Positions 1 to 64,000 of a stretch of 64,000 nucleotides of DNA are shown here, one piece after another; the stretch's first letter is position 1; each line of letters begins with the position of its first letter. Below the pieces are notes generated by a model. That model had not been told where the DNA came from and ran no database searches. It saw only the letters and a list, made by a program, of their open reading frames with translations. A program made the position numbers and the translations under genes. The stretch lies in assembly GCA_964106915.2 (NCBI GenBank), contig OZ066915.1, one strand, 5' to 3'. This stretch comes from Podarcis gaigeae (Eukaryota).

Positions 1-769
1 GCAAATGGCATTCTTATGAAAGTGCATAATGTGATGTTTAGTGTAAGTGTGTATTGTGGGAAGATGTTAATGCTGCCCTCCTGTTGCACTTCTGCACCAT
101 GCAGATGTAGGCAAAGCCTTGCAGACACAACCTCAGCCTCTTTGGCTTCCCAGGGCCATTGTCCAACCGAAAGCATTTGGCAACATTTTTGGATGGCGTT
201 CCCTGCCCCTCCCCCCCATGTTTGACTCTTATTATACTGGTCAACAGAAAAAGTAATTGTGTGCTTTCCATTGAAAAATGGCCACATCCTCTTTGCACAC
301 AATACGGAACAAAAACCTACAAGTAACACTCGAAACCACTTCCCCAGCCATTGTGCAATCAGTCACGTACGCTTGCTTGGCCCCACTGAGTGCATGCTCA
401 AGACTGTGGGACTGAAGCCATCATCTTTAAGTTCAGCGGGGGTTTGAAAAGCTGGCTGGTTCCTTCCACCCCCAAAGTCAAGGCAGAACCCATTGCAGAA
501 ATTTCACCTCCAAAAAATGGGCATCTGTGCCTAGTGAAGCAGCTCTTCTGTATCTGAGGTGGTATACCTGTTGGCAACATTTCAGACCAGGAGTGGGGAA
601 TCTCTTTCAGCCTGAAGACTATGTTACCTTACAGGCAACCTTGGAAGGGTGGGCACATGCCAGTGGTGGGTGAGGCCAGAGGCAAAGGTAGACTGAGCAA
701 TGGATGTAACAGCAGGCTGGATTCCAGCCTCACAAAAGCCAGAGGTTTTGACACTATCCCACACTGCTC

Positions 770-901
770 TCTATCTGTTTAGGGAAGCTTTTAATGTTTA
801 ATAGATTATTGTATTTTAATATTCTGTTGGAAGCTGCCCAGGTGGCTGGGGAAACCCAGCCAGATGGGCGGGGTATAAATAAATTATTATTATTATTATT
901 A
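770..901 (+). mobile_element. L2 LINE 3' end, apparently nested in an older hAT-like element (about 588-1054)
   Basis: ...cccagccagatgggcggggtataaataaa(tta)n tail shared with copies at 16.6 and 35.5 kb. Confidence 0.75.
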
Positions 902-2404
902 TCATCCTGCAAACAAGGACACGTTCCAGGCAGGCAAAGGCACTCTTGTGGTGAGGCAGAGCAGTGAGATGGGTGGGAGGGCACAGCTGGGGGAAAGTTT
1001 CAAGGGCCTAGAGGGCCGCATTTTTAACCCATGGGGCAGATGTTTTCCACCCCCTTTTTAAGGATTGTGTTCTCCTGGAGTGCTTAGCGGCCCTTCTTGG
1101 CTATTAGCTCAGCCCACAATATGTGAAGACTTTCAGGTAACTCTTTTCTCTTGTCTCTGTCACAATGTGACTCCATTTCCCTACGTTCTGCATGACAGAT
1201 GGTAGTGGGCTGTTGCTGCTGCCCATCAGTGGTTGAATACCCTCACCTTGAGGAGGTAGGCGGCGTTGCCTGCATTTTGCTTTCTGCTCTCGCTGGGGGT
1301 GTGGTGGGGAATTCTTTCTCTTGATTGCCAGTTTGGTTGCATCCTTCTCTGTGTTCTCTCAAAGAAACAAACATTCTGAACAAAGCAGAGTTCCGTCCCT
1401 GTGATGCTCACCAAGTGAATGTGGGTCCCATTTTTCTAAATGGCCTTGAGAGAAATAAGTTCCCTAATGGGAGATGTGGATTTCTAACAGAAAGAATCTG
1501 ATCCCTGCCTTCCTTTTTGGAGTGATTTTGGTGTATACTGGTGAGCGAGTTTTGCTGATAGTGTAATCTGGATGGTCATTAGAGATCTTCACTAATTCAG
1601 GGCCTATTCTCTGGAGGATTCCGTGCAACGCATGTAATTGCTTAAATGCTATCGTGATAAATGTGGCACAGAGTGAGTGCTCCTGGATAAAAAAAATAAT
1701 CACAGGAATTCAAGATAAATATGTTAAAGGGGGTGTCTATTTTTGAATTTGAAGGACATCGGGACAATCCTTACAATTCAACCAAAGAATGTGGAAGCCT
1801 CTCCCAGTTTCTGTCTAGTGATGATAAACTTAGTAGGCTGCTTTGGGAACGCATAGATAATGCCTCTGTATTTGTGCAGCTGACATTGGGAGAGTGTTCC
1901 CTACACCGTGGGCAAGAGTTTAACTGATTTATTTACTGCATAGCATTGAATGAGACCATCCCTGTAGTCTCAGGTCCAAGCAGATTGCCATGTGATCTCC
2001 TGGCTTCCATTTTAAATCCTGATCCTCATTCGAACGCTGGGGCTGGCTGAGACAAAATGTTGGCCTTCAGAGCATTTTCAAAAAATTGGGTGCTGCAGTC
2101 CCAGTGAAAATGCCCCCCAGGCATCTTCTGCTACCCTCAGGAAGAAAGCTTCTGTTGATGCTTCCTTCCCAGAATGGGGTTGCAACTTCAGAAGTGGGGA
2201 GGAATCCCAATTGTGGCAGGATCTGTAATTTTCTGTGTATACTACATAGGACTGTTCAGGACCTCTAAACTGCCATTCACCACCACCTCATGTGGCTGCA
2301 AGTTCCTTAAATGAAGAACTACTTTCTTATGTCTGTCCTAAACGGCGTTTTCACAAGTTTGTCTTTTAGTTTTGGGTTCTCTGCCTCCTTTGTAGTAAGT
2401 AATA

Positions 2405-2492
2405 CAGGGGTAGCCAACATGGTGCCCTGCAGATGTTGCTAGACTCCAGCTCTCCTCAGTCCCAGCCAGCGTGACCCAACTGGCTACTCCTG
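2405..2492. mobile_element. hAT-like MITE, internally deleted
   Basis: CAGGGGTAGCCA...TGGCTACTCCTG inverted ends; near-identical 8-bp flanks aagtaata/aaataata. Confidence 0.65.
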
Positions 2493-3932
2493 AAATAATA
2501 CAGCATGATCTATTTTAAGTAGTATTATTTTCAGGCATTCCACATTTCCGGCTTTCTAACTGTGTCACTCATGGATTCTTCTACAGACCAGTTCCTTATT
2601 CTGATACTTAATATATTCCAAATTATATATGGGCAGAGCTGGGATTTTAATAATTTTTCATCTACCGGAAAATGACATTTCTCTCTCACGATAAAAAGCA
2701 AAGCCTCGCTTTCACTCCTGTATCAAGAACGAAAGTGAAATATTGATAGTTACTCAATGAAGCGTGTGACCTATTTCTTGCTCTTCTATAAAGCAGGAAG
2801 CAAAAAGCTAATGATTTTTCCTCTGGTGACACTGTGCAAAGCCTTATAAGGCTGTGGTCTACAGCCACTTACAGTTATTTTGGAATGAATTTATTATTAT
2901 TTTCAAGCTAAGACTGCGAGGATGTGTGTGTGTTAGTGCACCAAAGTCGCCAGAATTAGTCACAACATTTCCCCTTCTTAAGACTGTATTTTAATTATTA
3001 TTTTTTTAAAAAACATGTGACATTTGAACTGCAACAATTAACCAATTTCATAAATCTAATGAGAAACTTCCTTTCTCTCTCCTCTGTAAATCTTGTCCCA
3101 CCCCTCCACAAAAAAACTTTCCTGATTTAAAAACAAGATAAAACATGGGCAGGTACAAAAGAATATGGTGTGTGGTGGAGAGGGGTTGGATAAAGATCGG
3201 AACAGATGTACAATTTGGTTTTCAGTGAAAGCTTCTATTCAGAACATATGGAATACACAAAAATTGGGGAGGGATTGCATGTGTTTTTCTTTTCAGCTGG
3301 GCTAATGTTAGGGGCTAGCTCAGGGAGCCTGATTTCTGGGTCTTTTGTGCTGGGCCCCATATCTTCTGCCCCTTTCCTCAACTTAAACTTTGCTTTTAAA
3401 GTTGCTGGCGAGACCCCAGCCACTCACCGTCTTAATTTGCTCAGAGACCTAAATTGGCGCATGCATATATATATATGAGAGCACATGCACATTTCTTTCA
3501 TATTTCATTTCCCAGAGGGTTTTTTAGATACTGAGAAGCGCCCCTGCTTGCAACTGCCTACCAAACCTGGTGGTGGTGTTTTGAAAGCAGACTTTGCCAG
3601 TGCCTCAATGCAAATCCTGCCCCAGGATTCTTCTTCTGGCCTCCAGACTGATCCTTTTACTCTGCAACTGCATCAGTCTAGGGAGCAGGGCACCAGGCTT
3701 CTCCGCTGGTCCTCTCCTTGGTCCAGCATTGTGGACAGGCTCCATCCCCATGTGCCATGGCAGCTGCTAGCAGCCCCTTGCCACAGGCTCTTTCCCTTCC
3801 AGGGTGCATCAGCTTCTGAGCGCCCCGAGTCCCAGCAGCATGGCTTGTGTTTTGCTGTCACCTTTGTTTCTTTCCTCCTTCCTTCATTTTACCTCTGTTC
3901 CTTTCCCCCCCATACCCACCCCTGTTAAACAG

Positions 3933-4058
3933 GTCAAGACTGAAATCAGCGTCGAAAGCAAACACCAGACCCTCCAGGGACTGGCTTTTCCTTTGCAGCC
4001 AGAAGCTCAGCAGGCCATCCAGTTACTAAAACAGAAGAAGATCAATTACATCCAGCTG
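3933..4058 (+). CDS. TWF2: TWF2 coding exon (126 nt)
   Basis: AG at 3931-32, GT at 4059-60; [10 protein letters not shown]...NYIQL. Confidence 0.95.
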
Positions 4059-6249
4059 GTGAGAAGCCCGTTTTTCACTATTCGGTTTGGCCTTTTGAAC
4101 GCCTCTTGGACTTCTGTGCAAGCCCTGCTTGTTCAAAGGCTCTTGGTTCCCCCCGAGCCAAATGTTGTTCTGAAGTATGTCCTCTTGCCTTTGTTTATAC
4201 AGAAGCTGGACCTGGAACGGGAGACCATAGACTTGGTCCACACCAACGCCACTGAGATAGCAGACCTGCCTAAAAGAATTCCTCAGGATTCGGCCCGTTA
4301 CCACTTCTTCCTGTATAAGCACTCTCACGAGGGAGATTATCTGGAGTCAGTTGGTAAGACAGCCTTGTCTTTGTCTTTTTTTACAGACCAGAATTTTGCT
4401 TGCCCTTTGCAAACTGTATCTGTGCCTGTCCATTCATTCATCCTTCCTTCCCTCCCTCTAGACAGGCATAGGAATTTATTTTCTGAATGCATCAAAGGGC
4501 TCTCCCCACCAGTGCAGGTTCTTCTGTCCATGAATCTGGGGAACTGTGAGAATGTGCCTTTTAAGTCCTTTCCGATGATACATATTTGCTCATGCAATTT
4601 CTCCAGTGCCAGAAGCCTCATAAGCCATTGGTTTAGTGCAGTGATGGCCCAACTTGGTCCTCCAGCTGTTTTGGGACTACAATTCCCATCATCCTTGACC
4701 ACTGGTCCTGTTAGCTAGGGATGATGAGAGTTGTAGTCACATAACAGCTGGAGGGCCAAGTTTGGCCATCACTGGTTTAGTGCAAAGAATTCCGATATAA
4801 CCAATACTAGAACTTTTGAAAACAATACAGTACATGAAAAGGAAGATGCTCGTCTGCAAAACTTTTTCCTACTCTTTGTGTTCTGCACTTCCTTCATTAT
4901 AGTTATTGCATGCATGGTTTCGCTCCTTATAGTTTTGTGGAATTAATCATGGCTGGACCCAGGAATGACTGATTGCCCTGTTTTCTCTTCCTTGCAGTAT
5001 TTATCTACTCCATGCCTGGTTACAAATGTAGCATCAAGGAACGCATGTTGTACTCCAGCTGCAAGAGCCGACTGCTTGACTCCGTGGAACAAGATTTCTG
5101 CCTAGAGATTGCAAAGAAGGTAAGCCTAGGCTGCCACCACCCCTTGACCCTTAAATTTATATTTGATAAAATCCTCCTCCTTCCATATGGACACTGGGAG
5201 CTGTGGATGGTGTGAAGGGCTGGTGGGACAGTAGATGAAGATTCTTCTGGAGGAATTCCTCAGGACCCAGTATATAACTTGGGGAAGTGTCCCGACGTTG
5301 GTCTTAAAAACCTTAAGACCAATCATTAAAAAAATATTTCAATACTTTAGTAGCAGAAGATCAGCTAGAGAGGCAGTTGGGCTTTTGGATGACAAGGGTG
5401 TCAAATATGTGTTAAAGAAGGAAAAAGAGACTGCAGGGAAGCTGAATGAATCAGCTGCATCTGTCTTCCCGGCAGAAGATGTAGGGCAGATCCTGGCCAT
5501 CTAAGGAAACTGTGCCTTGTCCCTAAGATCAGATTGCAGATGGGAAAATTGCTGATTTTTTAAAAAAAGGATCCAAGGGATTACAAGCCAGTTAGCTTAA
5601 CTTGTGTTTTGGGGAAACTGGTGGAAACCATTATTAAGGATAGAATTACCAAGCATCTGAAAGAAGAGTTCTTTGCAGTCATGGGATGAGAGGACAGATC
5701 CTCTCTTAGATGAGTAACGGCTTAAGGAAAAGGAAGCAGAGAATAGGAATAACTGGATAGTTTTCACGGGGGGGGGGGGGAGGAATGATGGAACTCTTGG
5801 CCAAGAGAAATTTCAAAATTGCATGGCTGACCTACGAAATGATGAAAAGCTCGTTGCTCAGATGAGGAGCTGTGATACTCAGATTCTGGAGATGAAAAGT
5901 AGATCTGGTTGGAAGCAACATTTTAGAGTTGCTGCTGGATGGTAGAAATGATTTTGGGGAAAGAGGTGGACGAGGGAGGTAAGAGTGGCATCACGAGGAA
6001 GACAGTCCTTGTCTCATCTGAGATGTAGGTGTTTTCAGAGGCCAAGGCAGAGGACTGCATCTCCTCTTTCCTCTTTGCCAGATTGAAATTGATGATGGAG
6101 CTGAGCTGACAGCAGAGTTCCTGTATGATGAGGTCCACCCCAAGCAGCATGCCTTCAAGCAGGCCTTTGCCAAACCCAAGGGGCCTGTGGGAAAGAGGGG
6201 ACAGAAGCGACTTATCAAAGGACCAGGCGAGAATGGTGAAGACAGTTAA
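3933..6249 (+). CDS. TWF2: Twinfilin-2, 3' part: join(3933..4058,4203..4353,4998..5119,6082..6249); upstream exons lie before the window
   Basis: Spliced translation [56 protein letters not shown]...[53 protein letters not shown]...[38 protein letters not shown]...GENGEDS* matches the C-terminal ADF-H domain and tail of vertebrate TWF2. All introns are GT-AG with consistent phases. Confidence 0.97.
4203..4353 (+). CDS. TWF2: TWF2 coding exon (151 nt)
   Basis: AG 4201-02, GTAAG at 4354; [13 protein letters not shown]...DYLESV. Confidence 0.95.
4639..4774. mobile_element. hAT-family MITE (palindromic, 136 bp)
   Basis: TIR CAGTGATGGCC/GGCCATCACTG, perfect 8-bp TSD GTTTAGTG (4631-38, 4775-82). 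Confidence 0.9.
4998..5119 (+). CDS. TWF2: TWF2 coding exon (122 nt)
   Basis: Polypyrimidine tract plus CAG ending 4997, GTAAG at 5120; [23 protein letters not shown]...IAKK. Confidence 0.95.
5320..5766 (+). mobile_element. CR1 LINE ORF2 relic with internal deletions, in the last TWF2 intron
   Basis: Degenerate [14 protein letters not shown]...KLNE..ASVF; FKKGS..YKPVSLT...GKLVE.IIKDRI; HG.RGQ.L......L..RKQR.GI. Confidence 0.85.
6082..6249 (+). CDS. TWF2: TWF2 last coding exon
   Basis: CAG acceptor ending 6081; [21 protein letters not shown]...GEDS then TAA 6247-6249. Confidence 0.95.
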
Positions 6250-8890
6250 ACCCTCGTGGACAGGAGGACGGGTCAGGAAAGGGGCTGCGGGTGCCTACCA
6301 GCCTCCGGAATCGCAGCTCCAACCAAATCCACCTCTCTGCATCTGAGCCTGTCCACCAAACTCCAGAGCTGTTTCCTCCATCTCTTCTTTCAAAGTCGTC
6401 TCCACCTGGTTTCATTAGGGGGAGGGAGGGTAGGAATCTGGGGGCAGGGAGGAAGAGAGAGAACCTCCAAGCCATTTCTCTTCCTTTTTGCTCTGTCGTT
6501 GTGTAAATCCTGGGAGGGGGGAAAACCATAACTGTTCTAGATTGAAATGACTCTTAAAACTGATGCTCCTGTTTACTGCTTCATATTGTGACCTGGTTTA
6601 CTTGGAAACGGCACCGCTCAAAGGATTTTCTTCACCACTTATCTGGGGTGGGGTATTCACACGCAAAGAGCAGAACTCTACCCACCCCCACCCCTATAAA
6701 AACACCCTCCAAATACCTTTTCTCTCACTGTTACAAAACAGTGCATCAATAGTCTTTGGAAATTCCCATACCATTAATGTCATGCTTTACCAAGATGGCA
6801 AGTTTGCCTAGGAGTTGACTCAGTACTCACTATTTGAGGTTTAAGGAGTGTGTTCCAGGGATTAACACTGCCGCAGGATCTCCCCTCCCCCTTTCTTGTT
6901 TAAAACCATGGAGTTGGTGGGGGAGGTGCTAGAGGTTAGTGGGATTTGCTCAAATGACACAGGTGTGTTGTTTGGATGTAGAAAAGCTGTTCATCTCCAG
7001 GCAGCTGATAGTGGCTCTCATTTCACCAGTGAAGAGGCTTGGCATCCAGTTCCAGGCCTTAACAGGTAGCCTTGTTTGTGGCGCCACAAATCCACACACA
7101 GGTCCTGGATGTCACTGTCCACTTTTATGAGTTTTGTAAAGCTGTTTCTCCCCCAACCTCTTCTGCCTCACTTTGATGGCTCATTGCCTCACACTGTTGC
7201 AGCCACATGAGAAGACGAGAGCAATTAGAAATCAGGAAGTGCAATCCCTGCCCAGTTCCTCTTGGTTGGCTCCTTGACATTCTTAATTTAAGGCTGCCAC
7301 TTCTTCTTCTTTTCGTGTCACCTCCATGTATAGCTCTGGTATGCTTTACCACACGTTGCCACACCAGCGCCTCACCTTGCAGTTGGCTCCCAGCCAAATG
7401 GCCATGTCAACTTACCTAGCTGTTGCTCTGACTTACAGGAACTGCCTTTTCTCAAGCTAGATGGTTCCAAATATTGCATTCAGCTGGCTGTTGGCTGTGA
7501 AGCCTTTGGGCTCCTCGGCCCAGTGATGTATTTGCTCAGGTGTCGTCCTCCTCCTCCTCCCTCAATCGTGACACCTGCACTGGCACCTGTAGGTTACGAT
7601 GCAAAACCAGGCTGATCCTTAGCTATACAGTAAAGCTTTGCCAAGCTAAGGGAATATTGGCCCTTCCACAGGATGCTGAACGCTGATGCACTTTCCCCAT
7701 GACAGATGTTGTTCACTGTGGCAGGAATGTTCTGTGCCCCAGAGTGGTTGCTGCAGATCCATGTAAACCAGGTGGAAGGAAGGGGCAGCTGGTGGTGTGA
7801 CGGTGTTACGCATGTGCAGGGGGGCTGGAGCAGCTCATGATGGAAGGGCAGTTGCATTGCCAGGGGTGTTGGTGGTGGAAGAAGTCTTCTCGATCCGCTC
7901 TGAATGCAAGAGTAGAAGTAGGCCCTGACTCAGCTCAAGCCAGCAATGTGACCCAGATTGGGGACTTCTGACAACCATTGTAGTAGATGACGATGTGTTC
8001 ATTCCATGGGGGTCACTGAATTTAACGTGCATGATTAAACTTCTCCTTCTGACCCCTGGGAAGCTTCTTAGTGGTCTGTTTTGTATCTCATAAAAAAAAA
8101 AACTCCACACAAATGCTAAGCCTTTTTTCTCCCTTTTCTCTTTTTTTCTTTTCTTGCATAGCCAATTGTGTGGTGTTAGCTTGATGGCTTTGAATCGTGA
8201 TTTCTTCCCTGCCCCTCCCTCCACCCCCCTTTTATGAAGTCAGTGTATTCTTTTGAAGTCTACAGAAGAGGCAGATAAGTTAAGCAGCAAAGAATGCTGC
8301 AACAGTTGTGAAGGAAAGAGCCTGGGTTTTCTCTAGCTTGCTCATTCCCATGGTGGAAACAGCTGGGACTTGGGCCTGTGATTCAAGAAAGGAAGAGCAG
8401 GTTTCTCCAAGTTCAAAGCACACTGCCCTAGGGCAGTTTCAAGTATCTGGCTTTTTTTAAATGATTTAAAGAATACAGAACAGCGCATGCCATAATTTCA
8501 GAGGAGAAACCTAGATTTTAACTCTCCCATAATCTTTTTATTTTCCTGAGAGGTATGCTGGAATGAATTGGAAGGACAGTCTCTTCTAACTTTTAAGAAT
8601 TTCCTCCACATTGGGCAGCAGGCCTTGCTTCCAGTATGTAGCGCTCAGAAGACATTGATGAGGTTCAAAGTTTGGCCTAGCTCAGCATGTCATGTTCAGC
8701 CAGCAGGATCCAGATTCAAACAGGGATAATGAAATCCTCTACTGGGGGTTTCCTCTCTCATTTGCCTATATTTTCTGTGACCAAAACCCAAACTGTCAAG
8801 CTACATTCAGGGACTGCAGTGGTAGGTTGTCTTACTCCTCCACCCCCAATTCTTGTTCCTGGAACACCGTAACTGTTGACAACTCTAGGC

Positions 8891-9009
8891 CAGGAGTTGC
8901 CAAGCTGGTGCATTCCACATGTCAAACTCCCAATTTCCATCAGCCCCTGCTAGCATGATGGGAGTTGCATTCAAACAACATTTGAAGGACACCACAGTGG
9001 CTGTCCCTG
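8891..9009. mobile_element. hAT-like MITE in the TWF2 3'UTR
   Basis: 8-bp TSD CTCTAGGC (8883-90, 9010-17); internal aactccca/tgggagtt inverted repeat. Confidence 0.8.
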
Positions 9010-10859
9010 CTCTAGGCTCCCCAGCCGCCATTATTTGGCTTACCCCTAACCCCCACCTCCCGGTAACAATCCTGTGGGGCGAGTCTGCATTCTAGGTGGA
9101 GTGTGCTATGCACCTGTGGGGTTATCTAGCCCACCTGTGCTTTAATTCATGTGCTTCTGGATGTTGCCACCTTCTGTGGGCATTTTTACTGCCACTGTGA
9201 GACATAGTGAATCAGCGAAATCTTTCTTGTCTTGAGATAATGCATACTGGTGCCTCGGTCATCCCATTCCCTCAGGAATGTGCAAGAAGTCCAACATTTT
9301 TAAGAGCATCTACCCAAGGCCCAAGCAAAGGGACATCCAGATGTGAGCATTTGCTGACTCAGATGCATTTTCCATTCTGTAGCTGGAAGATGGTAACCAG
9401 CATGTCACAGAGGATACATTTCTTTGGGATCCCCCACCACTGCCAAAGATTAATAAAACAAGGATTTCATTCCATTTTAAGTTTGTCTAGCAAGGTCACT
9501 GTTGACATGTTCTTTGCCATGTTCTGTTTAATGGATTAGCCCCATGTTCGTTATCCCACAACATGTCCCAAAGGAATTTGGTGGCTAAAGCAACCAAGAC
9601 CTAGCTTGGCCTTGTGTGATATGTGGAGTCCATTAGATTGGTCAGATTTATCAGTTATAATTTAAGGACCTATCAGAACTTCCATGAAGGAAAAAGAGAG
9701 AATTGGTAGCCTACATCTCAGTACTCCCTTTCTTGTCTCATTTTCTCCTCTCCACTAACACTAAAGGCCAAATCTCAGGATTTCAGAGAGACTAGTTACA
9801 GAATCGTTGTGTCTCCCACCGCCTACCCACTGACGCATGAACATGACTGGTGCCTGCAGTTACTCCACTATGCGATCTAAATATCTGGAGCCTCTCTTTT
9901 TTATGGAGGGGTAACCCTTGTTTCCGAGGTGATGAGATGACTTTCAAAATCAGCCATGCTGGATGAAGATCACAATCATGTGACAATCCCATAGATATCC
10001 AGCCTTCCCCCATCCCATCCTTCACAAGTATCCATCCAATCTGCACAATAGAAAGCTTCCCCCACACTCCTTACCTGTTTTGGAGGAAACACCCCAGCAC
10101 TGGAACGCTTCTAAGCTGGAGAGGAATATTACTCAGAGCATGGGAAATCCTTCCTCCCGTGGGTATCCTCAGGTATCTCTGCCTGTGGAAATCATTTCCC
10201 ACCCCTAAAACAGTCTCCAAATTTATTAGGCTGGATCAGAATCAATGAGTCAAGATAACATCATAATTTTGCCATCTAGGAGTCAAGTCAGAGAAACAGA
10301 AGACATGGTTTCTCCCCTTTTAAAATGTTTCAGTTTATTTTAGTGGGCCCACTAATATTGCATCATTATGGTGGCCTAGGTAGTTGCTGTACTCTCATTT
10401 GGAACTTGTTTTGACTTGAATCATTTTAGCGCTATATGGAAGCCCAGGGGCAATGTTTTGAAGGGCCCCAAAGTGGCAGGAGCCCATAGAGCGTTGAGAC
10501 TATGCTACTACTGAAGAACGGTAGAGTATTCCTGCACATGCTCAGTGGAGGCTGCGATAGGTTTAGTGCACTCACTGCTCTAGCAGGTGCTTAGCTGTAG
10601 TGGCTGAAAGGCAGGGCCAATGGACAGCGTGTTAAAAGTGATCACAGCCGTCACTTGACTGTAACTTGCCACAGTGACAAGCAGGCCAGAAACTACCACT
10701 ACCTTATTCACACTAACAGCATGCAGAATCTTAACATGAGCACCAGAGGTTTGGAGAAACTTAGGAAATGCACATTCCTGATTGGACTGGGTGATGATGT
10801 GGATTTGTAGATTATGGGGGAGGCAGGGCACACTGTACTGAATGCTGTATTTTCTAAAA

Positions 10860-10865
10860 AATAAA
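10860..10865 (+). terminator. Probable TWF2 polyadenylation signal (3'UTR about 4.6 kb); alternative AATAAA at 9452-9457
   Basis: AATAAA preceded by UGUA motifs and followed about 20 nt later by a GU/U-rich tract (gttggtttttgtgtgtttc). Confidence 0.55.
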
Positions 10866-13800
10866 AAGTATTTTTAAAACAGTTGGTTTTTGTGTGTTTC
10901 TTTAGTAGGTTGAGGCAGCTGCACCAAAGGGAGATGGTGCTCCACTTGCTTCTAACAGCCCATCTCCCAAACTCTGTCACTGCTCAGTTTACTGACTCAT
11001 TTCGAGAATGTTGCTGATGTTCTTCTGCTTTCTTGGCTGGTTCCAGCACAGCAGAGTGTACGCCAAGCAGAGAAATGTGAGATCTGTTTCTTTGTTGTTT
11101 CGCAGCTGCTCAGAAAAATCACAAAATATCCCTTTGATTTACTGCATAGAAAAGTTGTTCATCATCAGCTTAAGGCTGAGAGCAACTTGCCCAAGTTAGA
11201 GTAGGTGTTTTGCAAGAGCATGAGGAGGAAGAATATTCCTGTGAAATGGAATGTACACACTTGACCCCAAGTGTACTTAACTTAATAGTAGCTGAAACTT
11301 GACATTTTGGTGAGTATTCCTGCTCTGAGAGATCTTGCGGACGAGTAGTTCTATTTGCTGTGAATTTTGTAATACGTAAGATAAGTTCCTAAGTGAGTGG
11401 AAGGAGGCATTCACCCATGTAATCTGGGTGGCTGCTCCCAGACTCTGGAGAAGGTAGACTGGCTCCCTCTTAGCGGTCTTCCCACTAGCAAATGGAAGAC
11501 CTTGTTCCAACAGGTTTTGCAGAATTGACTGCTTTTAGTGAAAGGGCTGGTGTTGTGTTTTTGTGTGTGTGATTATTTGTATGTTTAAAACCAATTATAT
11601 ATATGTATCAAATTTTAATTCTATTAATATTTAATTCTTTTTTAATAGCCCCCCCCCTTGTTTTTAGCAATTATTCTTTTTATCTATAAGCTGCCCTGAG
11701 TCCCATTTGGGGGGTGGGGGGAGTGAGGTATAAATAAATACATAATATGAATCCTGTTCATGTTCCCAGAATCAAGCCAGAGCTGCCATGCACATAATGG
11801 GACACAGTTATGGATCCTGTTCTTGTTCCTGTATGAGAGCCGTTTCATTCTGAATCTCTTTATTCTCAGCACTAAGAACAGCTTGTGGCTAACTAGTTTT
11901 AGGCAACTGTAGACCACAGTCTACTTCATCATAGGTGTGATAGGATGTGGGTTTCTTTAATAAGCTTGATGTGACATTCTGGCACATTGAGGTGAGGGGA
12001 ACACTAGGAGGAAGACACAGAAGTTCACATGTTCTGCACATGATAGCAAGTCTGGCAGGTGAGGTCATAAGAAATATGGGTTGAGTGGCAAGGTCTCCTC
12101 ATAGCAAAGCTACCCCCCAACTGCTTTGCTAGGACTGCAACTCAACCCAGCTTATTTTCAGCCCACATTCTTACCATACCAGTTTGGCCATGGGTCTTTG
12201 AGGGCTCAATTCATGCAATATCCCCTCCACTTTTACCTACTTACTTAATCTTCCTGTAAACTATTATGTGTGGCATAGTGGCCTGTTTTCTAGATTGGAA
12301 CATGCACTCTTGTTGTCTTTCATATTGGTTGTAAAAAAATTGTCTTTCAGTCTTGTAAAAAAAAGTGTGCTTTACCTCCAGGGGCATTCATTTTCAAGCT
12401 AATATGTCCGCTCACCTATTACACTTCAACCATGTGTATCTACTGGTAGTCCCTATGGTGAAGCAGCAGTGTGCATCTCCCATCGGTTGGGGGAACAGGA
12501 CATGATTGTGTGCCAATAGGTTGGGACTCCCAACCACTTGCCTAATTGTGTGTATGGAAATGGACGTCTCCCCATCACCCCTTCTGTTCAGCCTTGCAAA
12601 CCCCAATGTGTGTGTAGCAAGCAGGTGTGTAAATTATGAATCAACCCCAGCCGATAAGCATGCGTTCAGTTTCTAGATAAAGGTCACTGTACTGAGTTAG
12701 TCAAGCCTTTTCCTTAAGCGTTTGTGGTAGCCAGCTTGACGACAAGAATACAAGTTTGCGTCTCTGGAATGTGCAAGGGACAAGTCGGAGCAAAGGCAGG
12801 AATGCAGACCCCTCATAAAAAGGGAGATATTGTCTGTAGGCAGCTTGTAAGATCACCCTAATTGCTCTAAACTTAACCAGCAGTATATAATCGTTAACTT
12901 CGCTGCAACTCTGTGGGAGGGCCAGAGCCAAAGGAATGTGATTGCCAGTTCCACAAAACAGCAAGTGCTGGCTTGTGCGCAGTCAAGTCTTCCTGCCCAT
13001 TGCTTCAGACTCTTGTTTTCATTGATGCTGCATGCCTTGGTTGTATTATGGCTATAACTGGGGGTGCCACCTTCTTTTCGTGAGAGCCTCCATGCCTTCA
13101 GCAGCTGTGAGATAACCAGGCATTAAATAGGTTTTGCCAAGGATGGGGAATGCGAAACATGCTGAATTCCTGCCTGTCAACACAGCTATGGAAGCTTCTG
13201 TTTTCCATTTGGGATTGCCACCCTTTCTCAGTCTCTGTCTTGGGGTCTCTTGGTGCTTAAAAGGAGATGGCAATCATTGCCTACTGGGTAGATTTTGGTG
13301 CTGCTTAGCTTGCTTTTGAAGGTAACTCTGAATATCAATCAGTTCAGCTGGAGCACTGGAAGGAGGTAAGGTGGCTTTGCAAATGAATGGACTTCAAACT
13401 TTGAAGACACAGGTATGTTGCCTGTTTTTTTTTTAAGTAACACACACACACCAGATGTTTGCATCTTGATCCTATTGGTATTTAGCAAAACCTTCCATTC
13501 TCAGTCTTTTTGGGTCTTGAAGGTAATGACCTAGTTGCTTGAAGACTTTATCCATGAGACAGCAAAGATAACAAATTGTAATTCCATCTTGTGGAAAATA
13601 ATGTTGCCCCTTAGATTACATAAATTGGTTATAAGGCCCTGGAACCATTTTTCATGATTACAGGGGACAGATGCTCTCTAGGGGCGGGGGGAGTCTGCTG
13701 TGTTTATGCAGGGATAAACACAGCTTCTGTATTCTGACCAGGTTTTACACTCGCACACCATCATGTCCCAGAATGCCAGCCTTGTAATGGGTCCCCCCCC

Positions 13801-16047
13801 CCCACTTTCCCAGCTTTTGCCAATGTATTCTTGCAAAATCCAGGAAGTGGAAGAAGAATTCATTCGATGATGTTTGTATATCAGTGCCAGCAAGGAAATG
13901 AACATACATTTTGGCCTTGTGTTGGAAACTAAATACCTGACTTTCCCTGGCGATTGTGACCAAAAGGTGTGGTAAGCCCCTCCCCTTCCCATGCCTGTTA
14001 AAAGTGGAAGCTAGGATTGGACCTCCTCTCTAATCCTTTGTTTTTTTTATCTATAAGCATAGGACAGAAAAGTTTGACTTGTTAAGGCAGGCGGAGGAAC
14101 TACTTCAACGTTGTCTGAATGAATACTGAAAATTGCATGGTGTATAACCAACCAAAAATAAAATAAATTGAAGCTGTAGTGATGGGTTGAACGTGAATGC
14201 TTGCTATCTCAACATTTCCCAGGCCATCTTTCATGTCTTACTATTCTCCCATCATGGCTTAAATGGATGATTAAATATTGTGTAAATCTAAGTTGCAGCT
14301 TTTAATCATCTGGAGGGCCACAAGGTTCCACTATCTGATCTAGATCAATCTTGCGGCTGATGCTTGGGGGAGCATCTTGCTGCCCACCCAGTCTGCCTCT
14401 TTTCCTATATGTAGCAGCAGCCCAGGACCAAAGGATAAGGTGGTAGCAGCAAAGATCCTTCTACTCACTCCTCCTTTTCATGACCCTTTGTTTTGTTCCT
14501 GCTCCCATCCCTGCTGTATAGCACAGAGAAAAATGGCTGGGCCTGGGCAGGGGGAGAATCGATAAAACCAGGAGAGGACCTGCTGAAGGGAGCTGTGTCT
14601 GTGCTTCTCCTGCAACATTAGAGCTATGTGCCTGTTCTCTAGATTTGAGTCAACACCATGCACAGAGATTGCGATGGCAGTGGCAGCAGCTCCTGAAAAC
14701 TGTGCTACAGATGTTGATGAGCTACAAGTCTCATCAGCCCCAGCCAGCATGGCAAATGATCATGGATCATGAGAGCTGTGGTCCTGCAAATGTTTCTGGA
14801 CTACACGATCCATATCCCTAAAGGAAAGATGGGGAACATTTGCTATTGAGGGCTGCATTCTCTTACAGGTAATTGTTCAGGGAAACAGGGCAGCTGTGGG
14901 CAGGGCTGAGGCCAGCAGGGGAGAAGAACCACTTCTTTTCTTCCACCCTTTCTCCCTGCTCAGCTGGCTGCCGGAGAAGTAGATAGCTGTTACCAGGAGT
15001 CTAACCTGGTTCTCTTGCAGAAGGCCTTTGGAATTAGGCTAGGTCTGCCAGTGGCCCACCCCAGTCTAGATCATAGTTTCTCATGTGGTGCTCCACAAAC
15101 TCCATTCAGGTTGTCAAGCAGTTTAGAGTATCTGTATTTGGCTCTGCAATTGATTTATTCTTTGTGGCGACTGAGATTAAGGCTTTTGACCTGAGGTTAC
15201 AGCTGACAAACATGACACCTGAGACTACAGAACTTCGCTCAGAAAAACAGGCACATCCATCGCAGTTGGAAAACAAAGACTACTCTTATGGTCTGTCAAG
15301 AACCTCCATGCACCCTATTTTTACACGGTCCATGAGTTTGTGGTAAGGGGGACGTCTGAGAGCCACTGATCTTGGTGGTTATGGCTTTCAGTAGGTGACA
15401 ATATTGAAATGCTAGGTCAATCTGTGTCACATGAAAAATATTTAATTTAGAAAGTTTTTTAAATCTTGCTCCCGCTTAATAAGAGAGGTAGCTTGACGTA
15501 TACAAACAGACAGACAGACACACATCAGTTAAACAGTTACCAATCACATTTGGAGGACTCCTATCTGGTTCAAGTAGGAAATGTTTCTTCTGTATAAATA
15601 ATCTGCTTAAATACAGTACAGTTCTCTTAAAGGTGACTGTGCCATTATTTAACTGTTATAAATATCAGATCCTGACTGAATTATCTTTTGCTTTTTTTAA
15701 AAAAAACAATTAGAAAACTACTGTTCTTGTCACAGTTTAGGAAAATATGCACCGCTGAATATTAAAGCTGCAGCTATGCTGGTGAAGAGAGTTACAAAAC
15801 TTTAAAAGAAAATCTTCAGTGTATTGGAAGAATAGAATCCTGCATAGGTCATGGAAGTTGTTGGAGGGTAAAATCCATATGTGCTCACTTTTCCAGATGA
15901 ACGCAACAAGGAGAAAGAACATCAGTGGGAGCCACAGATCACTTCACAACACCTTTGTCACCAAGCACCATGCTTGTCTTGGTCTTCCCTTCACCCCTGT
16001 GGGCTTCACACAAAAAATCCACATGTATCACAACTGGTCCAAATGGC

Positions 16048-16440
16048 TCACAAACAACACCCCCACAGTGCGGACAGGAGCAACCCAAGAATTAACCAAT
16101 TACTTGTCCGCAGCCAGAAGCCCTGTCCCCGGACAGAGCAGCGCTCTCCATTCCAGCCCTGGTAACAGTGACACACAAACTCTTCTCTCATTTTGTCCTC
16201 CTGCCAACGTCTCAATTGCCCCCTCACCAGCACTTGGGTTTGGTTGCCCTCTGCTACTGTTTGGATCTGGAAGGAGTCAGGGCTGAGGTGCAAATAGCTG
16301 TCCGAGTCCATCCATCGGCGAATGCAGCGGCCGTGGCTGTTGCAGATCTTCTGGCTGCAAAGTTTGGTCGCCATGGTCACGTTGACAATATAAGGGCCTA
16401 AGGTGCTATTCAGGTAGTCCTGAATCTTTAAGCAGTTGGT
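16048..16440 (-). CDS. Hyaluronidase last coding exon (EGF-like domain plus GPI-type tail)
   Basis: cgcAG acceptor; TNCLKIQDYLNSTLGPYIVNVT...CHCYQGWNGERC...LILGLLLSALWGCCL*. Confidence 0.95.
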   Translation of the reverse strand, partial: TNCLKIQDYLNSTLGPYIVNVTMATKLCSQKICNSHGRCIRRWMDSDSYLHLSPDSFQIQTVAEGNQTQVLVRGQLRRWQEDKMREEFVCHCYQGWNGERCSVRGQGFWLRTSNWLILGLLLSALWGCCL

Positions 16441-18627
16441 CTGCGAGGGAAACAGTTATTACAAGAGTTAATAGAGAGCTACAAATGCCAGAGAAAGTCT
16501 GTGATGCAAAACTAAATAAATTATTAGAAAATACTGGAATTTAATGGTATTGGGACTTGTTTATTCCTATTTGACTAGCACTTAAAATGTCCTAATTGAG
16601 GTTGGAGTCCTGTGGAATTGAATTATTATTATTATTATTATTAATACTCCACCCATCTGGCTGAGTTTCCCCAGCCACTCTAGGTGGCTCCCAATCTAAT
16701 ATTAAAAACAATACAGCATTAAATATTAAAAACTTCCCTAAACAGGGCTGCCTTCAGATGTCTTTTAAAAGTAGGAAAGTTGCTTATTTCCTTGACATCT
16801 GGTGGGAGGGCGTTCCACAGGGCAGGTGCCACTACCGAGAAGGCCCTCTGCCTGGTTCCCTGTAACCTCACTTCTCGCAGTGAGGGAACCGCCAGAAGGC
16901 CCTCAACGCTGGATCTCAGTGTCCTGACTGAACAATGGGGGGTGGAGATGATCCTTCAGGTATACATGACCAAGGCCACAAAATCCTTGCAAAGGGGTTG
17001 ATTCTGCCTTAAAATTATTCCCTTAGCATCACATGGGCGGGTCTGTGACAGGAGAGGTTTTGTAGTTCATTCTGTAACTTAAATATAGCACCTGAACACT
17101 GGCTGCATAACAATGCCTAGCCCAATTTTTTCATGACAGTGGCAAATCTGTATCAGGGGTGCATCATTTCAGATTGTAGGAACAGGGTTTTTTTAAAAAA
17201 ATACCCCTGGCAAGAGCTAGGATGTCAAGGAAAAGACTAGTCTAGAATCCTCCCTGACATCTTTTTTTTTTTTTTTACACACAAGGAATTTGTGTATCTG
17301 CAGATGTGCATATATAGAAGAGCAAGCAGCAGTGTGTGAAGTTAGAACATTTTAAATACCCCATGGTACTCTCTGCTAGTCTTTTAAGTAGCCAGTATAC
17401 AAAGTAGAACCTCTGCTTCCTCCCTTTGCCCATCACCTGATGCTGAACAATAAACAAGAGAGATAAAAGAAAAGAATGAGTAAGAAAAGCAGCCTCAAGG
17501 GCTACTATTAAAATTACCCGGTTGCGAGAATACTCTGCGTCTCCCCAGAGTACAATGCCATGAGCCCCCATGGCTGCAGCCTGCCCAATGGTGTACACCA
17601 AGTCTGTCTAGAACAACAGAAACCAGCACACATTAATTTGCAAGTTTACGGTAAATACCTATGCTGTTTCTGGTGGATGTCGAGCACCAGAATATATTTG
17701 GTATAATATTTCTCATAGAACTGTTCCCCATACATACAAAGATCTGAGTCAGTTGGCTTATAAAAAAAGGAAGCTTCTACATGAGTTTATAAATCATAAT
17801 GTTGAACTAAATAAACACAGTTACGAATCTGGGTTTCTTTTTGTTTGACTTCTCATTTCTGAAGCTTTGGGACGAAGCCTTCTAGATATTGTTGGACTTC
17901 AACTCCAGCCTGCATGGCCAGTGGTCAGTATAATGAGAGTTGTAATCCAATAAGATCTGGAGGGCCCAGGTCCAGGTTAGCCACCCTGCTTCAAGACATT
18001 TACCAGTATTTCCCTTTGTTCAACCATGAGGGCTACAAACTTACAGGCAACTCACACGCTACTTGTATGAAATCAAGCCCTCTAATTCATGTTTTTCAGA
18101 AGTGGTCAGTACAGGCAGCAAGGGCTGGGAAAGAAGAGCCAAGAGTATTGGTAGCAATTCCCAGCTATTCACTAAAGCTTTAGCAAGGGCACCACATTCT
18201 ACTGCTGCCTTCTCTTTGGTACTGCCCCCATGGATAAGCGAGTTGCTGGCAACTTCTGGATCGCATCTCCTTTTGAATTAAAAGCAAAGACCACCAGGAA
18301 TCTGACATTCGCTTGCAGTTTAGATGAAGAAGGTATTGAAATGTTTGCAATAAATATTGTGCTTTAATCCAAACAAAATAGGTCTCTCCCAATAGCCCTC
18401 TCACCCTCTATTTGGTTGCATCACCATGGCCAGGAGTGAAGTTGGTGGCAACTCACAGTCCTGAGATAAACTCAGAAATCAATTAACACCTTATCTCTTT
18501 TCCATTCCTCTTTGCCACAAGGCTCCTTCCTTCACTGGCTACCATTGATCAAGAGCTCTAACTAAGACTCAGACTCAGTTCACAACTTCGCTGAGCAGTA
18601 AATCTATTGGGCCTCAAAGCATGGACA

Positions 18628-18672
<45 letters not shown>

Positions 18673-19725
18673 GTGCAGTTTAGGAGCAAAGGTAGGGAAG
18701 AGGGCAAGTATCTCACCTGAGACAACTCCTTCATCGTGTAGGTGTAGAACGGCCTGGCATATGCAAAGACAGGGAGGGAATGTTGAACAGAAGGCAGCTC
18801 CGCGACTCTCAGGGCTTCCCCCACTTTGGCCCACACAAACTTCTTCCCTTGCGGAGAGGTTCTCAGGGCCTCCTCCATGTAGATGGAAGGGTAGAGGGCT
18901 TTGCTGTTCTCCCAGAGCCAGATCAGCTCGTTGTTGCGCTGCACTTCCAGCGGAGGGCAGTGCCCTGTGAAGTTCTCAAAACTATCCAAATAGTGGTAGT
19001 TGTAGCACTCTGGGAAGAGGTAGTAGCCCCACCAGCCCTGGGGGCGGAGAGAGCGGGCCAGCTGCAGGGTCTTAGACATGAATTCCTGGGCGGCCGTCTC
19101 AAATTCCCACTTAGCCTGCACTTCGGCCTGGGCGTCTGACAAATGGCGATTCTTTTGCCTGACGAGCTGGACAGACATGTTCCGATAGACGTTTTTCTTG
19201 TCCCAGTTCCTGACCCACAGGGGCCTCCAGTTCTCCCAGTCTATCACAGAGAGGCCCGCAAAGGAGCTGGAGGGCATGGCTGCCGTCAGGTCGCTCTCCA
19301 TCTGCTCCAAGTGCCTTGTCAGGCTGGCGTTCTGAGGGCAGCCGCCGTTGACGGCAGTGGGCGGCACCGTTGTGTTCAAGTAGTAGGGATACAAGCCCAG
19401 CTGGTCGTAGTAGAAGATTGTGACGTTGTCGCCCACAAAGACTTCCTGGGCATTTGCCAGGATGCTGTAGGAGTCCAAGCGGAGGGGCACCCCGTAGGCA
19501 GCCGAGCACCGGGCGGTGGGCGCATTCCAGGCCACCAGAAAGGGGCTCTCTTTGACAATGGGAGGCAAGGACGGCTTCAGGTTGGGAGATGCCACAGGCA
19601 GGTCTGGGAACAAGAGCAGGAGCAGCAGGAGGGCATGGCGGCTGAAGGGCTGGCACAGCCTCAAGGGTGCGGATGCCCACACGGGTGGCCCGGCTGAGCA
19701 CGAGGGTGCTGCGTCGCATGCAATG
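16048..19725 (-). CDS. Hyaluronidase (glycoside hydrolase family 56, HYAL1/HYAL2-like, predicted GPI-anchored): core exons 19725..18717, 17607..17518, 16440..16048; start codon probably in an upstream exon
   Basis: Family motifs PFLVAWNAPT, NVTIFYYDQLGLYPY, VNGGCPQNASL, VIDWENWRPLW (catalytic D-x-E), WGYYLFPECYNY, ALYPSIY, the conserved 90-nt exon DLVYTIGQAAAMGAHGIVLWG, LGPYIVNVT...CSQKICNSHGRC, EGF-like FVCHCYQGWNGERC, and a hydrophobic C-terminus. Typical HYAL three-exon layout with phase-0 introns. Confidence 0.95.
16621..16978 (-). mobile_element. L2 LINE 3' fragment in a hyaluronidase intron
   Basis: Minus-strand RAFSVVAPALWNALP motif plus (TAA)n tail. Confidence 0.85.
17518..17607 (-). 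CDS. Hyaluronidase 90-nt exon
   Basis: ttctAG acceptor, GTAAT donor; TDLVYTIGQAAAMGAHGIVLWGDAEYSRNR. Confidence 0.95.
18630..18670. repeat. (CA)n microsatellite
   Basis: About 20 perfect units. Confidence 0.97.
18717..19725 (-). CDS. Hyaluronidase large catalytic exon (1009 nt)
   Basis: Acceptor ttgtctttcctgcAG (AG = 19727-26); frame open from 19724 (IACDAAPSC...); donor CAG|GTGAGA after ELSQ. Confidence 0.92.
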
Positions 19726-21018
19726 CTGCAGGAAAGACAAGAGGCCCGTCAAGAGTTACATGAGCATGATGCTGACTGGCCAGGTATTCTAAAACAAACC
19801 CAACCATATTCCAGTTTGGAACTGTGGTTAACAGCTAACAAATCAGTTTCCCCATGCAGCAATGTTCGGAACTCCCCAGGTGCATTTTGCTACTGCCACA
19901 GGTCCAATTTGTGGGATGGAAGCACCCAAAATGCTAATTCAACAGGTTAATGCTCACAAGGGCTATAGAAATCTGTGCTGTCACACGCCCAGAGGCAGTT
20001 ATTTCAGTTGGTACAGTTATGGCAGTTAATCTTTCATGTGAGAGCAGCTGAACTGTTGTGCTGCTGACTGTCTCAGAGTTAGTCTGTAATAGTATTTATC
20101 TTAGATATGTAAGATGTATTAGCAATGTAAGTTAACACCTACCTACGTTGCATATTTTAGTTTGCAAGTTGCAAGTACATTAAGTAAAAGTTATACGTTG
20201 TTTAAGCTTTAAAAGAGTGTGTCTTGGATAGTTTTGGGGGAAAGCAAAGTGATTAAAGGGTCAAACGCCCCAGGTGTTTAATTCCCCCACAACTGCAGGC
20301 CCAATTGCAGAAATCTACGTGGAGATTTCTGGGCACCATGTTGGCAATTGACATCTCCATCAAGCCAGCTAACTTGTGTGCAGCAAAAGACAAGCATCTT
20401 GTTCCTCTGTGCGAACCATGAACCCTTTGCTGGGCATCTTAGGCCTCCATCATCCCATCAAGGAAAGTCAGTGCAGATATATGTGACTGCGTTGCAGCCT
20501 TTCCACAAGTCACCCAAATGGAACTCAGATCACAGTTTAAAAACTTCTGCCTTAGCCCACAGTTAATACTATTTCCATTTCCCCTGTGTGTGTCTTTCTC
20601 CTTCTTGCATACTGGGACAAATGAACTGTTGTAAGAGCAAGCTACAGTCACGCAAAGTAGTTGAGATCCCAGAAATGTAGAACTGTAGCAACCTCCTGGC
20701 AAACAGACAAGCGCAACCTAAGTTTAAGGTGCCATTTGGCGCAACTGAGTTTCTAACACTGCACAGTGTGACTGCTCCCCAGTCACCGCCTGCCTGCCTC
20801 CTTATTTGCAAACAGTCTAGTGGTTGACACTGGCTGCCAGCAACCTCCTTGCTCTTAGAACCCAGCAGAGGAAGATGGGGCAAAATTAGAATGAGTTTGC
20901 TCTGCCTGTCTTCAGCCCTGGCTCAGTCTACTGTTGGCCACCCTGCCTCCTGCCTCACTAGTGCTATATATGTAAAGCCTTCTTTATCATAAATGTTTTC
21001 ATCCGACAGCCACGTTAC

Positions 21019-21145
21019 AATCATAGAACTGTAGAGTTGGAAGGCAGTGAATGCAAACCTCCAAGAAAGGAGAGCCTGACCACCCCTTGTGGGAGTCTGT
21101 TCCACCGTCAAACAGCTCTTGCCGTCAGAAAGTTCTTCCTTTCGC
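21019..21145 (-). mobile_element. CR1 3'-end remnant
   Basis: aatcatagaactgtagagttggaagg...ttccaccgtcaaacagctcttgccgtcagaaagttcttcct. Confidence 0.65.
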
Positions 21146-21601
21146 TTGTGAGCATCACAGAGCCTCTGAAGACTCCAGCTGCAAAAAGCGCAAATGAAAC
21201 CTTGCCCCTTCCCTTGTTTTTGTCTGACATCCTAGGGTCAGGGGTCAAAAGCAGACTGGGTAGGAACAGGACAACTGGTGGCAAGCTGAGGATAATGGAT
21301 GAGTGGTGGCTTTTTAATGGCTCCATTCTCTCCAAATCAGGTCTGAAAGGAAAGCTGCCTTTTTGTTAATTGCGGAGGCTGCAAGAGGTTTCCCTCCAGC
21401 TAATTTGCAGAGTAATTTAATTTGCAGCATACATGAGGGAGGGAAGGAGAGCTGCTGTTACTCCTTAGAGGCCAATCGGCTCCAGGGTCACAAATCTGCT
21501 CCCAGTGCTATTTATCCAAGTGTAGGGTAAATGGTGGCCTCACTTTGCTGTGTTACTATAGCCCTGTCTGTTTTGTCATTAGCAGTTTTCTCTGTTTAAA
21601 A

Positions 21602-21742
21602 CAGGGATGGGGAACCTGCCTTAGCAAGACTCCAGCTCCCATCAGCCCCAGCCAGCATGGCTAGTGGTCAGGGATGATGGGAGCTTGAGTCCAACAACCA
21701 CCTTTGGAATACAGCCTAGAGGGCCACATGTTCCTTAGCCCA
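21602..21742. mobile_element. hAT-like MITE
   Basis: CAGGGATGGGGAAC end; same gctcccatcagcccc/gggatgatgggag core as the 4639 copy. Confidence 0.7.
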
Positions 21743-24700
21743 GTTTATAATTTAATCCATTGATTTAAAACAAAAAACAAAACAAAATCCTGATGCAACT
21801 TTAGGGTTTATAAAATAACATGGATATGCATTCTGAATCGAAGCTCCAGTTTGTTGTTGGCACATTCAAGGTGCTCCCTCCCCCTTCTCATGCTCCCCAG
21901 CTCAGAGAGGCCAATTCCACCAGGAACTGAGTAGTCACATTAACCTCATTCTGCATAGGCCACAGAGCAGACATCTGATGATTACAGCTTTCAATCATTG
22001 CTGACCTGCATTAAAGCCTAGTATTTCCCTGGAGGTGAAGCGCTTCTTAGTCAAATGCATTACCCCACTAATGTCCAGAGCTCTCAGAAAGCCTTGTATA
22101 ACATGGCAGGGTAGAAGCAGCGTGAAAGCCAGAAAGTTTGTAACATTTGATAAGATAGGGGCGAGGAACAAAGCGCCCCCATGTGAGCTTTTCCAGAGCG
22201 GGGAATCAGAGGCTTATTGAGGAACTGGGGGGCCAGAATATCAACCAGGATGAAGGGTAGAAAGAGGCCTCTGGGTGGGTAGGAGCCAGCGGAGCATGCC
22301 CAGCCTGAAACTCTGCACATGGGCAGAGGACGGACGGAGGGAGGCTGGGCAGGGGGCACAGAGAACTCAAAGGCAGTGGTGGTGGTAACGCTGCTGTACA
22401 GGGAGGTCCTGGTTCAGATCCTGCCTGACTGCTGATCTAGCCATGTGGCCACTAATCATCCCTGAGTGCTACTCCACAGGGTTGTTGTAAAGGAGGAGGA
22501 AAGGCAGGATGAAAAGTGATGATGCCATAGTGCCTGGAAGGAAAAATCAATACCTTCTTTTCCTCTTCCTGTCTCCTCCCTATTTATTCTTCTCATAATC
22601 TCCACCAGATCTTTCATCCAGACCTGAAAAGGCCCTGAAGGTGTATTTGCATATTTAGAAGGGGAAATGCCAAAAAAGCAATCACAATGGGAGTTTAGTG
22701 GCTTTTTCAGAGAAGATGACCAGAAAATAGGAAGCAATAGCCAAACCACCAATTAACTTACTTGGGGAGCAGAGTGCCTGTAAATGGGCCTTCCTTTTTC
22801 CTGCTTCTGTCTGTGGTTTAGATCTCCCAGATAAATCCTGTAAGCCACTCAGCATCTCTCTAGCCCCTGGATCTACAGTGAAATCATCAAAAATCAGGAG
22901 CTCGCAGCAGCGCCAGAGTAGTGTGCCATGCTGCCCTCTGTTTAAGGACAGCAGAACCACTTTCACCAAGTAACCCAGGAGCAGAATAAGCTTTCCCCCC
23001 AAGCTGTAAAGGAGAAGTTGCTTTTATCTGAACCCAAGCTTCAGAAGCACTAACTAGACCTCCAGGGAAGATTAAATGGCAACACTGGATACAGAGCTAA
23101 GATTTCCTTCTGGAGAGTCAAAGCTCTCAGTGCAGCAGATTGTATGGGAGGGAGCGGGGGGGGGGGAGGGAGTTTGTTCCCAAAAGAAAGACTTCCCCCC
23201 TCCTCCTCTCTAAGCAGTGGGGATGGAGAACAAACTATAATTAAATACTACCTAGCCTTTGGTCTCAATGGCATAGCAATTCACCCGCTTGACTCCCAAG
23301 ACATAATTTACATCTCAGGAGTGTTCCTAAACAGTGAGTAAATCTACCAGAGGGATCTACTCCAGGGAAGCCATGAAAACAGCATTTAAATACTTGCCAG
23401 CTAGTTTCTTCTCCTCACCGGGGTAGCGTATGTGATTCACCTCCCATGCACCAATTTTATTTAACAATGCACTAATATTTAATTATAGTGCTTTCCCCCC
23501 TGAAATGTTCAAAGTGCTTCTCATGTGTCTCAGTAATCCTTACAGCGCCCCTGTAAGTGCTGGCCTTATTATCCCCATTTCGCAGATTGAAAGCGAAGAC
23601 TGAGAGGAGGGCATGCCTAAGGCCACCCAGTGAGCTCAGAGCTTAAGGAGATTTCCTGCTCATAATTCATGCTCTTGCTACTGTAGATGCCAGCTCACTT
23701 AAGTTCTGAGAAGGCTGCTGGAAGGATGCCAGGCAACTTTGTGGCAGAGCGATAAACAGGATAACATGGTGCTCCTTAGTGTCCCAATGCATACATATGC
23801 ATGTTCATATGTCTTACACGGGTAAACAGGTATTCGGGGGAGGGGACAGATTTGTGATGCTACTCTTGGGATATTTACTGGAGAGGGCAGACAGAATTGC
23901 ATTTGTTTGATAACCTGGCTTAATTCAGGGGAAATTTTTTAACACAGACCAATCTTGATGTGCTTGTTCCAGAGAGCCAGCAATAACCACACTGCTGCGT
24001 AGTTGTGATATTTATTTGTAAATCAACAGAGGTTTAAATGATAATGTGACAATATAAATGAGTTAAAAGCAGCATCGCAGCTTGAAATGCCACTGCAGAA
24101 ACATGCCAAAAGGAAAGGGTTGGTAATGCTTCCACTGCCAAGCCCACCACCTCTTCCTGGACCACTCAATTCCTGTTGCAGAAATGGATCATGGAAGAGA
24201 ATAGCGGCAAAGCATGGAAGAGAAATTGCAAGGCAAAGACAAGACTTTGCTACAGGAAAGTGAAAGAACCAGAAAAGGGGGTCGGGGGGTTCACATGCAA
24301 AGTTGTAGTTTCCCTGTCTTGTAAGAGCCGGATTATTTGTGTACTTCCAAGGTGGAACCTACACACATATTAAAAATGCTGTGAAAATGCTTTGAAAAAA
24401 CAACAACACGTTTTGAAAAATACTTTGAATTTGGCATAGCTCACGGTCGACATATTGTTTCACATTTGTATAGTGCACTTTACAACATAGTCAAAACACC
24501 TTATTTGCTGCTGTATAGCTGAGTCCCAAGTCTTATGTGGAGTTGATGGGAATTGAACCGGAGGCCTTCAGCACAGAAAGCAGATGTTCCACCACTGAGC
24601 CGTGGCCCCTTCTCTGTGTGCAGTTACAAGAGCAGCCAGAAGGACTTGCTCCCAGTGTAACAGAAGTGGCGCCCATGGGAACACTTTTCTGGGACTAACA

Positions 24701-26394
24701 GCAGCCTGGGGGAGAGGAAGAACCTTCACTGGGATCATAGAACTGTAGATGGTGGTCATGGATAGAGCCCACCATGCTGCAAGCCTGGCGATTCCTTCCC
24801 ACCAGCTGTTTTAAGGTTTTGCACAAAGATGCACCTTCAAGTGACAGTTTCAGCATCATGCACACTTCCATCTCGAGGCGAAAGTTCCCATGCCAATCAT
24901 CGTTAATTATAAAATTGCTATTCTACAGAACGTGCATAGGGCTGTGCCAAAACCATTGTTGCAGGAGTCTATGGTGAAGTCATCCCTAAATCCTGGCCTG
25001 TGCCAACTCTCCCCTTTCAAACAAATTAATGAGAAAATTTATTGTGGGAAAAATAAGAGGCCTTGTGATGGAATGGCAGTTGTGTTACTGGTGCCATAGC
25101 AGCAAACCAGCCTTTTGTGCTAATGTAACTTCCTGGGCCAAGTTTACAGTTACAACACAAACCTACAGGTTGTCATAATAATTGCTCTGCCACAATGGCC
25201 ATTAACTATTCCTGCCAATTCTGTGTGGGTCCACTGACCCCTGGGGGCCTCGTGTTGAGGCACTTAGTTCTGATGGCCATTAAGTGGATCCCATACAATG
25301 ATATATAGGGGGGGGGGTGTTCAGCATCAGTTGGTCTTTAGAGAATGGTAGCATCAATGCTCTGGGGCAGCTATTGATTCTTTTAAGCTGTAAATCCAGG
25401 TGGAGTTTCTGGAGAGACTATGACAGATACAGAAGACTGCCTCCCACATGATCCCGTTTTCCATAAAGCTCTTAGCTCATCGGACATTGCCCTCAGCCAT
25501 CCTTTTAAAAGAATTAATATTACCTTTGTGCCTGAAAATACAAAAGCATCATGCTGAAAACTAGGTAACAGTAAGTATTCTCAGGTGTAGAATATAGCAA
25601 AAATGTTAACCTCTGAACGGTATCAAAACTTTGTGAAGAAACTTTGTAAGAAAAACAAGAACAACCCCCCCCCCCCTGTGCTAGGGTAGCATCCTGCCTG
25701 CCAGATGAGTGCTTTGAAACTGCTTGCTAAAGAATAAATTAGGACATGATCCAGCAAAGGTTAAGGACTCAGGCAACCACACATGTCAAACAGAGCAGGA
25801 TCACTGGTGTAATGCAAAGAATAAAGAAAAAACAAGAAACATTTGATGCCTTTGAAAACATTTTGCTTTCTTTCTCAGTTTACTCCTCTCACCACCATCA
25901 CATTCTATTTATTCTTCACACGTTTCCAGCATTTTCTGGGCTTGCAAGAATATAAATAACAAATATTCAATTATCAATGTTTTAAGCAAGGGATGCATTG
26001 AATTCCATGAAAGTGGGGTGGGGGCACACTTAAGAAATGCTAAGCATCTCCATGTCTGTAAATGAGGGTCCTGTGAAGTTTATTTTCATAGATTCTGGTC
26101 TCCCTCTGAAGTAAAAGGCAGAGATATTAACACTACAAAACAGGAATTTACTCAGAACAATGCTACAGTTTAAACATTTAAAACTGCTTTTAAAAATTGG
26201 AGCTGTTTACCAAATTGCTTATAGGAGGACACAAGTCAGGCGTGTGTCTTTGTGTGTACGCACGCATATACATAAGAATTGTTCTCTCTCATTCTTATGC
26301 ATTTCATGGCAAATAAGCCATCACAGCTATCTGCCAATCACCCATTCCCACAACCCTTCTGAGTAATACCCCTCCCCACCTTCTCACTATATAG

Positions 26395-26516
26395 AAGGGT
26401 CTGGTAACTTCTGTTTCAGTGTATCTGAAGAAGTGTTCATGCACACAAAAGGTCATACTAATAACAAACTTAGTTGGTCTCTAAGGTGCTACTGGAAGGA
26501 TTTTTTTTTGTTATGG
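26395..26516 (+). mobile_element. Penelope-like element terminal-repeat remnant with a degenerate type I hammerhead motif
   Basis: GTAT-CTGAAGA-AGTGTTCATGCACAC-AAAA-GGTC-ATAC followed by aacttagttggtctctaaggtgctactggaagga, shared with the 35.0 kb copy. Confidence 0.7.
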
Positions 26517-27156
26517 CAAATAAGAGGCAGGCTGTTTTACTTCAGTCATTTAACAATTGCATTTCAAAGGGAAGGAAGTCACATAAAATTCCAGAAGCTC
26601 TACAAACTACAATTATCCATTAATTAAGCAGTAGGACGAGCCACAGAAAGAATGCGATCAGAAAGTGAGACATAGATTCTCTTTCCTGGATGTTCCATCA
26701 TTAGACTATAGGAGTAGAGGGAAAGAGTACAGATACTTTAAAAGCAAGGAAGCAGCAATTTTCCAAAGGCTTCAAGATATCCTGCTTGTATCAGAAGCAG
26801 AAAGCATTAATTCGCCAAGCTCCTTCTGTGTCTTCATTCCATCAGCCACTTTTACGAATGAAGAGAATGGGAAGCCACTCTGATTTTAAAAGGCAGGCTT
26901 TCGGAAGACTAAAGAGCCGGTGGCAAACTTGCATCTCTGCAACTCATGACTTCCAACCTCCCCCACCCCCCCCCCAATGTCCATGTGAGCGGTTGGATTA
27001 AAGACTAGCCTCTCTCTGGCTGCTGCTAGCTCTGACAGGTGAATTTCCAGCGCAGCCCTAATGGATTTCCCACCTCTTTTCCAAAGAACAATACAAAAAC
27101 AACTGCTCAGCCAAACAAAAGAAAACATGTGGGGAGGGAGGGGAAGGGGCACCTAC

Positions 27157-27176
27157 CTGAAGAGTTTTGCAGCCAT
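27157..27176 (-). CDS. Candidate ATG-bearing upstream exon of the hyaluronidase (MAAKLF+AG, phase 2)
   Basis: ATG GCT GCA AAA CTC TTC AG|GTAGGT; phase 2 joins the 19725 acceptor in frame (AG+C = Ser); CpG-enriched DNA at about 27.3-27.9 kb. Confidence 0.5.
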
Positions 27177-27226
27177 GGGCCCCAGCCACCTCCTCCTGGC
27201 CCCTCCAGTGCTCTGTCTGCCTCCTA

Positions 27227-27314
27227 AGAGTCAGGCTCAGACCTGGAAGATGAGGGCACCTGCTACGCCAGAGTCAGGCTCAGACCTGGAAGATGAGGGC
27301 ACCTGCTACGCCAG
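27227..27314. repeat. Perfect 43-bp tandem duplication
   Basis: agagtcaggctcagacctggaagatgagggcacctgctacgcc x2. Confidence 0.97.
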
Positions 27315-30084
27315 CGCCCTCCGTGGGTCCCCTCTGGCTAGGACCAAGCCCTCTATTTTCTCAGGCTGCCTCAGTGCCTCTCGCCTGCATCCCTGCCAGA
27401 TGCCTTTGCACATCAGTTTTGTGCTCAGAGACACCCAGGAGGTGGTTCCCTAGACCAAGGGACCCGGAAGGGAGGGGGAACTACCTGTGGCTGCTCTCCC
27501 CTGCATCTGAAGTGGTACAGCCCATGTCTGTGTGCTCTGTGGACAGCTGTGTTTATTGTGAGCACCTCCTCCAGGCTAACCTCGTGCTCGAGTGCCGTGT
27601 GTGCTCATTCAGTCAAACAGAAAGCTCGCCTGCGCTCGACCCCGTGAGAAAGGACGGGCGGGCAGCGGCAGCCACTTTTGTCCTGTCTTCACAGCCTCTC
27701 TGAGCAGACGGCAGCAGCCTTGCCCTTTGTAGCTCCCTGGTTTTCCTTTGCTCCGATGCATTTTACAGCCCCAAAGCAGCTGTGATGTGCAAAGGGACCC
27801 CGCGGGCTGCCAAGAGAGACAGTCGCTCCAAAGTTCTAAACCGAATAGGCTGCGCTTGCCAGTTCGGAACAGGAGTGCTAGGCGGCGTCTTAACTTGCAA
27901 ACCTTGAGAGGGTGGCATTACAGGGATGGCCAACTCCCAAGAGACTGCGATCTACTCAAACTGGCAGTGATCTACCCCACGCCCCCTTTTGAGGGGTTCA
28001 GGTCAAAGTTGTTGAGCTTTTTTTGAGAGGAGAAAAAGCACATTTTCTTAGGCATGCAGGGCAAACTTTTTGAGCTTCTTTGGGGAAGCCAGTGATCTAC
28101 CAGTGATCTACAATGGACATTCAGGGGTCTACTGGTGATCTGATCAAGATCTACCTGTTGGACATGCCTGGCCTAAGGCATCTGGAGCCTGAAGCAAACT
28201 ACCGGTAGATAATCACATACACACATCCTTCCAGGGAAGAAGGGGTGAGTGGGAATCTACATCAGAAACTACGGAGAAAGGAATAAAGATCTACATCAGG
28301 ATCTGCTGTCCCTGTGGGTCCTGCCACTCTAGGCGATTGCCTCACCTTGCCTCATGTGGGCCAACTCTGACAACAGGTCTGAGACTTTAAGTCCCAGGAT
28401 CAGTTAAGATAAGAATTGGAATGTATGTTTTTTTAAAGGAAAATCTTTGTCTAGAATTCATGAGCCCAAACAAGCTTACACTGCTCTTCTGCTACTGCAC
28501 GACAATCTTGGGAATGTGTCAGACAGTCTTTTATAGGTTGTCCCTACCCTCTCCAGAAACAGTAGATCATTCATAGGATGATCCCAAAAGGAGGAATATT
28601 CTGGAGGTAGATTCTGTCAGAGCTACTGCACATGTTAGGATTAGGTAACCAGAGAGGTCGCCTTCATGCCCTACTTGTGGGATCTCTAGTAGTATCTGGT
28701 TGGCCATTGTGCAAAATGGGATGCAGGACTAGATCGATTGTCTGACTTAGCAGGGCTCTTCTTAGGTACACCTAAACACAGGTGTGGAGCAAGAAAGGCT
28801 ACTGATTCTGCACTAGAAAGCCAAGGTATAGATTTTTAAGTGTTGGCCCTGGTGTGGTGAGGGTGAGGGAGAAGACCCCCGCTGCTTCAGGGAGCAAAAT
28901 GTCCCAGACTGGCACCGAAAACTAACTACAACCCCACTTTTATATTGCTTTCTGACCCTGGGACCTACTTAAATGGAATGTCTTTCCAGAGTTCAGTTTC
29001 AAAACTGCCTCCATGCCTTAGCATTTCTGGGAGGACCAAATGGTGCAGGGTGGGAATCAAGCCCAAACCTTCCAATGAATTTCAAGTAGGCAACTGAAGC
29101 AAAACTGGCAGAAAACAAGGGCCAGATATTTCACAACTGGCTGTCTGGATCAGAGAAACGGCGCTTGGACTAAAGGCTACCTTAGCCCATTGCCAGTCCC
29201 CCGAGGCATCAGGTGCCATCTGGTTGGAGGGAAAGAACAGCGCAGCATAGAGGAAGAGGAGTGGTCAAACGGCTCTGCCAGAGATTCCCAGCACATGTAA
29301 TGGTGTTATACTCCATTAGTGACTAATCATAATACGTTTGCTCCACCACAACAGGAAGAAAGGCGCATCCCTCCCCTGCAGTGGTGCCTATTGGGCAAGA
29401 GACTCTGGGGCAGAAATCCAGGGCCTCACTCTGCAGAATGAGTAGCCCCCCCCCCCAATAAAGCACACAGAGCGTAGGACTGGCTTAGGACATTCTGAAG
29501 TAATACACATTACCATAGCAAAGTAATACAGAAAAATACAATGCATAAAAAACCTCAGTGAGAACAACAGCTATTTTATATGGTTTTCATTTATGTCTTT
29601 TACGTATTATACCTTTATTGTATATTTCTTTGGGGCTAAAAGGTGGTTTATCAATACACCATACCATACTATTTACAGAGGGGGTGAGTGGAAGACAATA
29701 CAGTCCAGAGTCTAAAGCTACCTAACTGCTCTGCTGCCTCTCTTCAAGGCATAACAGCAACCCAAAAAGCAACCCAAAGCATGAATGAATACATTATGAC
29801 AGCATTTTAGTTTACCTTGCTTCACCTAGTGGCTACACACAGGAAATTGGTGAAACAAACGCCACCAGGCTGAAAGACTGACAGGCCAAATAGTGGAGCA
29901 TAAGCATGCATCTCTAAATCACCTTAAAATATTGGGTCTCCCCCACCCCCTTTTCCCCCTCAGTTTAATATTCTCTTGTTACACAGGTTGTTACACAGAT
30001 CAGTGTGAGTTTCCACAATGGCTGATTTTTCTACAATCTGCCATGTTGGCGCAAGGAAGGATAGTCCATATCTCAGCTAGTGAT

Positions 30085-30352
30085 TAGGGCCAGCCCATGA
30101 CATTTTGCTGCCTGAGGTGAAGCAACAAATGGAAACCCCTCCCCACTGGTCAAGGTTCACATCACCAAACAGGGGCCAAGTTATTTTGGCACCTGAGGCA
30201 GAGAATCCCACAAGTGCCTCTCAAGCTCCTTGGCAGTAAAAGTGCAGTCATAATAAATTAAATAGCTGACAATTTGCTGCCTTTTCCTGACACAACCCAA
30301 ATCAGCTGCTCAAGGCTGCCGCTTTCCTCTGCCTAATGGTAGGGCCAGCCCC
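30085..30352. mobile_element. Non-autonomous DNA element (related copies at about 46150-46390 and 48051-48300)
   Basis: Shared agggccagcc...gacattttgctgcctgag start and ...atggtagggccagccc end. Confidence 0.6.
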
Positions 30353-32252
30353 GTTAGGCATCAATATTTGTGCATTGCTTCAGTGGAAATGCAAAGGGGC
30401 GAATTCCTTATGCTTAAACAGTGAATGTGTGCCTGGTGTGCCTATTCTCCAAAAGCATGTATATACTCTGCAAATCCTTGTGCGGCGGTGGTTTGGTATA
30501 TGCGTGCAATTGTTCAAATTTGCTCTTTAATTAAAAACCCAAGCTTGCCACTCCAGCAGATGTAGGAAAAACAGGAAGTGGTCTGTTCTGGAACGGCAAG
30601 TAACAAAACAAAGTGAGCGTGACAAAAGTGTGTGGGTGCGGATCCAGGCGTAGGCATAACTGAAACAACACTTTGACGATGTGTCCTGCTCAGTTTGCTA
30701 GTCCCAAAGGATATCTAGCATATGAGAGAATTGGGGAAACCTGACCCAAACGGCTTCTTGGTCATTCTGATCAGAAAACAAGGAGTCACGCTCTACAGAA
30801 GAATCACAAGAGATTGCAACATGGTGAATCAAGAGAGTTATTAAAATGAGTGCGCAAGGACAGAAAAATCTGCACTTTGGACCAGCTCTTTTCCTGAACC
30901 GTATTAAGAAATTGAGGGCCAAGACTATAACACAGAAACAGTTAGGTTGGTGAGGCTGATTGGGTTAAACCAGCTAATTAATACTAACAAGTTAGAAGAC
31001 TCACTATGGATGTATGGGGAGGCATGCTTTAAGTTGCCAATTCTACATATGATAAGGCTCCTGTATCTGTTAACAGGTGTGTACAAAGAAGAACTTTGAC
31101 AGATGTAATTTCTCTTAACTATGGCAGAAAAGCCAGGCCTGCTACAAAACTCCATCCCATGCAACAATTAAATGGCACAGAACCCATCTCGTGCAAGATC
31201 TGTCAACATTTTACATTCCTGTTGTCTTCCTGTAGTTCTCGCAGTTATCAGTGCAGATGGCTTCACTGTCACAAATACTGGCAAGTGACAGGCAGACATC
31301 TGGAGGCTAGCAAGTGCTGCTGCCAATCCCAAAGTCTTTCATTTCACCAGACAGTTTCCCCTGGTCCTCAGCTGTCGAGACTCAGGCTAAAGGGCTGGTG
31401 ATAATTTGGCTCTGCTGGGACGATGCTCATTCCAAAGCTTTGCCTCCGAAAGCAGCTCTTGATTATGCTGAGTTAAATGAGAATCCCCATGAACCGTTGG
31501 GAACTGCAATTTCCCGAAGCATATACAGTCCCATCCCACCTGCTGTGGTTTGTTTCACAATCCAGCAAGATCGAAACGGTAGCTATTTGGTTTTTTCCCT
31601 TGGGTCCCCGATTTGCTCGCGGTTCTCGTGAAGCAAAACATACTTCAAAACATTTTCGACAGCGGAAGACGAGGGAGTGGGGGAGAGAAGGAATGTACAG
31701 TACAAGTTCAGCAGAGGCAGTTTGAAGCCGCAAGAATCCAAGAACTACTCCAGGGCTGCTGCTGCTTTTCCTCCAATGGAATCCAAAAAAAAAGGGGGGG
31801 AGGAAATAGTGCCACTATCCCCTTTTAAAAACTCAATGGAAAATACCACCTGCTATACAAACAGTACGATTAATTTAGTTAATGGATTATGATAATATTT
31901 AGTGTTTTGGAGCAATCTAAACACTTCGCATAAATTTGCTCAGTTATTCTTCCAACCTACCTGTAAGGTAGGTTTGCAGCATCCCTGTATTGTGGATCAT
32001 GGTTTCCCCATCATTAGCGGCAGTAGTGCAATTTGAATCAGGGAGTTTAGATTTAACTCAGTACGCCTAGCTTTACAAAGGGGCCGGAGTTCAGGGCCAG
32101 AGGCACATGTCATGGATGCTGAATGTCCCAGGTTCGCTCCATTGACAAGTCTCAGGCAGAAAGGCTAGAAAAGAAGTTCAGTTGCAGCCCTGGTCAGTGG
32201 TGGGCAGAACATAGATTGGGATTGACTGGGTGGTTTGCAGTAGGATTGGCAA

Positions 32253-32522
32253 GTAAGAATGTAAGGAGGACTCTGTTGGATCAGACCAAAGGCCCATCTA
32301 GGCCAGCCTTCTGTTCTCATAGTAACCCATCCAGATACAAAAAGCCTGCCCTGAATGCAATAGGCCCCTCTCCCATTCTCGTTCCCCATTATTCAGAGGG
32401 ATATCGACAGTGATGATGGGAGCCAATATTTAACCACCGTAACTTGTAATGCGTGGTTGATTAATCCTCCATGAATTTGTTTTAAACCAAGTTGGTGGCC
32501 ATCACTACATCTTGTGGTAGCT
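32253..32522 (-). mobile_element. CR1-type 3'-end remnant
   Basis: taagaatgtaag...ggatcagaccaaaggcccatctag...ttggtggccatcactacatcttgtggtag. Confidence 0.7.
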
Positions 32523-33589
32523 GTTGCTGGATGGTTTCACAACAGCAGGGACAAAATGGCTTCCTCCCCACCACCACTCCCCAATTAGGTTGCTGACATC
32601 AGACCTGGGGTGGAGGGGCAGGAGTGGATTTTTGTGTGAATTTGTACGCTCGCCTCTGCTCTTAAGGCCACATTTCGTGCCTGAGCATATGCTCAGGAAC
32701 ATTCCTCTCCTTAATTCAAAGTGCAAGTCATGCCATTCTCCTCTCCTTCCTCAATACACTGCTTTGCACCCAATTAGTGGACCTCAGGGCTTTGGCCTTT
32801 ACTCTACAATGGACCAACAGTCTGACAGTATAAGGCGATTTCTTACATTTCACCAGCTCTCGGTGATAAAAACTGCCTTAACTGAATCCTTGACATCCCA
32901 GAGGAGTCCCAGGCAAATGCACTCAACTATATTTGATCCAAAACTATTCCTAATTTAAATTTGGCCAGATGTGCATTCGTTATTTATTTATAGCTTCATC
33001 AGAACAAAAGCAATTCCCTTTGATTAACTTGGCACGCATATAATGTGTTGTTCAGCGGCAGGAATACCCCCTACAGCTTTTTCATTAACATGTACCAAGC
33101 GGAGAGGAACTGGCACTTGATAGATTTTTGCAATGACATGCAGGTTACCACTTGAAAACTGTAATGTTAACATTTGTCCCATACCCAGAGCTGGCAGCTG
33201 AGCAATTCCTCCTCATTCAGGTACCCACCATCTTGAACTATCGTTTCAGTAAAGCCAAAGGAGGTTCTAGCCTGATGGTTCTAGGATATAGCTGCAAAAT
33301 GAAAATCAAGCTGATTGTCTCTGGCAACGATTGGCTAACAAATTTCAAAAGGCAACAATAATATGCAGTTGTTCCAGCTGGGCTCTAGATGAGTTGGGGG
33401 ACATCTCTGGAAATCAGAAAATATGTGGTGATCAAAAGAAGCAAAAACAGCCAGCTTTTGGAAAATAAGAAAAAGTGATGGCTCTTTGTCAGCTTTTCCA
33501 CAGCCATTTTCCTTTGCCGCTGGAATACAGGTTACAGGTGTGATAGTTCTACACAAAGCCATGACAAGCTATTCCTAAAACTTGATGAC

Positions 33590-33945
33590 CCTGAAGGGTG
33601 TCCATTGTCACCACTACTATTCATATCGGTACTCGAAGTCCTCCTGATGAGGATAAGGAAAACAGAAGAAGTTTTAAAAATTGCAGTCGGAAGAAAGGAA
33701 CATAAAGTTAAAGCCTTTGCTGATGACTTGGTACTAACAACAGAAGAACCGTTAGTCAGTGCTAAGAAAGGATTAGAGGAAATTGAAGAATTTGGACAAG
33801 TAGCAGGTTTTAAATTAAATATAAAAAAGACAAAAATGTTAATTAAAAATATGAATAAAGAAATGGTAGATAAGATGCAACAACAAACGAGCATAAAAGT
33901 AGTTTAAAAAATTAAATATTTGGGAATTTGGTTGACCTCAAAGTT
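33590..33945 (+). mobile_element. L1-clade LINE reverse-transcriptase fragment
   Basis: GCPLSPLLF...KAFADDLVL...FGQVAGFKLNIKKTK...(stop) KIKYLGIWLT. Confidence 0.9.
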
Positions 33946-34059
33946 CATCAAGATTTTAATTCAATTTTTGACAGAATATACAATATCAGGGATAGTTCTT
34001 TTTTCCAGATTAATTAATTGTGCAGAGTACAAGGGTTGGATCTTGTGAATGTGGCATTA

Positions 34060-34179
34060 GCTAGACTCTTCATCTCAAGGTCATAGGTTCAAGCCCCCAC
34101 GTTGGGCAAAAGAGTTCTGTATTGCAGGGGGTTGGACTAGATGACCCCCATGGTCTTTTCCAATTCTGTGATTCTATGA
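34060..34179 (+). mobile_element. tRNA-derived SINE with CR1-like tail (Squam3-like)
   Basis: B-box GGTTCAAGCCC; tail ggttggactagatgacc...ttccaattctgtgattctatga. Confidence 0.7.
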
Positions 34180-35013
34180 GTGTATACCAGAAGACTGTCT
34201 CAGTTAAGAGTCTTACACACACACACACACAGGCTGGGAAACAAGGGAAGTGAACAGAACATAGCAAGAACTCCATCATTAGACCCTGATGATCAGGAGT
34301 ACAGCGAAAAACATTCCTACAGGCCTACCCAGATGCTTAGAAATGCTGATGTGAACTTTAATCTGCTTTTAGTATTTTAACTTCTTATATGTTTTAATGT
34401 CCTGGGGGAAAATTCCTAACTTTTTTGCTTTTATATTTTTGTAAGCCACTTTGAGGTTGTTGCTGCTTTTTAACAGTCAAGCGGTGTATACATTTTATGG
34501 AATAAGTAATAAAATAAATATTTTTAAATGGGGGAAAAATCAAGACTACTAGCCTTCCCTGTTTTGCAGGCCCTGCTACAGCAAAATAGGAGCAACTGGT
34601 GTTCTCTTCAGGAAGGAAAGGAGCAGAGCTCCCATAGATTAGAGATTCCTGACAAATAAAAATACCAAAGGGAAGGACTACAGGGTTTTCTTGTGGCCAG
34701 TAACTCTTAAAAGAGGCCACCCTGGAGAGCACAGTCATGCAAAGCAGAATGGAAGAATTTCCTCCAAATAGTTTGCAACCAAGGACGTCTCCACTACCTT
34801 TGTGTGCCTGATGATTCCCTTTGTGATACAGAATGCTAGCTAATAAATGCCTAGAAATGCAGCTGCCTGGGGAATCTCCTTCACACAATTGCAGGGAGAG
34901 ATTGTAAAACAACTTGAGGTTTGCCCAGGTTGAGGGTTGTTTCCCATGTTCCTTTCTCAGCTGGCCTTCTTCAGATGCACAGAGGGAGGGAGGGAGCTGT
35001 CCCATATTGGGGA

Positions 35014-35124
35014 AAACAAAAAAATGAGCTCATACCAAGAACTAACTTAGTTGGTCTTTAAGGTGCTACTGGAAGGAATTTTTTGTTTTGACTATGGCAG
35101 ACCAACACGGCTACCTATCTGTAA
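35014..35124 (+). mobile_element. Penelope-like 3' remnant with 12-bp TSD
   Basis: CCATATTGGGGA at 35002-13 and 35125-36; body homologous to 26451-26516. Confidence 0.75.
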
Positions 35125-35451
35125 CCATATTGGGGAGTCAAACTTGTAACCTTGGTATTATCAGCATCACATCTGTACTTTTTTTTGGCAGAATTTGATG
35201 GAGTTTTCAGGCATCCAAGGTAGTGAATAACTGCCGTGGTTTTCCTGTGAGGATGGTGTTTACAGTTTTGAGGTTAGTTAAAAAAAGGAGTAATCGGTTC
35301 TCCTTTTTTGTTATGAGGAAAACTAGTCTGAAAACAGCAGACATGAAAAAGGTACCCTAGATAAGAAACCTGCTAACTTTTCAGGTCTAGGGAGAACCTT
35401 TAAATGTCAATTGGAAGGGTGGGATTCACTAATAATAGTAGTAGTGATGTT

Positions 35452-35746
35452 ATTATTATTAATAATAATAATGGTAATTTATCAGTTCCACCCCGCCCAT
35501 CTGGCTGGGTTTCCCCAGCCACTCTGGGTGACTCCCAACCGAATATTAAAAACACAATACAGTGTACAGCTTCCCTAAACAGGGTTTGCCTTCAGATGTC
35601 TTCTAAAAGTCAGATAGTTGTTTCTTTCCTTGATAGGAGGGTGTTCCACAGGGCAGACACCCCTACCAAGAAGGCCCTCTGCCTGATTCCCTGTAACCTC
35701 ACTTCTCGCAGGGAGGGATCTGCCAGAAGGCCCTCGGCGCTGGACC
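35452..35746 (-). mobile_element. L2 LINE 3' fragment
   Basis: Homologous to 16621-16920. Confidence 0.85.
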
Positions 35747-35845
35747 TTCTTGCTGTGTGACTTTGTTTGTGGGCACAGTTTCTGTGGCATTAGCTAGGTG
35801 CCCCAGGTGCTACTGCACACCAAGAAATGTTATGATTTTATGAGA

Positions 35846-36104
35846 ACTGGTGGGGACATTGGAAACATGCTGTACTTCCCCTCATCGAAATCCTCCCCAG
35901 TTGTTCTTAGTGGGGTGGGAGTAGGAAGAGACTTGAAAGTGAGAGCTCTTCTCTATGCAGCTATTTCTGACTGACTGGTGGGGACATTGGAAATATCTTG
36001 TACTTCCCCTCATTGAAATCCTCCACAGTTGTTCTTAGTGGGATGGGAGTAGGAAGAGACTTGAAAGGGAGAGCTCTTCTCTGTGCAGCTATTCCTGACT
36101 GACT
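35846..36104. repeat. 128-bp tandem duplication (about 93% identity)
   Basis: Units start at 35846 and 35974; 9 mismatches counted. Confidence 0.95.
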
Positions 36105-36898
36105 TCTGTGCCTCGGGGAAACTGGTGCTGTCTGCACAGGTGTGTTCTAAGGCTGCCACTGGTGCAGTGCCCAGAAACCTTCCCCTTGCTCAGTTGTTTC
36201 CTGCAGTAAAAGCTCAAAAAGACCCTGAATGATGCTCTGCTGCTTGCTTCCACTCCTTGTATTGCCAGCCTCAGAGTGTGAGTGAACCTACCTCTGTTGA
36301 CTATCAATCTAACATGGCTTCATTGTAGGTGGACAGTGGACACCCTGGTAAAAAAATTATTTTGAAATGGCCCAGAGAATAAGTAAACAGCACCAGAAGC
36401 CCAAAGCTTTCTATGTGCAATTTTCAAAGGAGAGACAGAGAGAGAGATGTGTTTATCCTTTACTATACAAGGTTCTCTGCAAAGCCTTTCCTCCTGCCTA
36501 CCAGCCACCGACACCGATGTATCAAAATATACATCAACAAGCATTGACTAAACATAACTGGTAGAGTACTAGCAAGTAACAGTTGTGATATTGGAGAACT
36601 GTAAGACATTTGTCTTGTGGGTCTTCAACATTCACTCCAAGGCTGCCTTAGATGGGCAGACTTCATGGCACCCATGACAACCATAGGGCCCTCTCATTTG
36701 TTACTGGCCCAATGCGTAGAATCCTCTATTTTGTCTTTGCCTCAAGGTGTGGGAGAAAGGATCTGCATATAGTGCGAGCTGAAATAAGTCTGCTGTCAGG
36801 GTTAGACCATTTCCTGTTGAGGTTTTGTCACATGTTGGCAGCTACTCCTTGCAGAAATGGGATAACCATCCACATCAAAGATTCATGGGATCCAATAG

Positions 36899-36900
<2 letters not shown>

Positions 36901-36955
<55 letters not shown>
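36901..36955. repeat. (TC)n(CA)n compound microsatellite
   Basis: Direct reading. Confidence 0.97.
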
Positions 36956-37162
36956 AACTACACCTGCCATTCACAATGAGAGGAAACACACTTGCTATTT
37001 ATTTTGTAAAACCAACTGTAAAAGGGTGAGCTATGTGGCGTGTCTAGTTTGGCTCTAATTTATTTTAGAAAGGCAAGATTAGTAGTAAATTTCACCCTAA
37101 TCCATAAACAAGCCCAAGCTAGCCTGTTTTTCTCCTTGTCCTTACCCAATAGAGTCAAGTTG

Positions 37163-37316
37163 CAATCCTAGAATCCTAGAATCATAGAGTTGGAAGAGAC
37201 CACAAGGGCCATCGGGTCCAACCCCCTGCCAAGCAGGAAACACCATCAGAGCACTCCTGACATATGGTTGTCAAGCCTCTGCTTAAAGATCTCCAAAGAA
37301 GGAGACTCCACCACCC
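37163..37316 (-). mobile_element. CR1 3' end with octamer tail repeats
   Basis: aatcctag-aatcctag-aatcatag, then agttggaagagaccacaagggccatc. Confidence 0.8.
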
Positions 37317-39475
37317 TGGCTTCTTCCTAACCATATGCTTACTAGAAACTTCGTCCCACTGAACTCATTACAACTTCCTGCTGTGTATACAGTACAGGTT
37401 TAGGACTGGCCTATCCAGCCCTGAGAACCTGTTGTGAGTTGATAGGGGAAAAGCAGCCCAAGGCTTTGCCAAACACTTGAGCTGACTAACAACTGTAGGT
37501 GAAAATGTGGATACGTGCGACGGAACGCGTGCAGAACTCCCTAGTTGCAGTGAACTTTTCCATCACAACTAGGTTCTAGTGAAGCATCCCACATATAAAG
37601 AGCAGCTAGAAGAGGTAGCTTTGTGTCCTGCATCCAATTCAAAATTTCCTATTAAGAAAAATGGCCACATTTCAGTTGGCTAGCACCATCACGGAGGAAT
37701 TAATGGGCTGCGCTTGTACTGTACAACAGCTCCTTTTCTTTCTTCCTCCTCTTTTGGCTTCGTTGCAGAGGCAGCCATCCACAGGAGACCACGATAATGA
37801 ACCCCATTCTCTGAACTGTTTTGACATCTCTAATTGCACTGCAAGGCACTTTTGACATGCGTGGAAGTAAACAAACCATAAAAGGCGGTATAGAATCCGT
37901 TGAACATTAAAGGATCCGGGCAAAGGACAGAACGGGGAGGCAACTCTGAGCAGATATGACAACAGCAGATTTCAGTTGGATTTCAGGTCAAATTGGTTTC
38001 AGTCTGGAATAGCTGCCTAGCATTCATTTGCTGTAGATTTCCACCCATGTAGCAAAGACTACAATGCTGCTACAGTCAGTTTAGTTTTGCCCTTGGTAGC
38101 AGCTGACACTAATCTCCAAATAATATTCTCCAGCTTGAGGCGGTACTGCTAACCGATCTTCCCTTAAATATCAAGCTCTCCTAAGCATGCCTACTTCTCC
38201 AGAAAATGAATTCATGCAGATATATTTAGGTTATGCATCAGGAAAGAGCACTCACTCTGGATTAGCAAACTGACATCATAATTTCATGTTCATAGCTAAA
38301 CAAATCCTGCAATGATTTAAACAGCTGGATTCATAAGCTCAAATGTTGAAACACTCAGCTCAATCAGCCTGCCTTGCTGTTATCTAGCAGTTTCCAGGTC
38401 TGGGTCTCATCTGGCAGATGGCCGATTACATTTCAGAAGACTGCACAAAACATTTTTTCAGCAGAAGCTCAAAAGGTACCAGGTTTTTCCTTGAGCATAT
38501 CCCAAAATACTAATTTCTTAATCGGGTTGTAAATATTTTTATCATTTCAGGCTTCTTTTAAAACATAAACAATGATGTGTTCATTACTCACAGAACAGAA
38601 CAGGTACAGCAATTTGTGGGAGACAAATCTAACAGTCAACTTGTTTCCTCTCTTAAACCAATACAAGAAAAGTAATAGATGCACACCCAGATGGTAAGCC
38701 TGTTCTCATTCATGATAAAATTGCTTGCATTAACCTGGCTTAGCGAGGTTGTTAAAGGACTATAACATTATATATACTGTATATTGTAAAATGCCTGTGA
38801 ATGCTTGCATTCCTGCGCTAAGGAGTATTTATGGATCAAAAGAGCAGTTAAGGCTCAAAGTACACATGGCAGCAATAGATTCATGTGTTTAAAACATGGA
38901 TTTGCCCCAATCACAGAGTTTATATGGGGAGAGGAAGAAAGGGGGCATGTTTGCAGGGCCCTTCTACAGCTGTGGTTAAATTGCCCCAAAATGAGGAGGG
39001 GAATCAGAGTAAAAGGGGTCTGTACATGATCTGCTGCCATCACATGTAGTTTAATACTTAGACTATGGCCACTAATGCGGCCAGTGTGGTGTCATGGCTA
39101 CAGTTTCAGCCATGAAGCTCACATGTGGCGCCTGCCTCTGTCTGTAGTTTGGCTAGAAATTTGGGTGAATGTTGAGGACAAAACCACCTTTCTGCTATGG
39201 AGAGCTGCTGCCTGTTGACAATGCACTAAAATGGAAACAAGGCTCAATTTGGCAGGATCATTTCTGTTCATAACCATCTACATTCATAACCGTTGCAGTT
39301 ATATTCACCATTTTCAGTTGATTATAGTATACTACCAGGCAATGCTACTAGCAATAAATAGCTAAGATTAAAGTGAATGCTTTTTTAGCCAGTGAAACTT
39401 GTGTTTCAGCCCATTTCCCAAAGAGCTAGAGAGAATGTTGGCAGGTCTGTTTATATTGATAGAAGAGTTTGGATT

Positions 39476-39596
39476 TGAGATCCCGCTTTATCACTACCCG
39501 AAGGAGTCTCAAAGCAGCTGCATGTGGAGGAGCGGAGACGCGAACCCGGTTCCCCAGATTATGAATCTATCTCTCTTAACCACTACACCACACTGG
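39476..39596 (-). mobile_element. tRNA-derived SINE remnant
   Basis: Minus-strand A-box (ccagtgtggtgtagtggttaagag) and B-box (gggttcgcgtctcc). Confidence 0.65.
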
Positions 39597-40759
39597 AAGG
39601 GTTTTTGATCATCATGGGGAGAAGTCAGACAAGCAAGTTCATATCCAACAGAAGCTGACTGTAGCTATCACCATGCCTGAGAGATCAAGTGGAACTTTTG
39701 TCTAAGCTGGTCCAGCACACTCCATGAACTCCACAGTCCACAATCCTTAGTGCACATCTGTGCTCATAAGAACCTTGTGCTTAGAGCAGTAGCATTTTTC
39801 AGGCAGCTCCTGGCCAGCTGCATGAGCTCAAGATACCTGTGGATGTCACATGTCAATCAGCTTTGGGCACTTCACTGAAAAGGGCACTCTCTCTGTACAT
39901 GGTGTGTTGGGGCAGACAAACCGTTCCACTCCATGCCCTGCACTCAGTGATGGCAAAAGCCACCACAAATCGTTCAGCTGATGTCATCCACAGCGTCTTC
40001 TACACAGCAAGCTCCACACAGCTGCTGCAAACCCTTTGTAAACTGCAAATAAAAATCTGATTGACAGATCAACTGCAGTCCTGGGGGTTGCATAATGAAG
40101 GAAAAGAAATGCCGGGTTTTTAGGAAGGTTTCCCCCCACCCTCCTCCTTGAGTATTTGCTCACATGTGGCAATCTCCACAGAAGTATTTTAAGAGAGGAC
40201 ACTTGAACAAGGACAGCATGTAAGGATTGGCACAGAAGGAACTTTGGAGAGGGAAATGGGTATTACGTATCCAAGTTTTCCCCAAGGTATCTTTGCTCAA
40301 GGCACATGAGGTCACGATTTTGCTGAAGCTAAGGAGGTCTGGTCTGCCCAATGTCCAGATGAGAGAAGGTACCTGCAAACCCCACCTTAGAATCACTGAA
40401 TTGCAGAGTTGGAAGAGACATCAAGGGCCATCTTTGCTTGACTGAATCAGGACATTATTGAGTAGGCTTGGTCATTTTGGTAATGGGTACAACATGATGC
40501 ACAGGTAACCAGTACATGCTTGAAATTCATCTAGCATACAAAGCCTACCCAACAGCTTTAGGGTGTCCTCACTAAAACAAGACTTAAACACACACATACC
40601 AAGGTTCAGGTGCTGAGGTCAGGGGAACCATCAATATTCAGAAGAGATCGGGTGAATTTTTTCTCTATAGAATGGCAATCTCTCCAACTATCAAGCACAG
40701 ATAATGAAATAAATACCTAGGGTGGAGTTGCTGGGCAGGGCAGAGACTCAACAGGTTGC

Positions 40760-41650
40760 TGCGATGCCCCCCCCCCGTTGATTTTGCCAGTTGATTCCAG
40801 AAGCAAACTGAGGGGTGGGCTTCATTCGTGTCTCCGTCTCTCTCTCCCGCCCCTCACCCCAGCCCCTTTCAGTCGCCGCGATCTTGAGAGGCGATAAGGG
40901 AGTTGCTGCTCTCGGGCTAAGAGATGCAAATGTCAAAGGGCGCGGCGCTAGCGGACCCACACACCTGGATCTACACCCCAGGAAGGGAAAGACCCGGGGC
41001 GCGGGGAGAAGGGGCTCCTTGGGAAAAGCAGCCCCGGAGAAGGCAGGAAGGAAGTGGAAATGCAGGCGGAGGAAGAGGAAGAGGAAGAGGTCTCCAAAAA
41101 GTTGACCCACCACGAAGCAACGGTCGAAGCCCACCGAGACCCATTTCAACAGGTAGAACAGCAACCCCCTGGATTTGAACTCAGCTCCCAAGAGGACGCT
41201 GGTTTTTGTATTGCCCGAAGTCTTTGCAAACAAAGGAGTCACTGAGAAACTCGAGAGAGGAAGGGAGCGGGGAGGTTTCCGCTCCCAACAGATAGGAAGG
41301 ACCGGCTTAGGCTTCCCAACCCAGCAGACGCCGCGACGCAAACGTACCTTTGCCGCGTCCTCATCTCTCCCCGTCCAGGCATCCAGGACTGGACCGCTGC
41401 CTGAGTCCCGCCGGATCCCCCGGCGCCGCTTACCTGGGGGAGGAGGGCACAGGACCGCCCCTCACCTGCTGGCCCCGCCCACCCAGCACCGGCCCCGCCC
41501 ACCGCCTCACCTGGCCGCGAACCCTGCCCGCTCACGCCCGGGAGTCGTCAGAAGTTGGTGCTTCTGGGAGCAGCTCAGCAATGTCTTCACCTGTGACTCA
41601 TCTCTGAGTAAGCAGGAAAAGGCTCGTGAACTCGAGGGTGGGACATGGGG
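40760..41650 (-). promoter_or_regulatory. CpG island / GC-box promoter, probably firing on the minus strand
   Basis: High CpG density, two GGCCCCGCCC Sp1-type boxes (41471, 41491), several minus-strand 5' splice sites (GT at 41347, 41433, 41465, 41510). Confidence 0.7.
41348..41382 (-). CDS. Second candidate ATG-bearing first exon of the hyaluronidase (MPGRGEMRTRQ+AG, phase 2)
   Basis: ATG CCT GGA CGG GGA GAG ATG AGG ACG CGG CAA AG|GTACGT inside a CpG island; phase 2 fits the 19725 acceptor. Confidence 0.45.
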
Positions 41651-41982
41651 AAAGGGAGGGAGGCAGTCACAGAAGAAGATCAAGGGGAAAATAAGGTGGC
41701 AACTGCAGGTGCCTCAATGGCTTTTGCCCGGGGTGGTTGCTTCCTAAAATAAATGAGGCTGCCTGCCAGGAAAGTTGTGCACTGCAAGCTTCAAAACTGA
41801 ATTTAAGAAACTGCTCCATAGCCAACTAACCAGGAATCAGCGCTGACACTACAACCATGACACATGGATGCAGAAGCAGCCCACGGTGTTGTGACAATCT
41901 GGGTATCCTGACACACACCACCATGACTCATTGCATGGTACGGGTCTGGGAAACAGTTCAGCCCCACCAGGGGAATTGGGCA

Positions 41983-42042
41983 GGGGGCAACACTCACCTT
42001 TTGCTTCTCTGGGGGCAACACTCACCTTTTGCTTCTCAGGGG
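41983..42042. repeat. 28-bp tandem duplication
   Basis: gggggcaacactcaccttttgcttctc(t/a) x2. Confidence 0.95.
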
Positions 42043-42753
42043 TAAAAGAGATGGAGTCCCTGAGATTTGGGCCCACACTGCAGACACCACCAAACTGCTT
42101 ACTGGCCACTCAGCCACAAGAACCGCCATAGGGCATTTGGCACCCTCCTAAGACACCAGGAGAACAGAAGAGGCAGGGGGAATTCTAGCTTGATGGAGCA
42201 GCCTGTGTTTTACCTGAATCCAGGGAACAACCCCATACTAGAAAATGGGGTAGGGGCCGCGCACACCCAGGCTCACCTGAACCAATGTGAAATATCAGAA
42301 AGAACATGAATGAAAGCAGTTGTTGAATCATAGCTCAGTGACAGAGTGTAAGCTTTTCATTCACAAGGTCCTAGGTTCAACTCATAGCACATCCAATGAA
42401 GAGAAGCAGCACTGGGAAAGATTCCCTTCCTGAGCCCCCAGGAAGCAAACACCAGTTACAGTAGAGGGACAGTACTGGGTTAATATTAGAGCAGTTCAAA
42501 GGCTCCTGCAAGGACTTTTGTTTCAGCTGCTCAAAATGAAAAGTATCAATGGTCTTGACTTGAGAGTCCTAAATATTGTGATTCTGCAGCGCCACCTGCT
42601 GACTTGTCATGTCACAGCCCTTTATAAATTATGGAACATTTCGTTATACTGTAATTTTATATCGGGGTCAGTTTCTTTTGACAGGATTCTCTGAAGACAG
42701 TTGCCCTTTTTTCAGGACAGTCATCTTACGGTAAATGTGAACTTTGGCATGCA

Positions 42754-43104
42754 GGGATGCGGGTGGCACTGTGGGTTGAACCACAAAGCCTAGGGCTTGC
42801 CGATCAGAAGGTCGACAGTTCGAATCCCCGCAACGGGGTGAGCTCCTGTTGCTCGGTCCCAGCTCCTGTTAACCTAGCAGTTCAAAAACATGAAGTGCAA
42901 GTAGATAAATAGGTACTGCTCCGGCGGGAAGGTAAACGCGTTTCTGTGCGCTGCTCTAGTTCACCAGAAGCGGCTTAGTCATGCTGGCCACATGACCCGG
43001 AAGCTGTACGCCGGCTCCCTTGGCCAGTAAAGCGAGATGAGCGTGCAACCCCAGAGTCGTCCACGACTGGACCTAATGGTCAGGGGTCCCTTTACCTTTA
43101 CCTT
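42754..43104 (+). mobile_element. Sauria SINE, full length
   Basis: GGGATGCGGGTGGCACTGTGG head, GTTCGAATCC B-box, (ACCTTT)n tail. Confidence 0.92.
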
Positions 43105-44138
43105 GACAGTTTCCAGAAGGGTAGCTACATGTTAGCCTGTGGTAGCAAAAATAACAGCAACAACTAGGTATTGGTGCACCTTAAAGGCTAGCAAATTTAT
43201 TATGGCAGAAGCTTGCACATGCCATAGTCCACATAGTCGGTTTAAGGCTCTTGTGGGCCAGATCATTTTATCAGAAATAAATTGTCGCAAAAACACAATT
43301 TAGGAGCATTGGTTATTTGCTTGGTATAGTTATACTCCATTCTCTCTCACGAAAGCTGTGAGAAGTATTTTATCCTCACAATGGACCTAGTGAGGTGGCT
43401 TATATTGAGTGGTAGTAACTTGCCCAAGCCATCTGCTCTGCCTCAACAGCTGAGCAGAAATTTGAGCCTTAGTCCTCGCCCCCCCCCCATCCACATCTCA
43501 GCACTTCAGCCACTGTGCCACTCTGCTTTAATAAGGCTGTAATGAAACTTAGGCCTCTCTGCATATCAGGAGTGTGGAAACGGAAGCTTAGGAATGTGCT
43601 CTGCCTTTCCCCACTTTACACAGGCTGGCTGCAGGAAACTCTGGTGTAGCCATGGCAACACAATTGCTATGCAAATTATTAAGATTTCCTCAGCCATGAG
43701 TAAAAGGGCAATTATGCTTCTCCATAGTTTACTAAAATGAATAATAATCCTATGTTTTGCAATAAAACATTTCTTTTTTCTTTGTAGAGACAAAGAAATA
43801 GACAAAGGCAAAGGAATGCAAGGACAGCGTACCTTGTTATCAGTTTCCCACAAGGGCTGACCACAGGGAGGTTTAGACCTTCAGTTTAGGGAGTTTCTCC
43901 AAAGCGCTTATGCCTCGGGAATTTGGGCAACTCTTCCCTTAAGCACTTAGTATTTGCCTTGCTGAGAATTAATAGACAATTTGGGGAAAATAACTAACAA
44001 GGTGCTTTGTGAAACAGCTTACTTCAGTATTGTTTTATAAGCAATGAGCAGCCATGCCCAGCATTGCTTAGGTATTCTAAGAAACAACAAAATCAGTGCA
44101 GTTTAGAAAGTTTCAGTCCAGTATCTTGATTCACAATA

Positions 44139-44380
44139 CAGTGGTACCTCTGGTTACGTACGTAATTCATTCCGGAGGTCCGTTCTTAACCTGAAACTGT
44201 TCTTAACCTGAAGCACCACTTTAGCTAATGGGGCCTCCTGCTGCCGCTGCGCTGCCGCCATGCGATTTCTGTTCTCATCTTGAAGCAAAGTTCTTAACCT
44301 GAGGTACTATTTCTGGGTTAGCGGAGTCTGTAACCTGAAGCGCATCTAACCTGAAGTGTATGTAACCTGAGGTACCACTG
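44139..44380. mobile_element. Tc1/mariner-superfamily (pogo/Tigger-like) MITE
   Basis: TIR CAGTGGTACCTC(T/A)GGTTAC, TA target duplication at 44137-38 and 44381-82, internal TAACCTGA repeats. Confidence 0.92.
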
Positions 44381-47203
44381 TAGTGTTCAATTGTACCCAA
44401 AATTAGATGAAAACTTGTTTCTTGAGCTCAGGAACTATCACACAGAATCTGGTTATGATATCTTAAGAGGTGTCCAAAGAACAGAAAAATGACTTTCTGA
44501 ATAGTCTTGCTTTCCTTTTCATCCCTCTGATGAAAGGACTGCAGCCAGGTGACTTATAGTCAAAAGACAGCTGTATTTGTTCGGCTGCAGCCCATTGGGA
44601 CTAGTAGGGTGCAAGGCAGAGAAACCAACAGTAGGTGGAGCCAGAGTCATTGAGAGGCAGAGCCAACTAATTCTACCTTTGTCTCGTCATCTTCCTTGCT
44701 GAGTTCTACAAGCACAGGAGGACTGAGATTAAGGAGAATGAGAGAGCACACAGCCAGTGCTACCCCTCCCCCCAAGGATGGGTTTTAAGTAAGAAGACTG
44801 GCAGGTGAGATTGGCAAAGGGCAGACTGAGGTTGCTGGGGCAGTGTCCTGTTCACCTTAAATGTATGTCAAATGACGGAACATGTGTGCCAAATGAAGTG
44901 ATGCCCTTATGTGTGGAAATGGCTTGATGTGTTGGGAAAAGGCTGCAAAAGTCTGCTACTGTGGTTGTTACACTGCAGTTCATTTTTTCTAATATATTTT
45001 GTTGGGGTACAGTATTTGCTCAATGTGCAAGAGAGAGAATAACATTGTCAGTTCTAGTTTTTTTAACAAGAAATTGTATGCGTTACGCATGATGCTTGTG
45101 CTTTTAAGTTTTGTGAACTTTAAAGATATTTTTTATTTTGGCAAAAACTGTGAAGAAAAGAAACAGTAAAATAGAAGAGTGGTTTCTTGATAAATCAAGC
45201 TATCTCAATGACCACTAGGGGCATTTTCATTTATGAAATGAAGCAACAAATTATGGGGGGGGGACACAGATCCTGGGGACCCCCTTTCAGACTGCAAATT
45301 TTGTTCCCAGTTCATCAGCCCTATGTCAAAAATAATACATCTGTAGCTTGAGGCAGCTATGCATAACATCCAGGCTCTCGCGTAAACACAGTTGTTTATT
45401 TTATTTATTTATTTATATTTATATATTTATGTATGTGTGTGTGTTTTATATATCAGATAAGTGACTTGCAGGAACAGCCTCATCAGTGTAATAATATTCC
45501 AAACATTTGCACGTTTCAAATCTGTAATGAAGAGAGAAGCTAACTTCTTACAACATAGTGTTGCAGTCTTCCCCAATGCACCCACATGGTTAATAAGCAC
45601 GACTAACTTAGGGCCACATTTACACCAGACATTTAAAGCAGTATGATACCACTTTGAACAGTCATGGTTGCCCTCAAAGAATTCTGGGAGCTGTAGTTTG
45701 TTCGGAGTGTTGAGAGTTGTTAGGAGACCCCGATTCCCTTCACACAGCTACATTTTCCAGAGCTGCCTAGGAAGAGGGATTGTTGAACCCTTCTGGTTGA
45801 AATGGGGATGGTTTCATCACTACCTTAAAAAAATTATAAACACGTCACTTGTCCCTGGGACAGTAGGGGTTATAAATCAAATAAATGGCTAACTAATATT
45901 CTGAGTCAATTTGAAAGGGCTAATTGGCAGAAGGAAAGAATGGCATCGTGTTCCTTGTAACTGATTGGAGTACAACTAAAATAACATTACAGAGCATCAC
46001 TTAAACCCTGATTGCAAACAACAGTCTTTTTCCCCTGATTATACCTGGGGGCGCTCAGCCACCTCCCAACAAATTTTGAGGAGGGCTGTAGCCCCTTCTT
46101 GCAGCCTTCAACTTCTAAATGTACATCATTGCATGGTAAGAAGCCCAAGGAAGGCCGGCTAAGACATTATGCTGCCTGAGGCAAAAGGCAAGATTCTCTC
46201 CTTATTCCATGTATAGAAGTCGACAAGACTGCAGCTGAATGTTACTCTGGCACAGGTTATGGGCAGCACCTCCATCATACCTGAGTTCAGCAAACTAGCT
46301 GGCACATAACATCCCATTCTGCTCTAAGTTGCTCAGCATCTGCTGCCTGAGATGGCTGTGCCATTTGACCTAAAGATAGGGTCAGCCCTGAATCAATCAA
46401 GATCGTACGTGGGAGAATATGCTAGGCTGGCCAATGTGATGCATTTCTGATTTTATTATTTTATTGGTGCTGTTGCCCAACCAAGGGATAACAGAAAGTT
46501 TTGGGCTCATGCAACCCGGAACAGCCACCTAGTAGTAGTAGCAGTAGCAGAGTGTGAGAGAGCAGGTGCTTCCTTCCCCTTTCTTTTCTCCTCAGTTGTC
46601 ATCTAGGGGTGGAGTGTGGGCAGTTTCTGTCCTCTGTCCATGCTGAAGCAGAAGCAAAGTGGAAGGAGAAAAACAAAATATTTTTGAGAGAAAATGTGGG
46701 TTGGGTGGGTGAAGAGACCAGAAAGGGGTGGGACTCTTCACACTTTTAAAACAGTTTAGGAGTGAGAGGATCACTTGATAAGTGCGCAATCACCGCCGCC
46801 TGAGGAGAAAATGAGAAATCCATGAAGTGCAGGGCCGGCTCTACTATTAGGCAGAGTGAGATGGCAGCAGATGCTGAGGAGCGGAGGAACTGTACGTCAC
46901 ATGATCTGCCCCCAAGTGAGACTGCTGGGCAGCAGAGGATTCTGGCCATTGCCAGCGTTGAAGTAAGATTCATGTGACAGTCTGGTTGGCTTTGATATCT
47001 GAAATGTGGAGGATGCCTTGGGCCAGCCCTGTTGGAAGACTGTGGCAGCTGTCCAGATTCCAGGCCCTCTTCTGAAGAGAAGCAGCTTCTGGTGCTACTA
47101 TGACAGAAAGATGAGGGAGGACAAGGGTGGGAATGGGGTCAGAGTTGTCATCTGTCCTTCCCATCTTTGTTTGACTGTTCTGAACAAGAACACACAAATA
47201 AAA

Positions 47204-47240
<37 letters not shown>
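47204..47240. repeat. (ATT)n microsatellite
   Basis: About 12 units. Confidence 0.95.
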
Positions 47241-47242
<2 letters not shown>

Positions 47243-49410
47243 GCAGCTGTGAGATGCAAAGTCCATTGTAATCTGCAACAATGTAGGGTTCAGTGCCTTA
47301 TCTAGTAATTAAGAACGACAAGTGATTTGTGTTCTGGAACCAATCAATTTCCAATGGCAGGTGCAGTGCAAATAATATACCATAAGCAAGGCAGGAGCAC
47401 CACACACGTTAGGAAAGAAACAGCAGGCCAAAAAAAATGGCTTCTAATTTCTACCTTCATCTGCCTGGTTATATAGCGAAGACAAATCTAAACTGTTTTA
47501 GCTGCTCTTTTCTTTTTCATCAGAAGAGAAGTTTAAAGAGTGCAGGACTGAAGAAATATTTCCACAAAGGGAGTTGCAGGTCCGCAATACATGCTCCCTC
47601 AGTTCCCCTCTTCCCACAAAGCTTGACACTGGCAGGAGGTTTAGTTGAGATTGTAGTTCCTTTTGTTAACAGGAAAATATGGCTCATGCTGTCAATACAT
47701 ACACTGGGGCGTGTGCCCCCGGGGTGGGTGTTACCTGGTTTCCTAAGTTCAGCGTTTGCCAGAATAGTATTCTTAGGGGTCCTATGCAGAACCCTCAGTG
47801 GTCAGGCCAAAACATTGTTCCGTTTCTCTACCACCTCCAATAAACCAATAGGGACCAGTGTTTGCAGTACTCTGAAATATAAGATACTGCACACAAACCT
47901 ACTCTGGGGCCTTGTTGATGTGGTCTTTTTTGCCTTTAGTGTACTGAGCTGCAGAGCAACACAGCTGAAGAGGGTCCTCTCTATGCCATCGACAAGACCT
48001 CATGCTTGAAATCAGCATGGTTTCCAAACTGGATTCAGGAGTGCCTTTAACAGGGCTGGCCCGAGACATTTTTCTGCCTGAGATGGAACGGCAAATGGTT
48101 GCCCCTCACCTTTTCCCCCAAGCAAGGTGCATAGTACCCAAAGCTGACCAAGTTACTTTGATGCTTGAATGAGAAAAATACCACAAGCATCTCGCCTAGG
48201 GAGTAAGAATAAAGCAATACGTTAAAGCACTACTAATGTGCAGGCCTTTCATGACACCCCAAACGGGCTGCCTCACTAATGGCAGGGCTGTCGCTGGCCT
48301 TTCACCATTGATGTCTGGGGTCAGACATATTGCCAAATTATATTTCGTAAGCACAGAGAAAACTGAATGCAAGAAAGGAGCACAGGTGTCCTTTGGCCTG
48401 CTATTTATCACTCACATTTCGTGACTGGAGGGCACAATGGCCCTCAGACAAGCTGCCTCACAGGATCACTATAAAGCTCAAACAATGCTCATTTCTGCGC
48501 TCACTGGAAAGTTGGCATTAGAAATGTGATCATCTTCCCTCAGAACACAGAAGCTTAATTTCTCACAGGATTTTCCTTTTTCCAAGGCAAAACACAAAAG
48601 GTTAAAATAACATCTGGTTTATTGGATTCAGACCAATCCGCCCAGGTTTTATAAAAGCTGCTAGCATCTTTTTTGACTTGAATTCAAATATGTGCGCGGG
48701 GGCGGGGGGAGAAATAGGAGTCCTAATAGTTGCTAACCAATATCCACCCTCCACTTAGGAATTTGATTTGGGAATGCAGATAATGAAAGACTCTGGATGG
48801 TAAGTACGTTTGAAAACTTGAGCTGTTGAAGCAGTCATAGAGCTGGGAAATTAGCCAAGCAATGGATAATAGGGTTTATAGTCTGACTATAATCTTATCC
48901 AGGTTCTCAAAAGAACACCTGGGGAAATAAAGGTGGGGGCAGAGAGAGGGTGTGAGATGAGGAGGGGGCTGTGGGTGCCAGCTCCACCTGCATGTCCCCA
49001 TTGATTCCACCCCCCAACCTTTGAGCACTGGGTCAAATATATGCATGGATTATCAGCATACAAGTAGACGATGTGTGGTTGGAATGTTTTTTCCTACTAA
49101 ATAGATTTGACACACCCTTTACTAATTCCTTTTCACCTACTGTTATGCAATTTTTAGTTATTCAAACATACCAAATGCTTAGCTATGTCTCTATTGGCTT
49201 GAAAGGGATTTGTGTTCATAACTCTTACCTCCAGTAATTTGAGAGTGCTATTTGCTTCTCTCAGTCCACTAGAGACCATTGCCTTTATTTGAAACAGGAA
49301 GTGAATAGTCATTCTGAACATAGGAGTAGGGGAGAAGTGCAACTCCACATACTTTCTCAAGGTCCGATTACTTTGGAAACTTTTTTTGTAAATAATCACA
49401 CCCATGTTAA

Positions 49411-49421
49411 GTGTGTGTGTC

Positions 49422-49457
<36 letters not shown>

Positions 49458-49467
49458 TGAGTGAGTG
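49411..49467. repeat. (TG)n(AG)n compound microsatellite
   Basis: Direct reading. Confidence 0.93.
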
Positions 49468-50352
49468 AAAGAACACAATCATCTAAGTTTCTCTAACTTA
49501 TCCCACTGTCTCTCTTATATTTTGAAGAAAGGCCTCACAGAATTTATGATTCACTCAATTCATGCATTTGACAACCCCAACATCCTCACTTTTATATAGA
49601 TGCTGGTATGTGCACACCTATGTAAAATCTAGCATTTTTCCCCAGCTGAGACAACATCTGTTTGGGTGAGGCTAAAGTACTAGATATAAATTACTATAAG
49701 CTGCAGGAAAACCTTGTTCATCAAGGCCCCGGTACCTTTGTGCATGGAAAGCGGTTTCATCCTATCCCTCTACTCTTGGGTGTCTATACATTATTCCTTC
49801 CCCAAATCCATTTTTTGAGTTCTGGGACTTGAAAACAGTCTGGGGACAAACTCCACTAGCTCTGATAAAATTTCCTCTCTACCCCAAGTGATATTACACG
49901 CATGCTATTTCTTTCTGCATTTACCTCCCCCCTTCTGCATTTTTTCTTGAGCAATTACTGGTTAAAGTCTTTCATTTTAGGTAGATGCATGGCACTGGAG
50001 AACAAGTATGCAACCTACTGATTTCCCAACACCCCAAAAATTCTTAAACCTGCATAAAGGATAACATCTCTTTCCTATTGGCTTTTAAATTTCTTGGTAT
50101 TAGAGGGCCTGGCACAGGCAGAAAGAATACCCAGGTTCAGAACCTTGCCAGTTTAGTAATATCTAGCCTAGTCTGTTAAGGCAATTTGTTAGCACAACTG
50201 AAAGACTAGATGAGTTATTCATTAACAGGACCCCAGCTTGTTTCTACTGCTATCTGAACATGCTATCTGTTATATCTGCAATGATTATAATTGGAGGATG
50301 GGAAAAGAAAACACCACCATAAAATACAGAACTAGTATACACCATCTGAAAA

Positions 50353-50358
50353 TTTATT
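50353..50358 (-). terminator. ALAS1 polyadenylation signal
   Basis: AATAAA on the minus strand about 115 nt after the stop, followed by GU/U-rich sequence. Confidence 0.75.
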
Positions 50359-50472
50359 TTCAGGAATTCTGTTCTTAAGCTACGGAATAAAATGCATGTC
50401 ATATGCAGGAAAGAGGCTACAGTGAACATTTGAACACTAGACAACTAGACATAGATAGGACTATAGTTTGCT

Positions 50473-50633
50473 TTATGCAGTCGCTGACACAAGTTTGCTC
50501 ATTCCACTGAAGTAGGATCTTTCCCTTTCACTCATTACTTCAAAGTGAAGGGGTCGCCTGCAGAAGTTGCATTCAGCAGAGGAGTGTGGCTTCAGCTCCA
50601 GGCCAACTTCCTTCCAAGTAGCTAACAGATTCT
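50473..50633 (-). CDS. ALAS1: ALAS1 last coding exon
   Basis: [32 protein letters not shown]...VSATA*. Confidence 0.95.
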
Positions 50634-53600
50634 CTGCAAGAGAAGGAAACTCTGGTAATTGCAGAGACAAAGCAAACACTCTTGCTAATCTGTAGCATGA
50701 AGACACAAAACAACTAATACAAGGTTCATCCTTATTAGCTTTCTTTAACACAGTAGCCTTGAATTTTAAAACCCTAATGACCCCGTTATGTTCAAAGGTT
50801 TCATGGCCCTTTGCCTGTTACAGGTTTACTAGGAGAGACAACCTCAATTCTTGTATTACCTGCTAGACAATATTCCCTTTTGGAGGAAGCCTCCAAAACC
50901 CTACGCAAATCTGAAATGGAGTCTCTAAAACGGTTGGATGGAGCCTTGTACGCCTCCTTCCAGCAACTCCTGGTGCCAAACGTATTGCTCAACCTTCCTT
51001 TGGATCACATCAGTGAGGCCAAGAGGGGCAGCCCAAGCCTGCGCCACAAAGAGGTCACTTCAGTTTGATTTCACCCCCAGAGGTGAACTCCATTGTCTCT
51101 TGAGACAGATGAATGCCAACAACTGTTTAGTAAGCTTGTGTGTGTTAGGACAGAAATAGCAGATTTACTGGCACTAACCCAGTACTTGAGGGACGCAGGT
51201 GGCGCTGTGGATTAAACCACAGAGCCTAGGACTTGCCGATCAGAAGGTCGGCGGTTCGAATCCCCGTGATGGGGTGAGCTCCCGTTGCTCGGTCCTTGCT
51301 CCTGCCAACCTAGCAGTTCGAAAGCACATCAAAGTGCAAGTAGATAAATAGGTACCGCTCCAGTAGGAAGGTAAATGGCGTTTCCGTGCGCTGCTCCGGT
51401 TCACCAGAAGTAGCTTAGTCATGCTGGCCACATGACCCGGAAGCTGTACGCCGGCTCCCTTGGCCAATAAAGCGAGATGAGTGCCGCAACCCCAGAGTCG
51501 GCCACGACTGGACCTAATGGTCAGGGGTCCCTTTACCTTTACCCCAGCAATCTAACCTGATCACAAAAAAACTTTACTGGTCTCAAATTCAGTTTTATAT
51601 ATTGCACTGTGTAAGCTTATGTACATTTTAGGAAGTGGTACTTGCAGTCACCCATCCTGCTTCTCATGTTTATGATAGTTCAGCCTTAGGGACAAAGCAC
51701 ATTTTTTTCTGTAGGGGTAACCCTATTTGAGCATTAATTACTTAGGGGATTCCAGTTACATGCGGGGGTACAGCAGGGCCATGCTCCACATAAAAGGCTC
51801 CCCATGCATGATCAGGGTTTAAAGTCACATGGGGGAGTCTGAGTGTAGAGTGGGCTCCTAGCTTCAGCCTTCAACCTTAATGAGAATAAGGGGTGTTGTG
51901 GATACGGCAGCCCTACTCTCTGCCACACGTGATTGGAATTGTGCAAGCAATAAGTGCCCAAATAGTTCTTTAGCACTATAGTCAGAAAAGTGTTAGGAAA
52001 TGATGCTGTGCTTTTATGTCTTTGTTCACTCACCAATAAAATAGTTCATCATTTGTGGTGTATGATGTGGGGTAGGGGCAATACGTAGCAGCTCTTCCCC
52101 ACGTGGCACAGTGGGGTAGTTTATCGCTTGGACGTAGATGCTATGCTGGCTCATCATTTTGTCACAGATCTCAGTATTTTTAGCAGCATCTGAAACCTGA
52201 GGCAGAAAGATTATTTCTAGACACATTTCCAAGACTGTAAAAATACATTATTTGCACCACCAAGGACCAACTAGGTGTTCCCATGACCAGACTCCCAAAG
52301 TTATAGTTACAAAGACCTGTACTTATAGACACTGCTAGTTGCATGAACTATTAACCAGTAAGATACAAGCTAAAACTAGGAGGCAAGTGCTTTGGGGTGG
52401 GGTGGAAGCGGAAAAGGCAGGGAGAACGAAGCACATGTGTGTGGTCCAAGAAGGCCAGTGATATACTCCTGTGCCACTTCTCTTGCCAGGGAGACCTCAG
52501 GGTATCCCCATCCCAGGTTCCTTCAATAGACCATGTGGGCTTCATAACAATCTCTTCCCTAATCAATGTCAGATTGCTGTATTCTGTGGGTCCTGGGCAG
52601 GAAAGCAAAGAAATGCAGGTTGCCATCAATCTCCTACTCTCTCAATCTGTGTTTTATGCATAAATTTAAACTGAAACAGTGGGGGGGGGGGGATTGCTGA
52701 AGTCATAACCATTAAGATGCCTCTTGGGGAACTAGGGAAGATACCATATTCTACAGAGTTCAACAAGATAAAGAATGTAAATGCATACAGATTTAATTAT
52801 GAAATTTCTGTGGGACATAAAAGAACAATGGAGTTTTTATGTACAGGATTAAGTCTTTAAATATTTACCCTGATAGGAATGATGTGACTGGGACAGTGCA
52901 CTACAGGGAAGCCAGTATCCATCAGCATCTGTCTCATGAGTTTAACATTGCGTTGATGTTGGCGGCGAAGGACTTGCCCCTCTGCACTTTTGAGGATTCT
53001 CACAGACTCGAGAGCGCCAGCTAAGAGCATGGGGGGCAGGGACGTTGTAAAAATAAAGCCAGCAGCATAGGAACGGACAGTGTCTATCAGAGAACATGTA
53101 CTGGCCACGTAACCCCCTACACAGCCAAAAGCTTTGCCTGCAGGAAAAACAAGCAAAAGGTTATTTTATCCTTGGCTTACAGTTCTTTTGATACCTAACC
53201 ACTAATTTTGGTAAAAAGCAGATGTTTAACAAGCAATGCAGTATTTTGATCCCTCTTCTACAGAAGAGAGCTGTTTTAAGTCTTCATACAACAGAGTAAG
53301 GTGGTATGTTCAATACAGAACTACCACCCCAGTTTTAAATAAGCTGCTTAAAGGTGTGCACACACAAACACATGTATACAGGGAAAGTACATAAAGAAAA
53401 CGCCTGACCACATCTGAAAAGGCAGACATGAAGCCATCTTTGGGGAATCAGTACATTTTGACATCACATGGCGACGCTTAAAAACAACTGTCAAACAGGT
53501 TTCAGTGGCAGGAGCAGTTTTCTAACTGGCCCACCAAGAGGGCTTCTAGGACCAAAAAAAATAGGAAGGATTAGCACAATATTCAGTCCTCTCTACTAGT

Positions 53601-56600
53601 TTTGCTACTTTGTGTTAACAGCGTCTTACTATCTACAGAGAAAGCATACCTTGTGTAAACCAATACCTCCAAAGGGAGGTACTCCTATATATCACTTGCA
53701 TAATAAGAGCAAGTAGTCTGGGGTGGGTACAACTTTGCAGTTGTTATGTAACACCAACTGCCAGTTCATAGTTCCTTAAAATTTATGGAGGTAAAGTGCT
53801 TCCACTGGTACATTGTTTTTACTGCAGCTTTTGAAATTGCAATAAGCATAGCCTTAACTGGTAAAACTTGTTGCCACGACATACATTTACTACTTCTGTT
53901 CCTACCAAATCTCCTTACACAACTCCCACGTCAGGTTTCAGGATTAAGAATGTTCTACTTTACAGAGTTAAGTTCAAGGTAAAGATAGGAGGACTCTGTA
54001 AAACAACCAACATTTTCACATACATTGATTTAATGCAGGAATGGAGGATCTACCACAAATACAAATTATCCTTGCAAATGGAATTACAAGGGTATGATCA
54101 TTCTGTTTTATGACTCATTCTTAGTCACTCTTACTCAAAATTAGAATGAACAGCACCAGTGTGCACATACCCAGCGTTCCAGAGATGATATCCATTTTAT
54201 TCATGACCCCATCTCTGTCTCCTATGCCTCCACCGTGAGTTCCATACAGCCCAACGGCATGTACTTCATCTACAAAGGTGATTGCCCCATGTTCATGAGC
54301 CACATCACAAAGCTCTTCCAACGGGCAGACTGCACCTAAAACAAGGTAATAGTAATATATCAAGTTCTTGCATTTCAGAACCCGTGTCTTCCCAGTTTTC
54401 AGGACCTGGAGCATGATATAGCAAGCATACCATCCATTGAGTGAACAGTTTCAAATGCAACAATTTTGGGAATAGATGGATCCGATTTTTTCAACAGTTC
54501 TCGGAGATGGCCAACATCGTTATGGCGAAAAATGTGCTTTGGCACTCTGCTGTTTCGAATCCCCTGAATCATAGAAGCGTGGTTTCCTGCATCCGAGTAG
54601 ATTTCACAACCTGAGGAGGGAAAGAGAGAGAGAGAAGGCCAATCAAATACTACATTGCAGCTTGATCATCTGTAACTGGATAGGATTAGGACAACTCACT
54701 AATCCAGCTAGAGAGAGATCGGGTTATCCCAACCTGAATGTAAAGAAACCTAGAGCAATAAGATTCTTGTGGGAACCTGTCAAACAAGATACCTGTATCT
54801 GAGGGAAAGGAGGCAGCAGGTTCAAACCTTGAACCCAGATATTACCCAGCTGGTCCTGCCTTTTGCAAGTCACCTCAATTTTCAAATTCTGTTCTTGGAA
54901 TTTTCCTGGCAACTATTGCTCAAATCCAGAATTGTTAGGAGAACCCCATTCTATGATTCTGGAAGGGAAGCAACATCACTGAACAGGGTAGTCTTTTAAG
55001 CAGGAAATCTAGTGAGTGAGCAGGGCAGGAATGATCCAGTGTTGCCTTGGTACCGCTGTGGCCACACATTATGTAGGAAGTGTCATTAGATACCCAGAAC
55101 ATAGGAAAAATATGTAAAGAAACAAAAAACCAAAGTGGTACCTTCAAATTCAGCTACCATACAGCCGCATCTTATACCCATTTAACTTGCGCAGTTTCAA
55201 CAAGCTGGCTGGAACTGTGCAAGTTAAATCCAAGCCTGGTGGAGAGGTTAAAAGTTATGTTTTTGCTAGGTCTGCTTGGGGTTACCCAGTACGTAAAGAG
55301 CTTTTAAGCTTCCTGTCTTGTCTGCGGGGGGAATGCGCGCTCAGAGCACCAGCTTTGGGATTTTTGCACACGATCTTGTGGGGCCATCCAGGTTCCTGCA
55401 AGATCTCACATGAACATCCCTAGCCTCCCAGAGGCAGTGTGCCAAGCAGGATGTGCCCAGCAAGCTTTTTTTGCACTGGGTCCACTTGGGGCTACCTGGC
55501 ATAAAAAGAACTTCTACATTTTCTGCTTTTACTTGGGAGGCAAAGCCTGCCCAGTGCACAGGCTATGGAAGTATGGGGGATTCTCTCTCCTCCTCACCTG
55601 CTAGCCGCCGGGGCGGCTCCAAGGGTTTGGGTATAAGCAATTTTCATGTATACACAGAATCCTTGGAACAAAACCCTAGACGCTATGCGCTTGCATTGTA
55701 CTTGCATTTTGTCTTCACACATCTAGTTTGGGTTTTTTCAGTTCAAAGCTTTTGATACAATTTCCATGAGGTGACAAAAACATGCACTTAACCTGGCTGG
55801 ATTGATTAAACTGCTAGCCACGTTCAACTCCAAGCTAGTTTAAGTGTTTGTCTTTAATTAATATGGGGCAATCTTGATGCAATTTGGTGTTTTACAGTAT
55901 TTGAAATGAATGTACCACGGAATATATATTTTTAGCAATTCCTTCAAGGTACAGTAGAACAGCATATTCATGTTAGATTTACCTGGCAACATTTTGGCTA
56001 GTGTGAAGAGTGTTGAATCATTTGCTACAAAGCAAGAAGAGAACAACAGAGCAGCATCTTTTCCATGGAGATCAGCCAATTCTTTCTCAAGATCAACATG
56101 GAATTTACTGGTTCCTGATATATTCCTGGTGCCTCCTGCTCCCGCACCATGCTGTTTCAGTGTTTCCCTGTGAGGAAGGTTCCAACAGGGTCATTAAACA
56201 CAACTTGAAGCAATCTCACATTCGCAAATAAGTTGCATTCCCATTCATGTAGGGGATAGTTGGCCTGAGTGATAAAGCCAAGCACAAACTAGGATAATTT
56301 GGGGGGGAATTTCATAGGTTACCAGCTTGAGATTTCTTAAAAAACATTCTTCATTATAAGCAAACTACTTGTGGTAATTAGAGGAGAAGCATTCTGTATT
56401 AAGAAATACAGTGGAACTCCATTTAATCTTTTAAAACCAGTTTGGTGTCATGTGGAAATATGATACAGGTGGGTGGCTCATTACAAAGAAAAGACAGTGA
56501 CAAAAGGTCCCCTAATAACCAAAGAGGACCTATAACTTAATAATTTGCTTGTAACCAACAATGGTGTTGGGTGGGCTTCTAAAAGACACAATGTAATTAG

Positions 56601-59228
56601 CCAACATTTTACTGTCAATTAAAAAACACTTACATAACAGCTCCACAAACTCTAGGATGACGACTCATCCCAAGATAATCATTGCTGCACCAGACAGACA
56701 CCTCTTTCTTGCTGCTATGGGATTCTGAATAGTCATCTGCCATGGGAAAAACCTGGGCTCTTCGGTTCACAGTTTTGAACACACGGTATGTATGATCTTT
56801 TCTTTTCTCATCAATTTTTTTCTCAAAGAACTGATCATACTGGAAAGTAGAAACAGCTAGAAGAGGAAGGCATTAGCACATGTAAGCAGCTAGAACAACC
56901 AACAAAGTTTATACAAGCTTTTGATTTCCATCAAGTTAAATAAGACTGTGCCTCACATTTCGGTAAGTTCTCCTGAAGCAGATGAGACACCCTTTCTGGT
57001 CTCTGTTTCAACATCATATCTTGGAATTTCTTCAACAAGCCATCATTTGGATTTTCCCCATCCATCTTAGTGTTTACCGCAACAGTACTTTCTGGTGTTT
57101 TGGCAAATTCTACATAGCAAGGTGGCATAAGAAAATTAAAGTAGTGATTGGACAGCTCAAATTAAATTTCATGTGTAAACAATGCAGTTGTTTTTAAAAA
57201 ATGTTACTGTAACTGAATGAAGTAGTATATTTAATGATTACAAGTACTTTTTTTCTTCAGAATAAGTCCTGGCAGTGCTGGGGATTCACATAGGGGATAA
57301 CTGTTTCTCAGCCCTCTACTGTTCATTTCATGATAGGTATCTTCCCAGTTTTATGTGTGTTAGTTATTTTCAAACTCAGGACTATCCCACATTTCCCCCC
57401 AAAAATCCAACCAATAAAACACAGCTGCATGAATCTACTCTAGTTAACTAGACAACAAAAGTTCATAGTTATACATGAACAACTGCTTAGCACTACACTG
57501 GTGTCCACTTGCTTTCTTCCCTGTATTGTGGCCTATTCAAAGTCCAAGTCACTGAGAATCAATTAGTGTTTCCCTAAAAGTAGCCATGCTTTCAGAGCAG
57601 AGGCAAGTGAAAGTCTGTTATTTTACAGTGCATTTAAAGCAGCATGTGAATTAACTGTCCCAAAGTGTTTTCCTCTATTTCATAACTGTACTTACAGGAA
57701 ACACCACCATTAGAAAGAGAGATCTTTGGCTCAGACAGGTTTCAGAACTATGATCATTATTATTACACCAACAACTAACTGTAAATAAAGCAGACAGAAA
57801 AACCCAAGCCAATGGATGTGCAACATGTGGATTCTGCAAGAGGTACACAATTTAAAGAGCTTGAGAAACTTGGACTAAACTTTGTTCAGTTTTGTCTCCT
57901 CTCTTTAAAATCTACCTAGCACGATTAGAACCAAATTTTATTAAACCTCCAAAGAGGTGATACCTTTTCTTACTGCTTGCATTTCTTCCACATCCTCCTG
58001 GAGTTCCAGGCTAGCTTTGCGGAAAACACTGCTGTTCCCTTCGTTCATCTGAGCTGCCAAGAATGGGCATTTAGTCACAGTGGCTTGGCTAGCACTCTGG
58101 CTAGCGGCAGGTGGGTGGCTCAATGGAAGTTGGGATCTGCTTATGTTTCGTTGGGCCACATCTGGTGAATTTCTGGCCTCTTGAATAAAAGAATAAAGTG
58201 TTTAGTATGCAACAAGGGTATCTGAGGTACTCATTTTGATAGGGGTGCTAGTTGTATCTGTCTTAAAATATATTTTATGTGTAATACCTTAAATATTATC
58301 CAGATACTGTAAGGATTGAAAACATTTTCATTCAGAAGCGCTGTTTAACTAACCAAACTAAAAAAATACTCAGAGAGCGGAAACACTACACTCTCCCCCC
58401 TGCCCAGCAACATATCAAACTATACTCAGAAAACTAAAGGGGAACACTAAACAAACGGACCAGTATTGTGAAAAGAAGAAATGGATGAATCGTTACATCA
58501 GTCCCATTATTAGTTTTGACATAAAGTATATTTGAACACACGACAGTTTTCTTTCATTAATGAGAAGTCTGCTTTTTTAGAAATATTTTAAAAATCAGGG
58601 TTATGCCTCACAATAACAGTGTATAACATATAGTTTTAACTGACGTCTTCAAGAGAACCAGTAGCACACTCTTATGTACATTTACTTAAAAGGAAATCCA
58701 ACTGAATCCATGGGATTTACTTCTAAGTTACAGTATATAGGATAAAAGCCTTAGACTGCAGTCCTATGCACACTTTGAAGGGTTGTACACCTCATTTAAT
58801 TAAGTGGGATTTTCTTCTAATGAAAAACATAGATTTGTACAGTTAGTATTTCCTAAGTTCTTGCTTCCTGAAGTTTCTCCTGCCAGGCTCTTGCCTTTAG
58901 TTAGCACTTCCTGATGCAGTGATGAAAACATATTTCAACAGCATGTAGAAAGCCTGTGATTATAGATATTTTAAGCAACAAAAGCAAAGTTCAAAAAAGG
59001 CAAAACTGTGGTGCCAGGTCATTTGCCATTTAAGATGCCCCTAAATCAGGAATGAGGAACCTGAGGCTCAGGGGCAAATGCAGCCTCTCAAGCCTATCTG
59101 GCCCCTGAATCTCTTTGCAAACCACACCCCGTGACCAACCACACTAGCCATTCTCCTCACCGGTCCCACTTCATACACTACTGCATGGCTGGAACGTGAA
59201 CTTTGATAATGCCTTTTGCTTGCCTAGA

Positions 59229-59268
<40 letters not shown>

Positions 59269-60683
59269 AAACTAGGGTACTGTTCAAAGGTAACATTTCC
59301 ATTTGTTGCTTTGCCCAGTTCTGTCTCTGCCCCCCCCCCCTACTGCTGGCATGTGGGCCCTGGAAGGTTGCCCTGCAAAAGCTTCATCAGTGTCATCCAC
59401 CGTATGCAATACTTTTTAAACTGTTCTTCACCCTTGTTCTTAGATTGTACAGAGAGCGAGTTACAATATACTCTGGCCTCTGTAACTGGGAAAAGGACGT
59501 TCAAAGTTCAGTCAGCCTACCACTTTCTCAAAAGTGAACTTGGCTAACATCATATTGCCTTGAAATAATAAACCATTTCCAATCATACTGCCAATAAAAA
59601 GTTAATTTTAAAATGTAATGCATCACTTCTATTATAATCACCACGGGCAAGATCCCATATCAAGGAGAGTTGGCACTGTTGTGCAAGCTATTTGCTATTC
59701 AAGCAGAAGTTGTATAACAATACAAAACAGGGTATCACAGATTAATTCTGTTTGACATGTCTATTGCCCTAAGCTGCCCACTCACTGGATTTGGCCATTG
59801 CACTACATTAAGAATGTCCCCCCCACCTTCCCCAATTGTATGGCTGTTGCACTCACAGGCTGCCATTACTAGATCTCACCCTATGTTTCAGAGTACTGTA
59901 AAGGTAAAGGTAAAGGTACCCCTGCCCGTACAGGCCAGTCGTGTCCGACTCTAGGGTTGCGCACCCATCTCACTTAAGAGGCCGGGAGCCAGCGCTGTCT
60001 GAAGACACTTCCGGGTCATGTGGCCAGCGTGACGAAGCTGCTCTGGCGAGCCAGCACCAGCGCAGCACACGGAAACGCCGTTTACCTTCCTGCTATAAAG
60101 TGGTACCTATTTATTTACTTGCAACTTAGGGGTGCTTTCAAACTGCTAGGTGGGCAGGAGCTGGGACCGAAAGACGGGAGCTCACCCCGCCGCGGGGATT
60201 CAAACCGCCGACCATACGATTGGCAAGTCCTAGGCACTGAGGTTTTACCCACAGCGCCACCCGCGTCAGAGTACTGTAGAATAAATTAAATTGCTGAACA
60301 GGTACAAACAAGCAGGCAATTCTAGGAGGTTTAACTGATGAATAAGATCAGGCCAATGGTATTGCAACTCCATTGGGTTCCAGAAGTATGCTCACTGCTG
60401 TATTTCAATTTAGTAAGGACAACATTTCAAGAAAGTTTCAAGTTATGCAGTATTAAATAGCAAAATCGCAAAGTTAAGCCTTACTCTCACTAGTTGAAGT
60501 GGTTTCTTCAGTTTGCTGACAGTGAGCAGATGAAGTACTCAGGGCACGTGAAGCAGGCTTAGTCGCAACTTCCATCATTTTAGGGCAGTTTTGGGCATAG
60601 AAAAGAAGGGATTTGCCAGCCTTTTGCAGGAAAGCCTGGGATACCCTTGACAGGAATGGGCAGCGGCGAACAACAGCTTCCAT
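50473..60683 (-). CDS. ALAS1: 5-aminolevulinate synthase 1 (housekeeping, mitochondrial), 637 aa: join of 60683..60485, 58179..57964, 57109..56957, 56856..56634, 56167..55983, 54610..54431, 54335..54171, 53137..52869, 52196..52034, 50633..50473
   Basis: [14 protein letters not shown]...QNCPKMM and TKCPFL haem-regulatory CP motifs; [43 protein letters not shown] (PLP lysine), [25 protein letters not shown]. Exon lengths sum to 1914 nt with consistent phases. The N-terminus is ALAS1-type, not ALAS2. Confidence 0.98.
51190..51543 (+). mobile_element. Sauria SINE in the last ALAS1 intron
   Basis: Closely similar to the 42754 copy; GGGACGCAGGTGGCGCTGTGG head, CTTTACCTTTACC tail. Confidence 0.92.
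52034..52196 (-). CDS. ALAS1: ALAS1 coding exon 9
   Basis: [11 protein letters not shown]...[23 protein letters not shown]. Confidence 0.95.
52869..53137 (-). CDS. ALAS1: ALAS1 coding exon 8
   Basis: [10 protein letters not shown]...SHIIPIR. Confidence 0.95.
54171..54335 (-). CDS. ALAS1: ALAS1 coding exon 7
   Basis: [14 protein letters not shown]...[12 protein letters not shown]...DIISGTL. Confidence 0.95.
54431..54610 (-). CDS. ALAS1: ALAS1 coding exon 6
   Basis: [21 protein letters not shown]...FETVHSMD. Confidence 0.95.
55983..56167 (-). CDS. ALAS1: ALAS1 coding exon 5
   Basis: [23 protein letters not shown]...TLAKMLP. Confidence 0.95.
56634..56856 (-). CDS. ALAS1: ALAS1 coding exon 4
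   Basis: [18 protein letters not shown]...[19 protein letters not shown]. Confidence 0.95.
56957..57109 (-). CDS. ALAS1: ALAS1 coding exon 3
   Basis: EFAKTPES...[15 protein letters not shown]; GTGAG donor. Confidence 0.93.
57964..58179 (-). CDS. ALAS1: ALAS1 coding exon 2
   Basis: cttttattcaAG acceptor; ...[10 protein letters not shown]...[14 protein letters not shown]; G|GTATC donor. Confidence 0.85.
59231..59267. repeat. (GT)n microsatellite
   Basis: About 18 units. Confidence 0.97.
59901..60266 (-). mobile_element. Sauria SINE (divergent subfamily) with 13-bp TSD
   Basis: (AAAGGT)n tail on the plus strand; TSD TCAGAGTACTGTA at 59888-59900 and 60266-60278. Confidence 0.92.
60485..60683 (-). 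CDS. ALAS1: ALAS1 coding exon 1 (exon starts at 60708)
   Basis: ATG 60683; acceptor AG at 60710-09; donor A|GTAAG. Confidence 0.95.
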
Positions 60684-61479
60684 TTTTCAAGAGTTTTCAA
60701 AAGTCTTGCTGAAAATAACAAAACAATGTAGTTTAACCTCATACAAAGATGCAAGAGAGACAGTCTGTATACAAGACTTCTTCAAGAACTACTGGGGTCA
60801 CTTCACATATGACAAACATATAGATGACCAGCATACATAGGTTACTGACTTTTGGATGTGTTTGCAGCTTTTAGATGCACACAAGATTGTTAACATATTA
60901 CGATCTACACACACAGTTGCAGGTTCAGTCCTACAAAGGACAGCCCTCCAGTTCAAGATGTTTACATGAAGCAACCTTTAAGCAAAAGCAAACAACAGAA
61001 AACAAAAACATAGCGCCACCAAAGATTAAATAGCTGCACATGCATTGAGCTACAGGCCAAAATACCTGAACCACTGGCATAGTAATTCAGCAGTGGATAA
61101 TTTCACATATGACCCCTTGACTGACAAAAGGAAGAAAGAAAAACTGGGAGGATAGGCAGTCCAAAGAATCTTGACTCACCAGTTCCAGAAGGGTAGCCTA
61201 CGGATCTGTTGCAACGTTGTGTGCAAAGAGTCTTGCAGCATGTTAAAACTTACAAAGACTTATTACGGCATAGCACATTGTGGACTACAGCCAGCCTTGA
61301 GTGCTTGCCCAAAATGACAGATAACGCTAGATGCCAGTATCTGGACAGGCAATATTTCATGGGTTCAGTGAAGCGAGCTCTAGCCCACCTAAGAATATGC
61401 CACAATGAACTCGCTAACCTGCAATACCTCGCCCCACCCCGCCAACACTTCTGTTTTCAAGGCGTTTAAAAACCAGGGA

Positions 61480-62450
61480 AATTATTGGTGTCGGAAACCC
61501 CCATCTCCTAAGTCTCCTAAGAAAACTGACACCGGCAGATCTAGGGAGGCTCCATCCCCGAGGGCTGAACGAGATCGCCCCAACCCGGCCACTTCTTCCT
61601 CCTCGTCTCGGATTCTTTTGCGGGGGACCGAAGTGAAGACTCCTCTGTGGCCGATCGCAAGTGAAGGAGGGCCGTGTCTCTCTCCTGGCGCACGGAGGAA
61701 ACGAAGAGATGGGCACAGAGGGATCAGGGGCGAGGAGGAGGAAGAAGAGGGGGAGAAGGACCACCCCCCGCTTTCCCTCTCCCCTCCCGGCCCCTTTCGC
61801 CCAGGGGCAGCATCCGTGCTTTGTAGGGGGAGGAGAAGCCCCTCCGCATCTCGCCCGGACTCGGCGGCCAAGGGCGCCCCGAGCGGCCACCCGCTTCCCC
61901 CGCCCCGGACAGCTCCGTCCATCCGAGGCCGGACAAGGTCAGGAGCGAAGAAGTGCCGGCTGGGCCGCCGCCGCCGCCGCCTCGGACACGAGCAAGCGAG
62001 GGCTAAGCGCCGCTTCCGAAGGAAACCGGGCCTCCTTCCCTCACGCGCCCCCCGCCGCCATCCTACCCGCCTCCCTCCCCCCCCCCCCCCCACTGGTCCC
62101 TTACCCGTCAATTAGCGTCCCTCCAACCCTCGTCTTCCAGCTCTTTCCGCTCTGTGTCAACCCAGCTCCGGCCGCCGCCGCCTATATAGTCGAAAGCAAA
62201 GGGGCACCACCGCGCACGCGCACCCGAAGACGCCTCTCCCGCGGCAACCCCCCCCCTCCCGCCGCCGCCACAAGAGCCCGGCCGCCGCGCATGCGCCGGG
62301 ATTGGCAACTCGCCCTCCTCGCGAGGGGGCGTAGTATGTCCCTCAGCCGCTTAAATAATCGTCGCGCTTGTATGTTCCTTCCCCGGGTTTATTTGCGGGG
62401 AGGGAGAGAGTCGAGATGGTTCTGTGTCTCCCGGCTGCGGCTGCGGAGAA
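61480..62450 (-). promoter_or_regulatory. ALAS1 CpG-island promoter with TATA-like box (62183-62188) and two NRF1 sites (62211-62222, 62286-62297)
   Basis: CGCGCACGCGCA and CGCGCATGCGCC match the NRF1 consensus YGCGCAYGCGCR; TATATA upstream of exon 1. Confidence 0.85.
62105..62160 (-). other. ALAS1: ALAS1 non-coding first exon (start approximate)
   Basis: CGG|GTAAGG donor at 62104; lies about 30 nt downstream of a TATA-like box. Confidence 0.7.
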
Positions 62451-62975
62451 GTGCCTTGTTTTAGTTGCATAGAATCACAGAACTCGAAAGGACCATCTCT
62501 CCCACCCACCTTCAGCTTCTACTTTATGACCCAGTTATGTGTAGAAAGTGTTTTTCCTTAAGAGAGATAAAAGCAACCCCTAAGGACACACACAAACATG
62601 CTGTCCAACTCCACCTGTGATTGCTGCCCTAGTATTTAGCCATACTTACCTTTTACCCCACTCTTTCTCTTTACAGGCACTTTAACCTCTTTCCCTGCAA
62701 AAACCTGCTCTTTAGCACTCAATCAGATCAAATGTCAGTTGGGTTTTCCACAGATTGCTGTTTGCTCCAATTCAGCTTTAAAGAACAGGTTTTCACAAGG
62801 AAAGCTTGGGGGGGGGAAAGATCATCAGACACAGAGTTTTAAAGCAGGGGCAGTGCCTGGAAAGTGCAGAGGAAAGTGTAGAGAAGCCCTTTCTGTGCCT
62901 ATTAGGAACAGACAAGGGACTTCTGTTTGGCATAGTGGCTGCTTGAGTCAAGCTTGGCCCAGCATGTAGAGCGAT

Positions 62976-63310
62976 GTTTTTGTTTTTTTTCCAAAAAATT
63001 ATTGATTTTTACAATATTAACGACAAACAAAAACACAAAACAACAAACATAAATCATAACCTTATTAAAAATAACAGTTATTAACTTTGTAAAGCGACTT
63101 CCTCATTTCCCCTTAGTAGAATTTCATTGCAAATCCTTATAACGGTTTTCCAAAACCCAATTTTCATACACTTTAAATTGAACATTAACATCTTTAAATC
63201 TTCTCCTTATAGTATTAAACACATTATTTTATCAGTTAACATAAATACAATCCTAAGCCCATTAAATATCTGGAAGCTATTTCCAATTAGCTTAACACAT
63301 TTAACTAAAT
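62976..63310 (-). mobile_element. Probable L1-clade LINE 3' end
   Basis: T-rich run (reverse poly-A) followed by AT-rich sequence resembling a lizard L1 3'UTR/ORF2 end. Confidence 0.45.
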
Positions 63311-63599
63311 AATCATTAGCATGTAGAGTGGTGTTGGGAAGTTCCCACCTTCTGTAGTCTGAAATACTAATATCAGGGCCAAAGTTGTGGGAATTGTGTG
63401 CTACGGGCACATCCACACTTGCATTTGACATGTATTTTGATCATACTGTGTACCGATTAATTCCCCCAGGAATCAATCCAATCTTGCCCACTTAATTGGA
63501 TATTATCAGATTTTGCTTAACTGAGCTTCAGTTCAGTGGAGAAGGAAAGGCACTCTGCATCAATTTATAGGGAACATTCTCTTAATTATGGCTTTGCCC

Positions 63600-63830
63600 A
63601 TTCCAGAGTTGGTCTGATGCTGCAAATGGAGCAGTCCTTGAAGGCTGCTGAAATCTTCATTGTTATACTGCAAAAGCTTGTTTACTGAGAGGGATGAGCT
63701 GTGAAGAGCATCTTGCTCCAGTGCTTAAGCATATGTATTGGCTCCTTTACTGTCTGATAACAATTCAGAGTGCTTGTACTGGTGAATAAATCCCTTAATG
63801 GCTTGGGCTCTGTATATCTCAGAGGCCTGC
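63600..63830 (+). mobile_element. Old L2 ORF2 fragment
   Basis: Degenerate HLAPVLKHMYWL...QFRVLVLVNKSLNGLGSVYLR motif. Confidence 0.7.
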
Positions 63831-64000
63831 CTTTTCTAATTTCTTCAGGCATGGCCTTTAAATGTCAGCCAAGTGCGTCTGTACACCAGGTTCAAACATC
63901 AAGGGCACATCTTAGAGAGGAGCTGTGTGTGTCAGTTGGGGAACTCTTCTCTAGACAAACATGAAAGGACAAAGCCTAAAAACCTTTTCTGCTTGTGCTG

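Follow-up and report, generated by a model that had tools for sequence, protein, structure and literature searches.

Which hyaluronidase is encoded by the GH56 gene that lies between a twinfilin gene and an ALA synthase gene in this 64,000-nucleotide stretch of Podarcis gaigeae DNA (the window)? Taken together, the evidence probably describes a gene that is intact and spliced, belongs to a seventh hyaluronidase lineage of jawed-vertebrate age that was apparently lost in placental mammals, and has as its predicted product a likely GPI-anchored, hyaluronan-cutting surface glycosidase.

The gene is intact and spliced. Its four exons (Table 1), with GT-AG introns, join into 1527 nt encoding 508 aa with zero internal stops, and 489 of these 508 residues are identical to those of P0002, the Podarcis raffonei protein named hyaluronidase-4-like X1, which is the closest named record. 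The initial annotation had described a GH56 enzyme of about 500 aa with DWE, WGYY, ALYPSIY and VLW motifs within 16048-19725; all four motifs are present (at residues 174, 244, 288 and 367, respectively) and the span runs exactly from one end of coding exons 2-4 to the other. The length and the stop-free frame stand, but the enzyme is not contained in that span, as its start codon is in exon 1, 21.6 kb upstream. A start codon inside the span is ruled out: no in-frame ATG precedes the signal-like stretch, as all four ATGs within the initial 400 nt of exon 2 are out of frame. The sequence around exon 1 (about 40800-41600) is rich in GC and CpG (CpG o/e 0.5-0.83), with the ALA synthase stop 9 kb upstream. 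Two of the three exon joints are supported by RNA contig X4 of a relative, from which both introns downstream of exon 2 are absent; the exon 1-2 joint, outside the stretch used for RNA alignment, is based on the open frame and tblastn. The RNA sample comprised raw RNA runs under the same species label and runs presumed to be RNA, and two raw RNA runs covered the exons very thinly (mean depth <2 per direction). ATTAAA is the sole one of five polyadenylation signal variants present in 15201-16047.

Table 1. Coordinates of the GH56 gene and its neighbours in the window.
Feature	Position	Strand	Remarks
Twinfilin gene, last exons	4973..6246	+	Convergent with GH56 gene; last coding exon ends at 6246
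GH56 gene, 3' UTR	15441..16047	-	Candidate ATTAAA polyadenylation signal at ~15446-15441; RNA contig X4 extends to 15492
GH56 gene, coding exon 4 (393 nt including stop)	16048..16440	-	Barrel end, HyalEGF-like domain, 29-residue tail with hydrophobic terminus (predicted GPI signal); AlphaFold helix 489-507
GH56 gene, coding exon 3 (90 nt)	17518..17607	-	W369; RNA contig X4 joints 17607/18717 and 16440/17518
GH56 gene, coding exon 2 (1009 nt)	18717..19725	-	Signal-like hydrophobic stretch, most of barrel, D174, E176, Y117, Y247, S292, Y294; RNA contig X4 spans 18717-19727
GH56 gene, coding exon 1 (35 nt)	41348..41382	-	Start codon; 11 codons + 2 nt; tblastn with P0002 residues 1-11; GT donor and open frame
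ALA synthase gene	50476..60686 (about)	-	Upstream of GH56 gene, same strand; start and end taken from the open frames in which its first and last coding exons lie

The flanking genes are those that the initial annotation had named, at least at the family level; we take the twinfilin gene to be TWF2 rather than TWF1 from its C-terminal motif, and the other is presumably ALAS1 rather than ALAS2, judging by its terminal motifs. A search for a TLR9 remnant between the twinfilin and GH56 genes placed 0 of 26 TIR matches within the window, and two TLR proteins of this genome gave no tblastn match in it at E<=1; a motif scan of stretches L040-L041 for the next gene gave nothing. Elsewhere in the genome, three GH56 genes at C2 72.98-73.03 Mb form the classical HYAL1/2/3 cluster, flanked by IFRD (72.96 Mb) and TUSC2 (73.08 Mb), with HYAL3 at 72.98 Mb and HYAL2 at 73.03 Mb adjoining TUSC2; the window gene is on the same chromosome, 2.7 Mb away. 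HYAL4 is located at C21 57.23 Mb, and there are two HYAL6-type genes, at C21 57.21 Mb and C2 109.7 Mb. Neither 13 family matches nor 19 matches to a sloth PH-20 included a SPAM1 gene in this genome. Compared with the products of this genome's other six GH56 genes, the window protein is 45-48% identical to five (all but HYAL3); with a sea turtle orthologue it shares 71% identity.

The window gene consistently falls into a clade of its own. IQ-TREE placed it in a 14-row clade in a 45-row tree (support 100/99) and in a 12-row clade in a 48-row tree to which placental HYAL1/2/3/4 parts and PH-20 had been added (99/99), and FastTree recovered a 45-row clade among 234 rows (support 100); SH-aLRT for the clade went down to 90 in an 82-row quick tree that included a long teleost branch. 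The internal order of the clade broadly matches the species tree in the maximum-likelihood trees. HYAL3 rows and the window-gene clade are distinct in the 45-row tree (100/98 and 100/99), where SPAM1 rows also form their own clade (100/97) without the window gene; gar and white shark each have a clade member besides a SPAM1-type record. Clade-marking residues include C141 (61/72 clade rows vs 0/223 other rows), Q120 (69/72 vs 9/223), E297 (70/72 vs 3/222) and Q304 (69/72 vs 4/220).

At least 57 named species among the matches listed have a clade member, including chimaera, sharks, skates, non-teleost ray-finned fishes, coelacanth and lungfish as well as caecilians, turtles, squamates, palaeognath birds and marsupials. 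Placentals, teleosts, frogs, crocodilians and neognaths yielded none among the matches listed (best 120/150 predicted proteins), and the lineage was apparently lost in placental mammals, as read from a placental sample of 11 rows. The loss in mammals suggested by the initial annotation thus narrows to placentals, because marsupials keep the gene (at least 11 species among the matches listed). A teleost clade annotated as 'glyco_hydro_56 domain-containing' is ruled out as the one-to-one teleost orthologue because gar has a clade member (P0086) alongside that gene (P0394).

Database names for the clade records (hyaluronidase-4-like, -2-like and -1) are what would be expected if the window gene were a reptile-specific duplicate or a relocated copy of HYAL1, HYAL2, HYAL3 or HYAL4, and movement or duplication in reptiles had been proposed initially. 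We consider this origin improbable in the extreme. When the lizard gene and its anole orthologue were forced together with each named group, the AU test rejected the groupings with sauropsid HYAL2 (p 3e-57), sauropsid HYAL1 (p 1.8e-9) and the lizard's own HYAL4 (p 6.9e-7), all genes separately present in this genome; the 45-row and 48-row trees contradict such a duplicate, barring badly misled trees, and clade orthologues exist in sharks, lungfish, caecilians and marsupials. Orthology to HYAL2 is further opposed by a position outside both the HYAL2 clade and the IFRD2-HYAL3-HYAL1-HYAL2-TUSC2 cluster, orthology to HYAL1 by the hydrophobic tail of the window protein, and orthology to HYAL4 by the Tyr (Y294) at the Tyr247 site. 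The gene is not the only copy of HYAL1, HYAL2 or HYAL3 under another address, because all three exist apart and the HYAL1 and HYAL2 groupings are rejected. That it is the parent of the squamate venom hyaluronidases, whose origin had been named early on as a point of interest, is very improbable: snakes as well as anguimorph lizards do carry the clade gene (Thamnophis, Varanus, Elgaria), but the pit-viper hyaluronidase P0116, the one snake enzyme in trees without a Heloderma row, belongs to the HYAL6 clade with the C21 57.21 Mb and C2 109.7 Mb genes (100/99), the grouping of the window gene with squamate HYAL6 and the pit-viper enzyme is rejected (p-AU 1.5e-75), and snakes have both a HYAL6-type gene and the clade gene. 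The results carry no evidence for or against a part in lizard tail regeneration, the other point of interest raised at the outset. The separate clade, its broadly species-tree order, its members from chimaera to marsupials and the AU rejections argue for an ancient paralogue of the jawed-vertebrate ancestor and not for a reptile duplicate. The window gene very probably represents a separate ancient lineage outside the six textbook vertebrate hyaluronidases, in agreement with the distinct paralogue outside both clusters that was originally envisaged.

Pfam PF01630 matches P0002 with 460 bits (cut-off 23.2; profile 1-334 of 335) and the window exon 2 alone with 379 bits. The P0002 model resembles HYAL1 (2PE4; target TM 0.92, Foldseek E 1e-45) and PH-20/SPAM1 (9JUB; target TM 0.90), which have the same (beta/alpha)8 barrel, HyalEGF-like domain and catalytic residues, whereas both are only 42-44% identical and sit in other clades. 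The ten conserved cysteines of the vertebrate barrel and HyalEGF-like type are all present (10/10). Residues D174, E176, Y247, Y294 and W369 align with HYAL1 D129, E131, Y202, Y247 and W321, and the clade rows retain the catalytic D in 70/72, E in 70/72, the Tyr202-site residue in 70/72 and the Tyr247-site residue in 72/72. From the roles given to GH56 active-site residues in PMC4077683 and PMC4030862, E176 would be the proton donor, with D174 assisting substrate-assisted hydrolysis of the beta-1,4 bond. Tyr is found at the Tyr247 site in 0/16 rows of HYAL4, a chondroitin sulfate hydrolase, so unlike the window clade, and Y294 points to hyaluronan as substrate rather than to the chondroitin-only specificity of HYAL4; according to PMC4030862, Tyr247 by itself is insufficient to fix specificity. 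D119 occupies the PH-20 D94/HYAL1 S77D position, a site affecting the pH of activity (PMC11315327), and hints at activity extending to neutral pH. Residue 177, at the A132N-type site, is Asn; A132N is absent from the changes giving HYAL1 neutral activity in PMC11315327.

At the N-terminus, a hydrophobic stretch near residues 41-57 would direct entry into the secretory pathway, and could act as an uncleaved anchor because it begins only past about 40 residues. The 29-residue tail (peak 11-mer hydropathy 2.45) would be replaced by a GPI anchor, in the manner of HYAL2 and PH-20; a hydrophobic tail occurs in 52 of the 60 clade rows reaching the last EGF cysteine, compared with 60/62 for HYAL2, 1/12 for HYAL1, which lacks it, and 0/5 for HYAL3. 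The full catalytic set and the HYAL2-like tail lead us to predict a GPI-anchored surface hyaluronidase, which is probably active. HYAL2 is also similar in its core of three exons (the middle one of 90 nt), its tail of about 30 residues, its full catalytic set, the acidic residue at the S77/D94 site and its location on the same chromosome, and is the likely sister lineage. It differs in its 48% identity, in a clade apart since cartilaginous fish, and in that the window gene lies outside the IFRD-TUSC2 cluster, was not found in placentals and encodes Cys141, a Lys at the Arg265 site, a short insert at 131-133 and a longer N-terminal leader. HYAL4, the origin of the label 'hyaluronidase-4-like', shares the GH56 fold and a hydrophobic tail; HYAL6/HYALP1 and snake venom hyaluronidase share the family and the catalytic set but belong to another clade and other loci.

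A weak or non-hyaluronan enzyme, preferring chondroitin sulfate or acting mostly in binding at the cell surface, a role suggested for HYAL2, is unlikely. The Arg265 site of HYAL1 is important for activity, and it is Lys in 58/72 clade rows, including every tetrapod one, vs Arg in 208/222 others. The Arg265 of PMC10206443 belongs to TMEM2. The additional conserved Cys141 and the loss of the catalytic pair in 2 skate rows among the 72 and in 9/9 of the related ray-fin clade also favour impaired activity; against it, D174, E176, Y247, S292, Y294 and W369 are intact in the window gene and in almost all clade rows. As for the origin of the predicted hyaluronidase, local duplication of a HYAL2 ancestor before the shark/bony fish split would be the most likely route, the duplicate later parting from the HYAL cluster while staying on the same chromosome. 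Clade-gene and HYAL2 or HYAL1/3-type records have longest contigs of the same size in monitor lizard, pig-nosed turtle, dunnart, caecilian, skate and three sharks, which suggests an old linkage. We somewhat favour HYAL2 as sister, which is supported at 96 (FastTree, 234 rows), 85/77 (IQ-TREE, 45 rows) and, only with the long-branched ray-fin clade in the tree, 95/93 (48 rows); the 82-row quick tree left the node without resolution. An equally ancient ohnologue (genome-duplication partner) of the HYAL4/SPAM1 pair, in place of a HYAL2 tandem copy, is a rather less probable reading, in favour of which a HYAL4+SPAM1 sister relation passes the AU test (p-AU 0.18), D119 is common to the window protein and PH-20, and PDB phmmer ranked PH-20 first (E 1e-116) and HYAL1 next (1e-109) in a search that matched no HYAL2 chain; every unconstrained tree resolving the node nevertheless pairs the window clade with HYAL2.

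A bolder scheme, which we hold doubtful, would start jawed vertebrates with seven lineages, the seventh GPI-anchored, active up to neutral pH and subject to five or more independent losses (teleosts, frogs and salamanders, crocodilians, neognaths and placentals), replacing PH-20 as the cell-surface neutral hyaluronidase in SPAM1-less lizards. In the published history, three hyaluronidase genes doubled to six, with six from zebrafish on and a seventh only in mouse (PMC3581078); our literature search found no account of the present lineage, and RefSeq already contains the gene under inconsistent names. The family is well known and no new type of system is involved; what is new is the subfamily, an uncharacterised natural GH56 enzyme that is easily assayed. 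With a seventh lineage kept from chimaera to marsupials, the six-gene history changes, and hyaluronan metabolism gains a likely case of gene loss in placentals. Records annotated as 'hyaluronidase-4-like', '-2-like' or '-1' in reptiles, marsupials and sharks in many cases represent this gene; selection, venom and regeneration studies that treat them as HYAL4, HYAL2 or HYAL1 may therefore be comparing non-orthologues.

The window corresponds to G000:C2:75702001-75766000, C2 being one of the sequences of the genome under study (G000), and its GH56 gene appears as an open frame at 18558-19748 on the minus strand. Exons were determined by a splice-site search and by tblastn with the four nearest records; joined by script, the four coding exons encode 508 aa with zero stops, and every intron is GT-AG. 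The initial annotation had placed a hyaluronidase at 16048-19725, a span that matches exons 2-4 and lacks the first coding exon; all the motifs it listed are present in the 508-aa translation. The closest named protein, P0002 ('hyaluronidase-4-like X1' from the wall lizard Podarcis raffonei), is 96% identical (489/508), which marks the genome as lacertid. The flanking twinfilin and ALA synthase genes are, to judge from their terminal motifs, presumably TWF2 and ALAS1. In human, the ALAS1-TWF2 interval is the site of TLR9; neither TLR9 nor a TIR remnant was found in the window, including 6247-15440. An out-of-frame ATG with a near-perfect Kozak context (19636, minus strand), 3' of the true start and just ahead of the hydrophobic leader, could divert leaky scanning. 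The 21.6-kb first intron contains a 142-aa frame (33479-33907, plus strand) resembling, by eye, a LINE reverse-transcriptase fragment, and intron 2 a CA microsatellite (about 18628-18670).

Coordinates of the window gene, its neighbours and the GH56 genes of the same genome (C2 and C21 are sequences of that genome)
Feature	Position	Strand	Basis or remark
Coding exon 1	41382-41348	-	splice-site search and tblastn
Coding exon 2	19725-18717	-	splice-site search and tblastn
Coding exon 3	17607-17518	-	splice-site search and tblastn
Coding exon 4	16440-16048	-	splice-site search and tblastn
Twinfilin gene	last coding base 6246		convergent with the window gene
ALA synthase gene	about 60686-50476	-	same strand as the window gene
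GH56 gene of the window	C2 75.72 Mb		
Three GH56 genes	C2 72.98-73.03 Mb		between IFRD and TUSC2
Two GH56 genes	C21 57.21 and 57.23 Mb		HYAL6-type and HYAL4 (tree)
One GH56 gene	C2 109.7 Mb		second HYAL6-type copy (tree)

Reads from 4 of the 24 sequencing runs were aligned to 13500-21000, their source being a related organism about 97-98% identical. A 2163-nt contig from run X4 (RNA by guess) spans 15492-16440, exon 3 and 18717-19727; since both introns are cut out at the predicted joints, it is a product of spliced RNA. The contigs from X4 and run X1 extend 82 and 22 letters past exon 2, overhangs that fit, as expected, a splice to an upstream exon, the exon 1-2 joint falling beyond the stretch aligned. 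In the raw RNA run X23 the exon 3-4 joint is crossed by 2 reads with one shared start, and exon depth is <2 per direction in both raw runs. A high-copy repeat in intron 3 (16660-16970) attracts nearly all aligned reads.

A PF01630 profile search of the genome gave 13 matches representing 7 genes. The trio between IFRD and TUSC2 groups in the trees with HYAL3, HYAL1 and HYAL2, so that all three classical genes, whose separate existence the initial annotation had proposed checking, are accounted for. The second cluster (C21 57.20-57.26 Mb; loci L017-L023) consists of just HYAL4 and one HYAL6-type gene, and a genome-wide search with sloth PH-20 as query returned the same seven genes and no SPAM1. 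The window protein shows 45-48% identity to five other GH56 proteins of the genome.

Three homologue searches (the best 120 of 263, 210 and 671 matches), one representative search (the best 150 of 1616) and cluster look-ups supplied 429 stored proteins. In a FastTree phylogeny of 234 rows the window protein falls in a 45-row clade with support 100; under an IQ-TREE mixture model the clade receives 90 in a quick run of 82 rows, 100/99 with 45 rows hand-picked to cover each clade, and 99/99 with 48 rows including placental parts and a ray-fin orphan clade. Branching inside it approximates the species tree, with cartilaginous fish and non-teleost ray-fins basal (their relative order is not resolved), followed by coelacanth, lungfish, caecilians and amniotes. 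Four groupings were put to AU tests with the 45-row set, each constraining the window gene and the anole orthologue to join a named group; all four were rejected: sauropsid HYAL2 (p 3e-57), squamate HYAL6 plus the pit-viper enzyme (p 1.5e-75), the lizard's own HYAL4 (p 6.9e-7) and sauropsid HYAL1 (p 1.8e-9). The distinct paralogue proposed at the outset is thus borne out. HYAL2 is recovered as the tentative sister group at 85/77 (45 rows) or 95/93 (48 rows), and the AU test retains HYAL4+SPAM1 as an alternative in that position (p 0.18).

Best-hit classing against a panel assigned 89 of 428 proteins to the clade; after 7 with margins <=12 bits were dropped, 82 remained, from 57 species (source names, hand count, among the matches listed): 14 squamates, 7 turtles, 6 palaeognath birds, 11 marsupials, 3 caecilians, lungfish, coelacanth, 5 non-teleost ray-fins and 9 cartilaginous fish. 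Later duplications are suggested by the paired members found in each of two caecilians (P0036/P0041, P0037/P0040) and in a gecko (P0011/P0029). The clade gene and HYAL2 or HYAL1/3-type genes appear to share a chromosome or scaffold in eight further species that range from sharks to the dunnart, as read from equal-sized longest sequences of the records and not from gene order. No member occurs among 114 picked named rows of frogs (35), salamanders (3), crocodilians (2), tuatara (2), neognath birds (29), teleosts (32) and placentals (11); monotremes contribute zero rows. An orthologue in these groups should have outranked their HYAL2 and HYAL6, which are listed at lower scores, a control that works well in frogs, neognaths and teleosts and is sparse in salamanders, crocodilians, tuatara and placentals. 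From these protein listings, not at genome level, we infer gene loss. Each of the six human and seven mouse hyaluronidase genes is accounted for in the material consulted from PMC3581078.

Among 295 near-full-length rows, 72 from the clade, the catalytic Asp and Glu and the Tyr202 site (HYAL1 numbering) are each kept in 70/72 clade rows and the Tyr247 site in 72/72, with roles as described in PMC4077683. Tyr247, reported in every member except HYAL4, aids but does not decide hyaluronan specificity (PMC4030862). Asp at HYAL1 position 77, which confers activity at pH 7 (PMC11315327), is present in the window protein and in 43/72 clade rows; the position 132 site is Asn in the window protein. The clade is marked by Cys141 (61/72 clade rows vs 0/223 others) and by Lys where HYAL1 has Arg265 (58/72 vs 2/222). 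Like HYAL2, the window protein has a tail, 29 residues long past the last EGF cysteine, that is hydrophobic at its end; such tails occur in 52/60 clade and 60/62 HYAL2 rows. An AlphaFold model of P0002 (19-row alignment; mean pLDDT 81, pTM 0.78) has a leader helix (40-50) and a tail helix (489-507), and its top Foldseek matches are HYAL1 and PH-20. The window protein carries nine N-glycosylation sequons. The data establish gene, splicing, fold, residues and lineage. The protein would be expected to enter the secretory route, receive a GPI anchor and cut hyaluronan by a substrate-assisted mechanism, either on the cell surface or inside endosomes and perhaps at pH values as high as neutral. A PH-20-like role is conceivable because no SPAM1 was found in the genome; it would be a later take-over, since gar and white shark hold both a SPAM1-type gene and a clade member. 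Two skate clade rows (P0127, P0264) read Glu-x-Val at the catalytic Asp-x-Glu site, so some skates may have an inactive gene. A separate clade of gar and teleosts (P0394, P0168, P0172, P0201, P0216, P0385, P0387-P0389), with the catalytic Asp replaced by His or Arg and the Glu also replaced in the 9 teleost rows, is probably a pseudoenzyme with kinship to both HYAL2 and the window-gene lineage.

The initial annotation had connected the gene with the origin of squamate venom hyaluronidases. The trees argue otherwise: the Ovophis pit-viper enzyme (P0116), from venom gland, groups with HYAL6, and snakes carry the window-gene orthologue separately. The fast-evolving second HYAL6-type gene, at C2 109.73 Mb (L006) and so not on the chromosome of the first, pairs with the pit-viper enzyme at 97/72, possibly a long-branch effect, and is a stronger venom lead than the window gene. 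A stingray venom hyaluronidase has likewise been assigned to HYAL6 (PMC6315956), and in habu one hyaluronidase gene is reported as venom and five as non-venom (PMC6062510); the tree of that paper may contain the window-gene orthologue. Heloderma and Gerrhonotus sequences, both outside the trees made here, are mentioned in PMC13709620. For the other suggested connection, lizard tail regeneration, no link was found in the literature searched; zebrafish fin regrowth is reported to involve hyal2 and hyal4 (PMC5313160).

RefSeq and UniProt already list the window gene under a mixture of names, so it is not new as a sequence. The sections consulted of PMC6381762, on two lacertid genomes, name just HYAL1, HYAL2 and HYAL4, and those of PMC7058155 contain nothing on the locus. 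No description of the lineage was found in the full-text literature searched, most subscription journals and orthology databases aside. The clade is an unnamed hyaluronidase subfamily and revises the six-gene account of the vertebrate family.
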